From a virus (Duplodnaviria > Heunggongvirae > Uroviricota > Caudoviricetes): a stretch of 39,545 bases of DNA. This document shows, piece after piece, positions 1 through 39,545 of the stretch. A model generated the notes under the pieces. That model made no database searches, was not told where the DNA came from, and was given only the letters and a program-made list of their open reading frames with translations. The position numbers and the translations under genes are program-made. How positions within the stretch are numbered: the stretch's first letter is position 1; each line of letters begins with the position of its first letter. The stretch lies in IMG/VR virus record IMGVR_UViG_2913152634_000006; one strand, given 5' to 3'.

Positions 1-1020
1 TTAATCCCCCGTGGACACTGCGTGGACACTTACGCCACCTTTCAGCGGATTAAGGGCCACCGCATCCTGCAGGTAATCCGGTGCAAAATGCGCATATGCC
101 ATTGTTTGCTGAATGGTTGCGTGACCAAGAATCTTCTGAAGCGCAATAATGTTTCCTCCGTTCATCACAAAATGGCTGGCGAACGTATGCCGCAGCACAT
201 GTGCAGCCTGGCCTTTTGGTAAATCGGGCTTAACTCTTTTCAGCGCCAGGCAGAATTCCCGGTACTTCACCTCAAACAAGCCGCCTGTTTCTCTGGTTTT
301 GATCGCCTCACAAACTGCCTGCGAAATTGGCACTGTTCTCTTCCGGCCATTTTTGGTTTCAAGAAACGTTACACGGTTATGAACTATCTGTTCACCACGA
401 AGCTTACAAGCTTCACTCCAGCGCGCCCCTGTGCTTAAACACAAAAGCGCAACACGCCAGTAGTCGCCCTCCAGTGTATCGAGCAATAGCGCCACTTCCT
501 TCTGTGACAGGAACGCCATTTCTCGTGGAGATACATAAAGAATAGAAATTCCCCTTACTGGATGTTCTGCATCCCAAAGACCTATTTTTTTCAGCACGGT
601 AAACATTCCGGATAACCGATTCATGTACCTGTTAGCAGATGACGGTTTCAATCCTTCAGCTATCTTTTGAGAACGCCACGCGATAATTTTCAGCTTATCA
701 AGATCCACAGCCTGCATATCAGCGCCAAGCTCATTGATTATGTTGCGCAGTTGTTTTCGGTCTTCTTCCGCCTTACGCCTGTGCTGGCCGTGATACATCC
801 ACCACAACTCAAGCAAATCATTTAGCGTTCGACGATCACGGTAGCCCTGTATATATTCCCGCTTTTCAGCGTTCGCCATGATGTAGCGTTCAGTGGCCAC
901 CGCTACCGATTTTTTGTCAAATACCTTACGCACGCGCTTTCCCTTGCGTCCGTTCGGCCTGATGTCCAGCAAATAACGACCATCTTCGAGCTTCTTAATC
1001 GACATTACGAAGCCCTCCAA
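1..1020 (-). CDS. int: Phage integrase, tyrosine recombinase (P2/186 Int-like)
   Basis: 339-aa ORF; C-terminal region with conserved R...HxxR...Y-type catalytic context (ARWSEA, HVLRHTFAS, MAYAHF) typical of tyrosine integrases; first gene at prophage end, convergent layout with repressor as in P2. Confidence 0.9.
   Translation of the reverse strand: MEGFVMSIKKLEDGRYLLDIRPNGRKGKRVRKVFDKKSVAVATERYIMANAEKREYIQGYRDRRTLNDLLELWWMYHGQHRRKAEEDRKQLRNIINELGADMQAVDLDKLKIIAWRSQKIAEGLKPSSANRYMNRLSGMFTVLKKIGLWDAEHPVRGISILYVSPREMAFLSQKEVALLLDTLEGDYWRVALLCLSTGARWSEACKLRGEQIVHNRVTFLETKNGRKRTVPISQAVCEAIKTRETGGLFEVKYREFCLALKRVKPDLPKGQAAHVLRHTFASHFVMNGGNIIALQKILGHATIQQTMAYAHFAPDYLQDAVALNPLKGGVSVHAVSTGD
12..35. 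repeat. Candidate att core, left copy (inside the 3' end of int); contains an internal 10-bp tandem duplication cgtggacact x2
   Basis: gtggacactgcgtggacacttacgc at 12-35 recurs as gtggtcactgcgtggacatacgc at 38365-38386 (about 21/24 identical, direct orientation), bracketing the whole prophage. Confidence 0.35.
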
Positions 1021-1101
1021 TGAACCGCTCTACAATTTCTCCAGCCTCTTTCCAGCAATAATCAGACCAGACAAAAAGCAGGTCTAACCAGTTTTCTGGC
1101 C

Positions 1102-1440
1102 TCAGCGGGATAATTTTTGGATTGTTTCGGTTGAAACGCGATCTCCCTCCGAATTGCAGGAACCATCAAGAGAGAGAGCCGGAGAAATTTGCCCGACCTC
1201 CGGCATCGTTTCATCTGTTGATAACCAATAAGCATACTTCTTAAATTTAGGGTGTTTCGTAACCTTAAGTAAGGCACCCTCTGTTACTTGCTTCCCCCTC
1301 ACCTCATAGTTAGTTACCGTCCCATAAGGCAGCCCAACACAATCCGCAAACTCCTGGCGGGTCATACCTTCTGCTTCACGAATCAGGCGAAATTTTTCAC
1401 CCATGCTTGACAAAGATGCCATATCGGGCATATCCTCCAT
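1102..1440 (-). CDS. Immunity repressor (P2 C-type, XRE-family HTH)
   Basis: ORF track 1102..1476; HTH-like segment MTRQEFADCVGLPYGTVTNYE; start placed at internal ATG (MEDMPDMASL...) at 1440, ATG at 1476 is the alternative; transcribed divergently from cox as in the P2 immunity switch. Confidence 0.7.
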   Translation of the reverse strand: MEDMPDMASLSSMGEKFRLIREAEGMTRQEFADCVGLPYGTVTNYEVRGKQVTEGALLKVTKHPKFKKYAYWLSTDETMPEVGQISPALSLDGSCNSEGDRVSTETIQKLSR

Positions 1441-1480
1441 CGCAACATGCCACATCGGGCACAAACATAAAAACACTCAA

Positions 1481-1510
1481 ATAAGCCGATATAAGCCATT
1501 TTGAGCCATT
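1481..1510. promoter_or_regulatory. Candidate operator: three tandem direct 10-bp repeats (ataagccgat / ataagccatt / ttgagccatt) in the repressor-cox intergenic region
   Basis: Directly read; P2-type C repressors bind direct repeats flanking the early promoter; a TATAAG -10-like hexamer lies within the repeats about 45 bp upstream of the cox ATG. Confidence 0.4.
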
Positions 1511-1535
1511 CGAACGAATTAGGGAGATTACCACA

Positions 1536-1823
1536 ATGAGCGAATCAGAGCTTGGGGGGTTCATTCAGGTAGCACCATATCCACTTGAAGCGGTGCCATA
1601 TCAACTATTCGCCAAGATGATCGGCCGCAAGGAATCCACAGTCAGAACCATGATTGACGCAGCAAAGCTACCGACAATTGACTTTGTGAAACCAGGTTCA
1701 CTAAAGACGCGTGCATCAGAAAACTGGGTATATCTGCCAGCATTTAACGAAGGCATGCGCAAAGCGTTTTTTGAGCAACCGAAAGAACGCCGCGACGCAT
1801 GGTTGTTGTGGCTGGGACTTTAG
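1536..1823 (+). CDS. cox: Cox-like excisionase / early transcriptional regulator
   Basis: 95 aa; C-terminal NWVYLPAFNEG...RRDAWLLWLGL closely resembles recalled P2 Cox (YWVYLPAWNNG...WLMWLGL); position immediately right of the repressor, divergent. Confidence 0.8.
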   Translation: MSESELGGFIQVAPYPLEAVPYQLFAKMIGRKESTVRTMIDAAKLPTIDFVKPGSLKTRASENWVYLPAFNEGMRKAFFEQPKERRDAWLLWLGL

Positions 1824-1829
1824 TCATAA

Positions 1830-2036
1830 ATGACCAGCCATATCATCAGTGCCATTCTGATCCTTGTTTTTATTGAGATAGGCGTAATAGAGATCTATTT
1901 GTTTCGCAAGTTAACGGGACATGAAGAACGCTTTATTGAACTCAGCATTGAATATATCGCTGCTTATACCAAAGGACTTTTCCCGGCAGCTATTGGGGCG
2001 ATGTTTATAGCGTTTGTTATCTGGTTTATCGGGTGA
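1830..2036 (+). CDS. Small hydrophobic protein (two predicted TM helices), function unknown
   Basis: 68-aa ORF, strongly hydrophobic (ILILVFIEIGVIEIYLF ... IGAMFIAFVIWFIG); starts 7 nt after the cox stop. Confidence 0.4.
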   Translation: MTSHIISAILILVFIEIGVIEIYLFRKLTGHEERFIELSIEYIAAYTKGLFPAAIGAMFIAFVIWFIG

Positions 2037-2288
2037 GAAACCTGACAACCCACAACTACTGCAATGAGGGTAATTATGTGTGGCATGGACAAATTGGACC
2101 TTATGTTAATTGTAATACTATCAATTAACTTCGGTTACCTCTTAAGCGGCGCAATTCTCATGTGCGGAGGCAAACGAAAATGAACCAGCAGTCCGCAAAA
2201 CGTGAAAACAATGCGATGCGATTTAATCGCAAATATTTTGAGTTCGGCCTCTATGCCGGAATAATTAAATCTGTACAGAGTCTTTAAC

Positions 2289-2630
2289 ATGAAACAGCAA
2301 CGTAATTCACGCTTTCGCAATGGTGCAGAACGCCACGCTAACCGTTTTGCTACCAGTGCATCACGCAGCAACATCCGCTACAGCCTGAGTGATACACACG
2401 CAACGCCGGATGGCTACCCAGTAAAACAAATCGGCGAGCATGCCTGGCTGATTGAGAAAGCTGGAATCGTGATCCACAAATGCCCACGCAATCCGTTTAC
2501 CGGAAACCGCATTTTTGCTCTAAGCAGTGGCGACAATCAGTTCGGGCAGGATTTCACATTATACGAAGCACTTCGCACGGTTGATCGTCTGCTTCGCGGG
2601 CAAAGTTTTATTAAACAGGCTGATTTATAA
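2289..2630 (+). CDS. Hypothetical early protein
   Basis: 113-aa ORF, ATG 1 nt after the stop of a possible 35-codon upstream ORF; no family recognised with confidence. Confidence 0.5.
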   Translation: MKQQRNSRFRNGAERHANRFATSASRSNIRYSLSDTHATPDGYPVKQIGEHAWLIEKAGIVIHKCPRNPFTGNRIFALSSGDNQFGQDFTLYEALRTVDRLLRGQSFIKQADL

Positions 2631-2640
2631 CAGGTGCTTT

Positions 2641-2928
2641 ATGACCAAAGACCATGCACAAGGTGTATTTATCCGTTTTATTGATTTTCGCGGTGAATTG
2701 TTATTACGTGCATCCGCTATTGACGGAGTGACTCCGGCGGGTAAAAACGGAGCCGACGAAGCCACTTACGTTTATCTGAACGGCACGCGACTGCTTGTGG
2801 AACTTCCGTACCAGACCGTACGAGAAATCATTAGCGAAGCTGAAAAGGCACGCCAGGTTAATGGCGATGAACCCTATATCGAAATTATTTGTATGGATTC
2901 AGAAGCTGAAATACAGAAAGCAGATTAA
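2641..2928 (+). CDS. Hypothetical early protein
   Basis: In-frame ATG at 2641 preceded by GGTG (MTKDHAQGVFIRF...); the ORF-track start at 2527 would overlap the upstream gene by about 100 nt, so the shorter form is preferred. Confidence 0.5.
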   Translation: MTKDHAQGVFIRFIDFRGELLLRASAIDGVTPAGKNGADEATYVYLNGTRLLVELPYQTVREIISEAEKARQVNGDEPYIEIICMDSEAEIQKAD

Positions 2929-2939
2929 AGGGCGTTGTG

Positions 2940-3182
2940 ATGGGCAAAGAATATAAAACTCTCATTAACAAAGCACTTGAGCGTTTTTATTTTCGCTTAA
3001 GTGCATCAGGCGCTCATGCTGAACGTGCGGCCCGTGACTCATTGACCAGAGCAATCCGAAGTCTGTATGACGTGGCTTTTTACGCTGATGATCTGGATGC
3101 ACTTAACGAACTTTCCGAGCTGATCTGTGCCGCAGAATGCGGGGAACATATTGAACCGTATAAGCTGGGGAATATCGCATGA
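2940..3182 (+). CDS. Hypothetical early protein
   Basis: 80-81-aa ORF (GTG 2937 or ATG 2940), follows the previous gene by 9-12 nt. Confidence 0.5.
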   Translation: MGKEYKTLINKALERFYFRLSASGAHAERAARDSLTRAIRSLYDVAFYADDLDALNELSELICAAECGEHIEPYKLGNIA

Positions 3183-3292
3183 GTATATTTATCTCATGGC
3201 TTGTTCTGATTATTTCGGTGGCCTGCGCTATTGGGATTATGCGAATTATTCATTCAATAAAAAAGATTGAACGCTTTTTCACTGGCGAATAA
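3179..3292 (+). CDS. Possible 37-aa membrane peptide (MSIFISWLVLIISVACAIGIMRIIHSIKKIERFFTGE)
   Basis: ATG overlaps the upstream stop (ATGA); single hydrophobic helix; below the ORF-track size cutoff, found by hand translation. Confidence 0.3.
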   Translation: MSIFISWLVLIISVACAIGIMRIIHSIKKIERFFTGE

Positions 3293-3378
3293 CAGAGCAA
3301 ATAAAACCACAGATTAAATAAGAAAATGTAAAAACAATCCGCATTCGCGGAGGTATTCGCACACGCCAAGGAGGCGTA

Positions 3379-3582
3379 ATGGCAATTAAGCATTTTCCTG
3401 TCGTTCGTTTTACCTCCAGAGGGCGTGAATACGAAGTCGACGAACGCCTGATTACCACAATCGACAAACACCGTTCAGAAAAGGATGCACATCACATCTA
3501 TCTCACTGACGGCACTTACTTCTGCGCCACGAATGTGGTGCGGGTGAACCTTATCCGACAGGTACAGGAGTCACGCAGATGA
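3379..3582 (+). CDS. Hypothetical early protein
   Basis: 67-aa ORF with a strong SD (AAGGAGG) 6 nt upstream of the ATG. Confidence 0.55.
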   Translation: MAIKHFPVVRFTSRGREYEVDERLITTIDKHRSEKDAHHIYLTDGTYFCATNVVRVNLIRQVQESRR

Positions 3583-3824
3583 CCATTCTGGACTATATCG
3601 CCGCCAATCCGGGGTGTAGCGGTGGAGAAATCGCCGCAGCACTGAATACCCCAACCACAGCCATTAATGCGGAGTTACGCCGACTCTGGCGCAGCGGTTC
3701 AGTCATAAGAAAAGAGCGCAAAACAGGCGGTCGCTTTTCTTACCAGATAAACCCGATGCCGTTCGGGTGCGGCAATCCACTTACCAACACGTTTAACCAG
3801 CTACTGAAGGAAGCCAGAGCATGA
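3579..3824 (+). CDS. Putative small winged-helix DNA-binding protein
   Basis: 81-aa ORF, ATGA overlap with the upstream gene; DYIAANPGCSGGEIAAALNTPTTAINAELRRL resembles a winged-HTH recognition unit (motif-level inference only). Confidence 0.5.
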   Translation: MTILDYIAANPGCSGGEIAAALNTPTTAINAELRRLWRSGSVIRKERKTGGRFSYQINPMPFGCGNPLTNTFNQLLKEARA

Positions 3825-4120
3825 GCACCATCAACCACCAGAAGCTACGCGAACTGGCATTTGCCCTGCAACGAATGGCAACGCCTCAAAAATTACTGGC
3901 ATTTCGCGCAATGCTCTCGCCGTCTGCTGTGCTGGCACTGCTGAATGAGCTGGAGCACGCCAGAACCACGGCTCCTGCCATTCGCCTGACGCTCCATCAT
4001 GAAATCGCTGATTTCTGCGCGACGTTGGAGGCGCCGGGCGAACCGGAAACGCCGGAAGCAATACAGCAAGAGCTGCTGCAACGCATTGACAAGGTTTTTG
4101 ATTTTTTTCTGAACCAGTAA
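3821..4120 (+). CDS. Hypothetical early protein
   Basis: 99-aa ORF, ATGA overlap with the upstream gene, protein-like composition. Confidence 0.55.
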   Translation: MSTINHQKLRELAFALQRMATPQKLLAFRAMLSPSAVLALLNELEHARTTAPAIRLTLHHEIADFCATLEAPGEPETPEAIQQELLQRIDKVFDFFLNQ

Positions 4121-4242
4121 GAAACCAGAACATGCACACACAAAAAAACCGCTTGCCATGCCGCAATCAGTCAGGTTACATTTCCGCTGCACCTCATAAA
4201 ACGGGTGCCGGGATTTCCACCCCGCTGACAACTACAGCGCAC

Positions 4243-4265
4243 AACCGCGCCAGCGGTTTTTTTGT
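4243..4265 (+). terminator. Terminator-like hairpin (aACCGCgccaGCGGTt) followed by a T7 run inside the early region
   Basis: Directly read 6-bp GC-rich stem, 4-nt loop and ttttttt; lies in a 320-nt stretch without a convincing CDS. Confidence 0.35.
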
Positions 4266-4442
4266 GCGTACTGTATCGCCACGTCTTTTTCGCACACGAA
4301 TTATGGTGGGGCGTACGGGGCCGACTTCGGTCGGGCCGGGTTCTGTAGTTGCCGGTTGTGGAAACCCTGTACGTCTCACCACCCCGAGTTTTCCACCTCT
4401 GGATGGTGAGTTTTCAAAACTTGCAACTACAGAGGCCACACC

Positions 4443-4673
4443 ATGGCAAACCGCAAACAGCACCGCGCTATCGCGGAGCGTCGTCACATCCAGACTGAAA
4501 TCAACCGCAGACTTTTCCGCGCATCACGCGTCGCGCAAATCATGCACATCAATATGCTGCATGAGCGCAGCCACGCACTATCAAACATCTATTCCGCCGC
4601 TGTTTTCAGCTATCTGGCGGATGATCTGCACGAGCTTCAACAGCTCATCCAGCAGCAAAACAAACTCCATTAA
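4443..4673 (+). CDS. Hypothetical early protein
   Basis: 76-aa ORF with helical, protein-like composition; preferred over the overlapping 205-aa ORF 4132..4749, whose translation is S/T/P/R-rich and looks off-frame. Confidence 0.45.
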   Translation: MANRKQHRAIAERRHIQTEINRRLFRASRVAQIMHINMLHERSHALSNIYSAAVFSYLADDLHELQQLIQQQNKLH

Positions 4674-4745
4674 TTCCTGTTCCGGGCCTTTCCTGCACCT
4701 TGCGGCGGGAGGCCTTCGCACATCTGTAACAAGAGGATTGCCGCA

Positions 4746-5111
4746 ATGATTCTCGCCAACGACTTTCTTGAATACCTGCTCAACACAGAGCGTGATCTTG
4801 CCGTTCACGTGCGTGAACGTTATGACATGTACCTGAAATCCCTGCCTGTACCGCAGCTCGCTGACGGAAAGATTGTTATTGATGGTCGCTACATGATTGA
4901 CAGCCACGAGGGAAATTACAGGCTTTACCGCATTGAAGGTGGCACCCCGTCCGTTATTGGCATTTACCAGCGCCCATCCTCTGCAATCGTCGATGTGATT
5001 GCCGACAGCATCCGCATCACACATCGCCATGCCGACACAGAAGACACCGTGCTGGAAATTCAGCGGCTGGCTGCCGTCTGCCGCGACACCCTGAATGGCA
5101 TGACGAAGTAA
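4746..5111 (+). CDS. Hypothetical early protein preceding the replication gene
   Basis: 121-aa ORF, ends 6 nt before the gene A start. Confidence 0.55.
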   Translation: MILANDFLEYLLNTERDLAVHVRERYDMYLKSLPVPQLADGKIVIDGRYMIDSHEGNYRLYRIEGGTPSVIGIYQRPSSAIVDVIADSIRITHRHADTEDTVLEIQRLAAVCRDTLNGMTK

Positions 5112-5117
5112 ATCACT

Positions 5118-7943
5118 ATGACGGCAGAGTACATCAGGGACTGGCAACAACCGCGCCACGCAGTGGGACGTGAAGGAACGGGGATCCCCGTTCCTGAATC
5201 TGCGCTTTCCTCCTGGCTGGATGCCTACCGGGCAGAGAACGAGCGCCGCCAGGAAATGGCTGATGCGGCGTTCTCCGCCACGCCGCTGGGCAACCTGATT
5301 AATAAAAGCCTGGACGCACAGGAAAAACAGGACAAAACCATCACACTGGCAGGAGACGCCAGAAAACAGGCACGCGGCGCGGTGGATGAAGCCATGGCCT
5401 CGCTGCGCCTGCTGCCGTCCTATCTGCGCGATCCGCTTATTCGCCACCTCTCCTTCCTGCGCAAAAAACAGGAAGTCGATCGCCGGAAAGGCAAAAAGAG
5501 CTGGCAGGCTGAACGCTACGCGCGCGGAACCCTGCGCAAAATATTCGAACGTCTGGACCGCACCGACCACCGCTGGCTGACACCGGGTTATCGCTCCCTT
5601 GCCGGACGCGAACGCCTGGATGATTTGCTTTACCTGCCGCAGCTCAACAAGCACCAGATACAGACGCTGGCCACCATGACGGCGGCGATGTTCAGCAGCA
5701 CCTTCGAAAAACTCTGCGATGGCTTTGGCGCGACTGATGGCGAACTGACCATGGATGTAACGCTGAAGGCGTATCAGATGCTGGCCCGCATGGCGTTACA
5801 CCTGCACGCCATGCCTCCACATTATGACGCACTGACAACAGACAAAGACCGGAGGAACGAACCGGACACGGAGCTGCTGCCGGGCGCAATCCTTCGCCTG
5901 ACCTGTGCGGAATGGTGGAAACGCAAACTGTGGCTGTTACGTTGCGAGTGGAGAGAAGAACAACTCCGCGCCGCCTGTCTGGTTTCCAGAAAAACATCAC
6001 CCTATCTGAGCCAGGACGCGTTAAGCGAGTTTCGCGCACAGCGCGAGAAAACACGCGATTTCCTGAAAAGTTTCATGCTGGAAAATGAAGACGGGTTCAC
6101 GATTGATCTCGAGACAGTGTATTACGCGGGAGTAAGTAACCCGGTTCACCGTAAGGCAGAAATGATGGCCACCATGAAGGGACTGGAACTTCTGGCCGAA
6201 GCCCGTGGCGACAGAGCGGTGTTTCTGACCGTCACCTGCCCGTCAAAATACCACGCCACAACGGAGAACGGTCATCCGAACCCCAAATGGAACGGGGCCA
6301 CCATGCGCGACTCCAGCGATTACCTGGTTAACACGTTTTTTGCGGCGGTCCGCAAGAAACTGAACCGCGACGGCCTGCGCTGGTATGGCATCCGCACGGT
6401 GGAGCCTCACCATGACGGCACCGTGCACTGGCATATGATGGTCTTTGCTCATCCGGAAGAAATCGACACCATTGTGTCCCACACCCGCGATATTGCCATT
6501 CAGGAAGATCGTCACGAGCTGGGTGATGATATTACCCCACGCTTTAAGGCGGAGTACGTCGACGGCTCAAAAGGCACACCGACCAGCTACATCGCCACCT
6601 ACATTGGGAAAAACCTGGACAGCCGTGCCGTGGATGGCATCGACCCGAAAACGGGCAAGCCACGCGTTGACCACGAAACAGGTAAATCAATGGCCGAGAG
6701 CGTGGAGCGCGCCATCGGCTGGGCGCGCCTTCACCGGGTCCGTCAGTTCCAGTTCTTTGGCATCCCCTCCCGTCAGGTGTGGCGTGAACTGCGCCGCCTT
6801 GCCAGCCAGATGGCACGCAATCCGGAAGGCCCGCAACGGCTGAAAGATGATGCAATGGATGCGGTACTCGCTGCCGCCGATGCCGGGTGTTTTGCCACCT
6901 ACATTGAAAAACAGGGTGGCGTGCTTGTTCCACGCAAGGACTACCTGATTCGCACCGCCTACGACCTCGCAGATGAGCTGAACGATTACGGCGAACAGAG
7001 CGTACAGATTTACGGGATCTGGTCACCACTCATCGGGGAATCCTCCCGTGTGTGCACGCATCCGGATAACTGGAAGTTGGTAAGACGTAAACCAGAACCA
7101 GAAGACAACGCCCACGAAAATGGTTTTGACCTTCAGGGCGGCCCTGCCGCCCCTTGGACTCGTGGCAATAACTGTCCCCGTGTACAGGAAACAGGCAACA
7201 GCGGGACAGAACAGTCGAAAGAACGGCCTGCACCGTGGCCGCAGCTTCCTGACGGCGTTGAAGTGAACGAATGGATGCGCTCACTGAAACGGCACGAACG
7301 CCGGGCGCTGATGCGTTCGCTTCGTGACAAACAGGCAAAAAACAGCAGTGATGAAATGCAGAGCTGGACACAGAGCCGCAAACAGCAGCGGCCTTTGCCT
7401 GATAACCACGAATTACTCGCTAAAGAATGGCGGGAATCTGCCGAATCTCTCGGCCTGCATATCGGTGAACAGCAGATGCAGCACCTGTTACGGGGAGGCA
7501 GCCTGTACGTTGACGGCAGCATCATTGCACCGCAGGGATTTGAAATTGTACGCAAACCGGATACCCGCCCGGCCAGCCGAATCACGCAGCTCTGGCAGCG
7601 CCTGAGCCGTAATCACGGCGTAAGCAGCACAGAGATCCGTCATAACCCGGTCGCCAGCTATCTGGCACAGCTGGGGGCATCAGACCCCGAAGCCGCCGCA
7701 CGTCTGGCATCCACACTTCAGCAGGACCAGAACACCATGAAAACCCCCGTTACCGTGCTTTCTGACATGCTGCGCGCCATCCGTGACGCAGAGCACGCAC
7801 AAAGAATCAATGAAACCACTGAACGCGCCCGCCACAAGGCTACTTTGCTCCAAAAGAGAGGCAAACAGCACTTTAGTAATCAAAATGATGATGAGAAAAA
7901 ACAATTGCAAAGTTGGATATGCCTTTTCCATCATGAGGGATGA
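5118..7943 (+). CDS. A: Replication initiation endonuclease A (HUH rolling-circle initiator)
   Basis: 941 aa; HUH motif in GTVHWHMMVFAHP and paired catalytic tyrosines YIATYIGKN (Y-x3-Y) as in P2 gpA; position after the early operon; longer than P2 A (recalled 761 aa), with the 3' end running into AT-rich DNA. Confidence 0.85.
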   Translation: MTAEYIRDWQQPRHAVGREGTGIPVPESALSSWLDAYRAENERRQEMADAAFSATPLGNLINKSLDAQEKQDKTITLAGDARKQARGAVDEAMASLRLLPSYLRDPLIRHLSFLRKKQEVDRRKGKKSWQAERYARGTLRKIFERLDRTDHRWLTPGYRSLAGRERLDDLLYLPQLNKHQIQTLATMTAAMFSSTFEKLCDGFGATDGELTMDVTLKAYQMLARMALHLHAMPPHYDALTTDKDRRNEPDTELLPGAILRLTCAEWWKRKLWLLRCEWREEQLRAACLVSRKTSPYLSQDALSEFRAQREKTRDFLKSFMLENEDGFTIDLETVYYAGVSNPVHRKAEMMATMKGLELLAEARGDRAVFLTVTCPSKYHATTENGHPNPKWNGATMRDSSDYLVNTFFAAVRKKLNRDGLRWYGIRTVEPHHDGTVHWHMMVFAHPEEIDTIVSHTRDIAIQEDRHELGDDITPRFKAEYVDGSKGTPTSYIATYIGKNLDSRAVDGIDPKTGKPRVDHETGKSMAESVERAIGWARLHRVRQFQFFGIPSRQVWRELRRLASQMARNPEGPQRLKDDAMDAVLAAADAGCFATYIEKQGGVLVPRKDYLIRTAYDLADELNDYGEQSVQIYGIWSPLIGESSRVCTHPDNWKLVRRKPEPEDNAHENGFDLQGGPAAPWTRGNNCPRVQETGNSGTEQSKERPAPWPQLPDGVEVNEWMRSLKRHERRALMRSLRDKQAKNSSDEMQSWTQSRKQQRPLPDNHELLAKEWRESAESLGLHIGEQQMQHLLRGGSLYVDGSIIAPQGFEIVRKPDTRPASRITQLWQRLSRNHGVSSTEIRHNPVASYLAQLGASDPEAAARLASTLQQDQNTMKTPVTVLSDMLRAIRDAEHAQRINETTERARHKATLLQKRGKQHFSNQNDDEKKQLQSWICLFHHEG

Positions 7944-8128
7944 GATGTGAATCGCTAACCGAATATTGTGTTGAATAGAATGCAATTGATATAATTCCCC
8001 TTAATTCATTGAAAACTGGATTTTTTGCATAACTATGCAAATATCTATGGACGGCGACGATGTTTTTTATCGGGAAAACTCAAGTGCCATGTTAAGATTA
8101 TGTTTATTTTTTACTGAGAAAATCGTGG

Positions 8129-8974
8129 ATGACAAAGCCTTCTCATTTTAGAACCCCTCTTCGTTATCCGGGAGGTAAGGCAAAATTCTTGCCACATATT
8201 GAACAAATACTCCGCAACAATGATCTCATTGGTGGATGTTATGCTGAACCTTATGCAGGTGGAGCCGGTGTAGCATTAGGTTTGCTCCTTAACGGTCTTG
8301 TTGAAAATATCTTCATAAATGATATTGATCCTGCCATTTATTCTTTTTGGTTTGCAGTGGTTAATCATAACGATCTGTTATGTGAAATGATTGATGAAGT
8401 TCCTGTGACTATTGAAAATTGGCATACTCAAAAGGAGATACTCCTAAACAATGATAAATATAGTATGCTTGAAGTCGCATTATCTACTTTCTTTTTAAAT
8501 AGAACAAACCGTTCAGGAATACTTAAGGCTGGCGTTATTGGAGGGAAAGAACAAAAAGGACCATGGAAGTTAGATGCAAGATTCAACAAAAAAGAGTTAA
8601 TTAAAAGGATTGAACTAATTGGTGCATATAAGGAGAAAATTTACGTATCGAATTTTGATGCTGTAGATTTTCTGCTACACCAAAAAGCATTGCTACCCAA
8701 AAATAGTCTAATATATCTTGATCCACCTTATTATGTTAAAGGAGCAGAGTTATATAGAAATTTTTATAAACATGATGATCATGTAAAAATCGCTAATACA
8801 CTACGGGAAATTCAACTACCTTGGGTTGTGTCTTATGACAATGTGCCTGAAATAAAAAGCATATATCATGAATTCAATATGACTGATTATACGCTTAATT
8901 ATACTGCACAAGATAAGAAAAAAGGTCTAGAAATTATCATTTATAATCATGGTATAAAAATCCCTGACATTTAA
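8129..8974 (+). CDS. Dam-family (D12-class, alpha-type) N6-adenine DNA methyltransferase
   Basis: 281 aa; N-terminal RYPGGKAKFL, SAM-binding EPYAGGAGV, catalytic DPPYY; AT-rich coding sequence with an AT-rich upstream region. Confidence 0.85.
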   Translation: MTKPSHFRTPLRYPGGKAKFLPHIEQILRNNDLIGGCYAEPYAGGAGVALGLLLNGLVENIFINDIDPAIYSFWFAVVNHNDLLCEMIDEVPVTIENWHTQKEILLNNDKYSMLEVALSTFFLNRTNRSGILKAGVIGGKEQKGPWKLDARFNKKELIKRIELIGAYKEKIYVSNFDAVDFLLHQKALLPKNSLIYLDPPYYVKGAELYRNFYKHDDHVKIANTLREIQLPWVVSYDNVPEIKSIYHEFNMTDYTLNYTAQDKKKGLEIIIYNHGIKIPDI

Positions 8975-8991
8975 ATTTAAGGATGATATAG

Positions 8992-10689
8992 ATGATTAAA
9001 GAAATTAGTTTTAAAAAATTTAAGAAACTGATAGATATTGACTTCTCATTCAATGAAGACATCAATATAATATCAGGAACCAATGGGACATGTAAGACAA
9101 CATTGCTTCATTTAATTAGCAATGGTTTCCAAATGCCACCATCTCGATCACAAAATTATTCAAATAGTAATTGTGTTAGAGTTATAAAATCTATAAACAA
9201 AATAGCCAACCCCAAAATGGAAGCAATTGTTAGGGAATCAAAAAATTACACCGATCCGGCAGAGGGAACAAAAGGTGTGTTATTTTCTATTAACTATTTG
9301 GATCATAGCACACTAGACTTCAGAAAGCACAACTCAAAAAATCCAGACGAAGCGCAACGGTATGCTATCAAACCAGTATACCCACGCGGAAAAGAAAAAC
9401 AATCACTTCCAGCTAAACCAGTTTTATATCTTGGATTATCGCGACTATTCCCAATTGGTGAAACTAAAGACGACGCCCTTACAAAAATTCCGTTAAACCT
9501 ACCAGAAGAGTATGTTGGTTATATATCGAAAATATATAATGAACTTTTGGGCATTAATATTATAAATATAGAATCAAACAATATCGGAGATTTTAAAGCT
9601 GGCCCATTATTTGATACCGATAACCCAGCAATTGATTCTAATACCATATCATCCGGGGAAGACAATATATTCATTATAATCAAGGCATTAGTTAGCCTTA
9701 GGTATTATTTTGAATCACTTATTCAATCCACTGATCAAAAAGAAAGCATTCTGTTAATAGATGAATTTGATGCCACTTTACATCCTTCTTTACAGATAAG
9801 ATTATTAGATAAAATTTATCAATACGCAAAAGATTATAAGATTCAAGTATTTTTCACAACGCACAGTCTGACATTGCTAGAGTATGCTTTTCATAAAAAA
9901 TACCATGTTGTCTATCTAATTAACAATATTACAAAGGCTCTGCTTTTGGATAATCCTGATATATTAAAAATAACAATGTATCTGAAAACACAAACAAAGG
10001 ATGAGATATACACAAGGAACAAGATACCAGTTTTCACGGAAGATGAAGAAGCTCGCTTTTTATTTAATGAAATACTTGGTTATTGGATAAGCAAATATCC
10101 AAATTTTGCTATAGTTAGTAATTCATTTCACTTAATTGATTGTTTCATTGGCGCAGACAATTTAAAAACTATTTTTAATGATTCTCATCTTAAGGAAACC
10201 TCGTTAAAATCAATTTGTATTCTTGATGGAGATCACAGCCCTGAGGATCAGAGAGGAATTATATCACTGCCGGGTGAAAAAGCTCCAGAACAATTGATAT
10301 TTGAGCATTGTGAGCACCTTTATAATACCGACGACTCTTCCTTCTGGGAAAATCAGGATATAATTAACAATGGTTTTTCGAAAGAGTTATACTTACTCAA
10401 GATACGTCCTCAATTACAATCAATTGAAACTGAAATTCAGAAAAGAAAAGACAACCATGAGTCTACATCCGGTTTAAGAAGAAGATTAAATAAGAAAATA
10501 TTCAATCAGCATATTGAATTCTTTAGAATGATTACAAGAAACTGGTTAGACAAACCAGAAAATCAGAAATCTCTCCAGTATTTTTACAATGGATTACGAT
10601 CCTTATTCTACCGGGTTACACCAACAAACGGCATTGACAGAAAAATTTGGGATTTTGACTATAACAAAATCATTAAAGAGGATAAATAA
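8992..10689 (+). CDS. ABC/AAA-type ATPase with probable C-terminal TOPRIM-like region (OLD-family-like nuclease candidate)
   Basis: 565 aa; N-terminal P-loop ISGTNGTCKTTLLHLI, Walker B/D-loop ILLIDEFDATLHP, H-loop VFFTTHSL; C-terminal acidic motifs VFTEDEE and ILDGDHS spaced about 55 aa apart, resembling TOPRIM Glu and DxD; begins 18 nt after the methyltransferase stop with SD AAGGATGA; occupies the locus where P2 carries old/tin. Confidence 0.8.
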   Translation: MIKEISFKKFKKLIDIDFSFNEDINIISGTNGTCKTTLLHLISNGFQMPPSRSQNYSNSNCVRVIKSINKIANPKMEAIVRESKNYTDPAEGTKGVLFSINYLDHSTLDFRKHNSKNPDEAQRYAIKPVYPRGKEKQSLPAKPVLYLGLSRLFPIGETKDDALTKIPLNLPEEYVGYISKIYNELLGINIINIESNNIGDFKAGPLFDTDNPAIDSNTISSGEDNIFIIIKALVSLRYYFESLIQSTDQKESILLIDEFDATLHPSLQIRLLDKIYQYAKDYKIQVFFTTHSLTLLEYAFHKKYHVVYLINNITKALLLDNPDILKITMYLKTQTKDEIYTRNKIPVFTEDEEARFLFNEILGYWISKYPNFAIVSNSFHLIDCFIGADNLKTIFNDSHLKETSLKSICILDGDHSPEDQRGIISLPGEKAPEQLIFEHCEHLYNTDDSSFWENQDIINNGFSKELYLLKIRPQLQSIETEIQKRKDNHESTSGLRRRLNKKIFNQHIEFFRMITRNWLDKPENQKSLQYFYNGLRSLFYRVTPTNGIDRKIWDFDYNKIIKEDK

Positions 10690-10767
10690 TGTATTCTAAT
10701 AGGATATAAACATCAAAGCTATATTTTTTACACATATCAAGAGTAAAAAATAATTTAACTTTTACAT

Positions 10768-10803
10768 AACGACCTCTTTTACAAATAAGTAGAAAAGGTC
10801 GTT
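10768..10803 (+). terminator. Strong hairpin (15-bp imperfect inverted repeat, 6-nt loop) ending the methyltransferase-ATPase operon
   Basis: aacgacctcttttac / gtagaaaaggtcgtt read directly, 80 nt downstream of the ATPase stop; no canonical long U-tract. Confidence 0.45.
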
Positions 10804-10928
10804 ATAACTCTCATCTCCATAGCATGTAATTTTCTTTGCATATTTTCACATAACAGTCAGGGATGTATTTATAAGCAACGTCGTATACATAGGCTCAATT
10901 TTTCTATAAATAAGCACTCCGTTCGGTT

Positions 10929-10955
10929 TGCACAATAGTGCACAAATTTGCACAA
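10929..10955. repeat. Three direct TGCACAA repeats at exact 10-bp phasing, followed by a T7 run
   Basis: tgcacaa at 10929, 10939, 10949; lies in the A-to-Q interval where P2-like phages carry cos; candidate protein-binding array. Confidence 0.5.
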
Positions 10956-11379
10956 TTTTTTTGAACGACTTTTTGCCCTTCCGGCCCGCATGGCGGCTGG
11001 ATCCGTCAAGGATCCGTGCGTGCACAAAAAAACGCGCTTTTTCTGCGCGCAGGTGACGGGGGAACAGCCCGCGTTTCAGGGGGTAAATAGCATTCCCTGA
11101 GCGATGTCGCAGCGACACAACAGAATGGCCATATTTCTCACGCTGAGCGTGAAAAAGATGTGAGGGCTTTTGATTTGATGGGGGGAAAGGTAAGGCCGTC
11201 AAAATCGCACTGAGGCGGCGAGAACATACAGTCAACGCGGTAGGATTGCGTAAGAGTCTGACCGTCGATGGTGGCGATAAACTGGAAGGCGTCGTGAAAT
11301 TATCTGATTGATACAGGAGCTGGAGAGTCGGGGCATAAATTTTTTATGCCCCGGCGAAGCAGCAGACAAGCGAAGCGCG

Positions 11380-12429
11380 TCAGGATGTGGGCTGGGTATC
11401 TAACAGTGCGTAAGGGTTAAAGCGGATCACCTCTTCGCCAAGCCAGTCATTGATGTGCTTCATGGCCTCCATGACGGGCATCAGCTCGTTAATTGCGTAA
11501 ACCCGCGCGGCCTTCTCCACATCACCAAACGCACTTTTTTCACCCGGCATCGCCCCCATCAGTTGCGGCGGAACGCGGTGCGCAGCCAGCACATCATCAC
11601 GGGATGCCGCCTTAACATTCATGAACTCATCCTTTGCTGTGATCTGCTGGAACGGCAAAATTTGCACACCTTCTTTGCCACCGTTGGGCGCATGAATGAG
11701 CACGTTTTTAAATGCACCACCACCACGCGCACCCTGTAACGTTTCTTTCAGGGAGTCCATGCTTTCGCGGTTTACCTGCGCTGCACCGATGTAGATGATG
11801 CACCCGGCGTGGGATCCGTTGTCGTAATACAGTTTTCTGAACATGTCCGCCGAATGAGACAGGCTGGCCGAGAGTAATGCGCCGAGATATTCCGGCATGC
11901 CGTAGATTTCCTGGTTAATATCCGGATTCATCAGGTGGCACACTTTGCCAGGGCGAAACTGAAACGCGTCCTTGCCATCCTGCACATACCACCATGATTC
12001 AAGATCGCTTCCGCGTCGCATGTATTTCGCCAGGGCGTGCCGTAATTTAAGCGGTTCGCCGAGCATATTGCTCCGAAGCTCAAGGAATGCGTTACCGAAC
12101 ACAAACCAGTCCAGCGCCAGCGCCGAGAAATCCTGCCGGGAAAGCAGCGGGTGCGGAATATAGCAACCGAGCAATACATTGCGCTTAAAGTAAAGCGCAG
12201 ACTGATGCCAGGACGTTTGCCGGGCAGCTCTTGCCAGACCGTACCAGTCCACCGGGGTTTCATACCACCGCCCGTTATCAGCACAGTACATATTGTCCAG
12301 CAGGTCATGCCCGGTCAGGCGATAAGGACCATCAAATGTGAATGCACTGAGCGATGATTCTTTCCTGAGCGCATCAGCGAGATCAATGCGTGAACTCATG
12401 CGCACTTTTTTATTTTTTCTGCTCATCAA
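11380..12429 (-). CDS. Q: Portal (capsid portal protein, gpQ)
   Basis: 349 aa; size and position (divergent from the O-N-M-L capsid block, immediately downstream of the large terminase with a 4-nt overlap) match P2 Q. Confidence 0.85.
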   Translation of the reverse strand: MMSRKNKKVRMSSRIDLADALRKESSLSAFTFDGPYRLTGHDLLDNMYCADNGRWYETPVDWYGLARAARQTSWHQSALYFKRNVLLGCYIPHPLLSRQDFSALALDWFVFGNAFLELRSNMLGEPLKLRHALAKYMRRGSDLESWWYVQDGKDAFQFRPGKVCHLMNPDINQEIYGMPEYLGALLSASLSHSADMFRKLYYDNGSHAGCIIYIGAAQVNRESMDSLKETLQGARGGGAFKNVLIHAPNGGKEGVQILPFQQITAKDEFMNVKAASRDDVLAAHRVPPQLMGAMPGEKSAFGDVEKAARVYAINELMPVMEAMKHINDWLGEEVIRFNPYALLDTQPTS

Positions 12430-14177
12430 AACTCCATAACCGTGAAACGCTCGTTTTCTCCTTCGCCGCCAATCGGTTCGTTAATGACAGCAAGCATGGT
12501 TGCCCACGCAAGGTCGCCGTGGCTGATCCCCCTCGCGCGGTCCGTTTCGTAAGTGATAAAGCCGCCCGGTGTTTTCACCTTACGCACGGCGTTAAAGGCC
12601 GCGACCAGCTCGCGTTCGGCGCGATCGTATTCCCACCGCCCGGCACGCATTATTTGCAGCATTTTCAGTACCAGCGACCGTTTTGATGACAGCGTGAAGG
12701 TGTACGGAATAGCAGCAGGGAAAAACCGTTTCACTATCTGATAAACAGCCTCCCCGTTCCCGCCTGTCACATCAATGCCGATGTGTTCCACGTTGTAGCG
12801 ATACGTGAACTCTTCAATGACTCTGGCCTGTTCTTCAAACTCCAGCCCCTGAACGCGTCGCGTCTCCACCGTTCGAAAACGGCCTCCAGGAACAGCCGGA
12901 GGAACCACCACGGACACAGCGCCGCTGTCGCCGTTGCCACTGCTGCCGTTTGCGTCATACCCAATCCATACCGGACGATTCCCCATCGGGCGGGGAGCAA
13001 AAGGTTTCCAGTCTTTCCAGTCGTCGTATCCGTCAACACCGCAGCCAATCAGGATATTCAGGTTAAATGCCGATACCCCTTCGCGGACAAACTCACACAT
13101 ATAGAGATTGAGGAACTCGTCTTCGGTGTTTTCATCACGAATTTCATCAATATCGGTGTGTTTCCAGCCGTGATTAACCACATCTTCCAGCGTGACAATC
13201 TGCCGCCACGTCCGGTCAGGGCAGATAAGCCCGTTATGCAGCGTTTTCCAGTCCACAGGAAAACGCTGGCGTTTATGCGTGGCCTTTTTCTCGTTCCAGC
13301 GGTCGCCGTTCCAGTAGGCGTATGCCTCGTGCGTTTCGGTGGATGGCGTGGAGAAGTAGGTGCGCCGCAGTCCGCTGAGGGTTGCCATAGCGCCAGCCAC
13401 CTTGCGCAGTTCAGCAAAGCGACTGACCCAGAAAAATTCATCAAAATAAAAATTGCCCGTATAGGACTGTGCCGATGCAGCAGAAGTGCCGAGAAAATGC
13501 AGCTCTGCGCCGTTGGAGAGGATGATTTTATCGCCCCCTTTCAGCTCCACATCAACTTCAGCCGCAGCCTTCTGAATAATGCTTTTAAACTGGAACGCCT
13601 GACGACGCGACGCAGACAAAAAAATCTGGTTACGCTGGTAAGGTTGCGCCACATCGTCACGCAGCGCCATCAGCAGAGCTTCCTGTGCAAAATACCAGGT
13701 CGCCCCAATCTGTCGGGATTTCAGGATCATCCTGTTACGTATCCCGGCTTCCCTGCAAAGGGTCAGGGAGTCAAACCAGCCCCGCTGATGCCACTCCAGC
13801 CTGCTGATGATTTTTTCCCGCAGTGCGGCAATCTGTTCCGGCGTGAAATGATTTTTAAGTTTTTTCGCCCGGCCTTTCTTTCCTGTGGCCGCCGCATCCG
13901 GCTGGCCATCATGCAGTTTTTTAAGCTGCCGGGTCAGCAGGTCTATTTCCTTGAAGTCACCACCTGTTTTATTCTGTTTTTCAGTGAGCTGGATGAGGCG
14001 CGCATCGATGGACTGCGTGACACGCTGCACGGGTGGCGTTTCATCCCACTGGTCGCGTTTTTTCCACGCATAAATCGTGTTCGGGTTTATTCCCATCAGA
14101 CGTGATATTTCTGCGGGCGGATAACCCTGCCAGTAAAGTTGACGCGCACGCTGGCGCACAAAAGCGTCCTGAATCAT
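12426..14177 (-). CDS. P: Terminase large subunit (ATPase, gpP)
   Basis: 583 aa; N-terminal HTH-like segment and ATPase region; P-Q same-strand pair divergent from the O gene as in P2. Confidence 0.9.
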   Translation of the reverse strand: MIQDAFVRQRARQLYWQGYPPAEISRLMGINPNTIYAWKKRDQWDETPPVQRVTQSIDARLIQLTEKQNKTGGDFKEIDLLTRQLKKLHDGQPDAAATGKKGRAKKLKNHFTPEQIAALREKIISRLEWHQRGWFDSLTLCREAGIRNRMILKSRQIGATWYFAQEALLMALRDDVAQPYQRNQIFLSASRRQAFQFKSIIQKAAAEVDVELKGGDKIILSNGAELHFLGTSAASAQSYTGNFYFDEFFWVSRFAELRKVAGAMATLSGLRRTYFSTPSTETHEAYAYWNGDRWNEKKATHKRQRFPVDWKTLHNGLICPDRTWRQIVTLEDVVNHGWKHTDIDEIRDENTEDEFLNLYMCEFVREGVSAFNLNILIGCGVDGYDDWKDWKPFAPRPMGNRPVWIGYDANGSSGNGDSGAVSVVVPPAVPGGRFRTVETRRVQGLEFEEQARVIEEFTYRYNVEHIGIDVTGGNGEAVYQIVKRFFPAAIPYTFTLSSKRSLVLKMLQIMRAGRWEYDRAERELVAAFNAVRKVKTPGGFITYETDRARGISHGDLAWATMLAVINEPIGGEGENERFTVMEF

Positions 14178-14331
14178 TGCTCCCCCTGAGTAATTACAGG
14201 AAGATTACCCGCGCGCGAAACTGTTCTCCTTAACCCCCTGTTCTGGCCGTTTTCTTACAACAAAAGCCCTTTGTATCAGCCTGTTACGCTTTGCCATCAT
14301 GACTGAAGAACCAGTCAGAGGGGCAAAAACT

Positions 14332-15168
14332 ATGGCTAATGAAAAAAAGACATCCCGCAAAAAGTTTCGCGTGGCTGTCTCCGGTGTAACGGCAGACGGG
14401 CGCGAAATCAACGGCGACATGCTGAAAGCTGCCGCCACCAGTTATAACCCGTCCGTTTATGGTGCACGTGTGAATATTGAGCACATCCTGTCACCACTCC
14501 CCGGTAGCGAGTTTTCCGCTATGGGCGATGTTGTGGGGTTGAGCACCGAAGACATAACCGATGGCCCGCTGGCAGGTCGCACGGCACTGTATGCCGAAAT
14601 TGAGCCGACCGCTCGCATGATGTCCCTGCTTAACGATGGTAAAAAAATTTACTCCAGTATTGAGCTGGAACCACAGTCAACCATCACGGGAGGTCCTTAC
14701 CTGCGCGGGCTGGCAATGACCGACACCCCTGCCAGCCTGGGCACGGAACGTCTGGCCTTTGCGGCACAACAACGTATGCAACTGATGACATTCAACTGTC
14801 AGCAGGGAGACGTGGCGATGTTTACCGCCGCTATGGAGTCAGAACTTATCGAACTCACCGAACAACGTCAGGAAGAAGGCACCCAGTGGTTTAACCGCGT
14901 TATGGGGATTATTGGCCGTGGCCGCAAAGCGGATGACGCCAGTTTCTCCCGTATTCAGGAAGCGGTGGAAGGTGTCGCAACGTCACAGGCCGACATTATC
15001 GACCGTTTTAATGTGCTGGAAACCCGCCATCAGCAGGACAGCCAGAAAATCACTTTACTGACCACAGAGCTGGCAGCACTGAAGGAAAAACTGCGCACGC
15101 AGGACGGCGATCCGCAGAACCGGTTCACCGCAACGGGCGCAGCCTCCGACCAGCTGGCTGACTTCTGA
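14332..15168 (+). CDS. O: Capsid scaffolding protein (gpO)
   Basis: Start chosen at ATG 14332 (SD-like AGAGGGG upstream; MANEKKTSRKKFRVAVSGVTADGREING...VYGARVNIEH resembles recalled P2 O N-terminus); ORF-track start 14299 lacks an SD. Confidence 0.8.
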   Translation: MANEKKTSRKKFRVAVSGVTADGREINGDMLKAAATSYNPSVYGARVNIEHILSPLPGSEFSAMGDVVGLSTEDITDGPLAGRTALYAEIEPTARMMSLLNDGKKIYSSIELEPQSTITGGPYLRGLAMTDTPASLGTERLAFAAQQRMQLMTFNCQQGDVAMFTAAMESELIELTEQRQEEGTQWFNRVMGIIGRGRKADDASFSRIQEAVEGVATSQADIIDRFNVLETRHQQDSQKITLLTTELAALKEKLRTQDGDPQNRFTATGAASDQLADF

Positions 15169-15191
15169 TAAGACAAAGGAGCAAATTTTTT

Positions 15192-16244
15192 ATGAATCTG
15201 GTGATGTCAGATATTACCCGCAACAAGCTGGGTTGCTATATGGCGCAGCAGGCGTCGCTTAACAATATCCCGGTTTCTGCGCTGGTATCGCGATTTACCG
15301 TAGAACCCTCGGTGCAGCAGCGTTTTGAAAACGCCTCAAAGGAAAGCACCGAATTTACAAAAAGAATTAACGTGATCGGCGTGACCGACCAGAAAGGCGA
15401 AAAAATCCTCCTGGACACCACCGGGCCAATTGCACGCACGAATACCAGTTATGACGGCACAAAACGCCGTAACCCGAATAACGTGGTTGATCTGAAAAAC
15501 CGCAAATACCAGTGCGAACAGGTGAACTACGACACGTTTATTTCATATCCGCAGCTTGATGCCTGGGCGGCACATCCTGATTTTCAGTCCCGCATCAGCG
15601 CACAGATTGCCCGACAGGTGGCGCTTGACCGCATCATGATCGGTTTCAACGGCACGTCTCACGCGGATGAGTCCAACTTCAGCACCAACAAGCTGCTTCA
15701 GGACGTTAACGTGGGCTGGCTGGAGCACATCAGAACCGACGCCAGCGAGCGCGTTATGAATGACGTGACGCTGACCTCCCGCAACATGGACAACACCGTG
15801 GCGCACGCGGGTAAGTATGCGAACGCTGATGCACTGGTACAGGACGCACGCTCATCCCTGCTGGATGAATGGCACAAGGAAGCTGACGACCTCGTGGTGA
15901 TTATGGGGCGCAACCTGTTTAACTCGCTGCGTCTGCCCGTGCTGAACAGCATCAGCGGCCAGAATCCCAATGCGGAATTACTTGCCGGGCAGCTCATCCT
16001 GTCATCGCGCACCATTGGCGGGCTGGGCGTGTTCCTTGCGCCGTTCTTCCCGGATGCAACGATGCTGATCACCTCGTTCAACAACCTGTCGATTTACTGG
16101 CAGAAAGGTTCAATGCGTCGCCTGATGAAAGACGAGCCGGAATACAACCGCATCGCCACCTACCAGTCCATCAATGACGCTTATGTCGTTGAAGACTATG
16201 GCAAGTGCGCGATGGTCACTGGTCTGAAGTTCGCCGACAGCTAA
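15192..16244 (+). CDS. N: Major capsid protein (gpN)
   Basis: 350 aa; FTVEPSVQQRF...RINVIGVTDQKGEKI resembles recalled P2 N (FTVEPSVTQTL...RINIVPVSEMKGEKI); position after the scaffold gene. Confidence 0.9.
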   Translation: MNLVMSDITRNKLGCYMAQQASLNNIPVSALVSRFTVEPSVQQRFENASKESTEFTKRINVIGVTDQKGEKILLDTTGPIARTNTSYDGTKRRNPNNVVDLKNRKYQCEQVNYDTFISYPQLDAWAAHPDFQSRISAQIARQVALDRIMIGFNGTSHADESNFSTNKLLQDVNVGWLEHIRTDASERVMNDVTLTSRNMDNTVAHAGKYANADALVQDARSSLLDEWHKEADDLVVIMGRNLFNSLRLPVLNSISGQNPNAELLAGQLILSSRTIGGLGVFLAPFFPDATMLITSFNNLSIYWQKGSMRRLMKDEPEYNRIATYQSINDAYVVEDYGKCAMVTGLKFADS

Positions 16245-16289
16245 TCAACTCACGGCGGGCATCATGCCCGCCAGTAACGGAGAGAACAA

Positions 16290-17090
16290 ATGATTACTCC
16301 TGCACAGCAACACTGGCAGAACGTGATGGCACAGCGCGCAGGCCGGGCGAATGAAGGCGTGGACCACGCCGCGCGTACCGCGCATGAAGAGGTGCTGTAT
16401 CGTCTGCGTCTGGCACAAGCCCGGCTTAAGGGCGTACAGGCCAGAAGCGCGAAAGCCGCCATCAAAAAAGAGTTGTTGCCGGACTTTTCCGGCTGGATTG
16501 AGGGAACGCTGGAGGCTGACGGCGGGCAGCAGGATGAAGTGATTGCCACGCTGATGGTGTGGGCGATTGACTGCGGCGATCTTCCGCTGGCGCTGCGTAT
16601 TGGTGCGTATGTGGTCCGTCACAACCTCATCATGCCGGATAACTTTGGCCGTACTGCTGCCACGGTACTGACCGAAGAAATCTGCAACCCGGTACTGACG
16701 CAGGCCGGGGCGGATGCCGACGCGGATTTGTCCGCCTTTATCGAACCACTGGACACCCTCCGGAAGATTGTCACCGACCAGGACATGCCGGACGAAGTAC
16801 GCGCCAAATTATGCAAGGCGTGCGCCTTTGCCCGTCGTGGTCTGAGCGATGCAGACAACATGGCCTTATCACTGAAGCTGCTGCGCGAAGCGATGCACCT
16901 GAACCCGAACGCAGGTGTGAAACGCGAGATTGCAACCCTTTCCCGCGCCCTGAAAAAAGCCGATTCCGCAGCCGAACCAGAAGACGCCAGCGCACAGCAG
17001 GCGCAGGACGAAAGCAGCAAAAGTAAAAAGACAACGCGGAAGCCTGCAACACGAAAAACCACCGCGACGCAGAAGGCGAAGCGCGGTTAA
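16290..17090 (+). CDS. M: Terminase small (endonuclease) subunit (gpM)
   Basis: 266 aa; KKELLP, MPDEVRAKL and a basic K/R-rich C-terminal tail as in P2 M. Confidence 0.85.
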   Translation: MITPAQQHWQNVMAQRAGRANEGVDHAARTAHEEVLYRLRLAQARLKGVQARSAKAAIKKELLPDFSGWIEGTLEADGGQQDEVIATLMVWAIDCGDLPLALRIGAYVVRHNLIMPDNFGRTAATVLTEEICNPVLTQAGADADADLSAFIEPLDTLRKIVTDQDMPDEVRAKLCKACAFARRGLSDADNMALSLKLLREAMHLNPNAGVKREIATLSRALKKADSAAEPEDASAQQAQDESSKSKKTTRKPATRKTTATQKAKRG

Positions 17091-17192
17091 CGACTGACCC
17101 CGTCAGCGGGCGGCGTGTGCGGTGTTCCGGTTTGACTCCGTGACCGTTTACACCGCGCACCCACCGCCCGATTTTTTTCAGGAGTGAACCCC

Positions 17193-17687
17193 ATGAGTAT
17201 GGTTGCCAGAACTGAACCCAGACCCGCAGAGGACGACATCACCGATACCGATGATGGCGATACCCGCATTTCAGCGGGTGCATTCTGGCCGGATATTGTG
17301 CTGCGCGAGCTGCGTCTGGCGGTACGACTGCCGGGCCGCGTAACCACCTCCCGCCTGCTGCATACTGCCACCGGGGCTGTGGCACACGTTACCCGCGAGC
17401 TGGAAGCATGGCAGCAGGAACAGCAGGCAGCTGGCCATCAGACGCTGGCCGATGTTCCGGCACCCGTAATTAACGGAGAAAGCGTCAATCTCTGGCACTG
17501 GCGCAATGCTGTTTATACCGCCACACGCGCCCTGATTCTGGAGCGTTACCGCGATGCGGACACAACGGACAAGGGCGACCGCCGGGCGGACGCACTGGAT
17601 ATACAGACATCGGATTTGTGGCGCGATGTGAGCTGGGCCATCTCTGACATTCTGTGCCGCCCGCGAATCTTTGCGGAGTTGTGCTGA
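17193..17687 (+). CDS. L: Head completion/stabilisation protein (gpL)
   Basis: ATG 17193 sits 8 nt after AGGAG (GTG 17184 is the alternative); size and position as P2 L. Confidence 0.8.
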   Translation: MSMVARTEPRPAEDDITDTDDGDTRISAGAFWPDIVLRELRLAVRLPGRVTTSRLLHTATGAVAHVTRELEAWQQEQQAAGHQTLADVPAPVINGESVNLWHWRNAVYTATRALILERYRDADTTDKGDRRADALDIQTSDLWRDVSWAISDILCRPRIFAELC

Positions 17688-17887
17688 TGAAAGTGAAGGC
17701 ACTGGAAGGCGACACCGTGGATTCGCTCTGTTTCCGGTACTACGGCACGACGCAGGGCGTCACCGAAAAGGTGCTGGATGCCAACCCCGGACTCTGTCAG
17801 CAGGTATTTCTGGACGCCGGGCAGGAAGTGGAGATGCCGGAGCCGGAGAAGAAGAAACGAGAAATGATTCAGTTGTGGGGGGAGTAG
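17687..17887 (+). CDS. X: Tail protein X (LysM-like)
   Basis: 66 aa from ATG 17687, overlapping the L stop (TGATG); MKVKALEGDTVDSLCFRYYG is LysM-like as in P2 X. Confidence 0.7.
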   Translation: MKVKALEGDTVDSLCFRYYGTTQGVTEKVLDANPGLCQQVFLDAGQEVEMPEPEKKKREMIQLWGE

Positions 17888-17889
17888 CA

Positions 17890-18213
17890 GTGAGCACCAT
17901 TCAAACAGGGATCACAGAGCAGGTTATTGCGTGGCTCTTTGACCACCTGCCAACGGTGTATGCAGTAGGCGCGGCGGTCAGCATTTCCGCGCTGATGAGT
18001 CTTTATGACGGACGAACACTGGTTCAGACCGTAACGGGATCGCTGGCGTGCGGCGTTCTTGCCATGGCCGTGGCCGGGTCGTTGCGCTTCTTCGGTTTTC
18101 CTGAAGATGCCGTGACGTTTATCGGCGCATCAATCGGTTTTATGGGCGCAGAGAAAGCACGCGACAAGGTTATTGCAGCCTTTAATCGCAGGGTGAAGGA
18201 GAAGGACGAATGA
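17890..18213 (+). CDS. Y: Holin (gpY-like)
   Basis: GTG 17890 after GGGGGGAG; 107 aa with hydrophobic helices and a charged C-terminus; precedes the endolysin with ATGA overlap. Confidence 0.6.
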   Translation: MSTIQTGITEQVIAWLFDHLPTVYAVGAAVSISALMSLYDGRTLVQTVTGSLACGVLAMAVAGSLRFFGFPEDAVTFIGASIGFMGAEKARDKVIAAFNRRVKEKDE

Positions 18214-18602
18214 GCAACACATTTAAATTCAGCAGCCGGAGCGAAAAGAATTTGCAGGGCGTAAATCCTGATCTGGTGAAAGTGACCCGACGGGCACTGG
18301 AAATTTCGGAAGTGGATTTTGGTATCACCGAAGGGTTGCGCAGCCGTTACCGCCAGAAGCAACTTGTGGCCACAGGTAAGAGCCAGACCATGAACAGCCG
18401 CCACCTTACGGGACATGCCGTGGATGTTGTGGCTTATATCGGCAGCCAGGTGTCATGGGAGTGGCCGCTGTACGAAAAAATCGCAGCAGCATTCAGACAG
18501 GCCAGCCGGGAACTGAATATTCCGGTGGAATGGGGCGGCGACTGGAAGACCCTGAAAGACGGACCGCATTTTCAGTTACCACACGGAGCCTATCCGGCAT
18601 GA
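18210..18602 (+). CDS. Endolysin, M15-family L-alanyl-D-glutamate peptidase type
   Basis: 130 aa; SRHLTGHAVD and DGPHFQL match the zinc-ligand pattern (H...D...H) of VanY/M15 peptidase endolysins; not the P2 K lysozyme type. Confidence 0.8.
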   Translation: MSNTFKFSSRSEKNLQGVNPDLVKVTRRALEISEVDFGITEGLRSRYRQKQLVATGKSQTMNSRHLTGHAVDVVAYIGSQVSWEWPLYEKIAAAFRQASRELNIPVEWGGDWKTLKDGPHFQLPHGAYPA

Positions 18603-19006
18603 AGCTCTGGCCCACGCTGGGCGTCGCTTTCCTTCTGATTGCCGCATGGGGAACATCCATGCGTCTGTCGTGGTCGCTGGGCCGGGAGAACGCCAGAAAC
18701 GAAGCGCAGGCCAGCGCCCTGAAAAGCACCGTCGACAACCTGAATATCATCAGCACCGGGGTACAGGATATGCAGCAGGTGCTGGCGCAACTCCGCGTGG
18801 AAAATCAACAGCGAAATCAGGACGGAGAGGCCAGACGTGAACAGCTACGCAACGATATTGCAAAAGATGAATGCGCCCACGCTTTGCCTGACGCTCGTTT
18901 TACTGACAGGTTGCGCAGGCACGCAGAACGCGCCACGGCCAGCGCCGTCAGTCCGGCTTATACCGCAGACGCTGACCATACCGGTAACACCTCCCCCCTT
19001 CCCTGA
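18599..19006 (+). CDS. Rz-like i-spanin (LysB-like)
   Basis: In-frame ATG 18599 (MKLWPTLGVAFLLIAAWGT... N-terminal TM then charged coiled-coil-like region); the C-terminal extent is uncertain. Confidence 0.5.
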   Translation: MKLWPTLGVAFLLIAAWGTSMRLSWSLGRENARNEAQASALKSTVDNLNIISTGVQDMQQVLAQLRVENQQRNQDGEARREQLRNDIAKDECAHALPDARFTDRLRRHAERATASAVSPAYTADADHTGNTSPLP

Positions 19007-19157
19007 CACTCCCACATGGGGAAATCTCGGTATATGGGGCGACCGCCTTCTGGATGCACTGGAAACCTGTAACGCGGATAAACGGGCCATTGAATTACTG
19101 GAACAGCGCAGGCTGCAACGACTGAACAACGAGGACAACAACCATGCTGAAAACTGA
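18867..19157 (+). CDS. Rz1-like o-spanin lipoprotein (LysC-like), overlapping the i-spanin in another frame
   Basis: Signal peptide with lipobox LLTGC (MNAPTLCLTLVLLTGCAG) and a proline-rich mature region; embedded/overlapping arrangement typical of Rz/Rz1. Confidence 0.55.
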   Translation: MNAPTLCLTLVLLTGCAGTQNAPRPAPSVRLIPQTLTIPVTPPPFPDTPTWGNLGIWGDRLLDALETCNADKRAIELLEQRRLQRLNNEDNNHAEN

Positions 19158-19611
19158 TTCCCTGCGTGAAGCCATGACCTGTTCATGCCGATGGTGTCAG
19201 GCCAACCCGGAAAAATTCACCATTTTCGTGGAGAGCGGCAACATTGAAACGACCGGAGAAACGCCCTCGTTTGTTTACCGCTATCAGATGGTGATGTTTG
19301 TCATGGATTACGCCGGGGAGCTGGACGACCTCACGCTGCCGCTGCTGGCGTGGTTATCCGAAAATCAGCCACAGTTGTTGCTCAACCCTGAGCGTAATCA
19401 GGACATCAAATTCTCCGCCGTTATCAATGACGATGACAGCGCCGATCTCCTGTTTACGCTCCCCCTGCGGGAACGCGTTCGCATCACGCGCAGCAGTCAG
19501 GGCACACCGCAGGCAGAACACCTGCCGGAGCCAAAACCCCGCCTGCCCTCTTCCGAAGGCGACTGGTCGCATGTATTCCAGGATGTGACGTGGTGTGAAA
19601 GCGATGGATAA
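19144..19611 (+). CDS. R: Tail completion protein R
   Basis: 155 aa (same length as P2 R), position after the lysis cassette. Confidence 0.8.
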   Translation: MLKTDSLREAMTCSCRWCQANPEKFTIFVESGNIETTGETPSFVYRYQMVMFVMDYAGELDDLTLPLLAWLSENQPQLLLNPERNQDIKFSAVINDDDSADLLFTLPLRERVRITRSSQGTPQAEHLPEPKPRLPSSEGDWSHVFQDVTWCESDG

Positions 19612-20239
19612 GGCATTCACCCGCGTGGATGAAACCTTTGAGGCCATCCGCGACAGCCTGAATCAGCAGGCCATCAATAACATCGCCAGAAAGCTGGCAC
19701 AGGATTTACGCCGCGCCCAGCAGGCGCGCATCCGGTCACAGAAAGCGCCGGACGGGACCGCATGGACACCGCGCAGACGCCGCGTAACCCGGATACAGGA
19801 ACGCATTCGCTTTATCTGGAATAACGAAGCACGCACGCTGAAAAACTGGCATCACGACACGGGGAAATACGGGCGAACCATTACCGGGTGGGATGAGGAT
19901 AAAAACAATATCCGCACGTTTTACCGGGATGACATCGACCGTTTTCTGGAAATACGCACCCGGCGCATCAACCAGGACAGCACAAAGCGCGTCCCCATGT
20001 TCGTAAAACTGCGCACCGCCCGCTACCTGAAAGCCCGTGCAGATGCTTCCGGTGTGACGGTGGGTTACAGCGGCGTGGCCGCACGTATTGCCCGCGTTCA
20101 TCAGTTCGGTGAGCGCGATCAGGTTGCGCCGGGCATTTTCACCGATTACCCGGTACGTGAGCTGTTGGGCATCAGTCAGGCAGATGAACGCCTGATTTAT
20201 AACACGGTGCTGGGCCGGATTGCGGAGGCTGTACGGTGA
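19604..20239 (+). CDS. S: Tail completion / virion morphogenesis protein S
   Basis: ATG 19604 overlaps the R stop; position between R and V. Confidence 0.7.
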   Translation: MDKAFTRVDETFEAIRDSLNQQAINNIARKLAQDLRRAQQARIRSQKAPDGTAWTPRRRRVTRIQERIRFIWNNEARTLKNWHHDTGKYGRTITGWDEDKNNIRTFYRDDIDRFLEIRTRRINQDSTKRVPMFVKLRTARYLKARADASGVTVGYSGVAARIARVHQFGERDQVAPGIFTDYPVRELLGISQADERLIYNTVLGRIAEAVR

Positions 20240-20817
20240 GCGCAGAACTCATGCGACTGCTGAGCAATATCATCCGCACCGGGATCATCTCTGAAGTTGA
20301 TGAGAAGTCCTGGCGCGTGCGCGTTCGCAGCGGCGAACTGGAAACAGGCTGGTTGCGCTGGAACACCACGCGCGCGGGGGCCTTCAATGTGTGGCTGCCG
20401 CCATCACCAGGCGAACAGGTGGTAATTGCCTGCATTGGCGGCAACCCGGAAACCGCCATGATAATTGGCAGCCTGTGGAGTGATGCCAATCCGGCCCCCG
20501 GCAAAAGCCTGAAAGAAATCGTGATCAGCGCGCCGGACGGCGCGGTGTTCCGCTACGACGCGGACGCAGGCGCACTGAGCGCCAGCGGCATGAAAACGGC
20601 CACTTTACAGGCATCCGTCAGCGTGAAACTGGACACGCCCGTCGTGGAATGCACAAACCTTCTGAGAACGGCGACGCTTGACGTCACAAAAGGAGGAAAG
20701 ATGAGCGGCAATATCACGCACAGCGGCGGCAACTTCACCTCAAACGGCATTACCGTGCATACGCATAAACACGGTGGCGTGAAAGGTGGCAGCGATTCGA
20801 CAGGAGGCCCGCAGTGA
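20236..20817 (+). CDS. V: Baseplate spike/assembly protein V
   Basis: 193 aa, GTG start overlapping the S stop; glycine-rich C-terminus; synteny S-V-W-J-I. Confidence 0.8.
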   Translation: MSAELMRLLSNIIRTGIISEVDEKSWRVRVRSGELETGWLRWNTTRAGAFNVWLPPSPGEQVVIACIGGNPETAMIIGSLWSDANPAPGKSLKEIVISAPDGAVFRYDADAGALSASGMKTATLQASVSVKLDTPVVECTNLLRTATLDVTKGGKMSGNITHSGGNFTSNGITVHTHKHGGVKGGSDSTGGPQ

Positions 20818-21164
20818 CAACCCGCTACACAGGAATGAATCCGGACGGGACAGGAAACCTGAACGATATGGAGCACCTGAAACAGTCAGTCAGGGATATC
20901 CTGACCACCCCGCTGGCAAGCCGGGTTATGCGACGGGAATATGGCAGCCTTGTGCCTGATTTGATTGACGAACCCATGAATAACACCACGCGTCTGCAAT
21001 GCATGAGTGCTGCCGTGATTGCGCTGACACGATGGGAACCCCGCATTGCCCTGGATGCCATCGACGTTGTCTGGAAAGCGGGAGGCCGCGCCGGGGTGAC
21101 GCTGTCGGGCACTGTCATGCAGACCATGCAGAATGTTGAATTAACCATCACGCTAAGGGAGTAA
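20814..21164 (+). CDS. W: Baseplate protein W (T4 gp25-like)
   Basis: 116 aa (P2 W is 115 aa); 4-nt overlap with V. Confidence 0.8.
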   Translation: MTTRYTGMNPDGTGNLNDMEHLKQSVRDILTTPLASRVMRREYGSLVPDLIDEPMNNTTRLQCMSAAVIALTRWEPRIALDAIDVVWKAGGRAGVTLSGTVMQTMQNVELTITLRE

Positions 21165-21167
21165 ATC

Positions 21168-22064
21168 ATGCCCGCCGTTGACCTTTCACAGTTACCGGAC
21201 CCCGCCATCATCGCGGAGCCTGACTTTGAGGCAATTCTGGCTGACACAAAGGCCATGATAATTGCGGCTTATCCCGCCGAACAGCGTGAAGCCGTTTCCG
21301 CCGCGCTGGAGCTGGAATCGGAACCCCTTAACGTTATCGCTCAAACCATGTCTTTTCGTGAAATGCTGTTACGCCAGCGGGTTAACGAGGGGGCACGCGC
21401 CTGCATGTTAAGCCACAGCGCCGGGACAGACCTGGACAACCTCGCGGGCAATATGAACACAAAGCGCCTGGTTATCACTCCGGCAACGGATACCACCGAC
21501 GCGGTGATGGAGAGCGACACATCGCTGAGACTGCGGGCGCAGCGGGCGTACGACGGCCTGAGTGTTGCTGGCCCGTCAGGTGCATACGAGTATTTTGCCC
21601 GCAGCGCCAGCGGTCTGGTGCGTGATGCGCGGGCTATCAGTCCGTCTCCGGCAAATGTGACGGTTTCCATTCTGTCCACTGAAGGCGACGGCACAGCAAC
21701 GGAGGCGTTGCTTAATACCGTTCGCGCCGTTCTGAATGCAGAGGACACCCGCCCGGTGGCCGACCGCCTGACCGTACAGAGCGCCAGAATCGTGACATGG
21801 CGGCTGAATGCAAAACTGTACTTTTACCCCGGTCCGGAATCCGAACCTATTCTGGCTGCGGCGGAATCGTCGTTCAGGAAGTGGCTGGCTGAGCAGGGGC
21901 TTATCGGTCAGGACGTGGCGTTGTCCGCCATTGCTGCCGCACTGCATGTGCACGGTGTGCAACGCGTGGAGATAATCGAACCCACACAGAATATGGCCAT
22001 CAGCGACATACAGGCGGCGCGCTGTGAGTCATTCACCATCAGCGAAGGTGGGCGCAATGAGTAA
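21168..22064 (+). CDS. J: Baseplate assembly protein J
   Basis: 298 aa, synteny and size as P2 J. Confidence 0.85.
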   Translation: MPAVDLSQLPDPAIIAEPDFEAILADTKAMIIAAYPAEQREAVSAALELESEPLNVIAQTMSFREMLLRQRVNEGARACMLSHSAGTDLDNLAGNMNTKRLVITPATDTTDAVMESDTSLRLRAQRAYDGLSVAGPSGAYEYFARSASGLVRDARAISPSPANVTVSILSTEGDGTATEALLNTVRAVLNAEDTRPVADRLTVQSARIVTWRLNAKLYFYPGPESEPILAAAESSFRKWLAEQGLIGQDVALSAIAAALHVHGVQRVEIIEPTQNMAISDIQAARCESFTISEGGRNE

Positions 22065-22587
22065 TTCGTTGTTACCACCATCAGCCAGCAATTTCATGCG
22101 TTGTGCCGAAGCCGTCGGAACACGCATTACAGACATTCCGGTAGACCTCAACACACTGTGGTCGCCGGATACCTGCCCGGTGCATCTGCTGCCCTATCTC
22201 GCCTGGGCATTTTCCGTTGACCGCTGGGATCGCAACTGGCCGGAAGAGACAAAGCGACAGGTTATTCGTGATGCATGGCTGATACACCGACACAAAGGGA
22301 CCATCAGAGCACTGCGCAGGGCCATTGAGCCGCTGGGATACCTCATTCGCGTGTCTGAGTGGTGGGAGTTCGGCGGAGAACCGGGAACATTTACCGTTGA
22401 AGTCGGCACACTGGACAGTGGCGTGACGGAGGAAATGTATCTGGAAATGGAGCGGTTGATTGCTGATGCCCGTCCGGTCAGCCGCCACATGACAGGGCTG
22501 AATATCATTCAGGAAATTCCGGGGGATATTTTCGCAGCGGCGGCAACTTATGACGGTGAAGTTATTACCATTTATCCGGACGATTAA
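22057..22587 (+). CDS. I: Baseplate/tail protein I
   Basis: ATG 22057 overlapping the J stop by 8 nt; 176 aa (P2 I is 176 aa). Confidence 0.75.
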   Translation: MSNSLLPPSASNFMRCAEAVGTRITDIPVDLNTLWSPDTCPVHLLPYLAWAFSVDRWDRNWPEETKRQVIRDAWLIHRHKGTIRALRRAIEPLGYLIRVSEWWEFGGEPGTFTVEVGTLDSGVTEEMYLEMERLIADARPVSRHMTGLNIIQEIPGDIFAAAATYDGEVITIYPDD

Positions 22588-22589
22588 GC

Positions 22590-24749
22590 ATGAGTACCAC
22601 AACACGAAAATTTAAAACCGTTATCACCGATACAGGTGCAAAAAAATTAGCTCAGGCAGCCGCGCCAGATGGTAAGCCTGTCCGCCTGACTCATATGGCC
22701 GTGGGCGACGGTGGCGGCACGTTGCCCACACCAGACAGTAAGCAGACCCGTCTGGTGCATGAGGTGTGGCGACACACTGTTAATCGCGTCATCCTGGACG
22801 CAACACATCAGAACCGCATTATTGCGGAGCTGGTTATACCTCCTGAAACGGGCGGATTCTGGATCCGGGAAATTGGTGTATTTGATGAGCACGGCGATTT
22901 AATCGCGGTGGGCAATACTGCCGAAAGTTACAAGCCAACCGTTGCCGAGGGGTCCGGACGTGCACAAACATTTCGCACCATTCTGACCGTATCCAGCACT
23001 GCCAGCGTGGCGCTTACCGTGGATAACACCATGGTGATGGCCACAGTGGATTACGTGGATGACAAACTGAAAGAGCATGAACAGTCACGACGTCACCCGG
23101 ATGCCTCGCTGACCGCAAAAGGCTTTGTTCAACTCAGTAGCGCCACTAACAGCGATTCTGAAACGCTGGCCGCAACGCCGAAAGCGGTTAAGGCCGCGTA
23201 TGACCTGGCTAACGGAAAATATACCGCTCAGGACGCCACGACGGCACGAAAAGGGATAGTCCAGCTCAGCAGTGCAACCAACAGCACGTCTGAAACGCTG
23301 GCAGCGACACCAAAAGCGGTTAAGGCGGTAATGGATGAAACGAACAAGAAAGCCCCATTAAACAGCCCGGCACTGACCGGAACGCCAACAACACCAACTG
23401 CACAACAGGGAACGAATAATACCCAAATCGCAAGCACGGCTTTCGTTATGACCGCGATTGCCGCACTTGTAGACTCTTCACCTGACGCACTGAACACGCT
23501 GAACGAGCTGGCGGCGGCGCTGGGCAACGACCCGAATTTTGCGACCACCATGACTAACGCGCTTGCGGGTAAGCAACCGAAAGATGCCACCCTGACGGCG
23601 CTGGCCGGGCTTGCTACTGCGGCAGACAGGTTTCCGTATTTTACGGGGAATGATGTTGCCAGTCTGGCAACCCTAACAGAAGTCGGGCGGGATATTCTTG
23701 CGAAATCGACCGTTGCCGCTGTTATCGAATACCTCGGTTTACAAGAAACGGTAAATCAGGCTTCTGGCGCATTACAGAAAAACCAGAACGGCGCAGATAT
23801 TCCCGATAAAAAACTATTCCTGCGTAATATCGGCACAACAAATTCAACAACAATGTCTTTTAGTGGTGGTGCTGGATGGTTCAAACTGGCAACTGTAACA
23901 ATGCCACAAGCCAGTTCCGTGGTTTACATAAACCTGATTGGTGGCGCAGGGTATAACGTTGGCTCCCCGCAGCAAGCAGGCATCTCTGAGCTGGTTCTGC
24001 GTGCAGGAAATGGAAATCCAAAAGGTATTACTGGTGCATTATGGCGACGGACCTCGGTTGGATTTACTAATTTTGCATGGGTGAATACATCCGGTGATAC
24101 CTATGACATTTATGTAGAAATAGGTAATTACGCCACAGGTGTTAATATCCAGTGGGATTATACAAAGGATGCAACTGTACAAATTCATACATCACCAACT
24201 TATACAGCGAATAAACCAACAGGCCTGACAGATGGAACTGTATATGTAATTTACAGTTCGCACATTAAACCGACTGCTGCTGAGGTTGGGGCGTTGTCAT
24301 TATCTGGCGGTCAATTGAATGGTGCATTGGGTATCGGAACATCCAGTGCTCTTGGCGGTAACTCGATTGTTTTGGGTGATAATGACACGGGATTTAAACA
24401 AAATGGCGACGGGTATCTGGATGTTTATGCTAATAACGTCCATGTTATGCGCTTTGTCTCCGGCGGCATTCAAAGTAATAAAACCATAAATATTACAGGG
24501 CGTGTTAACCCCTCGGATTACGGTAACTTTGATTCCCGCTATGTGAAAGATGTTCGACTTGGTTCACAGCAATATTATGGCGTGAACAACTGGCAAACAT
24601 GGAATTTCCAGTGCCCGTCAGGTCATGTATTGACTGGTATTAATGTTCAGGATACAGGGTCCAATTCTGCCGATAATATAGCGGGCGTTTATTACAGACC
24701 CGTTCAAAAGTATATAAATGGCACCTGGTATAATGTAGCGAGCGTTTAA
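22590..24749 (+). CDS. H: Tail fibre protein H (constant N-terminal part plus currently expressed variable C-terminal part)
   Basis: 719 aa; tail-fibre repeat motifs ([19 protein letters not shown] twice); C-terminal [11 protein letters not shown] shared with the inverted Hv' cassette; gix-like site inside the gene at codons about 378-386. Confidence 0.85.
23127..23330 (+). repeat. Tandem duplication of a tail-fibre collar repeat (two roughly 72-bp copies, period about 132 bp) within H
   Basis: Copy 1 at 23127-23198 and copy 2 at 23259-23330, encoding [22 protein letters not shown]. Confidence 0.5.
23722..23747. promoter_or_regulatory. gix/cix-like recombination site, left (inside H)
   Basis: ttatcgaatacctcggtttacaagaa; 23/26 identical to the reverse complement of the right site and close to the recalled Mu gix sequence; central dinucleotide TC at 23734-23735. 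Confidence 0.6.
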
Positions 24750-24750
24750 T

Positions 24751-25275
24751 ATGATGCACTTAAAGAACATAAAAGCGGGTAACGCTAAAACACTGGAACA
24801 GTATGAGTTAACAAAGAAACACGGAGTTATCTGGCTTTACTCTGAGGACGGAAAAAACTGGTATGAGGAAGTGAAAAACTTTCAGCCAGACACCATAAAG
24901 ATTGTTTACGATGAAAATAATATTATTGTCGCCATCACCAAAGATGCCTCCACGCTTAACCCTGAAGGTTTTAGCGTAGTTGAGGTTCCCGATATAACAA
25001 CCAATCGTCGGGCCGATGATTCCGGTAAGTGGATGTTTAAGGACGGAGCTGTGGTTAAACGGATTTATACAGCTGACGAACAACAACAGGCCGAATCACA
25101 AAAGGCCGCGTTACTTTCCGAAGCAGAAAGCGTTATTCAGCCACTGGAGCGCGCTGTCAGGCTGAATATGGCGACGGATGAGGAACGCGCACGACTGGAA
25201 TCATGGGAACGCTACAGTGTTCTGGTCAGCCGTGTGGATACGGCAAATCCTGAATGGCCACAAAAGCCTGAATAA
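24751..25275 (+). CDS. G: Tail fibre assembly chaperone G
   Basis: 174 aa, starts 2 nt after the H stop; paralogous to the inverted G' (shared MMHLKNI...GKNWYEE...[22 protein letters not shown]). Confidence 0.8.
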
Positions 25276-25282
25276 AAATTAA

Positions 25283-25298
25283 GGCCCGATAGCGGGCC
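25283..25298. terminator. Short GC hairpin (GGCCCG-atag-CGGGCC) between convergent G and G'
   Basis: Perfect 6-bp stem read directly; bidirectional position between convergent genes; weak flanking U-tracts. Confidence 0.4.
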
Positions 25299-25303
25299 TT
25301 GTC

Positions 25304-25837
25304 TCATTCTGGTTGTTCGGGAAACGTTACTGGCAGGCTGGAGGTGTCTGTAGATTCGACCTTCTGCGCATAGAGCATCCACTCGGTTAATTTTTGTTTA
25401 TTCTCGTCGGAAATGATGCCCAGCCGTAGCTGTGAGTCCCATAGCTGGGTTTTATCCCTGACAAGTTGCACCAGGCTTTGCTTTTCATTCTCTGCCTGCT
25501 GCCTCTGTTCCTCTTCGGTATAAGTTCGCTTTATCACTACGCCATCTTTGAACATCCATTTACCCGAAATATCAGCCCGGCGATTTGCTGTAATATCAGG
25601 AACCTCAACGACGCTTGCGCCTTCCGGATTAATTGCTGAAACATCCTTTTCAATACAAATAATAACGCCGTTGTAGTCATAGACCATTTTCAACGTATCA
25701 GTCTGGAAATTCTTTTGTTCCTCATACCAGTTTTTTCCATCCTCTGTATAAAGCCATTTGATGTTAAATTGTTTCGTTAGCTGGTATTGCTCTTTTGTTT
25801 TAGGGTTGCCAGCTGTAATATTTTTTAAGTGCATCAT
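25304..25837 (-). CDS. Alternative tail fibre assembly chaperone G'
   Basis: 177 aa, paralogue of G on the opposite strand inside the invertible segment. Confidence 0.8.
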   Translation of the reverse strand: MMHLKNITAGNPKTKEQYQLTKQFNIKWLYTEDGKNWYEEQKNFQTDTLKMVYDYNGVIICIEKDVSAINPEGASVVEVPDITANRRADISGKWMFKDGVVIKRTYTEEEQRQQAENEKQSLVQLVRDKTQLWDSQLRLGIISDENKQKLTEWMLYAQKVESTDTSSLPVTFPEQPE

Positions 25838-25839
25838 AA

Positions 25840-26796
25840 TTAAATACTCCCCGCGTTATACCACGTTCCATTAATGCAATACTGAATTGGCCTTGCCTGA
25901 GTTGTATCAATTAATTCATCACGGTTTCCGTTAACTGAACCAGTAACGACATAACCTGACCTGTCAGACCAGCCGGGACCATTCCATGTCTGAACAGATG
26001 ACAGACCGCCCAGGCGAATACCTGTAATAAACCTTGAGTTACATTCTGCCTGCGTATATGCACCAACATCCCCCGCAGAGGGTTTGCGGGTTGTGGTGTA
26101 AAACTCTGACCAGTTAGCTTCAAAGCCATAACCATCACGCGCTGAACGATAAAAGATGCCGCCGTTCTTATAATTCACGCGGAACTGTACAGCAGGGCAA
26201 CTCCCCGCATTCATATTGAAGTGGAGGATTAATGTCGATGCACCACTGATATCTGCATCATAAACACCGCTATTCCAGTTCCAGCCAACAGCTTTATCAT
26301 TTGCGACCCTGCTTCCTGTTTGCCCTAAAGCAAATGCAGGCTGCTGGTTTTTCGTGTTGTAGTCTCGTCGCCAGCCAGGAGAATAAGCATCACCATGATT
26401 AATATAAGTGAATTGAGCGTTAGTAATTCCGCCACCGCTGGACGTGCTCGGCGTGGTAACGCGTATAGTCATTGCGCCGCGGGTGCCAATAACTTCCACC
26501 ACAGCACCTGCAAGACAAATATTTCCGCAACCTGTATCTGTAATTACCTTATTATTTGCATAAGCCCATGAGCCTTTGCACATCCAGTAAGGATGGTTAA
26601 ATGCCCCCTGACTCTCCAGCCACGAAATGAATTGTGCGGTTGTCCAGGCCTGACTATCGCCACCAATATTCAGCCATGAGCTATATGCGCGGCAGGCCCC
26701 AATATTTTTGGTGAAGGTATCTTTTCCCGGAATATCTGCGCCGTTCTGGTTTTTCTGTAATGCGCCAGAAGCCTGATTTACCGTTTCCTGTAAACC
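25840..26796 (-). CDS. Alternative tail-fibre C-terminal cassette Hv' (promoterless and start-less; expressed only after inversion fuses it to H)
   Basis: Open frame from the crossover in the right gix site to the stop at 25840; the frame is closed by TAA immediately outside the site; C-terminus IQYCINGTWYNAGSI parallels the H C-terminus; the ORF-track Met start (26583) is internal. Confidence 0.65.
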   Translation of the reverse strand, partial: GLQETVNQASGALQKNQNGADIPGKDTFTKNIGACRAYSSWLNIGGDSQAWTTAQFISWLESQGAFNHPYWMCKGSWAYANNKVITDTGCGNICLAGAVVEVIGTRGAMTIRVTTPSTSSGGGITNAQFTYINHGDAYSPGWRRDYNTKNQQPAFALGQTGSRVANDKAVGWNWNSGVYDADISGASTLILHFNMNAGSCPAVQFRVNYKNGGIFYRSARDGYGFEANWSEFYTTTRKPSAGDVGAYTQAECNSRFITGIRLGGLSSVQTWNGPGWSDRSGYVVTGSVNGNRDELIDTTQARPIQYCINGTWYNAGSI

Positions 26797-26810
26797 GAGG
26801 TTTTAGATAA
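26785..26810. promoter_or_regulatory. gix/cix-like recombination site, right (inverted relative to the left site)
   Basis: ttcctgtaaaccgaggttttagataa; its reverse complement ttatctaaaacctcggtttacaggaa is close to the recalled gix sequence. Confidence 0.6.
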
Positions 26811-26864
26811 TGGCCGTTTCCGGCCTGCATGGCATGATTTGCGCTTTTGGACGGGAGATTCAGC

Positions 26865-27452
26865 GTGCTGATTGGCTATGTAAGGGTATCAACAAATGAC
26901 CAGAATACAGACCTGCAACGAAACGCTCTTGTTTGTGCAGGATGTGAACAAATATTTGAAGATAAATTAAGCGGGACAAAGACAGACCGACCGGGATTAA
27001 GACGCGCTTTAAAGCGCCTTCAAAAAGGTGACACGCTGGTTGTCTGGAAACTGGATCGCCTCGGGCGAAGCATGAAACATCTGATTTCTCTCGTCGGGGA
27101 ACTACGGGAGCGAGGAATTAATTTTCGCAGTCTGACCGACAGCATAGATACATCTTCTCCAATGGGGCGTTTTTTCTTCCACGTGATGGGTGCCCTGGCT
27201 GAAATGGAACGTGAATTAATTGTTGAACGTACACTGGCCGGACTGGCGGCAGCACGCGCACGGGGGCGCACAGGCGGACGTCGACCGAAGCTGACAAAAG
27301 AACAGCATGAGCAAATAGCAAGGCTGATCAAAAACGGGCACGACAGAAAACAACTGGCAATAATTTACGGCATTGGTATATCGACGATTTATCGTTACCA
27401 CCCCGCAGGAGAATCAATCGGAACAATAGAGAAGAGTCAGGAAACAAAATAA
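26865..27452 (+). CDS. Serine-recombinase DNA invertase (Gin/Hin/Cin/Pin family)
   Basis: From GTG 26865 (GGGAG SD 7 nt upstream): MLIGYVRVSTNDQNTDLQRNALVCAGCEQIFEDKLSG... is near-identical over the first ~140 aa to recalled Mu Gin, including the catalytic Ser in YVRVSTNDQ; C-terminal HTH. ORF-track ATG 26847 is the alternative start. Confidence 0.9.
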   Translation: MLIGYVRVSTNDQNTDLQRNALVCAGCEQIFEDKLSGTKTDRPGLRRALKRLQKGDTLVVWKLDRLGRSMKHLISLVGELRERGINFRSLTDSIDTSSPMGRFFFHVMGALAEMERELIVERTLAGLAAARARGRTGGRRPKLTKEQHEQIARLIKNGHDRKQLAIIYGIGISTIYRYHPAGESIGTIEKSQETK

Positions 27453-27480
27453 CCGCTAATCTGACCATTAGCGGTTTTTG
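27451..27480 (+). terminator. Rho-independent terminator after the invertase gene
   Basis: aaccgctaat-ctgacc-attagcggtt followed by tttt, immediately after the invertase stop. Confidence 0.55.
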
Positions 27481-27487
27481 TGTTAAA

Positions 27488-27982
27488 TCAGAACAGCCCT
27501 TTAACTGAACTGGCCGCGCTGTTAAGAGATGATGTCACCTTATCTTTGAAGCCGGACAGCATATCGCTGAATGATGAGGATTGCAGGCGCTCCCGCAAAT
27601 CCTCATCACAGCGTTCAAGGGTCAGTGAAAATTCTATCTTTTTCGCCTTACCGTAGCGATCAAACTCGGAACGGGTCGTATTCGTTTCAGTCAGCACATA
27701 CATGCCGTAAATCTGCCCGACACCATCAATCAGAGGCCAGGGGCGTCCTGTATATGCCTGCGTGGTCAGCAACGAAAGCGACACTTCGCCACCTGTAATT
27801 TCAGGATAAAGCACGCCGGAAAGCACAATGCGATCATCACCTGCACCTATATACTGCCAGCTTGCTGAACGGTTAACGCGTTCATTTTTCACATGCCGCC
27901 AGCTTTTGTTTTGCTGTAACTGCTGATGCGGCAGTGTGCGCAGCTCAAAAACAAACATGCCGTAGATCATCATCATGACCAT
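27488..27982 (-). CDS. U: Tail protein U
   Basis: 164 aa, immediately downstream of the tape measure on the same strand; SWRH...GAGDD..I.LSG...RPWPL.DG...EFDRYG pattern as recalled for P2 U. Confidence 0.8.
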   Translation of the reverse strand: MVMMMIYGMFVFELRTLPHQQLQQNKSWRHVKNERVNRSASWQYIGAGDDRIVLSGVLYPEITGGEVSLSLLTTQAYTGRPWPLIDGVGQIYGMYVLTETNTTRSEFDRYGKAKKIEFSLTLERCDEDLRERLQSSSFSDMLSGFKDKVTSSLNSAASSVKGLF

Positions 27983-27988
27983 GACTCC

Positions 27989-30805
27989 TCAATCTTTATC
28001 GTAAAAACTGCCACGTCCGGCACGGGCGCGCCGTTCCATCTCTGCCCTGACCATTTCACCGACCAGTTTCGCCAGTTCGCGGGGATTCTGCGTAACAACG
28101 TTATGCAGATGAACATGAATTTCACCGCCAAATCTGGAGACAGCAGGCTCCCGATTACGGGAAGCTGCAGGAACTGATGCCACTGGCGATCGTATGGCCT
28201 CCGCCACCGGGCGGGAGCTGACCGCAACAACAGGGACCAGCGCCGGAGGCAGCGGAGCCGGGACTACGGGTGTGATATTAATTGCGGGGGCAGGCTTACT
28301 GACCTGCGCAATCTTCCGCTCCTGCCACTCCCCACGAACAGCAAGTGCGCGGGGCAGGTTCTTAAAGACAATATCGCCAGGGCCAATGCGTTTTTTCGTC
28401 TCATCAACCAGCTTACCTGTGTTATCAGCAATTTTGCTGAGTCTGCGTAGCGTCCCGGTATTGCTGTCTGTGAGCGGTTTGTTGTCTTTGGGTTTATCAC
28501 CTCCGGTGCCATTGCCATTTTCCACAGGCTTCGGCGGATTGATTTTCGCAAGGTCCCCCTGAAGCAAGGCAACCTTGTCCTGAAGAATGGCCGCACGCTG
28601 TGCGTCTTCGATTTTCTTGCGCGCCTTTTCCGCTTCATCCGGAAGGACGCCAAGTTTTTCAAGTATCCACGCCAGCGTATCCAGTAGCATTTTTGCAGGT
28701 GTCAGAACAAGCTGTAGCGCACCGCCAAGAACGTTACCGAATATCTCGCCAGCACTGGTACATTTATCCAGCGTTTCCTTGCTGGACTCCATCGGTGACA
28801 GCAGCGATTTAAACCAGTTAAACACCTGGCTGATCCCGCTTCCGATTGCGTCAAAAACAGGACCAAACCGTTCAAAGGTTTCGCGCAACGGGGTCAGCCT
28901 TTCCATAATCCCGCTGAACACCCCGGCAAAAAATGCCCTGATGGGATCCCAGTATTTCCAGATAAGAACGGCAGCTCCGGCAAGCGCAGCCACGATAAGA
29001 CCAACCGGACTGATCAGCGCCCCGATAGCGCCTCCCAGTAAAGAAACGGAACCCGTCACCATTCCCCATAGTGCTGGCAGGACCCTGACAGCATTCATTG
29101 ATCCGGTCAGGAGAGAAAAACCAAGACGCAGTTTTGCCAGCGGACCAGCAAGCACACCAATAGCCAGCGACAACGAGCCAACCGTTGCAGTCATTGCCAG
29201 CAACGCACCGCCTGCTATCAGTAGCTGGCGCGTCAGTGCCGGATGGGCCTGCGCCAGCGCCGTCACCCTTGATACCACCCGCGCGAGCCACTGCGTGACA
29301 GAACGCAGCGGACCGTCAATCAGATCTGCAATGCGGATGCGCAACCCTTCCCATGCACTGCCGAGTGATTTCAGATCGCCGTCAAGGTTGTTGGCCATAA
29401 CCTTTGCTGTGCGTTCAGCCTCACCGCGCGCGCCTTCAAGTTCTTTTCTCAGTTTGGGTAAGGAACCGTCACCCGCTGCATCAACGAGCGCCATAAACGA
29501 TGTGAAAGCCTCTTCTCCGGCAATGTCCTTAAAGAACGATACCCGGTCAACTTCCCCGTATTTGCGGGTGGCTTTATAAAGGTCGGCCAGCACATCCTCC
29601 ATCGGGCGCATTTTGCCCCCGGCATCCGAGACGGACACGCCCAGCTCTTTCAGAGCTTCTGCCGCCGCCTTTGGCGGTGATGCCAGACGAGCCAGGCTGG
29701 CACGCATTGCCGTCCCGGCATCACTCCCTCTGATGCCCATATTCGCCAGCACGCCAGCCATCGCTGCGGCCTGCTCCAGCGATATTCCCAGCTTACCCGC
29801 CACCGGACCTGCATATTTCATGGTTTCGCCCAGTGCGCGAAGGTCAGTGTTGGTACGGGTAAACGCTGCGGTGAGTGTGTCACCAACCCGGTCCATCTGG
29901 TCAGCAGAAAGGCCGAACTGCGTCAGGATATTTGAGCCAATATCTGCCGTCTCGCCGAGATCCATACCGCCAGCCGTTGCCATGCTCAGCACGCCGGGAA
30001 GCGCAGCCTGAATGGCCTGCGGAGTGAAGCCAGCCATTGCAAGAAATGCCTGTCCACTGGCGGCATCGCCTGCGGTGAACTGCGTTTCAGAGCCAAGTTT
30101 TAACGCCTGCTCACGCAGCGCCTTAAACTGCGGGCTGTTCTGGTCGATTCGCGTCAGTGCCTGAACGCGGGACATCTCTTTGCCGAACCCGATCGCAGGC
30201 TGCAAAAAACGCCCGGCAGCATAGCCGCCCGCCGCTGCCGCACCAATTGCCAGCGCACCACCTGTTTTCAGTTTTCCCGCTGTTTCCTGCGCGCGCGAAT
30301 ACCGCTCACGCGCCCGCGTTACACGCGCAAGCGCCTGCCGTTCGCGTTCAAGCTGGTTGTTGTACTGTTCGGTGCGTCTGATGGCCTGCTGGATGGTGTT
30401 ATCGCTGCCTGTCAGGGAAATGCCGTGGCGTTTCAGCTCTCCGCCAAGCTCCCGCATTTTCTGAATTTCCCGTGTGCGCGATTCATTCAGGCGTTCAAGC
30501 CGGGTGCTTAACTGCTGCATCAGCTTTTGTTGTTTTTCGCTGAGCACTGTACCCGTGCGTTGTAACTGATTAAGGGCGTTAAGCTGGCGTCGTGCTTTCA
30601 CGATGCCAGCATCCGCTTTACTGACAGCGTCACGGGCGCGCTCAAATGAACGCGCCTGACGCTCGAGATTTTTGATCGCCCCCTGCGTTCGCTGGATGGA
30701 GTCACCAAACTGCCCCATCAGGCGGCGGGCGTTTTCGGCAGGCCGGGTCAGCCTGTCAACGGCGCTGAAAGCGACCCGGATATCAAGAGTCTTCATTATC
30801 TGCAT
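27989..30805 (-). CDS. T: Tail tape measure protein T
   Basis: 938 aa; coiled-coil N-terminal part, Gly/Ala-rich hydrophobic central region; follows E/E'. Confidence 0.85.
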   Translation of the reverse strand: MQIMKTLDIRVAFSAVDRLTRPAENARRLMGQFGDSIQRTQGAIKNLERQARSFERARDAVSKADAGIVKARRQLNALNQLQRTGTVLSEKQQKLMQQLSTRLERLNESRTREIQKMRELGGELKRHGISLTGSDNTIQQAIRRTEQYNNQLERERQALARVTRARERYSRAQETAGKLKTGGALAIGAAAAGGYAAGRFLQPAIGFGKEMSRVQALTRIDQNSPQFKALREQALKLGSETQFTAGDAASGQAFLAMAGFTPQAIQAALPGVLSMATAGGMDLGETADIGSNILTQFGLSADQMDRVGDTLTAAFTRTNTDLRALGETMKYAGPVAGKLGISLEQAAAMAGVLANMGIRGSDAGTAMRASLARLASPPKAAAEALKELGVSVSDAGGKMRPMEDVLADLYKATRKYGEVDRVSFFKDIAGEEAFTSFMALVDAAGDGSLPKLRKELEGARGEAERTAKVMANNLDGDLKSLGSAWEGLRIRIADLIDGPLRSVTQWLARVVSRVTALAQAHPALTRQLLIAGGALLAMTATVGSLSLAIGVLAGPLAKLRLGFSLLTGSMNAVRVLPALWGMVTGSVSLLGGAIGALISPVGLIVAALAGAAVLIWKYWDPIRAFFAGVFSGIMERLTPLRETFERFGPVFDAIGSGISQVFNWFKSLLSPMESSKETLDKCTSAGEIFGNVLGGALQLVLTPAKMLLDTLAWILEKLGVLPDEAEKARKKIEDAQRAAILQDKVALLQGDLAKINPPKPVENGNGTGGDKPKDNKPLTDSNTGTLRRLSKIADNTGKLVDETKKRIGPGDIVFKNLPRALAVRGEWQERKIAQVSKPAPAINITPVVPAPLPPALVPVVAVSSRPVAEAIRSPVASVPAASRNREPAVSRFGGEIHVHLHNVVTQNPRELAKLVGEMVRAEMERRARAGRGSFYDKD

Positions 30806-31321
30806 TCCCGCTGCGAAGTGCCGCCCGCTCGCGCCAGCTAACCACTTCGCCGGGCGTCATCATGAAGATTTCGGCGGGCGACCAGTTAAAAATGGCGGCA
30901 ATATCCGCCACCAGATCTTCGATGTGCTCAAAGCACACCAGGGTGATTACGCTGCCGTCTCCTGCACGCTCTTCGCGCCAGAGTCTGGCTCGCTCATAAA
31001 ATTTACAGCCACTGCGCACAACTGAATAAAATCGCGTGACGACATTTTTTTAATCATCACTTCATCCAGTCGTGGCGAGGTCACGCGAGGCAACAGCGTA
31101 AACATGGTATCCGCTTTCAGATTCAGCACATCAGACAGCGACAGACCACGCAGGGATCCAGCCTGCTCAATAGCCCCGGTGATCTCCACATACGTGATTT
31201 TTTCGCCACCACGCTCAATTGGTCGGGTCAGTTTTACGCCACGTTCGACAGCCATATCCTCACCTGCCGTCACATCATCCGCCACGGTGTTATTCCGGGT
31301 TTCAGTATTGATGTCTTTCAT
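30783..31321 (-). CDS. Tail assembly chaperone E+E' (predicted -1 programmed frameshift product)
   Basis: The -1 frame (ORF-track 30783..31019) stays open across the E stop; its only upstream in-frame stop lies just 5' of an A7 run (minus strand; T7 at 31045-31051 on plus), so entry must be at or after the run; arrangement equals P2 E/E'. Confidence 0.55.
30947..31321 (-). CDS. E: Tail assembly chaperone E
   Basis: 124 aa, ATG 31321 with AAGGAG 8 nt upstream; position between tail tube FII and tape measure T. Confidence 0.75.
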   Translation of the reverse strand: MKDINTETRNNTVADDVTAGEDMAVERGVKLTRPIERGGEKITYVEITGAIEQAGSLRGLSLSDVLNLKADTMFTLLPRVTSPRLDEVMIKKMSSRDFIQLCAVAVNFMSEPDSGAKSVQETAA

Positions 31322-31376
31322 CAGTTGTCTCCTTTTCAGTCAGAGGCGACGCACTGCGCCGCCTGCATATTACTTA

Positions 31377-31889
31377 TCAGCCAAGCCCAAGCGCGGAACG
31401 GATACGGTCAGGCACAATGTCCTTGCCGTCCTTCCGGTAGATGTGGTTCAACAGGTCGATTTCCCACAGCGGGCGATCGTTAACGCTCAGCTTGTAGTAG
31501 GTGTTTTTGACAGCGTAAGTGTGTGATGTGGCTTCGCCCTGTTTGGCTTCCCCCATATCAATTTCCGTCACACGCCCGCGCATCTCGATTTCATACAGAT
31601 CGCTTTCTGCATCGGTGTAGTATTCACCCGCAAAACGCAGCAGCGTGCCGTCAATCGTGCCGCCATATTTAAGGAACAGCGCACGAACAGCTCCCCCCAT
31701 GACAAAACTCGCATCAAGCGCGGAGTCGTCCAGACCGAGATCAATACTTACCGCCCCCATCATGCCACCACCACGATAGCTGTCGGTTTTGCGCGTCAGT
31801 TTGGGCGGCGTGACGGATGTCACTTTACCCACTTCGTTTTCACCATCCACAAACAACGTAAAAAAGCGAAGATGTTTTGGTACAGCCAT
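31377..31889 (-). CDS. FII: Tail tube protein FII
   Basis: 170 aa (P2 FII is about 172 aa), directly downstream of the sheath gene with a 1-nt overlap. Confidence 0.85.
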   Translation of the reverse strand: MAVPKHLRFFTLFVDGENEVGKVTSVTPPKLTRKTDSYRGGGMMGAVSIDLGLDDSALDASFVMGGAVRALFLKYGGTIDGTLLRFAGEYYTDAESDLYEIEMRGRVTEIDMGEAKQGEATSHTYAVKNTYYKLSVNDRPLWEIDLLNHIYRKDGKDIVPDRIRSALGLG

Positions 31890-33073
31890 CAGGCACCTCC
31901 CAGCACCGCAAATGCGGGACCAAAGAATTCATCAGTAAACGTCTGGTAAAGCTCCATGTCTTCCAGCGGGGGAACAGGCGTATATTTGTAGCGAATACGC
32001 ACACGTCCCTGACGTAAATTCGTGGTGCCGTTATCCACCACGTCATACCAGCACTCCGCACCAATCAGTTTCCCGGCAGTAACCAGCGAATCCAGTTTTG
32101 CCCTGATGGCGCTGATAACATCCTTCACGTTCGCAGGTGTCAGTGGACTGTCGATGGTTTCAAACTGCGCTTCCGCAATTGAATCAGCCAGCACCTGTGC
32201 GGTTCGGGTATACACCTCAAAGATGTAGGCGTTCGTTTCCGGTGTGCGGTTGCCCCAGAAGCGGAACCCGTTGCGACGAATAATGGTCGTGATTTCTTTG
32301 TTGTTGAGGCTGTTGGCATCGCTGTCTTCGGCCTGCAACGACCAGAACACATGCCTGGACATTCCCAGCACATTTTTAACCGGAACGTTGGACAGCGATT
32401 TGTGCCAGCCCTGCTCATGGTCAATGTACGCACGAAGGCCGCACGCATAAGCAGGCGCGGGGAACGTTTCGTTTTTGCCACTTTTCGGGTTGTAGGCGAT
32501 GAAGTCCGGCCATAAGAGCATCACCTCACGTTCGTTGAATTTCTGGCGGTAGGTAATCGCCTCAGCCATCGTGTTACAGCCGTGACATGAGGCATACACA
32601 AACGCGCGCAGTTTACCTGCAATCACGCACAGGGATTTTGTTACAGCCTCCGTGTCCAGCTCCGGCGCGGCCAGAATACGCGGACGGTATCCGATGCTTT
32701 CATCCTGCTCTGCAACAAGCAGCGCATACATCCCCGTATAGCTGCCGTCATCCTCAGAACCACCGATAACCAGTTGATCCTGCGTCTTTCCGTCTTCTTC
32801 TTTGTGTTCAGCCACGCGAACGACGATCACCTTTGTGCTCACCTGGTCTGCGATGGCCTTAAGCGCACGATAAAGCGTCCCCGTTGTCCCGCATTTTCCC
32901 AGCACGTCATTGACGCGGGTCAGCAGTGTGGGCTTATTCAGCGGGAACAGCTTCGCGTCCGCATCATCCGCCGTTGCCACGATACCGATAACGCTGGAAT
33001 CAACATCGTTAATCGCTGTTACCAGGTCGGTATTTTCCGTAACACGGGCACCATGAAAACGAGTTTCACTCAT
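31889..33073 (-). CDS. FI: Contractile tail sheath protein FI
   Basis: 394 aa (P2 FI about 396 aa); good SD (AAGGGG) upstream; first gene of the FI-FII-E-T-U block. Confidence 0.9.
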   Translation of the reverse strand: MSETRFHGARVTENTDLVTAINDVDSSVIGIVATADDADAKLFPLNKPTLLTRVNDVLGKCGTTGTLYRALKAIADQVSTKVIVVRVAEHKEEDGKTQDQLVIGGSEDDGSYTGMYALLVAEQDESIGYRPRILAAPELDTEAVTKSLCVIAGKLRAFVYASCHGCNTMAEAITYRQKFNEREVMLLWPDFIAYNPKSGKNETFPAPAYACGLRAYIDHEQGWHKSLSNVPVKNVLGMSRHVFWSLQAEDSDANSLNNKEITTIIRRNGFRFWGNRTPETNAYIFEVYTRTAQVLADSIAEAQFETIDSPLTPANVKDVISAIRAKLDSLVTAGKLIGAECWYDVVDNGTTNLRQGRVRIRYKYTPVPPLEDMELYQTFTDEFFGPAFAVLGGA

Positions 33074-33230
33074 AGCTTCAGCCCCTTGTATCCGTTAAAT
33101 GATTCGGCAACAATCATCACCCACCACGCGCGTAATCTCACCCCTGCGCCGTTCTTCCGACCCAGCGACAACAAAAAGCAGTAACCCCCTCCGCACGCAC
33201 ATGCGACCATGCCGCACAGGGAGGGAACAG

Positions 33231-34340
33231 ATGACCGACACCACCATGCAATTGCTCAGTCAGAGCACAGACCCCGTGAAAATGCCGGATTTTGATATTC
33301 TCGCGGAGGGTAAAACGCTGTCAGGCGTGGCAGAGCGCCTGATGAGCCTGTCACTGACCGACAACCGGGGATTTGAGGCGGACCAGCTCACCATCACGCT
33401 GGATGATGCGGATGGTCAGTTGCAGCTACCGCCACGGGGCGCGCGCCTGACGGTTCTCATTGGCTGGAAAGGAGAACCGCTGACAGAAAAAGGCACTTAC
33501 ATTGTTGATGAAATCGCTCACGAAGGACCGCCGGACAGGCTGACTGTTTCAGCCAGAAGCGCAGATTTTCGGGATGAATTTAACGTTAAACGTGAGGTGT
33601 CCTGGCATGATGTGACCGTTGAGCGTGTGGTATCCGCCATCGCTCATCGGTATGGTCTGAAACCGCAAATCAGCGAAATGCTGATGGATATCGAAATCGA
33701 CCACGCCGACCAGACCGAAGAAAGCGACATGTCCTTCCTTACGCGCATGGCGGAAATGCTGGGCGCAATCACCACGGTAAAAAGCGGTAATCTGTTATTC
33801 ATCATGCCCGGCGGTGGCGTGAACGCACAGGGCCAGCCGTTGCCATCGTTTGCCATCACACGCAGCAGCGGCGATCGCCATCAGTTCCGCATTGCTGACC
33901 GCGAGGCGTATACAGGGGTACGCGCTTACTGGCTTGATCTTAATTACGGGAAAAAGAAAAAAGTCAGCGTGAAACGCCGCAAACCGCCAAAACCCAAAAA
34001 GGAGAAAAGCAGCAGCCGTGAAGGTGATTATATGGAAGGCGCAGAAGGCAATGTGTTTGTGTTACGCAAGACTTATCAGAACGAGCAGGCAGCAAGACGC
34101 GCAGCGGCGGCAAAGTGGCAGCAGCTACAACGCGGAGCCGCATCATTTTCCATCACGCTGGCGCGTGGACGTGCAGAACTCTACCCCGAAATGCATGGCA
34201 CGGTAACAGGATTTAAAAGCGAGATTGATAATCAGGACTGGATTATTGCGAAAGCCGAGCACACCATTGATAACAGTGGCTTTACCACGCAGCTTGAGCT
34301 TGAAGCAAAAATTCCGGAATGGATCGTAGAAACAGAATGA
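33231..34340 (+). CDS. D: Tail protein D (late control gene D family)
   Basis: Start at ATG 33231 after GGGAGGG; 369 aa; size and composition as P2 D; here divergent from FI rather than downstream of U. Confidence 0.8.
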   Translation: MTDTTMQLLSQSTDPVKMPDFDILAEGKTLSGVAERLMSLSLTDNRGFEADQLTITLDDADGQLQLPPRGARLTVLIGWKGEPLTEKGTYIVDEIAHEGPPDRLTVSARSADFRDEFNVKREVSWHDVTVERVVSAIAHRYGLKPQISEMLMDIEIDHADQTEESDMSFLTRMAEMLGAITTVKSGNLLFIMPGGGVNAQGQPLPSFAITRSSGDRHQFRIADREAYTGVRAYWLDLNYGKKKKVSVKRRKPPKPKKEKSSSREGDYMEGAEGNVFVLRKTYQNEQAARRAAAAKWQQLQRGAASFSITLARGRAELYPEMHGTVTGFKSEIDNQDWIIAKAEHTIDNSGFTTQLELEAKIPEWIVETE

Positions 34341-34462
34341 GTAAATTAGATGCATTAGCTCAGTCATGAGTTTACTGATTACGTACGGCACAGAAGCAGA
34401 CCTGATAGTTTGCTCTGTGCCAGAAACGGACATTGCCGACATCATAATCGACACAAATTACA

Positions 34463-35248
34463 TCAATCACCTATGTGATTACGTTCTATATATCTTACAA
34501 TCTTCTCTAAAGATTCAAATCCCCACCTCTGCATAGCATGTGGGAATTCTGTATATTCATAATCTTCTATGGTGAGATCCCATGTACTTTTCTTGAATTC
34601 ACACTGATATAATCGCACAGTCTTGTTTAAAACCAACCCTTCTAACACACTGCTTTTCTTAATGATTTTGTCAATGTCTTTATTGTTAATCCCAATGTAG
34701 ATAGCTGTTACCGAACTTAAATCAGTTATCTTGTCAATTAAAATATTTTCTTGCTTTTGTAATAGCCCCACTCGCTTTATTATTCTAACTTCTTCTTCAT
34801 ATTTCCAATGCAATGATTTAGTAAGCAATAATTTACTAATTACATCAGCGCTATAAATGTTTTCTTGACTGATTTTTAGTTTACTTTTTATTCGACTCTC
34901 TAAATAATTAATGTCACCTTTCTGTGCCGTAATTAGGCATTTTTCTTCATCATCAAACCCTGCCCTTTCTGTGTCAATTGCTACAACAAACCCCTGATGT
35001 TTATCAGCATAATGTGACCACATCAGTACATTGAGAGGATTTTTAGAAAGGCATAAGCAGGCAACATTTTGATTGATCTCCCCCCTCATAGCTAATGGTT
35101 CAAGCGATTCACCATCTAATGAAAGTTCATAGCCATAGCTTTCAAAAGGATCATTAAACTCACTATACGGAGTGAATTTTATAGAGATGTAACCATCTTT
35201 AAAAAATCGTTCCAATGATGTCTTATCTATATATTTATACAGAATCAT
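34463..35248 (-). CDS. AT-rich accessory (moron) gene, DUF2971-like protein of unknown function
   Basis: Start placed at ATG giving MILYKYID...; LYKY N-terminus, FNDPFE and MWSHYADKHQGFVV motifs resemble DUF2971 as I recall it; opposite strand to flanking D and ogr; strongly AT-rich relative to neighbours. Confidence 0.55.
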   Translation of the reverse strand: MILYKYIDKTSLERFFKDGYISIKFTPYSEFNDPFESYGYELSLDGESLEPLAMRGEINQNVACLCLSKNPLNVLMWSHYADKHQGFVVAIDTERAGFDDEEKCLITAQKGDINYLESRIKSKLKISQENIYSADVISKLLLTKSLHWKYEEEVRIIKRVGLLQKQENILIDKITDLSSVTAIYIGINNKDIDKIIKKSSVLEGLVLNKTVRLYQCEFKKSTWDLTIEDYEYTEFPHAMQRWGFESLEKIVRYIERNHIGD

Positions 35249-35443
35249 AATATATTCAGAATTAATTATAGGTGTTATCAGTATACAGTACTTCAACAAG
35301 TAGATGTAAAGATCCCATTTAAACGTTCCTCCTCAATACGCGGATTAAACAAATTAAAGCATCTTACTCAAAATGGACCATCAGTTGGATTTAGAGCCAA
35401 CACAACCTAGAATAGCGGCAGCACCACGTTAAGGGAGGTCGCT

Positions 35444-35704
35444 ATGTTCCGTTGTCCGCTTTGTGGCGCATCTGCCCGTATCCGCACCAGTCGTCCGGAA
35501 AATGATTCAAACACCGTGCGACAAAAGTATTACCAGTGCAACAACCTGGAATGCGGCGTATGCTTCTCAACACTGGAAGCTTTCCATAAATTCACATCGA
35601 AACACGCCTCCGGCGTTCACTCTTCAGAAGGTATCCCGTGGCATGAGCTGCCAGCTTCACACAGGGGAAACAATCAGATGAGTTTGCCTTTACCTCAGAA
35701 TTAA
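35444..35704 (+). CDS. ogr: Late gene transcriptional activator Ogr (zinc finger)
   Basis: MFRCPLCGASARIRTSR...YYQCNNLEC matches the C-x2-C...C-x4-C Ogr/Delta pattern and recalled P2 Ogr N-terminus (MFHCPLC...ARTSR...HQCQNVNC); strong SD AAGGGAGG. Confidence 0.8.
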   Translation: MFRCPLCGASARIRTSRPENDSNTVRQKYYQCNNLECGVCFSTLEAFHKFTSKHASGVHSSEGIPWHELPASHRGNNQMSLPLPQN

Positions 35705-35844
35705 CAGGCAGAATTGCCGGAGTAACAAAAAAGCGATAGATTACGCGCGGGTGCCTTTCGGCTGATGGTCGGAGGGAATACCCGAAGGCCAGATGTGGAA
35801 AGGCCCCGGAAAACATTTCTGTTTAACCGAGGCCCTAACACTTC

Positions 35845-36933
35845 TTACCTTCGCAAGTAGAAGGTTAGCGCCTCTCCTCTCAGGAGACAAGCGTTTGTAT
35901 GGGTCCACCACATATTGCAATTTTTATTCTCTTTTAAAATATATTCCACGGGCGTCATTAGTGCGAGCGCCTTGTGGGGTCTTTTGCTGTTATACAGCAC
36001 CAGATATTCCGCCAGCTTCTGGTTAAATAGCGCCAGATCTTCAAAGAGTAAAATCTCATTAAATTCAATAAACTGCTCTCTTAACGTCCGGTTAAAACGT
36101 TCACAGATAGCGTTCATTTTTGGCGTGTAGGGATAGGTCCAGAGGTGTTTGATAGCGGCTTCCTGCAGCGTTTTGTCGAAGTTTCCCAGGAACTCTTTTC
36201 CGTTATCTGTGATTATCTGGCTGATACCGACCGGGAACAACCGGGCTGCGCGGCTGAAGAAGTGATTGACGATATCACTGTTGAGTGACGGCACAGCCAG
36301 TGCCAGCGCGTAATTGCTGCATTCGTCGATCATGGTGATGACATAGCGACGCAGTTCGCCCATTCTGAGCTCAATGGCGTCCATCCCAATGAGCTCACCT
36401 GTCTTTACCGGGCGGTAGTGCTTTGGCCTGCGGGGTTTGGCAGACCGCTTTTTGACAAGCAGTGCCTTCCCCCGCGATCCCAGACGCACAGGTATCATCC
36501 GCATTTTATCATGTGCGGCAGCGATCATTCTGCCGATGGTGGAAACACTCGGACAGGCCAGATAGCGCTGTTCGCACCAGGGCTTCAGGCGAACAAAAAT
36601 CTGCTCTTTACCGAGGTTCGGCAGCTCTGTCCTGAGGCGTCGAATCTCTTTCAGCACATCGGGATGCCAGTGTTTTTTTCGTCGCACCAGAGGTGCCTTA
36701 CTGTGCGGGATTAGCCCCTCAGGTCCTTCCTTGTTCAGTAACTGACGCCACCAGTAAAGCGTGCGGCAGGACACGCCAAAGGCTTCAGAAGCTGCAGAAA
36801 TACCGTGTTTATCCCAGAAGTGCAGAGCCTTCATTCTCATTGTTGCTATATCAGCCATCACTGAAAGCCTCAACGCATAATCGGCCGTTTGGTAGTACTT
36901 AGGATAGCCAACCATCAGATGCTGCATTTGCAT
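35845..36933 (-). CDS. IS-element DDE transposase (rve integrase-core type, single ORF)
   Basis: 362 aa; N-terminal HTH-like segment (MKALHFWDKHGIS...CRTLYWWRQ), DDE-type core with ITDNGKEF; the real start is probably an internal Met (MADIATMRMK...); IS family and ends not determined. Confidence 0.7.
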   Translation of the reverse strand: MQMQHLMVGYPKYYQTADYALRLSVMADIATMRMKALHFWDKHGISAASEAFGVSCRTLYWWRQLLNKEGPEGLIPHSKAPLVRRKKHWHPDVLKEIRRLRTELPNLGKEQIFVRLKPWCEQRYLACPSVSTIGRMIAAAHDKMRMIPVRLGSRGKALLVKKRSAKPRRPKHYRPVKTGELIGMDAIELRMGELRRYVITMIDECSNYALALAVPSLNSDIVNHFFSRAARLFPVGISQIITDNGKEFLGNFDKTLQEAAIKHLWTYPYTPKMNAICERFNRTLREQFIEFNEILLFEDLALFNQKLAEYLVLYNSKRPHKALALMTPVEYILKENKNCNMWWTHTNACLLRGEALTFYLRR

Positions 36934-37225
36934 AGTGCAATCTCCCCTTACTTATCCGGAGGCAATTGCAATATCTCTGTGAACTTACACAGCGTTATGA
37001 CGCAAATTCCGTTAAAAACCCTGTTACTTTGCATAACTGCGGTAGCGATAATCTGGATCCTCCACACATCACCGTGCGAGTTACGATTCAGGTTTGCTGG
37101 CACGGAAATTGCGGCATTCTTACTATGTAATAAGTAAGATAACCGCGACGGGGGAGTAATCCCCCGTCAATCGGTTGCTAAGGTTGGTCGAAACGGCACC
37201 CTATCTCACAGACATGAACAACAAA

Positions 37226-37257
37226 CCCGCAGCGTAAAAACTGCGGGTTTTCTTTTT
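37226..37257 (+). terminator. Rho-independent terminator (CCCGCAG-cgtaaaaa-CTGCGGG + ttttcttttt)
   Basis: 7-bp GC-rich stem with a 10-nt T-rich tract read directly; lies between the IS and the com-methyltransferase cassette. Confidence 0.5.
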
Positions 37258-37304
37258 GGTGCCCTCACAAATGAGGGCACCATACATAAGCAATAGGCAT
37301 AACA

Positions 37305-37339
37305 GATCGATGCAATAAATCCGATCGATAAAAACGATC
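37305..37339. promoter_or_regulatory. Cluster of three GATCGAT repeats (three Dam GATC sites within 35 bp) upstream of the com-like gene
   Basis: GATC at 37305, 37323 and 37336, each within aGATCGATg / cGATCGATa / cGATCGATt; lies 50-80 bp upstream of the com start. Confidence 0.4.
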
Positions 37340-37386
37340 GATTTGTTATCATATCGGCAGCAGTAACCACACAAGAGGTGCCGCAA

Positions 37387-37584
37387 ATGACGCAAAATGT
37401 ACGATGCAAAAATTGCAACAAACTACTTGCCCGCGCCTCATTTCACTACATTGAAATAAAATGTCCGCGCTGCAAAACACTTAACCAGATAACGAGAGCC
37501 ATCGAGCACCCCACACACATGAGGAGTTATGACCGTGGGGATCGCAATCCAGCACCAACCAGCACATACACCGGAACACACTAA
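37387..37584 (+). CDS. Com-like zinc-finger translational regulator
   Basis: MTQNVRCKNCNKLLARASFHYIEIKCPRCKTLNQI resembles recalled Mu Com (MKSIRCKNCNKLLF...HIEIRCPRCK); ATG 37387 sits 7 nt after AGAGGTG; 3' end overlaps the downstream methyltransferase by 56 nt. Confidence 0.7.
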   Translation: MTQNVRCKNCNKLLARASFHYIEIKCPRCKTLNQITRAIEHPTHMRSYDRGDRNPAPTSTYTGTH

Positions 37585-38320
37585 GGTTTATCAGACTGAC
37601 AATGCCACGCTCTGTCGTGGGAATGCGCTGGAAATATTGCCGCTGATTGAGCCAGAAAGCATTGATGCCTTAATCACTGACCCGCCTTACAGTTCGGGTG
37701 CGACACACAAGGCCGGACGCACCAACCAGGGCAGCCATGCAAAATATCTGAACGGCGAGAACCTTCACCGCTTTGATGGGTTCGCGGGTGAAAACATGGA
37801 CGCCCGTTCGTGGGCTTACTGGACACAATTATGGATGGCACAGGCACACCGCGCAGTCAGGCCGGGCGGTTATGCCCTGGTATTTACTGACTGGCGACAA
37901 CTACCAGCTTTAACCGATGCGTTTCAGGCCAGTGGCTTTACATGGCGCGGCATCATTGCGTGGAACAAAGGGAGGGGGTCACGAACACCACATACCGGGT
38001 ATTTCCGGCATCAGTGCGAATACATCGTCTGGGGCAGCAAAGGCCATTTAGATAAATCGCCTTCGGGACCGTTCGACGGCTGCATGACGTTCCCGGTTAT
38101 CTCGTCAAAGAAAATGCACCCGACCGGAAAACCAGAAGAACTAATGGCGGAACTGGTCAGGACTGTGAATAGTGGCGGAACAGTCCTTGATCCTTTTATG
38201 GGGTCAGGGACAACGGGTGTGGCTGCACTGAAAGCAGGACGCAAATTTATTGGTATAGAAACCAGTGATCATTATTTTGATGTAGCAACACAACGGCTCA
38301 AAACGGCGATCGAACCATAA
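37529..38320 (+). CDS. DNA methyltransferase, beta-class N6-adenine/N4-cytosine type (DPPY before FxGxG)
   Basis: 263 aa; catalytic ALITDPPYSS near the N-terminus and SAM-binding VLDPFMGSGTTGVAA near the C-terminus (circularly permuted beta-class order); SD GAGGAG 2 nt upstream of the ATG; start overlaps the com-like gene. Confidence 0.85.
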   Translation: MTVGIAIQHQPAHTPEHTKVYQTDNATLCRGNALEILPLIEPESIDALITDPPYSSGATHKAGRTNQGSHAKYLNGENLHRFDGFAGENMDARSWAYWTQLWMAQAHRAVRPGGYALVFTDWRQLPALTDAFQASGFTWRGIIAWNKGRGSRTPHTGYFRHQCEYIVWGSKGHLDKSPSGPFDGCMTFPVISSKKMHPTGKPEELMAELVRTVNSGGTVLDPFMGSGTTGVAALKAGRKFIGIETSDHYFDVATQRLKTAIEP

Positions 38321-38364
38321 GAGTAAGCCCGCAATGTTGCGGGCTTACTCTACCTCTCGAAAAT

Positions 38365-38386
38365 GTGGTCACTGCGTGGACATACG
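38365..38386. repeat. Candidate att core, right copy (attR)
   Basis: Direct imperfect repeat of positions 12-35; lies between the last prophage-associated gene and the putative host gene. Confidence 0.35.
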
Positions 38387-38549
38387 CTGATACAAATCCT
38401 TTTATATCAATAAATTAAATCTTTGTTTTTTTCATCAACAAGGATTTTCACGTTTGTGTTACCTGTATGAGACGAGAGTTAACCAGACAAGTGTGCCATA
38501 ATCTCGCGGCCAGGCATACTTGCGAAGATTTCAGGTATAAGGATACGTA

Positions 38550-39545
38550 ATGATACAACCTATTTCCGGCCCTCCTCCTGGGCAACCACCAGGTCAGGGA
38601 GATAACCTGCCGTCTGGCGCGGGCAATCAGCCTTTATCCAGTCAGCAACGTACTTCGCTGGAAAGCTTAATGACGAAAGTGACCTCACTGACGCAACAAC
38701 AAAGAGCAGAACTGTGGGCGGGTATCAGGCACGATATTGGTCTATCGGGAGATTCACCGCTGCTTTCGCGTCACTTCCCTGCCGCTGAGCATAATCTGGC
38801 GCAACGTCTGTTGGCCGCGCAAAAAAGCCATTCTGCCCGCCAGCTTTTAGCGCAATTAGGGGAGTATTTACGTCTGGGGAATAATCGTCAGGCGGTCACG
38901 GAGTATATCCGTCATAACTTTGGTCAGACGCCGCTGAATCAGCTCTCACCGGAGCAATTAAAAACCATTCTCACCCTGTTGCAGGAAGGGAAAATGGTTA
39001 TTCCGCAACCACAGCAGCGCGAGGCAACCGACCGTCCTTTATTACCGGCGGAGCACAATGCGCTCAAACAGCTGGTGACCAAACTTGCGGCGGCAACGGG
39101 GGAACCCAGCAAACAGATCTGGCAATCGATGCTGGAACTTTCCGGGGTGAAAGATGGCGAGTTAATTCCAGCGAAACTGTTTAACCATCTGGTGACCTGG
39201 CTACAGGCGCGTCAGACGCTAAGCCAGCAAAATACGCCGACACTGGAATCACTACAGATGGCGCTAAAACAACCTTTAGATGCCAGTGAACTGGCGGCGT
39301 TATCGGCATATATCCAGCAAAAATATGGCCTTTCTGCGCAATCATCGCTTTCTTCTTCCCAGGCCGAGGATATTCTTAACCAGCTTTATCAACGGCGGGT
39401 TAAAGGGATTGATCCGCGTGATATGCAACCGCTGCTTAATCCTTTTCCACCGATGATGGACACGTTGCAAAATATAGCAACGCGTCCCGCGCTGTGGATA
39501 CTGTTAGTCGCGATTATCCTGATGCTGGTCTGGCTGGTTCGTTAA
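38550..39545 (+). CDS. flk: Probable host gene: Flk-like flagellar regulator with C-terminal membrane anchor
   Basis: 331 aa; Pro/Gln-rich N-terminus (MIQPISGPPPGQPPGQ) and C-terminal hydrophobic anchor (ALWILLVAIILMLVWLV); recalled match to enterobacterial Flk in length and architecture; lies outside the candidate attR. Confidence 0.5.
   Translation: MIQPISGPPPGQPPGQGDNLPSGAGNQPLSSQQRTSLESLMTKVTSLTQQQRAELWAGIRHDIGLSGDSPLLSRHFPAAEHNLAQRLLAAQKSHSARQLLAQLGEYLRLGNNRQAVTEYIRHNFGQTPLNQLSPEQLKTILTLLQEGKMVIPQPQQREATDRPLLPAEHNALKQLVTKLAAATGEPSKQIWQSMLELSGVKDGELIPAKLFNHLVTWLQARQTLSQQNTPTLESLQMALKQPLDASELAALSAYIQQKYGLSAQSSLSSSQAEDILNQLYQRRVKGIDPRDMQPLLNPFPPMMDTLQNIATRPALWILLVAIILMLVWLVR

Follow-up and report, generated by a model that had tools for sequence, protein, structure and literature searches.

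The G segment of bacteriophage Mu is inverted by the recombinase Gin, and this inversion and the host ranges of the resulting G(+) and G(-) phages have been summarised (PMC4406740; PMC3575834). The host range conferred by the Mu product S', the equivalent of the variable part designated Hv' below, differs from that of S (PMC4406740). In EPEC, sequencing and PCR have revealed inversions within P2-like prophages as well (PMC4272514), and the paper dealing with the host range of phage P88 contains no mention of inversion (PMC5285337). Like the invertase described here, Cin of P1 and P7, Pin of e14, Min of p15B, and Hin of Salmonella are members of one family, the Fis-dependent serine invertases, whose sites are 26 bp long. 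The repeats of the P1 C segment are about 0.6 kb long, the Min system of p15B, with its six sites, is a genuine multiple-inversion system, and Hin flips a promoter, not a junction within a coding sequence.

The window, which is the whole stretch of 39,545 nucleotides of viral DNA analysed here (IMGVR_UViG_2913152634_000006), represents a P88-like prophage (Xuanwuvirus, P2 family) of E. coli that is integrated next to flk. The genes found with Pfam form a P2-type set (integrase, gpA, portal, terminase, gpO, P2 capsid protein, gpU, tape measure, tube, sheath, and gpD), and the gene order around the fibre genes is that of P88, with which the region shares 94.5% nucleotide identity over 81% of its length and the same annotated gene order. 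Baseplate and ogr genes are also present, and the prophage seems to be complete, not cryptic. Candidate defence genes are located on it as well. In the H-G position lies a region which, as we conclude with high confidence, is an invertible tail-fibre module of the Gin/gix type, homologous to the Mu G segment and serving as a host-range switch of this P2-family prophage. The reconstruction of such a device in an earlier note, which had been based on the sequence alone, proved to be essentially correct.

Two 26-bp sites in opposite orientation, identical to each other at 23 of 26 positions, were found at the coordinates that had been claimed for them. The left, gix-like site, TTATCGAATACCTCGGTTTACAAGAA, is located inside H on the plus strand (23722-23747) and is composed of TTATCGAATACC-TC-GGTTTACAAGAA, with the core TC at 23734-23735; the right gix site, TTATCTAAAACCTCGGTTTACAGGAA, is located on the minus strand (26785-26810) and is composed of TTATCTAAAACC-TC-GGTTTACAGGAA, with the core TC at 26797-26798. 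Both thus consist of 12-bp imperfect inverted half-sites and a 2-bp core, the core dinucleotide being TC at each site on its own strand, and the pair is inverted on one molecule. The two gix sites of the Mu record AF083977 both read TTATCCAAAACCTCGGTTTACAGGAA, and the asserted closeness to Mu gix holds, with identities of 22/26 for the left and 25/26 for the right site. The differences between the left site and Mu gix include positions 6, 9, and 23, none of which adjoins the core. When the 39.5-kb window was searched with a degenerate gix pattern allowing up to three mismatches, these two sites were the only matches, and 100 shuffled sequences gave none. Because there are only two sites, the module is a binary switch, and the label 'shufflon' that had been attached to it is a misnomer. 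Shufflons and other multiple-inversion systems (R64 Rci, p15B Min) need at least three sites, and this candidate class was rejected for a window with two sites and two variable cassettes.

The sites head the arms of an 89-nt repeat, which an inverted-repeat search identified as the longest inverted repeat of the region. Its left arm (23722-23810, plus strand) encodes a stretch of the fibre common to both versions, and its right arm occupies 26722-26810 on the minus strand. The length of 26 bp given previously therefore applies to the sites, and the inverted repeat as such extends over 89 nt with 93% identity (83/89); the longest perfect run comprises 59 positions, and the only mismatches before position 83 are those at site positions 6, 9, and 23. 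At both sites the fibre frame reads CTC GGT TTA CAR GAA (LGLQE), with the core TC forming bases 2 and 3 of the first leucine codon. Since the left site lies within H at these codons, inversion leaves the promoter, start codon, and initial 382 codons untouched and exchanges the receptor-binding C-terminus together with the chaperone. The silent Hv' frame is indeed closed by a TAA; this codon had been placed just outside the right site, and it is formed by positions 6-8 of the site itself, in its outer half-site (26803-26805, minus strand).

The tail-fibre gene H (22590-24749, plus strand) encodes 719 amino acids in the present orientation. Its constant 5' part Hc (22590-23735, plus strand; residues 1-382), which includes the crossover dinucleotide, contains the Pfam domain Phage_tail_fib at the N-terminus (E 1e-53) and two Phage_fiber_2 repeats, and residues 1-398 of H share 87% amino acid identity with H of P88. 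The expressed variable part Hv (23736-24749, plus strand), an open frame of 337 amino acids from GLQE to the stop codon, is 85-87% identical at the amino acid level to fibres of the Mu-like Yersinia phages vB_YpM_5/6/39; its last 166 residues are about 81% identical to the tip of P2 gpH, and its likeness to Mu S is confined to the last 84 residues or so (51%). Hv is followed by G (24751-25275, plus strand), a tail-fibre assembly chaperone (Caudo_TAP, E 5e-36) with 92% identity to Mu U. On the minus strand are located the silent chaperone gene G' (25304-25837; Caudo_TAP, E 4e-36), whose product is 97.7% identical to Mu U', and the silent alternative fibre part Hv' (25840-26796), a reading frame of 318 amino acids from GLQE to the stop codon without a start of its own. 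Hv' is identical to Mu Sv' in 305 of 318 residues (96%) and matches the structure PDB 8JU3 ('Tail fiber protein S,S'', E 5e-214). The sites thus flank Hv-G on the plus and G'-Hv' on the minus strand, as had been proposed. G and G' are 56% identical to each other, and the tips of Hv and Hv' are unrelated over most of their length, with only the first 37 (76%) and the last 75 residues (37%) aligning. A GC-rich hairpin at 25281-25300, between the convergent genes G and G', is followed on the minus strand by a T-run and would therefore be terminator-like after G', as judged from a consensus scan.

Precise inversion in silico at the shared core TC joins Hc and Hv' in frame, without frameshift or stop, to a protein H' of 700 amino acids, the first 405 of which are the same as in H, and G' then begins 2 nt after the stop codon of H'. 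The frame-exact domain swap with a crossover in the LGLQE codons of both sites and the placement of G' downstream of the fused gene, both of which the earlier note had predicted, are confirmed by this model, including the joining of the frames that it had singled out for checking. One constant N-terminal part can hence be fused to either of two opposed C-terminal parts, and each variable part has its own chaperone, with which it is swapped. In the mechanism we propose, dimers of the invertase would bind the two inverted gix sites, an enhancer bound by Fis in the 5' part of the invertase's own gene would presumably activate the enzyme, and staggered 2-bp cuts at each core TC, a 180-degree rotation of one subunit pair, and religation would flip the intervening 3,061 bp. 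The present orientation would yield Hc-Hv (719 amino acids, P2-H-like tip) together with G, and the flipped orientation Hc-Hv' (700 amino acids, Mu S' tip) together with G'. Given two alternative fibre tips, a lysogen population should release particles with two adsorption specificities, and the hosts recognised by the two tips may differ.

The invertase gene is located next to the right site (26865-27452, plus strand) and encodes a Gin-family serine DNA invertase of 195 amino acids; translation most likely starts at the GTG at 26865, as in Mu and P88 and preceded by a GGGAG ribosome-binding site, rather than at the TTG at 26847. The protein contains a Resolvase (E 1.5e-50) and an HTH_7 domain (E 1.8e-13), shows 85% identity to Mu Gin across 181 amino acids (residues 1-120 differ by three conservative changes), and matches the Gin structures PDB 4M6F/3UJ3 (E about 1e-100), in line with its former description as a near-Gin serine invertase. 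To the P88 invertase it is identical in 191 of 195 residues. The catalytic serine, mutation of which had been named as a sign of an inactive enzyme, is intact (Ser9), and the motifs MLIGYVRVSTNDQ and WKLDRLGRS are identical to those of Gin. The DNA-binding domain scores slightly nearer to Hin than to Gin (the Hin domain aligns at E 1e-13). This domain keeps the Q/R/L residues equivalent to Hin 151/154/155, which have been named as Fis-contact residues unique to invertases (PMC3798978). The Mu enhancer was placed inside the invertase gene by Kahmann et al. 1985, as listed in PMC3798978. The corresponding stretch here (26865-27064, plus strand), the putative sis enhancer, is 100% identical to Mu gin in its first 110 nt and identical at 196 of 200 nt overall; the spacing between gix and the invertase start has the same length as in Mu. 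A loose search for the Fis consensus gave two matches 37 bp apart that are identical in Mu, an uninformative result. Dependence on Fis and an enhancer is presumed from the sequence identity to Mu. A consensus scan of the region upstream of the invertase gene found no sigma-70 promoter. Where the invertase and gpU genes converge, the same type of scan detected a hairpin with T-runs on both strands (27451-27476), which looks like a bidirectional terminator.

Although the window itself is a single sequence in one orientation, both orientations occur among close relatives in E. coli. An uninterrupted Hc-Hv' junction, as modelled, was found in 127 E. coli records, and its native Hc-Hv counterpart in 19. 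In two near-isogenic pairs with identical 1.5-kb flanks, O145 RM9872 versus RM9467-C1 and O111 95NR1 versus 95JB1, a 3,301-bp segment is the exact reverse complement with 0 mismatches, and the crossover can be placed only within site positions 10-82. The outer half-site of the left site, TTATCGAATACC, is also present in both of these pairs, and positions 6 and 9 of the left site are the same in relatives that flipped. E. coli O169:H41 2014EL-1345-2 carries the cassette pair of the window in the flipped state and is collinear with the inverted window over 4,294 bp at 97.2% identity. The sites of this strain have the predicted hybrid form, TTATCGAATACC-TC-GGTTTACAGGAA and TTATCTAAAACC-TC-GGTTTACAAGAA: the variant at position 23 has moved with the segment, and those at positions 6 and 9 have stayed with the flanks. 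The crossover is thereby confined to site positions 10-22, around the core dinucleotide, an interval deduced by comparison because the strain is a relative (97-99%) and not a direct descendant. In every relative examined, a conserved Gin orthologue adjoins the segment.

These data bear on the view that the module is a frozen relic, intact in sequence and no longer inverting here, with Hc-Hv as its sole product, which we regard as highly improbable. Synapsis might in that case be prevented, for instance, by the substitutions in the left site or by weak expression of the invertase. The match of the left site to Mu gix at only 22 of 26 positions, the lack of a consensus promoter hit upstream of the invertase, and the single orientation of the window could be read in this way, and in SfMu a single-base change in the site next to the core has been suggested to stop inversion (PMC4406740). 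However, the invertase frame is full length with unchanged catalytic residues, TC is kept at both cores, the outer half-site of the left site occurs in the two strain pairs whose segments are exact flips of each other, and in a flipped relative the A at position 23 sits at the opposite end of the segment; moreover, Mu gix itself has different bases in its outer and inner half-sites at half-site position 4, which mirrors position 23. Both silent frames, Hv' and G', are still open and 96-98% identical to their Mu counterparts. The switch is presumably active in this lysogen.

That the main selective role of the module is played in the lysogen, where alternative fibre and chaperone products would protect the host from other phages, is scarcely credible in our opinion. 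Inversion of cryptic-prophage DNA by PinQ/PinR has recently been reported to block adsorption of T2 (PMC12529663; bioRxiv 10.1101/2025.03.28.646004), and the candidate defence genes of the prophage would fit such a role. This prophage appears complete and not cryptic, however, the switch occupies precisely the places of fibre and chaperone in the late tail operon, its orthologues in Mu are known to determine host range (PMC4406740), and the sequence gives no hint that H is expressed in the lysogen. Finally, inversion mainly by RecA-dependent homologous recombination between the 89-nt repeats, with a dispensable invertase, has a near-negligible probability: the perfect 59-bp run is long enough for low-frequency exchange and the isogenic pairs place the crossover only within site positions 10-82, but the exchange in O169:H41 falls into the 13-bp interval with the gix core and not into this run, the architecture is the same in P88 and Mu, where the repeats have only 34 bp, and a conserved Gin orthologue adjoins the segment in all relatives examined.

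A host-range switch operated by the invertase is thus our preferred reading. It may be widened in two ways, both of which we consider very unlikely: the switch might act in the lysogen in addition to setting the virion host range, or, as a milder version, the cassette pairing might let a P2-family phage alternate between genera. In the first case, flips would alter the fibre and chaperone fragments produced from the prophage and hence the susceptibility of the host to other phages, comparable to PinQ/PinR; in the second, the pairing of a P2-H-like tip with a Mu S' tip, under an invertase whose catalytic domain is Gin-like and whose DNA-binding domain is Hin-like, might enable the phage to switch from E. 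coli to other genera of enterobacteria and back.

With the Mu G segment, the module shares the type of site, a constant 5' part of the fibre gene, the opposed cassettes of variable part and chaperone, the invertase immediately downstream, the LGLQE frame through the site, and a segment of about 3 kb. In contrast to the transposable phage Mu, the window is derived from a P2-family myovirus with a P2/P88-type N-terminus of H in place of Mu Sc, and it expresses a fibre known from Mu-like Yersinia phages with a P2-H-like tip where Mu expresses Sv. Its inverted repeat comprises 89 nt compared with 34 in Mu and P88, and its invertase gene has no com/mom genes behind it but runs towards the convergent tail genes U and T. 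P88 has the same order V-W-J-I-H-G, G'-Hv', and invertase, followed by U-T on the opposite strand, the same outer gix half-sites, and Hv' and G' with 96% identity; the cassette that P88 expresses is similar to Mu Sv (68.6% to Mu S), and Hv of the window is a different one. The cassettes of P1, P7, and D6 match the DNA of G, G', and Hv' at 88-94%. The switch is of an ordinary, well-understood kind, and the module adds one more member to this known type.

The fibre region forms part of a P2-family prophage, within the late tail operon. According to Pfam matches, genes for an integrase, gpA, the portal, the terminase, the gpO scaffold, a P2-type capsid and the small terminase lie to its left, and genes for gpU, tape measure, tube and sheath, followed by gpD, lie on the opposite strand to its right. 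Beyond these, the right flank holds ogr, hok and a com-methyltransferase pair; next comes flk, an E. coli gene, which identifies the host as E. coli. Among sequenced phages, Escherichia phage P88 (Xuanwuvirus, Peduoviridae) is the nearest: it aligns to 81% of the fibre region at 94.5% identity, and its genes are annotated in the same order. The fibre gene H (22590-24749, plus strand) encodes a 719-aa protein whose N-terminal domain is of the P2 tail-collar type and which also contains two Phage_fiber_2 repeats; the gene is followed by G (24751-25275, plus strand), which encodes a Caudo_TAP chaperone. An opposed cassette on the minus strand consists of G' (25304-25837), likewise a Caudo_TAP chaperone gene, and the reading frame Hv' (25840-26796), which lacks its own start codon. 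The block is completed by a gene for a serine recombinase (invertase) that ends at 27452 on the plus strand. Within the constant 5' part of H (Hc), a 96-nt direct repeat with 75% identity and 132-nt spacing (23099-23326) corresponds to the two Phage_fiber_2 repeats. Between the invertase stop codon and the convergent gpU gene, a hairpin with a 10-bp stem and T-runs on both strands (27451-27476) looks like a bidirectional terminator, which would part the fibre/invertase block from the opposite-strand U-T-tube-sheath genes.

Two inverted 26-bp sites resemble gix, the recombination site of the Mu invertase Gin: the left site is TTATCGAATACCTCGGTTTACAAGAA at 23722-23747 (plus strand) and the right site TTATCTAAAACCTCGGTTTACAGGAA at 26785-26810 (minus strand). 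Their positions and their mutual identity (23/26), as given in the earlier note, were reproduced exactly, and the likeness to gix held against the sites taken from the Mu sequence record, both of which are TTATCCAAAACCTCGGTTTACAGGAA and match the left site at 22/26 and the right site at 25/26 positions. A degenerate gix pattern with up to three mismatches occurs at only two places in the 39.5-kb window and in none of 100 shuffles; the designation of the module as a multi-site shufflon was therefore dropped. The sites head the longest inverted repeat of the region (23722-23810 / 26722-26810; 89 nt, 93% identity), the corresponding repeat in Mu and P88 being shorter (34 bp). The TAA codon closing the silent frame had been placed just outside the right site, but actually lies within it, at positions 6-8 (26803-26805, minus strand). 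It is created by the sole difference of this site from Mu gix, a T for C at position 6, which converts CAA in Mu to an in-frame TAA, and therefore whichever cassette is silent is closed at the outer half-site. This closure may well be incidental. The central dinucleotide is TC at both sites, and the 3,061 bp between the two dinucleotides were reverse-complemented in silico. In the inverted model, Hc is fused to Hv' in an uninterrupted 700-aa reading frame (H'), of which residues 1-405 are identical to H, and the start codon of G' follows two bases past the H' stop codon. Since H' is open and the central TC forms bases 2-3 of a Leu codon within ...YLGLQE..., the earlier prediction of a frame-exact swap of H to Hv' with G' downstream is correct.

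The invertase gene most likely starts at GTG 26865, which is preceded by GGGAG and is annotated as the start in Mu and P88 as well. The predicted protein of 195 aa contains Resolvase and HTH_7 domains and deserves its earlier description as a near-Gin serine invertase: across 181 aa it shares 85% identity with Mu Gin, the differences within residues 1-120 amount to three conservative substitutions, Ser9 and the WKLDRLGRS motif are retained, and it matches Gin crystal structures with E ~1e-100. For the C-terminal DNA-binding domain (residues 135-195), the score against Hin (1HCR, 53.9 bits) is slightly higher than that against Gin (49.9 bits), and the protein (26865-27452) thus looks like a mosaic of an almost Gin-identical part (residues 1-120) and a DNA-binding domain slightly nearer to Hin. 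The Q/R/L residues, which according to PMC3798978 contact Fis and are unique to invertases, are kept in this domain. The Mu enhancer is located within the invertase gene according to a study in the reference list of that paper (Kahmann et al. 1985). As nucleotides 1-110 of the invertase gene are 100% identical to Mu gin, nucleotides 1-200 are identical at 196/200 positions, and the distance from site to start codon equals that in Mu, we infer that the recombinational enhancer is conserved in the invertase gene. A loose consensus regex for Fis sites gave two hits in the gin 5' region, at nucleotides 34 and 71 and identical in Mu, which were rejected for their unexpected spacing. A sigma-70 consensus scan of 22400-27700 revealed no promoter upstream of the invertase gene or Hv'; Mu gin is itself weakly expressed, and this result is therefore uninformative.

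The window is a single sequence in one orientation, and orientation was judged from the genomes of relatives. The modelled Hc-Hv' junction (901 nt) is contiguous in 127 complete E. coli records with up to 98.4% identity, and the native Hc-Hv junction, with Hv as the currently expressed variable part of H, is found in 19. In two near-isogenic strain pairs, O145 RM9872 vs RM9467-C1 and O111 95NR1 vs 95JB1 (isolates of the 1995 Adelaide outbreak), the prophage is located at the same chromosomal position, the 1.5-kb flanks on either side are identical, and the 3,301-bp inter-site segment is the exact reverse complement with 0 mismatches. The invertases of these strains are ~92% identical to that of the window, and their left outer half-site is the same; that the window module is a frozen relic has a low probability. 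In E. coli O169:H41 2014EL-1345-2, the window's own cassette pair is found in flipped form; over 4,294 bp, this strain aligns collinearly with the window as inverted in silico (97.2%). Both of its sites are the hybrids that the model predicts: the variants at positions 6 and 9 have remained on the flanks, and the A of position 23 has moved with the segment. Although this strain is a relative rather than a descendant, the comparison places the exchange probably within positions 10-22, central dinucleotide included, which argues against homologous recombination in the 59-bp perfect run further in; inversion driven by RecA is unlikely.

Gin-type conservative site-specific inversion is the best explanation. 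Invertase dimers would occupy both sites and be activated by Fis and the putative enhancer; the sites would be cut at TC with a 2-bp stagger, and one pair of subunits would rotate before the strands are religated, in the steps of activation, cleavage, rotation and religation described for Gin (PMC3575834). The outcome would be a binary switch between Hc-Hv with G and Hc-Hv' with G'. The Mu fibre/chaperone pairs S/U and S'/U' confer different host ranges, with E. coli K-12 as host of G(+) and E. coli C, Citrobacter freundii, Shigella sonnei, Enterobacter cloacae, Serratia and Erwinia as hosts of G(-) phages (PMC4406740). Since Hv' is 96% identical (305/318) to Sv', the variable part of S', a specificity of the flipped form similar to that of Mu S' is plausible; for SfMu, however, its authors found the host range to differ despite >95% identity to S' (PMC4406740). 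Defence of the lysogen, as reported for PinQ/PinR, is improbable as the role of the inversion.

Hv' also matches PDB 8JU3 (E 5e-214), and G' and G are 97.7% and 92% identical to Mu U' and U, respectively. The expressed Hv is not Mu Sv and resembles Mu S only in its last ~84 residues (51%); it shares 85-87% identity with fibres from Mu-like Yersinia phages (vB_YpM_5/6/39) and, over the last 166 residues, ~81% with the P2 gpH tip. The expressed cassette of P88 is Sv-like, unlike Hv, which makes the window a P88-family member with a variant cassette. The GC content is 43-48% in the invertible module (23811-26721), 55% in Hc (22590-23721) and 51% in the whole window, and the value of the cassette is consistent with its having been acquired from another phage lineage. 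E. coli TUM2820 (NZ_CP135688.1, 1434500-1443500) matches the right flank of the window by 99.6%, IS insertion included, but its prophage, which occupies the same flk locus, lacks the whole invertible module, which ruled the strain out as isogenic comparator; this prophage has one fibre gene, one chaperone gene and an LbetaH-domain protein in place of G'-Hv'-invertase. The whole fibre/invertase block thus behaves as an exchangeable cassette within the prophage family, and this absence and the low GC content fit horizontal exchange of the module.

The IS element (35845-36933, minus strand; rve-family transposase) is inserted in the right-end part of the prophage, with ogr on one side and the hok and com-methyltransferase genes on the other; related prophages are without it and cover 79% of that stretch in two pieces. 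A DUF2971 protein encoded between gpD and ogr (34463-35299, minus strand) has a match (E 4e-27) to PDC-S31, a candidate defence family in PADLOC. At 8129-10689, in the early region, the gene for a D12-class adenine methyltransferase (PADLOC PD-Lambda-5_B, E 1.6e-122) comes immediately before that for a 565-aa AAA ATPase, which has weak matches to OLD/ATPase-Toprim, PtuA, AriA and GajA models; together, the two may form an anti-phage defence moron.

Inversions in P2-like prophages of E. coli (EPEC E2348/69) have been found experimentally (PMC4272514), and in the paper on C. rodentium phiSM the invertase receives a passing mention. Inversion is nowhere mentioned in the 95NR1/95JB1 genome paper or in the P88 host-range paper (PMC5285337), which left such a switch out of account, and neither was counted as experimental support. 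Judged from their genomes, P88-like prophages, frequent in pathogenic E. coli (O111, O145, O103, O169), appear to be equipped with a functional binary host-range switch. The silent cassette is labelled inconsistently by annotation pipelines from strain to strain: across the annotated relatives L001-L004 and L007, RefSeq has 'tail fiber protein' (660 nt), 'hypothetical protein' (1,116 nt) and 'pseudogene, missing N-terminus'. Near-isogenic outbreak strains differing at this locus only by the flip could be mistaken for carrying a structural variant, and inversion-only assembly differences matter for SNP and structural-variant comparisons and for the engineering of phage host range. Gin/gix-type tail-fibre switches have been in textbooks since about 1980; the device type is already known, and the window module brings little new biology. 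The P88 annotation already holds a 'DNA invertase' and two fibre/chaperone pairs, and the DNA of the module is partly the same as that of known switches (88-94%). The Mu G segment, to parts of which the window module is 92-98% identical, and the C segment of P1/P7 and the P segment of e14 are devices of the same kind.

Follow-up and report, generated by a model that had tools for sequence, protein, structure and literature searches.

The 39,545-nt viral sequence analysed here (the window) is, to judge from its gene content and nucleotide alignments, a P2-family prophage of the P88-like (Xuanwuvirus) type, and its tail genes FI to U run divergently from gene D in the standard, anciently fixed and already known order of the P88 group and its relatives. 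Taken as a whole, the window is best explained, with a probability of roughly 0.85, as a P88-like prophage with an old, fixed inversion of the FI-U block and a predicted bidirectional, Ogr-dependent late promoter between FI and D.

Membership in the P2-like phages (Peduoviridae) is indicated by Pfam matches to homologues of FI, FII, E/E', T, U, D and Ogr, all of which are present, and in BLASTP comparisons the tail proteins are only 33–49% identical to those of P2 (E-values of 1e-14 to 1e-121). The ORF map shows the divergent P-Q and O-N-M-L head genes, with the P2 gene order otherwise kept; the window O protein aligns with P2 gpO, and J, I, H and G lie on the plus strand upstream of the tail block. 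This block, comprising U, T, E/E', FII and FI on the minus strand (27488-33073), stands between a Gin-like invertase gene and D, both on the plus strand, and is separated from the invertase by 35 bp (27453-27487) and from D by 157 bp (33074-33230). The original prediction had described the block as inverted with respect to P2, which the ORFs, Pfam matches and P2 record confirm, and the 157-bp gap across which it placed FI and D back to back was found as described.

The serine DNA invertase (26865-27452, plus strand) has Pfam Resolvase and HTH_7 domains and is collinear with Mu gin. It is followed on the minus strand by homologues of the tail protein gpU (27488-27982; Phage_P2_GpU, E = 5.5e-39; 46% identity to P2 U) and of the tape measure protein gpT (27989-30805; PhageMin_Tail; 33% identity to P2 T). 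An ORF at 30783-31019 contains the coding part of the frameshift extension E' (Phage_P2_GpE, E = 2.1e-12, residues 37-72), and its equivalent is annotated in P88 as a small tail protein. The gpE tail assembly chaperone homologue (30947-31321; 35% identity to P2 E) has a weak Phage_TAC_7 match, below cut-off, and the remainder of the block encodes homologues of the gpFII tail tube (31377-31889; Phage_tube, E = 2.1e-45; 42% identity to P2 FII) and the gpFI tail sheath (31889-33073; Pfam sheath domains; 45% identity to P2 FI). The plus-strand gpD homologue (baseplate hub/late control D, 33231-34340; Phage_GPD; 49% identity to P2 D) has a start codon and Shine-Dalgarno sequence that are kept in relatives, and the P88 annotation uses the same start. 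The gene for an Ogr/Delta-family zinc-finger late activator (35444-35704, plus strand; Ogr_Delta, E = 5.1e-14) is separated from D by a 1.1-kb insertion here, and lies ~45 bp after D in most relatives.

In phage P88 (Xuanwuvirus P88, NC_026014), the genes from H to D have the same order and strands as in the window, including the Mu-like invertible segment and the invertase. P88 aligns to window positions 24700-34400 as one collinear piece (99% covered, 95.3% identity) with identical annotated strands, and PhiSM is collinear at 94% coverage. P88 and its close relatives PhiSM, P884B11, 500465-2, Chuche and PhiR44_2 show 95–97% nucleotide identity to the window in the tail region and ~96% over 74–80% of the rest (for positions 1-24700, 74% covered at 96.2% in P88 and 80% covered at 95.8% in PhiSM). 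The ICTV genus criterion is a nucleotide similarity of at least ~70% over the genome to the type phage; the overall similarity here is ~0.75–0.8, an approximate value as the window is not exactly the prophage, and the tail region agrees with the P88 annotation in gene order and strands. Unlike P88, the window carries a DUF2971/PDC-S31 gene separating D from ogr and, at 8129-10689, a methyltransferase/ATPase pair resembling PD-Lambda-5, whereas P88 has a hok/gef-like gene after D.

According to RefSeq annotations, the divergent layout occurs in at least four ICTV genera: Xuanwuvirus, Novemvirus, Reginaelenavirus and Senquatrovirus. Novemvirus phiT5282H, Reginaelenavirus 3LV2017 and Senquatrovirus SEN4 all have the tail-fibre/assembly genes on the plus strand, U-T-E-FII-FI on the minus strand and D on the plus strand; they differ from the window in their hosts (Enterobacter, Klebsiella and Salmonella), in a D protein of 63–79% identity and in having no invertase beside U. 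Among 80 listed loci, chosen by similarity so that rarer exceptions to the divergent/canonical dichotomy could exist, the divergent layout is found in all 60 whose D reaches at least 61% identity to that of the window, which come from about 30 genera of enterobacteria, and all 20 with a P2-like D are co-directional. The Klebsiella record CP052639.1 was left out as an example of the clade, because the record is scrambled and its sheath gene split. Literature searches on P2-like phages, Xuanwuvirus and phage P88 yielded no explicit statement describing the inversion.

Among 5426 complete E. coli genomes, the native order (at least 80% of 26811-34340 covered) is present in 1348, while an in-silico re-flipped chimera is matched in none, its best cover of 76% corresponding to the block alone. 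As far as sequence comparison goes, these counts dispose of the concern, raised originally, that the 5.7-kb block is mis-oriented in the assembly of this genome. That idea was prompted only by the difference from the P2 order, and nothing was found in its favour; the E. coli genomes were assembled independently, the same order is seen in P88, which was sequenced from virions, and in 60 loci from other genera, and the junctions hold no repeats that could mislead an assembler, leaving an artefact with a negligible probability. The accompanying worry over prophage viability is likewise contradicted, as the layout is shared by P88, which is mitomycin-inducible and plaque-forming (PMC5285337), and by PhiSM, a functional, plaque-forming temperate phage (PMC6456863). 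Many related functional phages thus share exactly this arrangement, an outcome that the original prediction had itself named as speaking against its proposal of a rearrangement. What stands of that proposal is an inversion relative to P2; what falls is its being a peculiarity of this prophage, given that the layout is invariant across the clade.

The polarity of the change is given by the canonical order in P2, Fels-2, Pseudomonas phage Dobby and Burkholderia phage Mana: because all of these are canonical, the inversion is, on this comparison, derived and old. In the P2 record (Peduovirus P2, NC_001895), the F operon FI-FII-E-E'-T-U-D has the same seven genes in the same internal order as the window; FI-FII-E-T-U-D-ogr are co-directional, the seven tail genes are served by one promoter, pF, and D overlaps U. 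Unlike in P2, the window has FI-U inverted and D transcribed separately. The FI-FII-E/E'-T-U block was probably flipped long ago from the ancestral P2 order, and the inverted state is fixed in this lineage and across a much wider enterobacterial clade.

The block and D appear to have been inherited together, because across 56 loci the identity of D correlates with that of FI (Spearman 0.91) and of U (0.86), and FI, U and D have diverged from P2 to a similar extent (45%, 46% and 49% identity). A different origin would be module replacement, in which the clade ancestor took up an FI-U cassette from elsewhere that by chance entered in reverse orientation. P2-like phages are indeed mosaic, and the tail-fibre segment of this prophage was clearly imported from Mu/P1-like phages. 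Such a replacement is nevertheless improbable in view of the tight co-variation just described and of the nearly equal distance from P2 of FI, FII, U and D (42–49% identity); furthermore, the block is exactly the canonical operon minus D, with its internal order canonical.

The imported tail-fibre segment is a Mu/P1-type invertible segment (23722-26810) that lies outside the inverted tail block and is 92–94% identical in nucleotide sequence to the Mu/D108 G segment. The window has only two gix-like sites, at 23722-23747 (minus strand) and 26785-26810 (plus strand), both bounding this segment. No gix-like sequence within 3 mismatches was found at 27453-27487 or 33074-33230, and no inverted repeat was found joining the two block junctions, so the earlier observation that neither breakpoint carries such an element holds within the window. 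As the junction sequences read, this lack of inverted repeats and gix-like sites rules out a recent repeat- or invertase-mediated flip of the 5.7-kb block. The adjoining Gin-like invertase might still be suspected of a programmed or accidental inversion, with the block as a second invertible segment or as the product of a recent event at pseudo-gix sites, since the invertase gene next to the left junction looks active and serine invertases occasionally act at secondary sites. Crossover sites of the expected kind are missing at the junctions, however, and the second orientation that an invertible segment should show was seen in 0 of 5426 genomes, with 60 of 60 clade loci in one orientation. All 57 clade loci have the inverted block, but no more than 8 have an invertase beside U, and Fels-2 (Felsduovirus) has an invertase at the same position with canonical order; an inversion driven by this enzyme is therefore extremely improbable. 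In Fels-2, as in the window, an invertible tail-fibre cassette is followed by the invertase and then by the tail genes, and because the Fels-2 order remains the canonical co-directional FI-FII-E-T-U-D-ogr, the position of the invertase is independent of block inversion.

Two candidates for the divergent layout were rejected: Fels-2, on account of its canonical order, and xenorhabdicin (xnp1), considered as a known tailocin with this layout, in which a variable tail-fibre region lies beside the sheath gene, so that its order differs (PMC13280938).

At the left junction, a terminator scan gave matches on both strands to a predicted bidirectional intrinsic terminator hairpin at 27451-27476, with a 10-bp stem, a U-tract on each strand, and folding energies of -15.7 and -16.1 kcal/mol (z-scores of -3.4 and -3.9). 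The converging invertase and FI-U transcripts may both end at this common terminator. Late tail transcription would thus fall into three units: one rightward through the baseplate and tail-fibre genes (and the invertase, where there is one), one leftward from FI to U, and one rightward that begins in the 157-bp FI-D spacer and covers D, with ogr following closely in most relatives.

Cut off from the F operon, D must have its own promoter, a deduction of the original prediction that the layout supports; its further suggestion that the FI-D spacer carries divergent late promoters is in keeping with a candidate footprint of one dyad and two conserved hexamers. The Ogr-type late promoter consensus is given as TGT-N12-ACA where it is cited in PMC3931495. 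P2 likewise has an Ogr-family activator and late promoters of this type. None of the window's late intergenic regions contains the exact motif. The putative Ogr-type dyad of the FI-D spacer, TCT-N12-ACA at 33153-33170 (centre 33161.5), differs from the consensus by one mismatch, and because its left half-site is TCT, it becomes visible only after alignment of relatives. Of the relatives' 58 distinct spacers, 53 have one T[G/C]T-N12-ACA dyad and the remaining 5 deviate further; the half-sites (T.T/ACA) are conserved among spacers and the N12 is variable. This dyad would be the common activator site of both promoters. Its extended form, TCT-N12-ACAACAAAAG, also occurs with the same geometry in the P/O spacer of the window (14242-14259).

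On the FI side, the predicted -10 hexamer is GATGAT on the minus strand (33113-33118), implying a start near 33106; across the 58 distinct spacers, conservation is at least 90% at positions 2, 5 and 6 of the hexamer, and in 53 of 53 spacers its centre is 46 nt away from that of the dyad. On the D side, a predicted extended -10 element (TGc GACCAT, 33202-33210, plus strand) implies a start near 33217; conservation reaches at least 90% at the G of the TG and at positions 2 and 6 of the hexamer, and at least 75% at position 5, and in 47 of 53 spacers the hexamer centre is again 46 nt from that of the dyad. Also conserved, next to the D-side -10, is a CGCGCGCG box that these promoter elements do not explain. 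A generic sigma-70 scan gave no more matches than shuffled sequence and called neither the FI nor the D promoter, its sole match near the spacer being a weak one on the minus strand inside D (33324-33297); such silence is expected of activator-dependent promoters without a -35 element. We infer that the FI-D spacer is a bidirectional Ogr-dependent late promoter, with both starts and the Ogr dependence predicted from sequence only. No paper describing an FI-D bidirectional promoter was found.

By analogy, the single FI-D activator site appears to match the shared-site geometry of P2 pP/pO. In the P2 record, a single feature at 3057-3087 is labelled "activator binding site; pO, pP promoters", and the starts lie at 3016 and 3127. 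These starts, which like their Ogr dependence have been mapped in P2, are 111 bp apart, as are the predicted FI and D starts of the window (33106 and 33217), and the symmetric site at 33153-33170 would lie 55.5 bp from each of the latter. P2 has this architecture only at the P/O pair, while the window would have a second copy at FI/D.

D may instead stand outside Ogr control, with an extended -10 promoter that needs no activator or with expression in an earlier D-ogr unit, the dyad then serving only FI. The D-side hexamer, GACCAT, is weak, and with its conserved TG it resembles an extended -10 element and could work without an activator; because ogr follows D by ~45 bp in most relatives, the two could also share a transcript that must start before Ogr exists. 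The constant 46-nt spacing on the D side, the same as on the FI side in 47 of 53 spacers, counts against this, because an irrelevant dyad would impose no such constraint. The geometry also equals that of P2 pP/pO, whose two promoters share one annotated site, and by annotation, transcription of the late F operon in P2 extends into ogr as well. Independence of D from Ogr is on balance unlikely, if less so than module replacement.

As to how an Ogr-dependent bidirectional promoter could have arisen at FI-D, it is rather probable that the ancestral pF Ogr site was moved beside D and co-opted as a second late promoter of the pP/pO kind. Since a symmetric activator site of this kind can work in either direction, an inversion that brought the pF site beside D would have kept D under late control with little beyond a -10 element. 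If this is true, one activator site coordinates expression of the sheath and tube with that of the hub protein D, and in most relatives with that of ogr itself, and the strict +/-46-nt geometry over four or more phage genera is an undescribed regulatory signature of the clade.

These results caution that P2 is the wrong template for some P2-like prophages. Roughly one in four complete E. coli genomes has the divergent tail layout, for which reason annotation and intactness pipelines built around the P2 order should not flag it as rearranged or defective. The single dyad placed midway between two -10 elements throughout the clade makes a directly testable regulatory prediction. The symmetry of the activator site, which already acts in both directions at pP/pO, is predicted to have let late control in the P2 family tolerate inversion of an operon.

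The window is a P2-family prophage in which genes J, I, H and G occupy the plus strand as far as 25275 in the ORF map, with a Mu/P1-type invertible tail-fibre segment (gix-like sites at 23722-23747 and 26785-26810) and a plus-strand Gin-like invertase gene (26865-27452; Pfam Resolvase and HTH_7). Pfam matches identified the minus-strand genes U (27488-27982), T (27989-30805), E' (within the ORF 30783-31019), E (30947-31321), FII (31377-31889) and FI (31889-33073), the plus-strand gene D (33231-34340) and a gene encoding an Ogr_Delta protein (35444-35704). In the P2 record, FI, FII, E, E', T, U, D and ogr are co-directional under a single promoter, pF, and comparison with this record bears out the original prediction that the FI-U block is inverted relative to P2, with spacers of 35 bp (27453-27487, invertase-U) and 157 bp (33074-33230, FI-D) at its ends. 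The suggestion that this is peculiar to one genome did not hold. The region 24700-34400 aligns to phage P88 (Xuanwuvirus P88) as one collinear match (99% covered, 95.3% identity), with the same gene content and strands in the P88 RefSeq annotation, and is also collinear with Citrobacter phage PhiSM and with P884B11, 500465-2, PhiR44_2 and Chuche. The remainder of the window is ~96% identical to PhiSM and P88 over 74-80%, which places the prophage in P88's genus. The same order is found in complete E. coli genomes, 1348 of 5426 of which are collinear with 26811-34340 over at least 80%. A P2-like order "restored" in silico by placing the reverse complement of 27471-33230 between the invertase and D was covered in one place to a maximum of 76%, corresponding to the block alone, among the same 5426 genomes; the block orientation is fixed and non-polymorphic. 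P88 is mitomycin-inducible, forms plaques and is genetically manipulable (PMC5285337), and PhiSM is temperate, spontaneously released and lysogenising (PMC6456863); thus the layout is compatible with a full life cycle.

D proteins of several genera were aligned with P2 D, 80 genomic loci were taken with 10-kb flanks, and FI, FII, T, U, D and ogr were placed in each by tblastn. This revealed a clean dichotomy: in all 60 loci with D at least 61% identical to that of the window, U, T, FII and FI are on the opposite strand and D-ogr diverges from FI, whereas all 20 loci with D nearer to that of P2 have the canonical co-directional order. Hosts of the divergent loci include Salmonella, Edwardsiella, Serratia, Erwinia, Pantoea, Enterobacter, Klebsiella, Kosakonia, Pectobacterium, Brenneria, Xenorhabdus, Photorhabdus, Providencia, Morganella, Yersinia and Hafnia, among others. 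Three further ICTV genera are divergent in their own RefSeq annotation (Novemvirus phiT5282H, Senquatrovirus SEN4 and Reginaelenavirus 3LV2017), bringing to at least four the number of genera with public phage genomes already annotated in this layout. The inversion was correctly observed, but its original interpretation holds only in part, since the layout is typical of the lineage and present in these annotated genomes. The canonical order is seen in P2, Fels-2, Pseudomonas phage Dobby (Citexvirus) and Burkholderia phage Mana (Aptresvirus), so this order is ancestral, and the inversion is derived, old and clade-defining. Import of a foreign cassette would be an alternative to inversion in situ. 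Identities co-vary across loci (Spearman 0.91 for D vs FI, 0.86 for D vs U), and D, FI and U are at similar distances from their P2 counterparts, which favours inversion in situ. One 32-kb linear Klebsiella record (CP052639.1, "plasmid unnamed") carries the sheath gene as two incomplete parts flanking D and has the appearance of a prophage sequence that was permuted or misassembled.

As originally stated, neither block junction contains a gix-like site or inverted repeat; both were searched. A hairpin at the left spacer (27451-27476; ~ -16 kcal/mol, z -3.4 and -3.9) scored as an intrinsic terminator on both strands in a terminator scan. The plus-strand tail-fibre module is the left neighbour of U in every locus of the divergent clade. 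The invertase is beside U in only 8/57 of these loci, and Fels-2 has an invertase at the same position yet retains canonical gene order; the block inversion and the invertase are therefore unrelated. The invertible cassette and 5' part of the invertase gene (23722-27244) are 92-94% identical in nucleotide sequence to the Mu/D108 G segment and gin, with the Mu homology tapering off within the invertase gene, and likewise match the P1/P7 C segment, reflecting recent exchange of this module between P2-like and Mu/P1-like phages.

Two low-GC cargo regions were found. The first (8129-10689, ~32% GC), at the P2 old/tin position, encodes a D12-class methyltransferase matching PADLOC PD-Lambda-5_B (E 1.6e-122) and a 565-aa AAA/ABC-type ATPase with weaker PtuA/AriA/GajA-like matches, and is likely an anti-phage defence island. 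The second, a minus-strand DUF2971 gene (34463-35299; PADLOC candidate PDC-S31, E 3.7e-27), separates D from ogr, a gap of only ~45 bp in most relatives, so expression of ogr here must come from a promoter of its own or from transcription reading through the insert. A minus-strand IS-type transposase gene (35845-36933) with rve integrase core and HTH domains immediately follows ogr, at or close to the end of the prophage.

Alignment of the clade FI-D spacers (58 distinct sequences) showed that they are mostly variable, with few conserved elements. Among these is one T[G/C]T-N12-ACA dyad, represented in the window by TCT-N12-ACA at 33153-33170 (centre 33161.5), a candidate site for the late activator Ogr; the P2 late-promoter consensus is TGT-N12-ACA, as cited in PMC3931495. 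Flanking it are a -10-like hexamer on the FI side (GATGAT, complement of 33113-33118) and a TG-n-hexamer on the D side (TGc GACCAT, 33202-33210). The dyad-to-hexamer distance, centre to centre, is 46 nt in 53/53 spacers on the FI side. On the D side it is also 46 nt in 47/53 spacers, with 47 nt in four others and 49 nt in the remaining two. Columns conserved at 90% or above are the dyad half-sites, FI-side hexamer positions 2/5/6, D-side positions 2 and 6, and the G of TG. The predicted transcription starts would lie at ~33106 and ~33217, a spacing of 111 bp that places the dyad centre 55.5 bp from either one. In the P2 record, a single "activator binding site; pO, pP promoters" is annotated at 3057-3087, and the mapped starts at 3016 on the minus strand and 3127 on the plus strand are likewise separated by 111 bp, with their midpoint at 3071.5.

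The FI-D dyad motif recurs in its extended form, TCT-N12-ACAACAAAAG, in the P/O spacer of the window (14242-14259), with TAATCT 46 nt to its left and TGc-CATCAT 47 nt to its right. This geometry fits if scaffold gene O starts at ATG 14332, probably the correct start rather than the first ATG at 14299; ATG 14332 has a GAGGGG Shine-Dalgarno, P2 gpO aligns there at its N-terminus, and the shorter gene would leave space for an O promoter symmetric to the P promoter about the dyad. A CGCGCGCG-like box just upstream of the D-side -10 (33191-33199), conserved in relatives' FI-D spacers, also occurs in the P/O spacer (14210-14217) and in degenerate form in that of P2. Two further exact TNT-N12-ACAACAA matches (~0.3 expected by chance per whole window) are inside gene O (14751-14772, its first 7 bases common with the P/O dyad) and inside the DUF2971 gene (34968-34989). 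Neither an Ogr-type dyad nor an intergenic gap was seen at 19000-20300, the position of the P2 pV promoter; O to G is apparently one unbroken plus-strand gene run, so a separate pV may be absent from this lineage.

The conserved dyad and -10 geometry, the match to P2 pP/pO, the P/O-spacer motif and the Ogr_Delta gene together suggest that the FI-D spacer is another bidirectional late promoter of the pP/pO type, in which both directions share a single predicted Ogr site. Some activator-independent expression could arise from the D-side extended -10. The expectation that this spacer carries divergent late promoters is thereby supported at the level of conserved geometry, with the starts and Ogr dependence being predictions. 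As a literature search found no paper commenting on the block inversion or the FI/D promoter architecture, this regulatory reading is not a discovery but a modest and testable addition.

Follow-up and report, generated by a model that had tools for sequence, protein, structure and literature searches.

The window (the whole stretch of 39,545 nt of DNA that was analysed) is, judged by its sequence, a P88/PhiSM-like (Xuanwuvirus) P2-family prophage of E. coli. The tail genes are located on the minus strand and, based on the ORF list and Pfam matches, follow the order FI-FII-E-E'-T-U. They comprise the sheath gene FI (33073-31889), the tail tube gene FII (31377-31889; Pfam Phage_tube, E=2e-45) immediately upstream of E, the tail assembly chaperone gene E (30947-31321; 124 aa, stop codon TAA at 30949-30947), the tape measure gene T (27989-30805; Pfam PhageMin_Tail, E=3.6e-58; PGAP start at 30796) and gene U (27982-27488, taken from the ORF list). 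E and an overlapping ORF in the -1 frame thereby lie between the tube gene and the tape measure gene, as in P2. The E protein matched PHROG 103 'tail protein' (E=1e-36) and, in a tblastn search, gene E of P2 (34.8% identity over residues 26-114, E=4e-7); a match to Pfam Phage_TAC_7 was weak and fell short of the gathering score (20.6 as against 25 bits). The -1 ORF matched Pfam Phage_P2_GpE (46.4 bits, gathering score 23) and PHROG 1756 (E=4.5e-41). No NCBIfam model matched E or either of the fusions described below (heptamer or A7), and a PDB sequence search returned no relative, the best match (E=0.3) being spurious. Identity over the E/E' region was 99.9% with prophages of E. coli strains, O26 among them, 99.4% with Citrobacter phage PhiSM, 99.3% with Xuanwuvirus P884B11 and ∼86% with phage P88, and the region was matched in 1369 of 5426 complete E. 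coli genomes (about one quarter).

Several features around the tail genes were also recorded. Gene D (Phage_GPD, 33099-34340, plus strand) is transcribed opposite to FI-FII-E-T-U (27488-33073, minus strand), and P2's single FETUD operon is thus split in this genus; the true start of the 413-aa gene D ORF is probably a later Met than the one listed. Just after gene D, a 278-aa DUF2971 protein (E=6e-11) is encoded at 34463-35299 on the minus strand; this spot is often the site of cargo or anti-phage genes in P2-like phages. A probable invertible tail-fibre segment (22590-27452) contains a tail fibre gene (22590-24749, plus strand), two Caudo_TAP fibre-assembly genes in opposite orientations (24751-25275, plus; 25304-25837, minus), an oppositely oriented ORF for an alternative fibre C-terminus with a gp37_C domain (25840-26583, minus) and a Hin/Gin-type serine invertase gene (26847-27452, plus; Resolvase, E=2e-50). 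Near the right end of the window, a transposase/integrase-core ORF (rve, IS481-like HTH; 35845-36933, minus strand) and an N6/N4 DNA methylase gene (37529-38320, plus strand) were observed, which may represent the prophage edge or an insertion.

Within E, a homopolymeric A7 run is located at 31045-31051 of the minus strand (T7 on the plus strand). It consists of the codons AAA AAA (K91 K92) and the A of ATG (M93), the E frame reading ATT AAA AAA ATG (I90 K91 K92 M93). A TAA codon of the -1 frame (31052-31050) overlaps the start of the run and forms the upstream limit of the stretch that permits E+E'. After this codon the -1 frame is open until the TGA at 30785-30783, and a 179-aa fusion would result from a -1 shift anywhere between ∼31049 and 30950. 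An earlier, sequence-only reading of this DNA had pointed to the A7 run, had described E' as open only downstream of it and had proposed a fusion containing ...MIKKNVVTRFYSVVRSGCKFYERARL... by slippage on its AAA-AAA codons. The run was found where it had been placed, the description of the frame is true in this window, and the peptide is the right translation for a shift at A7. For this proposal to hold, tRNA-Lys, a known shifty tRNA in E. coli, would have to slip from AAA to AAA at 31051-31046, and the 179-aa product ...MIKK|NVVTRFYSVVRSGCKFYERARL... would be the functional E+E'. The shifty character of tRNA-Lys is in its favor, as is the -1 frame, which is open from the run in the window and in most close relatives. 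However, the register of the run is T_AAA_AAA and not the canonical X_XXY_YYZ, and A7 runs occur in the window at chance frequency. With 14 runs found and 13.2 expected from shuffled sequences, no enrichment was observed, and A7 as a statistical anomaly was ruled out. From the run to the heptamer described next, the -1 frame is open over only 16 codons, a length that, by estimate, would lack a stop codon by chance in about half of cases.

In the same overlap, 47 bases downstream of A7, a canonical in-frame heptamer A_AAT_TTT (31004-30998, minus strand), overlooked in the first reading, was identified. It begins with the last base of V106 and continues through N107 and F108, and it is proposed here as the -1 site on the basis of sequence, the P2 alignment and conservation. 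A canonical in-frame heptamer is expected by chance at ∼0.1 per 33-codon stretch, so the case rests on the positional conservation of the heptamer and not on its presence.

The position of the site was compared with that of P2. In the P2 record (NC_001895), a -1 frameshift is annotated at GGT TTT TTG (G83 F84 L85), together with E and E+E'. The C-terminal halves of the two E proteins aligned without gaps (LPRMTAPMLTEQEVAALELPDLVALAGKVVGFLSP in P2 and LPRVTSPRLDEVMIKKMSSRDFIQLCAVAVNFMSE in the window), and the P2 site fell on N107-F108-M109 of the window (AAT TTT ATG). K91-K92 fell on two alanines (A-A) of P2, where P2 has no slippery sequence and its -1 frame is closed. The earlier comparison with the E/E' arrangement of P2 thus agrees with the gene order, the homology of E and the Phage_P2_GpE domain of the -1 ORF, but the proposed slippage on the AAA-AAA codons is not supported, given that the P2 site aligns with N107-F108-M109 and a conserved heptamer is found there instead. 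A fusion at the A7 run would also replace the conserved C-terminal segment DFIQLCAVAVNF of E (aligned to DLVALAGKVVGF of P2). The weak Phage_TAC_7 match is kept in the heptamer fusion, where it extends through residue 106, and it disappears in the A7 fusion.

Conservation of the junction was analyzed in 299 loci, corresponding to 195 distinct junctions, which were obtained from annotated phages, one genome scan and four IMG/VR scans, the genome-contig scan contributing 2 loci only. A canonical in-frame X_XXY_YYZ heptamer was found at the aligned position in 195 of 195 distinct junctions (299 loci), in the form of TTTTTTG, CCCTTTC or AAATTTT. TTTTTTG was carried by P2, KSP20-like and 3LV2017-like sequences (67 distinct junctions, 70 contigs), CCCTTTC by Reipivirus (49 distinct junctions, 61 contigs), AAATTTT only by the window lineage (39 distinct junctions, 82 contigs) and AAATTTT overlapping TTTTTTG by the P88 lineage (37 distinct junctions, 83 contigs). 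Another 3 distinct junctions (3 contigs) showed other combinations including TTTTTTG, among them phiT5282H and a P88-lineage sequence with an A8 run (L007). Within the permitted stretch, the aligned heptamer was essentially the sole canonical one; the codons CCT TTT TTG and GTA AAT TTT were invariant, and the flanking codons varied synonymously. Many relatives have a -1 frame that becomes open only 7-10 nt ahead of the heptamer, so that the shift could take place nowhere else in them. The -1-frame proteins of five genera aligned without gaps from the residue after the heptamer. As a separate observation, the contig of L007 (NZ_JBQPOM010000071.1), whose junction is of the P88 type and enterobacterial, is labelled Vagococcus sp. 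WN89Y, a Gram-positive organism; this label probably reflects contamination or a mixed assembly.

The same comparison across homologues, which the sequence-only reading had suggested as a check, did not favor the A run. The run was limited to the window and P88 lineages (Xuanwuvirus/Gemsvirus-type), and none was present at the aligned position in Reipivirus, Novemvirus, KSP20-like, 3LV2017-like or P2 homologues. In 37 of the 38 distinct P88-lineage sequences, the -1 frame after A7 reads AAT GGC ATC CCG TGA, with the stop codon 4 codons after the run. The same TGA is created by a synonymous CGC to CGT change of E in two sequences that are 99% identical to the window (L021 and L024, 3 contigs). 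A shift at A7 therefore cannot give E+E' in any of these sequences, which include that of P88 itself, a functional phage that was induced from E. coli K88 and can lyse E. coli strains (PMC5285337, PMC6456863). Most likely, A7 amounts to two AAA lysine codons with an ATG after them and is incidental.

Substitution patterns were subsequently examined to either side of the heptamer. Between the window and P88, 11 nucleotide differences were found in codons 93-108 (A7 to heptamer), 9 of them at third positions of the E frame, and these changed 2 of 16 amino acids in E as against 10 of 16 in the -1 frame. In codons 109-124 (heptamer to E stop), 12 nucleotide differences changed 8 of 16 amino acids in E and 4 of 16 in the -1 frame, and beyond the E stop a further 12 differences changed 9 of 51 and 3 of 51, respectively. 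Similar patterns were seen within the window lineage: among 6 variants in codons 93-108, 5 were synonymous in E, 1 was synonymous in the -1 frame and 1 was a -1-frame nonsense change. Of the 21 variants located past the E stop, 15 were synonymous in the -1 frame. According to these patterns, it is at the heptamer, and not at A7, that constraint changes over from the E to the -1 frame, with the 16 codons from A7 to that point being constrained in the E frame only. Conservation of the downstream frame, which had been named as a check on the A7 proposal, was thus confirmed from the heptamer onward, but the stretch from A7 to the heptamer was not conserved. Within the dual-coding region, a block GG(C/A)GGAGACGG (window 30955-30962, minus strand; aligned in L091-L095) was nearly invariant in five genera. 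It lies ∼40-50 nt after the heptamer and is translated as A-E-T when read in E and as G-D-G in the -1 frame; no covarying pairing partner of this block was seen.

A shift at the heptamer would give a predicted E+E' of 179 aa, consisting of residues 1-108 of E and 71 aa of E' (30783-30998, minus strand; YERARLWREERAGDGS...NADNEDS, ending at the TGA at 30785-30783), the part that carries the Phage_P2_GpE and PHROG 1756 matches. The predicted junction is ...QLCAVAVNF|YERARLWREERAGDGS... (AVAVNF|YERARLW), and the predicted product ends 14 nt inside gene T, as counted from the PGAP start at 30796. Tryptic digestion is predicted to yield the junction peptide DFIQLCAVAVNFYER for a shift at the heptamer, and NVVTR and FYSVVR for a shift at A7.

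In a 99.9% identical E. coli prophage, PGAP/RefSeq annotates at this place a 51-aa 'GpE family phage tail protein' with a GTG start at 30938 (30783-30938, minus strand). E' could accordingly be read as an independent 51-aa protein that is initiated at this GTG and needs no frameshift, and the separate 156-nt 'GpE family phage tail protein' genes of RefSeq and GenBank records speak for this reading. Amino acids of the -1 frame are, however, conserved upstream of the GTG back to the heptamer in five genera, in the form of the block ER(G/A/T)GDG, which argues against E' initiating independently. No start codon is conserved there in Reipivirus, KSP20-like and 3LV2017-like sequences, and the nearest GGAG, as read from the sequence, precedes the GTG by ∼20 nt, a distance too large for a Shine-Dalgarno sequence. 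In P2, moreover, E' was described as having no ribosome-binding site and was designated a -1 extension of E, according to the account of Christie et al. (2002, J Bacteriol 184:6522) given in PMC3931495 and PMC3091744 and in keeping with the record NC_001895. Independent initiation was considered highly improbable, and the 51-aa GpE ORF is most likely an annotation artefact of an unrecognised frameshift.

The mechanics of slippage at the candidate sites were compared with published measurements. In E. coli reporters, cognate re-pairing in the A site (UUU to UUU) was the main determinant of efficiency, and the active tetramers followed the order A_AA.G >> U_UU.C > U_UU.U > C_CC.U = C_CC.C > A_AA.A, with U_UUG marginally above background (Sharma et al. 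2014, PMC4066793). Heptamers of the form R_RR.U_UU.Y were frameshift-prone in E. coli despite their mixture of purines and pyrimidines (PMC4066793), and A_AAU_UUU belongs to this class. For the A7 run (U_AAA_AAA), the A-site tetramer A_AA.A is among the six active ones, which supports slippage there, but it is the weakest of the active set (PMC4066793), and P-site re-pairing would need a first-position mismatch. When the 56 nt after A7 were folded, no structure was found (-8.4 kcal/mol, z=+1.46). The loss of the P2-type TTTTTTG in this lineage, described below, would in principle allow another site to take over; nevertheless, A7 as the source of the functional E+E' was judged very unlikely.

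Single-sequence folding predicted an irregular hairpin downstream of the heptamer (30948-30996, minus strand; core 30989-30954). For the window lineage, the 56 nt after the heptamer folded at -19 kcal/mol (z=-1.57), and 13 of 200 shuffles folded as well, so that the fold is not significant. Single-sequence folds at the junctions gave z values from -1.57 to +1.17. The hairpin was not conserved in other lineages, and RNAalifold found no conserved downstream structure in 12 diverse junctions (-2.5 kcal/mol, no covariation), in agreement with the published absence of hairpins at P2-like sites, for which none were reported (PMC3091744). As a modelled structure, the hairpin is a possible lineage-specific stimulator. 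Visual inspection of the 17 nt preceding the heptamer revealed no obvious Shine-Dalgarno-like stimulator.

Slippage might also be distributed over more than one site, either at both A7 and the heptamer or by a single-tRNA slip on T_TTT at F108 or F98, with several E+E' isoforms as the outcome. The -1 frame of the window is open across A7, GAT TTT A (31033-31027) and A_AAT_TTT, and U_UU.U tetramers show activity in E. coli if a stimulator accompanies them (PMC4066793). Tetramers without a stimulator, however, are barely above background (PMC4066793), the F98 tetramer is absent in P88 (GAC TTT), and the heptamer position alone is conserved. This possibility was given only a slim chance, although a minor product from A7 may be conceivable, since A7 is followed by an open -1 frame in the window.

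The E/E' overlap is very probably the known -1 frameshift of P2-type tail assembly chaperones, with the slip at A_AAT_TTT (31004-30998). E and the overlapping E' frame would form a P2-type chaperone pair. Most ribosomes would translate E (124 aa) to its TAA, and a minority would move one base back on the heptamer, with the P-site tRNA-Asn re-pairing from AAU to AAA and the A-site tRNA-Phe from UUU to UUU. After the slip, the -1 frame would be read as TAT GAG CGA..., giving the 179-aa E+E'. The two proteins, made at a fixed ratio, may then chaperone the tape-measure protein and recruit tube subunits, in analogy with gpE/gpE+E' of P2 and gpG/gpGT of lambda. What the sequences show is the gene arrangement, the homology, the placement and conservation of the heptamer and the change of coding constraint at it; that ribosomes do slip there, how efficiently they do so and that the products act as chaperones is inferred.

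The window shares with P2 the order FII, E and E' with E' overlapping the start of T, a homologous E, the Phage_P2_GpE domain and the -1 direction. In the alignment the slip sites coincide close to the 3' end of E, apart from an offset of one codon. The conservation pattern of the -1 frame suggests that E' may lack a start of its own, as was described for P2. The two differ in the heptamer (A_AAT_TTT here, T_TTT_TTG in P2), in the length of E (124 aa as against 91 aa; both the N-terminus and the part following the site are longer here) and in the part of E' after the shift (71 aa as against 57 aa, with an extra block of ∼11 aa of the WREERAGDGS type); the opposite orientation of FI-U to D noted above is a further difference. 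P88 has the same genus-level gene set, ∼86% nucleotide identity over E/E', the codons GTA AAT TTT and the A7 run. It differs in that AAT TTT TTG is kept, so that both A_AAT_TTT and T_TTT_TTG are present, and in the -1-frame TGA between A7 and the heptamer. The gpG/gpGT pair of lambda is likewise made up of two proteins with a common N-terminus, produced at a fixed ratio by a -1 shift and encoded between the major tail protein and tape-measure genes, neither protein being found in the virion. The lambda heptamer, however, is G_GGA_AAG, and the window phage has a contractile tail. We know of no sequence similarity between E/E' and lambda G/T. The tail assembly chaperone frameshift has been described as general to tailed phages (Levin et al. 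1993; Xu, Hendrix and Duda 2004, as cited in PMC5009743).

The specific P2 heptamer TTTTTTG (T6G/T7G) is absent from the window, which reads AAATTTTATG, with ATG in place of the TTG of P88, P2 and most relatives. By this TTG to ATG change, T_TTT_TTG is gone and only the overlapping A_AAT_TTT is left in the window lineage. CCCTTTC of Reipivirus is another deviation within the family, and T7C has been reported at the site in Xanthomonas prophages (PMC3931495). With accepted members deviating in this way, TTTTTTG is typical of the P2-type family and not strictly defining. PhiSM (L003) carries the same AAATTTTATG allele as the window and is a functional phage that forms plaques and lysogenises (PMC6456863); the loss of TTTTTTG is thus compatible with viability. 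With this allele, efficiency may be sustained by the UUU codon in the A site or by the lineage-specific hairpin, or it may be lower. By electron microscopy, PhiSM was reported to have a long, siphovirus-like tail of the non-contractile type (PMC6456863), although the deposited PhiSM genome contains genes of P2 type for the sheath, the tube, E/E', T, U and D.

A turnover of the signal at a fixed position in the PhiSM/window lineage might be considered, in which U_UUU_UUG was destroyed by the Leu to Met change and A_AAU_UUU is now used, perhaps with the help of the lineage-specific hairpin (-19 kcal/mol) and perhaps with a minor second isoform from A7. We regard this scenario as rather unlikely; if true, it would be a natural case of a recoding site that moved by one codon without loss of function.

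No frameshift mark was present in RefSeq/PGAP or in the records of this lineage that were examined. In the P88 record, the E' ORF is labelled 'tail fiber protein', and in the PhiSM record E' is missing and the sheath gene appears as 'late control gene D protein'. The E/E' frameshift described here is an ordinary and already understood feature, and the sole new detail is that this lineage lost TTTTTTG and keeps A_AAT_TTT. It represents a further heptamer variant of a well-established and conserved phage recoding event and leaves existing concepts as they are. Its main value lies in annotation, as marking the -1 shift at A_AAT_TTT / T_TTT_TTG gives the correct 179-aa E+E'.

Follow-up and report, generated by a model that had tools for sequence, protein, structure and literature searches.

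How does an AT-rich gene read from the opposite strand come to stand between two late genes of a prophage, and what might it do for the element that carries it? The window, by which we mean the whole stretch of viral DNA that was analysed (39,545 nucleotides), contains a prophage in which gpD and ogr, both on the plus strand, enclose a minus-strand open reading frame of low G+C. A preliminary description had singled out this frame as a horizontally acquired gene at a second cargo locus of a P2-like phage, and had suggested that such genes frequently serve abortive infection or defence. The placement among P2-like phages stands at the level of the family Peduoviridae and is refined here, in that the prophage, with its Xuanwuvirus/Gemsvirus relatives, is P88-like (Xuanwuvirus) and not P2 itself.

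The cargo slot between gpD and ogr

The gene, its flanks and the block in which it arrived are laid out as follows.

33099..34340, plus strand: gpD (tail/late control D protein), left flank, conserved core; Pfam Phage_GPD, E 4e-17
34346..34350, plus strand: left junction pentamer TTAGA, found at the empty site too
34351..35411, no strand assigned: inserted cargo block of 1061 bp, gpD to ogr, delimited by aligning the empty junction of phage P88_4B11
34463..35248, minus strand: DUF2971 protein gene, 261 aa plus stop, ATG start
35407..35411, plus strand: right junction pentamer CTAGA, which repeats the left one directly but imperfectly
35444..35704, plus strand: ogr (late-gene activator zinc finger), right flank, conserved core; Pfam Ogr_Delta, E 5e-14

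That an AT-rich gene sits here on the strand opposite two late genes, as first described, is borne out by its coordinates, by the Phage_GPD and Ogr_Delta matches of its flanks and by the drop in G+C, which in windows of 300 nt is 0.29-0.38 over 34350-35400 versus 0.49-0.60 over D and the tail genes, with ogr at 0.51; the phage flanks around the cargo have a G+C of about 0.53, and the DUF2971 gene alone one of 0.331. The frame can be opened at a TTG (34463..35299, 278 aa) or at an ATG (34463..35248, 261 aa). Because the N-terminus M1-I2-L3-Y4-K5 that follows the ATG is invariant or nearly so in an alignment of 68 homologues, and because RefSeq gives the gene of E. coli E110019, 100% identical to this one, a length of 261 aa and the name ‘DUF2971 domain-containing protein’, we take the ATG as the real start and reject the TTG. 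No recognisable Shine-Dalgarno sequence precedes this ATG.

In the sister phage P88_4B11, D and ogr lie only 42 bp apart across an empty junction (...TTAGA/ATAGC..., the slash marking the join), and the D–ogr span measures 1590 bp there versus 2651 bp here, the difference being the 1061-bp insert. This insertion relative to the empty site confirms horizontal acquisition. Two further sister phages, 500465-2 and 520873, carry different genes at exactly the same D–ogr junction, so that ...CTAGA/ATAGCGGCAGC... recurs with two other cargoes; one of these encodes a 340-aa protein with a weak HEPN_RiboL-PSP match below the Pfam gathering score, and the other a 132-aa protein that matches no family. 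The D/ogr flanks find matches in 1459 complete E. coli genomes. In a spread sample of these, 40 rows had both flanks; the site was empty in 25 of them (about 60%), and the remaining 15 carried at least 8 further insert classes, annotated as YecA/SEC-C family, PIN-domain, ComF-family, ParA-family or hypothetical proteins. Overall, at least 9 alternative inserts occur between D–ogr flanks that are 95-98% identical (gpD itself is 95-98% identical among P88-like phages), and the DUF2971 cargo is found in only 15 of 5426 complete E. coli genomes. Since empty sites coexist with multiple cargoes and the DUF2971 cargo is rare, D–ogr is a true variable cargo slot, with the conserved flanks, presence and absence, and alternative cargoes by which hotspots of the P2 family are recognised. 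The presence/absence comparison that had been proposed for related prophages thus comes out in favour of an accessory gene, most sister phages being without it and the site holding many other cargoes.

The description of this site as a second cargo locus also proves apt, as the gpA–gpQ hotspot of the same prophage (8129-10689, G+C 0.32) is likewise occupied by low-G+C cargo, here a PD-Lambda-5_B-like methyltransferase and an OLD/AriA/GajA-like ATPase. Published defence hotspots of P2-family prophages comprise, in the main text of two surveys, the gpA–gpQ ‘old/tin’ locus, a tail-gene locus, int-att and int-primase, alongside hotspots in P4 (PMC9122126, PMC13586616). The D–ogr slot is not among the hotspots named in that main text, and it follows the same logic as those hotspots, which are described there as low-G+C exchangeable cargo between conserved core genes, rich in defence genes (PMC9122126, PMC13586616).

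Family, constraint and mobility of the cargo gene

A profile search, which had been called for to confirm the domain, places DUF2971 (PF11185) well above the Pfam gathering score (44.4 bits versus 22, E 4.5e-11), over residues 76-156 of the protein and positions 1-89 of the 89 in the model, and all 68 aligned homologues match PF11185 as well. In the same Pfam search nothing except DUF2971 exceeded its cut-off, and no NCBIfam model matched the protein; phrog_1762, a family of unknown function, did. Five HMMs of the PADLOC family PDC-S31 match with E-values from 5.6e-27 to 1.1e-06, the best of them aligning protein residues 57-228 with model positions 105-256 of 259 (about 58% of the model). The protein is a bona fide member of DUF2971 and, by E-value, matches PDC-S31, a single-gene candidate family. 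We found 1816 homologues, and the literature places DUF2971 in thousands of species.

The gene is under purifying selection. Compared with orthologues from five other genera (Serratia, Enterobacter, Buttiauxella and Scandinavium among them), it has a dN/dS of 0.14-0.24, and its G+C is 0.32-0.36 in every host. Across the 68 homologues 22 columns are invariant, and the invariant or near-invariant residues fall into seven groups: Y4-K5; N32-D33-P34-F35; [C/S]66-L67-[T/S]68; W77-x-H79-Y80; Y115; K144; and W148-x-Y150-E151-x-E153-x-R155. The motifs LYKY, FNDPFE and W-x-HYAD-x-H-x-G, from which DUF2971 had first been recognised by eye, are real and lie among these invariant columns (Y4 and K5; N32, D33, P34 and F35; W77, H79, Y80 and G86, with H84 nearly invariant). 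The C-terminal ~100 residues, by comparison, are poorly conserved, and many homologues align over residues 1-160 only, a pattern that would fit a conserved catalytic part followed by a variable one for specificity or regulation.

Conservation extends beyond the reading frame into both non-coding ends, where the following features were found.

35249..35330, minus strand: conserved 5' leader/promoter region of ~80 nt that travels with the gene, seen in six independent genomic contexts
34406..34462, minus strand: conserved 3' tail that travels with the gene, from comparison across contexts
34387..34421, minus strand: imperfect hairpin GGCACAGAGCA-N12-TGCTTCTGTGCC, lying where the 3' ends of the cargo gene and gpD face each other, read from the sequence, with no T-run after it
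34408..34434, minus strand: degenerate palindromic intergenic element of ~27 nt, with an exact core at 34417-34431

The leader is ~80% identical over the six contexts, while the synonymous sites of the reading frame differ by 45-53%, and both leader and tail exceed these synonymous sites in conservation. The reading frame moves as one unit with ~80 nt of leader on its 5' side and ~57 nt of tail on its 3' side. A scan for promoters found no consensus sigma-70 promoter for the gene, its 8 promoter-like sites comparing with 5.4 expected.

These data bear on whether the gene could be a decaying, functionless passenger left behind by past recombination. Its rarity among E. coli genomes, at 15 of 5426, and its lack of a Shine-Dalgarno sequence and of a recognisable promoter would suit such a remnant, but the frame is intact in 16 of 16 E. 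coli records, and the low dN/dS across five other genera, the 22 invariant columns over 68 homologues and the conserved non-coding ends all speak against decay, so that we regard this explanation as very improbable.

Several candidate elements within the ends were considered and set aside. An 18-codon upstream frame (35318-35262) has a strong GAGGAGG Shine-Dalgarno sequence, and its ATG is not kept in orthologous leaders, which read AAGCGG or AAGCAG at this point. The 5' and 3' ends were also considered as the seat of a structured RNA, a riboswitch or an antisense antitoxin, and this was rejected on the grounds that neither end has an Rfam match, the consensus folds reach only -2.5 and -2.9 kcal/mol and there is almost no covariation. 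A small open reading frame in the 3' tail varies in length among orthologues and coincides with the palindromic repeat, which is seen elsewhere in both orientations. As for termination, a scan found no terminator where the cargo gene and gpD converge, and passed over the hairpin at 34387..34421; similar arms, GGCACAGAG...CTCTGTGCC, accompany the palindromic element in several viral contigs.

The palindromic element is itself widespread. Its canonical form, AATGTCCGCTyCTGGCAC-nn-AGCGGAC, has a 7-bp stem and a conserved loop, and 86 viral contigs contain the exact 18-mer, at 88 sites altogether, which represent 70 distinct contexts; in 68 of these 70 it is intergenic, and across them nothing outside the core is conserved. 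Intact copies adjoin unrelated cargo genes in phage 500465-2 and in an Enterobacter island. The element has no Rfam match, and a role as a gene-specific 3' signal is rejected by its lack of orientation bias relative to gene ends (34 versus 36). In these respects it behaves like a small REP-like repeat.

The cargo gene moves between unrelated mobile elements, and does so alone. Homologues of 43-98% identity sit in several such elements: the Serratia homologue lies at the end of a P4-like satellite, adjoining the primase, a position that corresponds to ‘primase-att’, given as a minor P4 hotspot in the published account (PMC13586616); another lies at ssrA, in an island with an integrase, AlpA and a DUF927 primase, where an AAA_15/AAA_21 gene pair adjoins it; others are found on SSU5-like phage-plasmids and in chromosomal islets, some of the latter beside AAA_15/AAA_21 ATPases; and hundreds of plasmid records hold DUF2971 relatives. 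P88-like prophages carry the gene at two different attachment sites. Within the 1061-bp insert there is no second open reading frame, no neighbouring gene is conserved across ten genomic contexts, and neither a macrodomain nor a DarG antitoxin was found in nine other homologue contexts. The 151-181-aa genes that lie upstream in three lineages were considered as a conserved partner and rejected, being mutually unrelated.

ADP-ribosyltransferase likeness and the candidate active site

The statement that the protein has no known function, made when the gene was first described, is out of date, as DUF2971 is now predicted to be an ADP-ribosyltransferase (ART) family related to DarT and AbiGi, with the motifs HYx/Yxx/ExE (PMC12522546). 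The AF2 model of the protein (pLDDT 89.3, pTM 0.87) is, taken as a whole, closest in structure to DarT and Tpt1, and DarT is its nearest solved fold; the structural signal is weak to moderate, and the structural alignments of the model run at 5-12% identity. A search of PDB sequences and of Pfam gave no sequence link to solved ARTs or to DarT. The DarT family PF14487 does not match the window protein and is matched by only 1 of the 68 homologues, at E 0.11; the DarT models of PADLOC and the AbiGi family of Pfam do not match the protein either.

With [R/H] - [S/Y]x[S/x] - [Q/E]x[E/Q/D] as the ART active-site signature, the candidate for motif III is E151-x-E153, which is invariant and opens the seventh strand of the model, and an E-x-E at the start of the seventh strand is, as far as the model can be followed, the arrangement of ART motif III. 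Two sets of conserved residues come into question for motifs I and II. One would be R-S-E-like, with K5 on strand 1 and [C/S]66-L-[T/S]68 ending strand 3; the other would be of the H-Y-E kind, with H79-Y80 / Y115 / E151-x-E153, following the published HYx/Yxx/ExE pattern (PMC12522546). All of these residues (K5, [C/S]66-L67-[T/S]68, H79-Y80, Y115 and E151-x-E153) are kept in 67-68 of the 68 homologues. The mapping onto the motifs of an NAD site is ambiguous because motif I would be either a Lys or His79 at a non-canonical position, the canonical residue being a His/Arg on strand 1.

A weak structural signal and a non-canonical motif I also leave room for a defence or accessory protein that is not an ART at all, such as a pseudoenzyme, an NAD+-independent enzyme, an NADase or a binding protein, in which the invariant residues would serve other chemistry. 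We consider this reading rather unlikely.

A proposed role in defence and its relation to known systems

We suggest that the locus is an acquired, self-contained accessory gene in the D–ogr slot, encoding a solitary ART-like DUF2971 protein that most likely defends the lysogen by abortive infection, a reading to which we assign a probability of about 0.55. A defence role is suggested by the PDC-S31 match, by carriage of the gene in the cargo regions of phages, satellites, islands and phage-plasmids, and by the validated Aristaios system. In this proposal the protein would consist of two parts, residues ~1-160 with the putative ART motifs and ~100 variable C-terminal residues, and small amounts of it would be made from the gene's own conserved leader, which is oriented against the late genes. 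Until infection it would be inactive, possibly through autoinhibition by the C-terminal part; upon infection, it would use NAD+ to attach ADP-ribose to some essential macromolecule, and the resemblance to DarT and Tpt1 makes a nucleic acid the most plausible target. The modification would then halt the gene expression or replication of the phage, and of the host with it, so that the infection is aborted. Counting against such a scheme, our searches found neither an antitoxin or other self-protection device nor a promoter.

A more specific version, which we put forward tentatively as possible though doubtful, would make the protein a stand-alone, antitoxin-free, DarT-like nucleic-acid ART with a non-canonical Lys-type NAD site, kept off by its variable C-terminal domain until a phage cue activates it. 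The gene with its two ends would then form a cassette shuffled among the hotspots of P2-like and P4-like elements, phage-plasmids and islands, D–ogr included, with the palindromic elements perhaps serving as recombination handles. If this version is true, an ART toxin would here be controlled in a way that is new to immunity.

Would an ART carried by a phage not rather serve the phage? In T4, the ART enzymes Alt, ModA and ModB act on host machinery during the lytic cycle, and a comparable enzyme could reprogramme or disarm host machinery or defences in the lytic cycle of the prophage itself, or act as a counter-defence factor. The gene does lie inside a phage genome and adjoins late genes, its model resembles the ART fold, and it has homologues in other phages and in phage-plasmids; however, it is read from the strand opposite the late operons with its own conserved leader, most sister phages do without it, and close homologues occur in non-phage chromosomal islets and in satellites or islands that themselves lack a lytic programme. 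Moreover, the family owes its PADLOC entry to members embedded in BREX, DISARM or RM loci (bioRxiv 10.1101/2024.01.29.577857), and the sole relative that has been tested defends its host (PMC11381338). Service to the prophage's own lytic growth is therefore, in our estimation, quite unlikely.

A toxic activity might instead be put to a selfish use, as a toxin or addiction module that stabilises its element, or as a secreted or injected effector that harms competitors, with no part in phage defence. The putative toxin-like ART fold of the model, wide carriage on plasmids and mobile elements and the prediction that 18% of DUF2971 proteins are effectors (PMC12522546) agree with this. Addiction, however, sits poorly with the contexts examined, in which neither a cognate antitoxin nor an immunity gene nor any conserved neighbour occurs, and with flanks that hold no conserved small open reading frame or structured RNA; delivery, in turn, is disfavoured by the lack of nearby secretion-system genes or delivery domains and of any Pfam family besides DUF2971 above its cut-off. 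We judge such selfish uses unlikely.

The closest functional parallel is Aristaios, a single-gene Abi-like system of 316 aa with a DUF2971 domain, which is encoded on the Lactococcus plasmid pUCCL641_199 and impairs Skunavirus transcription (PMC11381338, PMC13064643). It appears to be the only functional precedent for a DUF2971 protein that can be brought to bear here, this kind of defence gene being known but little studied. The two share the PF11185 domain, a single-gene layout on a mobile element and a predicted ART fold, but they differ in phylum and host, in length (316 versus 261 aa) and in setting (a plasmid versus a prophage slot). Aristaios is a distant relative, tied to the window protein through the shared PF11185 domain, and in a tblastn search with the window protein Lactococcus is absent from the ten most frequent genera and from the 40 matches listed.

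PDC families are defence candidates named through ‘guilt-by-embedding’ in BREX, DISARM and RM-I loci (bioRxiv 10.1101/2024.01.29.577857); the gene studied here has in common with PDC-S31 the HMM matches and its solitary nature, but occupies a prophage slot instead of an embedded position. DarT, the single-stranded DNA ADP-ribosyltransferase of DarTG, differs from the window protein in that the latter is without DarG or any other partner, and in that DUF2971 has large helical inserts, an extra C-terminal region and no significant sequence similarity to DarT. The protein would resemble DarTG in its proposed action but is not a member of that system, as it has neither a DarT sequence match nor a DarG partner. 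Among the other ART-like families, AbiGi and Lsan_0116 have been placed beside DUF2971 (PMC12522546). AbiG is, in contrast, a two-gene system (AbiGi with AbiGii), whereas the motifs described for Lsan_0116, [RK]Y[ML] ... ExE on ‘1-3-7’ strands (PMC12522546), resemble, when compared by description, K5-Y6-I7 on strand 1 and E151-x-E153 on the seventh strand.

Set against these systems, what is new is a candidate DUF2971 defence gene in an E. coli P2-like prophage at D–ogr, a slot that the main text of the hotspot surveys does not name. The locus is a good experimental candidate rather than a surprise. If the prediction fails, it would still illustrate neatly that phages and satellites exchange cargo, and no more. 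D–ogr is a compact addition to the hotspots of the P2 family in which to seek new defence candidates. Should the prediction be confirmed, a tractable host would have yielded the first prophage-borne DUF2971 defence gene of enterobacteria, and PDC-S31, a candidate and a very large family, would become a defined system. The mechanistic question would then be how an ART toxin without an antitoxin is kept silent, and what it modifies once released.

Accessory and variable modules elsewhere in the prophage

At the classical P2-family cargo hotspot between gpA and gpQ, the prophage carries a low-G+C cargo (window 8129-10689, plus strand; G+C 0.32), whose first gene encodes a D12 Dam-like methyltransferase with a match to PADLOC PD-Lambda-5_B (E 1.6e-122) and is followed by a gene for a 565-aa AAA_15/AAA_21 ATPase resembling OLD, AriA, GajA and PtuA. 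Together, the two genes probably constitute a two-gene defence system of PD-Lambda-5 type. In the tail-fibre region, oppositely oriented tail-fibre and tail-fibre-assembly ORFs adjoin a Hin-like serine recombinase, and this stretch (24751-27452) looks like an invertible host-range segment.

Features of the tail-fibre region and right end (window positions)
26847-27452, Hin-like serine recombinase with Resolvase and HTH_7 domains
35845-36933, minus strand, insertion sequence whose 362-aa transposase is rve/IS481-like
about 36997-37137, plus strand, hok-like ORF
37378-38320, plus strand, Com-like zinc-finger ORF and N6_N4 DNA methyltransferase

The insertion sequence, with its rve/IS481-like transposase, lies between ogr and the hok-like ORF and is missing from E. 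coli E110019, in which the D-DUF2971-ogr stretch is otherwise 100% identical to the window. At the right prophage end, immediately ahead of the host gene flk, the Com-like ORF overlaps the start of the methyltransferase in a com/mom-like arrangement; this pair is a further accessory module of the prophage.

Copies and neighbours of the DUF2971 gene

E. coli E110019 holds a second, unannotated copy of the cargo, 98.9% identical (NZ_CP035755.1 20511-21604; genome record H28), on a 25-kb record that is labelled a plasmid and may represent either another P2-like element or a fragment from the assembly. In Klebsiella aerogenes, a gene with weak DUF4145 and HEPN_RiboL-PSP matches (locus L185, 5523-5987) precedes the DUF2971 homologue by 13 nt; this upstream gene is not conserved outside this Klebsiella aerogenes context and may be a lineage-specific companion.

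A palindromic element and alternative cargoes at the D-ogr junction

Copies of the palindromic element
window 34408-34434, minus strand, degenerate copy of the element (about 27 nt; canonical form AATGTCCGCTyCTGGCAC-nn-AGCGGAC)
L001 (phage 500465-2) 2819-2833
L014 (Enterobacter island) 8357-8371
L097-L176 (viral contig loci)

The element is intergenic and adjoins unrelated cargo genes; in viral contigs it occurs in 70 distinct contexts with no orientation bias found, and no Rfam match was found for it. Possible identities are a REP-like repeat and a handle for recombination.

At the junction itself, the phage 500465-2 locus (L001, 2862-3884) encodes a protein of 340 aa that matches HEPN_RiboL-PSP weakly. 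The E. coli genomes behind the alternative cargoes (H102, H123, H124, H130-H132 and H137) add PIN-domain, ComF-family and ParA-family proteins, as well as a YecA/SEC-C-family protein on an insert of about 1.78 kb, recurrent in EHEC-type strains. This last cargo has SEC-C in common with the lactococcal defence gene Rugutis, for which the motif has been reported (PMC11381338).

Follow-up and report, generated by a model that had tools for sequence, protein, structure and literature searches.

The 39,545-nucleotide stretch of DNA that we analyzed (hereafter the window) contains an essentially complete E. coli prophage of the P2-like type. The final 1.1 kb of this prophage, downstream of a hok/mok-like ORF, is taken up by a pair of overlapping genes, com and a DNA methyltransferase gene. 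[quoted passage not shown] The features of this region are as follows:

35444–35704: gene for the Ogr/Delta zinc-finger late activator
35845–36933, minus strand: gene for an IS481-family transposase
36997–37137: hok/mok-like toxin ORF (PHROG 251 match)
37223–37258, plus strand: intrinsic terminator with a 10-bp stem (hairpin 37223–37250), an 8-nt loop and a T-run, called by a terminator scan
37293–37342, no strand assigned: OxyR-type block with three Dam sites, a putative OxyR site on the grounds of consensus match, Mu spacing and conservation
37325–37352, plus strand: predicted sigma-70 promoter, with a -35 of TCGATA (37325–37330), a 16-bp spacer and an extended -10 of TGtTATCAT (37344–37352)
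37387–37584, plus strand: com, with an ATG start, encoding a 65-amino acid CCCC zinc-finger protein that is a predicted RNA-binding translational activator
37496–37509, plus strand: predicted Com target hairpin, GAGC-CAUCGA-GCAC, with CC(N)3GAG at 37499–37506
37509–37540, plus strand: predicted translation-inhibition hairpin, in which CCCCAC pairs with GUGGGG, plus an inner stem
37529 or 37535 to 38320, plus strand: gene for an orphan beta-class N6-adenine/N4-cytosine DNA methyltransferase of 263 (ATG 37529) or 261 (GTG 37535) amino acids
38322–38351, plus strand: perfect 13-bp hairpin directly 3′ of the methyltransferase stop codon, read from the sequence
from 38550: host gene flk, downstream of the prophage end

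The terminator that was previously noted upstream of the unit is real, but it belongs to the hok-like gene: the hairpin at 37223–37250 terminates the hok/mok-like transcript that arrives from upstream, and it insulates the com operon. A Hok/Gef gene is annotated at the corresponding place in sister loci. At the other end, the hairpin at 38322–38351 likely marks the end of the operon at the prophage–host junction; it has no T-run and was not called by the terminator scan. An Rfam search of 36800–38500 returned no family above threshold.

The ribosome-binding site of com, AAGAGGTG (37373–37380), lies six bases 5′ of the ATG at 37387. The product, first described as Com-like from the sequence alone, passes the profile test: it matches both Pfam PF10122 (Zn_ribbon_Com; E = 9.5e-12, 44.6 bits against a cut-off of 22.9) and PHROG 13819 (“gpCom control of modification”; 2e-17). 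Over amino acids 3–43, the zinc-finger part, it is 59.5% identical to the Com protein of phage Mu, and the zinc cysteines C7, C10, C26 and C29 (CxxC...CxxC) are invariant in that alignment.

The downstream gene product matches PF01555 (N6_N4_Mtase, 116 bits). It carries DPPY at amino acids 51–54 and FxGxG (as DPFMGSG) near its C-terminus, which is the beta-class motif order, and the original assignment to the DPPY/FxGxG beta class rather than to Mom was therefore correct. Its relatives of solved structure, among them the “DpnA”-named adenine methyltransferases (5hek, 5hfj) and CcrM, are also beta-class, and PADLOC assigns it to the Type II methyltransferases. There is no adjacent restriction endonuclease gene, its neighbors being com upstream and the host gene flk downstream; because no endonuclease gene adjoins it and Com has no PADLOC match, we rejected the idea that the pair constitutes a restriction-modification or defense system. 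Counted from ATG 37529, the methyltransferase gene overlaps com by 56 nt, as had been stated, and counted from GTG 37535 by 50 nt. The second of these is the likelier start because it aligns with the GUG start codon of Mu mom and is separated by 8 nt from the ribosome-binding site GAGGAG, compared with only 2 nt for the ATG. Judging from this alignment and spacing, the methyltransferase probably starts at GUG 37535.

Mu Com binds RNA and activates translation (PMC6483171), and its target, CC(N)2-3GAG, was defined by SELEX and footprinting (PMC6483171). In the window, a CC(N)3GAG motif lies directly 5′ of the hairpin at 37509–37540. The predicted Com hairpin that presents it has an internal A·A mismatch in its stem and is weak on its own (-0.5 kcal/mol). 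When 31 distinct hairpins drawn from five payload clusters (four enzyme families) are compared, three stem pairs vary, and they do so by covariation (GC/AU/GU, UA/GC/CG and GC/AU/GU); the degree of pairing seen at those three was not attained in any of 2000 permutations. The closing C–G pair is fixed by the search motif and so falls outside this test.

The first-pass annotation had suggested looking for an occluding hairpin at the methyltransferase start, and one is predicted there, at 37509–37540, with the Com motif immediately 5′. This hairpin encloses GAGGAG (37521–37526), AUG 37529 and GUG 37535; it has a predicted free energy of -13.2 kcal/mol (-9.0 for the Mu hairpin) with z = -2.5, a stability that 3 of 200 shuffled sequences matched, and each start codon is predicted to be unpaired with a probability of no more than 0.005. 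Its arms are invariant in 31 P2-type variants, and it aligns with the CCCAC/GUGGG hairpin of Mu. Among the folds tested only the isolated hairpin was significant, the wider 91-nt fold being unremarkable (z = -1.7), and when accessibility was ranked against 39 other gene starts of the prophage, for which the start calling was crude, the -13 to +3 interval was mid-ranked, so that thermodynamics by itself does not set this start region apart. In enterobacterial, Haemophilus, Acinetobacter and Desulfovibrio loci, too, the Com hairpin is followed by another that takes in the start codon or the ribosome-binding site, with differing stem sequences.

Upstream of com, three GATCGAT heptamers had been reported. 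They are present at 37305–37311, 37323–37329 and 37336–37342, at distances of 82, 64 and 51 bp from com, and the window has no further copy on either strand; their GATC sequences are spaced by 18 and 13 bp. The chance that three random placements would fall within 38 bp of one another is about 3 × (38/39545)^2, or roughly 3e-6, and GATC is depleted overall in the window (101 observed vs. 142 expected). We scored every position on both strands of the window against the 37-bp OxyR tetrad consensus. The top scores, 15 out of 20, were obtained at 37293 and 37302, both of them on the GATC block; for comparison, the known Mu site scores 13 and that of agn43 scores 14. Alternative OxyR registers within the block begin at 37293, 37302 and 37306. 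For the switches of mom, agn43 and gtr, a pair of GATCs 13 bp apart within an OxyR half-site has been validated as the signature (PMC2909390, PMC3378877), and in P22 gtr each OxyR half-site holds such a pair (PMC2909390).

The block overlaps the sole promoter-like site that a consensus scan found in 36900–38560, the predicted sigma-70 promoter at 37325–37352, for which the expected transcription start is at about 37359. Two of the GATCs, sites 2 and 3 (13 bp apart in ATCGaTaaaAaCGAT), coincide with this promoter, the former overlapping the predicted -35 and the latter falling in the spacer, so that OxyR bound to the block would sit on the promoter and occlude it directly. All 31 distinct P2-type sequences, deletion variants (described below) included, have the same -10 hexamer; in Citrobacter-type loci, TATACT is found equally far from GATC site 3. 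Upstream of com we found no match to the P2 Ogr late-promoter site, TGT-N12-ACA, the only nearby match lying inside com. The segment TAACCACAC (37364–37372) matches the -35 region of Mu; we rejected it as a -35 because the transcription start would then fall inside com, and we treat it as a relic.

The first-pass annotation described this arrangement as a mom-style circuit built around a different enzyme, and in silico every sequence-level prediction of that description holds. The claimed likeness to Mu is in fact stronger than was proposed, and it needs one correction: we see homology of the control region rather than mere resemblance or convergence. In both Mu com-mom and the P2-like prophage, a Com zinc-finger gene overlaps the start of its payload gene, and a CC(N)3GAG hairpin immediately precedes a second one in which the ribosome-binding site and GUG are paired. 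The three GATCs of Mu are spaced by 18 and 13 bp, exactly as here, within a 42-bp block that is about 71% identical without gaps, and the comparison with Mu also brings the start-codon hairpins and the GUG starts into alignment. When the window, Mu, phage Chuche and a Mu-like element were aligned together, the four sequences could be aligned through com and GAGCA(C/U)CCCAC, and diverged totally right after GUGGG(G), which contains the GUG start of Mu mom. As judged from these alignments, the control region is homologous to that of Mu com-mom and the two share an ancestor.

The two loci also differ in several respects. The payload here is a PF01555 beta-class methyltransferase, whereas that of Mu is Mom (PF25680), and the element that carries it is P2-like rather than Mu-like. 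The last GATC lies 51 bp from com here but 78 bp from com in Mu, that is, 27 bp closer, and the GATC block here overlaps a sigma-70-like promoter. The Mu mom promoter is weak and C-dependent, and it has a dyad of TTAT-N6-ATAA (visible in the Mu sequence), a T-run and a 19-bp spacer. That C-binding dyad is absent from 37256–37386 even with one mismatch allowed, and the alignment with Mu shows that the T-run and the Pmom core are missing here as well. Because the C-activator site is absent, the transcriptional logic is probably not identical to that of Mu, and the promoter of the P2-type cassette appears to have been rebuilt.

To place the locus among its relatives, we drew on genomes and viral contigs, which gave 89 distinct Com control regions. 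A GATC pair 13 or 18 bp apart was found in 53 of the 58 distinct enterobacterial Com loci vs. none of the 31 distant (non-enterobacterial) ones. By lineage, the pair is present in 20 of 25 P2-type loci, all 15 Sp18-type Mu-likes, all 6 Citrobacter-type loci and all 12 Mu-type loci. The payloads that we found behind Com homologues fall into four families of DNA-modification enzymes: Mom (PF25680; 26 distinct variants, scoring 261 bits in sister loci), beta-class methyltransferases (PF01555; 26 distinct variants), Dam-like/D12 methyltransferases (PF02086; 12 distinct variants, plus 9 of the Hia5 type) and C5 cytosine methyltransferases (PF00145; 8 distinct variants). In the Sp18-type Mu-likes, either Mom or a C5 methyltransferase follows the same Com, hairpin and first few codons. 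The linkage of Com to four enzyme families, as read from these sequences, suggests that the Com cassette is a portable controller of DNA-modification enzymes.

The pairing of com with a methyltransferase gene is already known in both Mu-like and P2-like phages, and it is not novel. Methyltransferases replace Mom behind Com in B3 (ORF47/48), FluMu (HI1522.1/HI1523), Pnm1 (NMA1821) and Hia5, and Com sites have been predicted at the methyltransferase genes of those Mu-like prophages (PMC3299994). As in our case, a Com homologue precedes a methyltransferase in the mom position, with a Com site and an inhibitory hairpin predicted at its 5′ end. Those enzymes, however, are D12/Dam-like (PF02086) and have been shown to be nearly non-specific, whereas the one described here belongs to PF01555, and those loci lack the upstream GATC triad. 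In the P2-like Burkholderia phage KS5, gp21 (annotated as Com in a table) overlaps gp20, an N-4/N-6 methylase (PMC3091744). KS5 therefore shares both the phage type and a Com-like gene overlapping a PF01555 methyltransferase gene, but its Com is only about 34% identical and the unit is located among the tail genes, not at the attachment site. The same Com/methyltransferase pairing appeared among our search matches in Smp131 and Ralstonia P2-like phages.

Closer to home, the same module is found at 94.5–100% identity in Escherichia phage Chuche (PP925824) and in annotated E. coli and Salmonella prophages, where Chuche and PGAP annotations label it gpCom or “Com family” plus DNA methyltransferase. 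We counted it in 171 of 5426 complete E. coli genomes (~3%); carrier strains include RM14723 (NZ_CP027103) and FDAARGOS_1303 (NZ_CP070045). The module is also widespread in public protein collections. We found no published account of the GATC/OxyR block, Com site or inhibitory hairpin of the P2-type module, and nothing specific on its expression, specificity, methylome motif or phase variation. What the present analysis adds is modest: a Dam/OxyR site that has been kept outside the Mu context, and a promoter that seems to have been rebuilt.

That site is also close to those of agn43 and gtr. In agn43, three GATCs are spaced by 19 and 13 bp, with a near-identical core, cGATCG-N8-GATCGAT, and both systems have an OxyR half-site with a 13-bp GATC pair overlapping or abutting the promoter. 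They differ from our locus in that they control surface antigens and have proven phase variation, whereas here a methyltransferase sits behind a predicted extra translational lock.

Taken together, we think it likely that the locus is a self-contained operon of com and an orphan methyltransferase gene, carried as cargo by a P2-like prophage, and that it is controlled by a cassette sharing an ancestor with the Mu com-mom control region. Transcription would start at the sigma-70-like promoter that overlaps the OxyR-type site and its three Dam sites. While the GATCs are unmethylated or hemimethylated, OxyR would be bound and the promoter blocked; full Dam methylation would release it. From the resulting transcript com would be translated freely, while the ribosome-binding site and start codon of the methyltransferase would be locked in their hairpin. 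We infer that Com, by binding the CC(N)3GAG hairpin, which abuts and partly competes with the base of the inhibitory hairpin, would cause the latter to open, allowing the methyltransferase to be made, probably from GUG 37535. The enzyme would then act on phage and host DNA and most plausibly shield the DNA of progeny phage from restriction in the next host.

The pattern of conservation bears on whether all of these layers are in use. Within the P2-type lineage, 7 of 50 columns of the OxyR/GATC block vary by substitution (with a 31-bp deletion set aside), as do 6 of 44 between the -10 and the com ribosome-binding site and 6 of 55 across the Com and inhibitory hairpins, whereas 256 of 835 columns vary in the payload; the control stretches are thus the less variable. 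The deletion occurs in four of the 25 distinct P2-type control regions (L006 and L059–L061), where it fuses the first repeat to the third, and a fifth (L040) has lost GATC site 2. Because five of 25 distinct control regions lack an intact triad, the Dam/OxyR gate is dispensable, and it could be argued that only the Com/hairpin control is functional, the GATC/OxyR block being an inherited relic and the operon being constitutive or driven by a phage factor. The persistence of the variants without the block or without site 2 fits that view, as does the loss of the Mu C site and Pmom core, which means that the original regulatory context is no longer there. We nevertheless consider it unlikely: the triad is intact in the other 20 of the 25 variants, the 31-bp core shows only three point changes among P2-type variants, the 13-bp pair has been kept in three otherwise diverged lineages, and the block overlaps the only promoter-like site.

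A further alternative accepts a functional block but dispenses with OxyR. Dam methylation of the GATCs might itself alter the binding of RNA polymerase or SeqA and so tie expression to replication and hemimethylation. The IS10 transposase promoter provides a model for such a direct effect of Dam methylation at a promoter, and the positions of site 2 on the predicted -35 and of site 3 in the spacer would suit it. Since the region that OxyR binds in Mu is a homologue of the block, the OxyR site of agn43 is very similar to it and nothing else in the window matches the OxyR tetrad as well, we regard this as improbable, and more so than the relic explanation. Finally, it is very improbable that Com acts here as a DNA-binding transcription factor rather than on RNA, a function suggested only by the NCBI (PGAP) product name, “Com family DNA-binding transcriptional regulator,” given that Mu Com is an RNA-binding translational activator (PMC6483171) and that the Com RNA motif and adjacent inhibitory hairpin are conserved here, with covariation in the stem.

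If the operon is indeed gated by OxyR and Dam as we propose, one can speculate a step further. The C-dependent promoter has been lost, and the OxyR/Dam site now overlies a sigma-70-like promoter that stands alone, an arrangement shared with agn43 and gtr. In lysogens the operon might therefore behave as an epigenetic ON/OFF switch, the methyltransferase phase-varying through Dam/OxyR and not through repeat slippage. We hold this only as a tentative possibility, one that we would not expect to prove correct. Were it true, mixed methylomes would be expected within a clonal population, and the ON state would reinforce itself if the GATCGAT sites of the operon were also among the targets of the methyltransferase. 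A switch of this kind, or the proposed control of the operon in general, offers a possible reason for a silent or heterogeneous methyltransferase in methylome surveys, in a module carried by ~3% of complete E. coli genomes.

More broadly, the whole control logic of Mu mom (the Dam/OxyR site, Com, the Com hairpin and the start-codon hairpin) appears to travel as a unit and to have been redeployed ahead of unrelated DNA-modification enzymes, the junction of the swap falling just past the start codon. Two changes to current annotation would follow: Com should be named an RNA-binding translational activator in place of a “DNA-binding transcriptional regulator,” and the methyltransferase start should probably be moved to GUG 37535. 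Some database entries already use the latter start (the 261-amino acid forms).

Com is found with payloads other than the beta-class DNA methyltransferase of the window. In Mu-like phages that sit within Stx phages, and likewise in Citrobacter-type elements, com is followed by a C5 cytosine methyltransferase gene (PF00145; locus L003, positions 2501-3707, and loci L007 and L086-L090), and all of these loci have one and the same GUG start and predicted inhibitory hairpin, the RNA fold over the payload's ribosome-binding site and start. Close relatives of the Sp18 type carry Mom as payload, with Com and hairpin almost identical to those of the C5 loci. An independent pairing of Com with a beta-class methyltransferase occurs in a Desulfovibrio MAG (L011, approximately 1580-1650). 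There the 5′ arm of the predicted inhibitory hairpin, GAGCACC, shares nucleotides with the 3′ half of the Com hairpin (the predicted Com target), so that the two structures are predicted to be mutually exclusive; L011 would therefore provide a clearer switch than the enterobacterial loci.

In loci L006 and L059-L061, a 31-bp deletion approximately 60-90 nt upstream of com fuses the first GATCGAT repeat with the third, eliminates the OxyR-like site and places TAGGCA 16 bp upstream of TATCAT; in L059-L061, the sole leftover GATC has also been changed to AATC. GATC is depleted in the window as a whole, with 101 occurrences vs. 142 ± 12 expected from shuffled sequences (at least 101 in all 100 shuffles). 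Nine bases of the -35/C-site region (AATAACCACAC) of Pmom, the mom promoter of Mu, are identical to TAACCACAC at 37364-37372, a mere 15 nt before the start codon (ATG) of com. The segment is probably a relic of the Mu-type promoter.

The com operon is directly preceded by a hok/mok-like toxin ORF with a terminator at 37223-37250, and a Hok/Gef gene is annotated at the equivalent place in sister prophages. The features of this region are:

35845-36933, minus strand: IS481-family transposase gene (NCBIfam, 221 bits, slightly below the cut-off of 224)
36997-37137, plus strand: 46-aa ORF for a hok/mok-like type I toxin (PHROG 251, 'MokW-like host killing')
37258-37281: GGTGCCCTCAcaaaTGAGGGCACC, a perfect inverted repeat (10-4-10) lying downstream of the hok terminator and upstream of the OxyR-like block

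Compared with L004 and L001, two sister prophages in which ogr and hok lie only ~190 bp apart, the window is not collinear over 1.2 kb (35894-37102); this stretch carries the IS481-family transposase gene and may have altered the 5′ region of hok. The inverted repeat, which is not followed by a T-run, is kept in 24 of the 31 distinct P2-type sequences, with some changes being compensatory; the other seven, phage Chuche among them, have lost it through a 15-nt deletion.

NCBI PGAP names the product of com (37387-37584) a 'Com family DNA-binding transcriptional regulator', whereas the characterised Mu Com is a translational activator that binds RNA (PMC6483171). The methyltransferase start codon differs between database entries, giving proteins of 261, 263, 266 and 268 aa.
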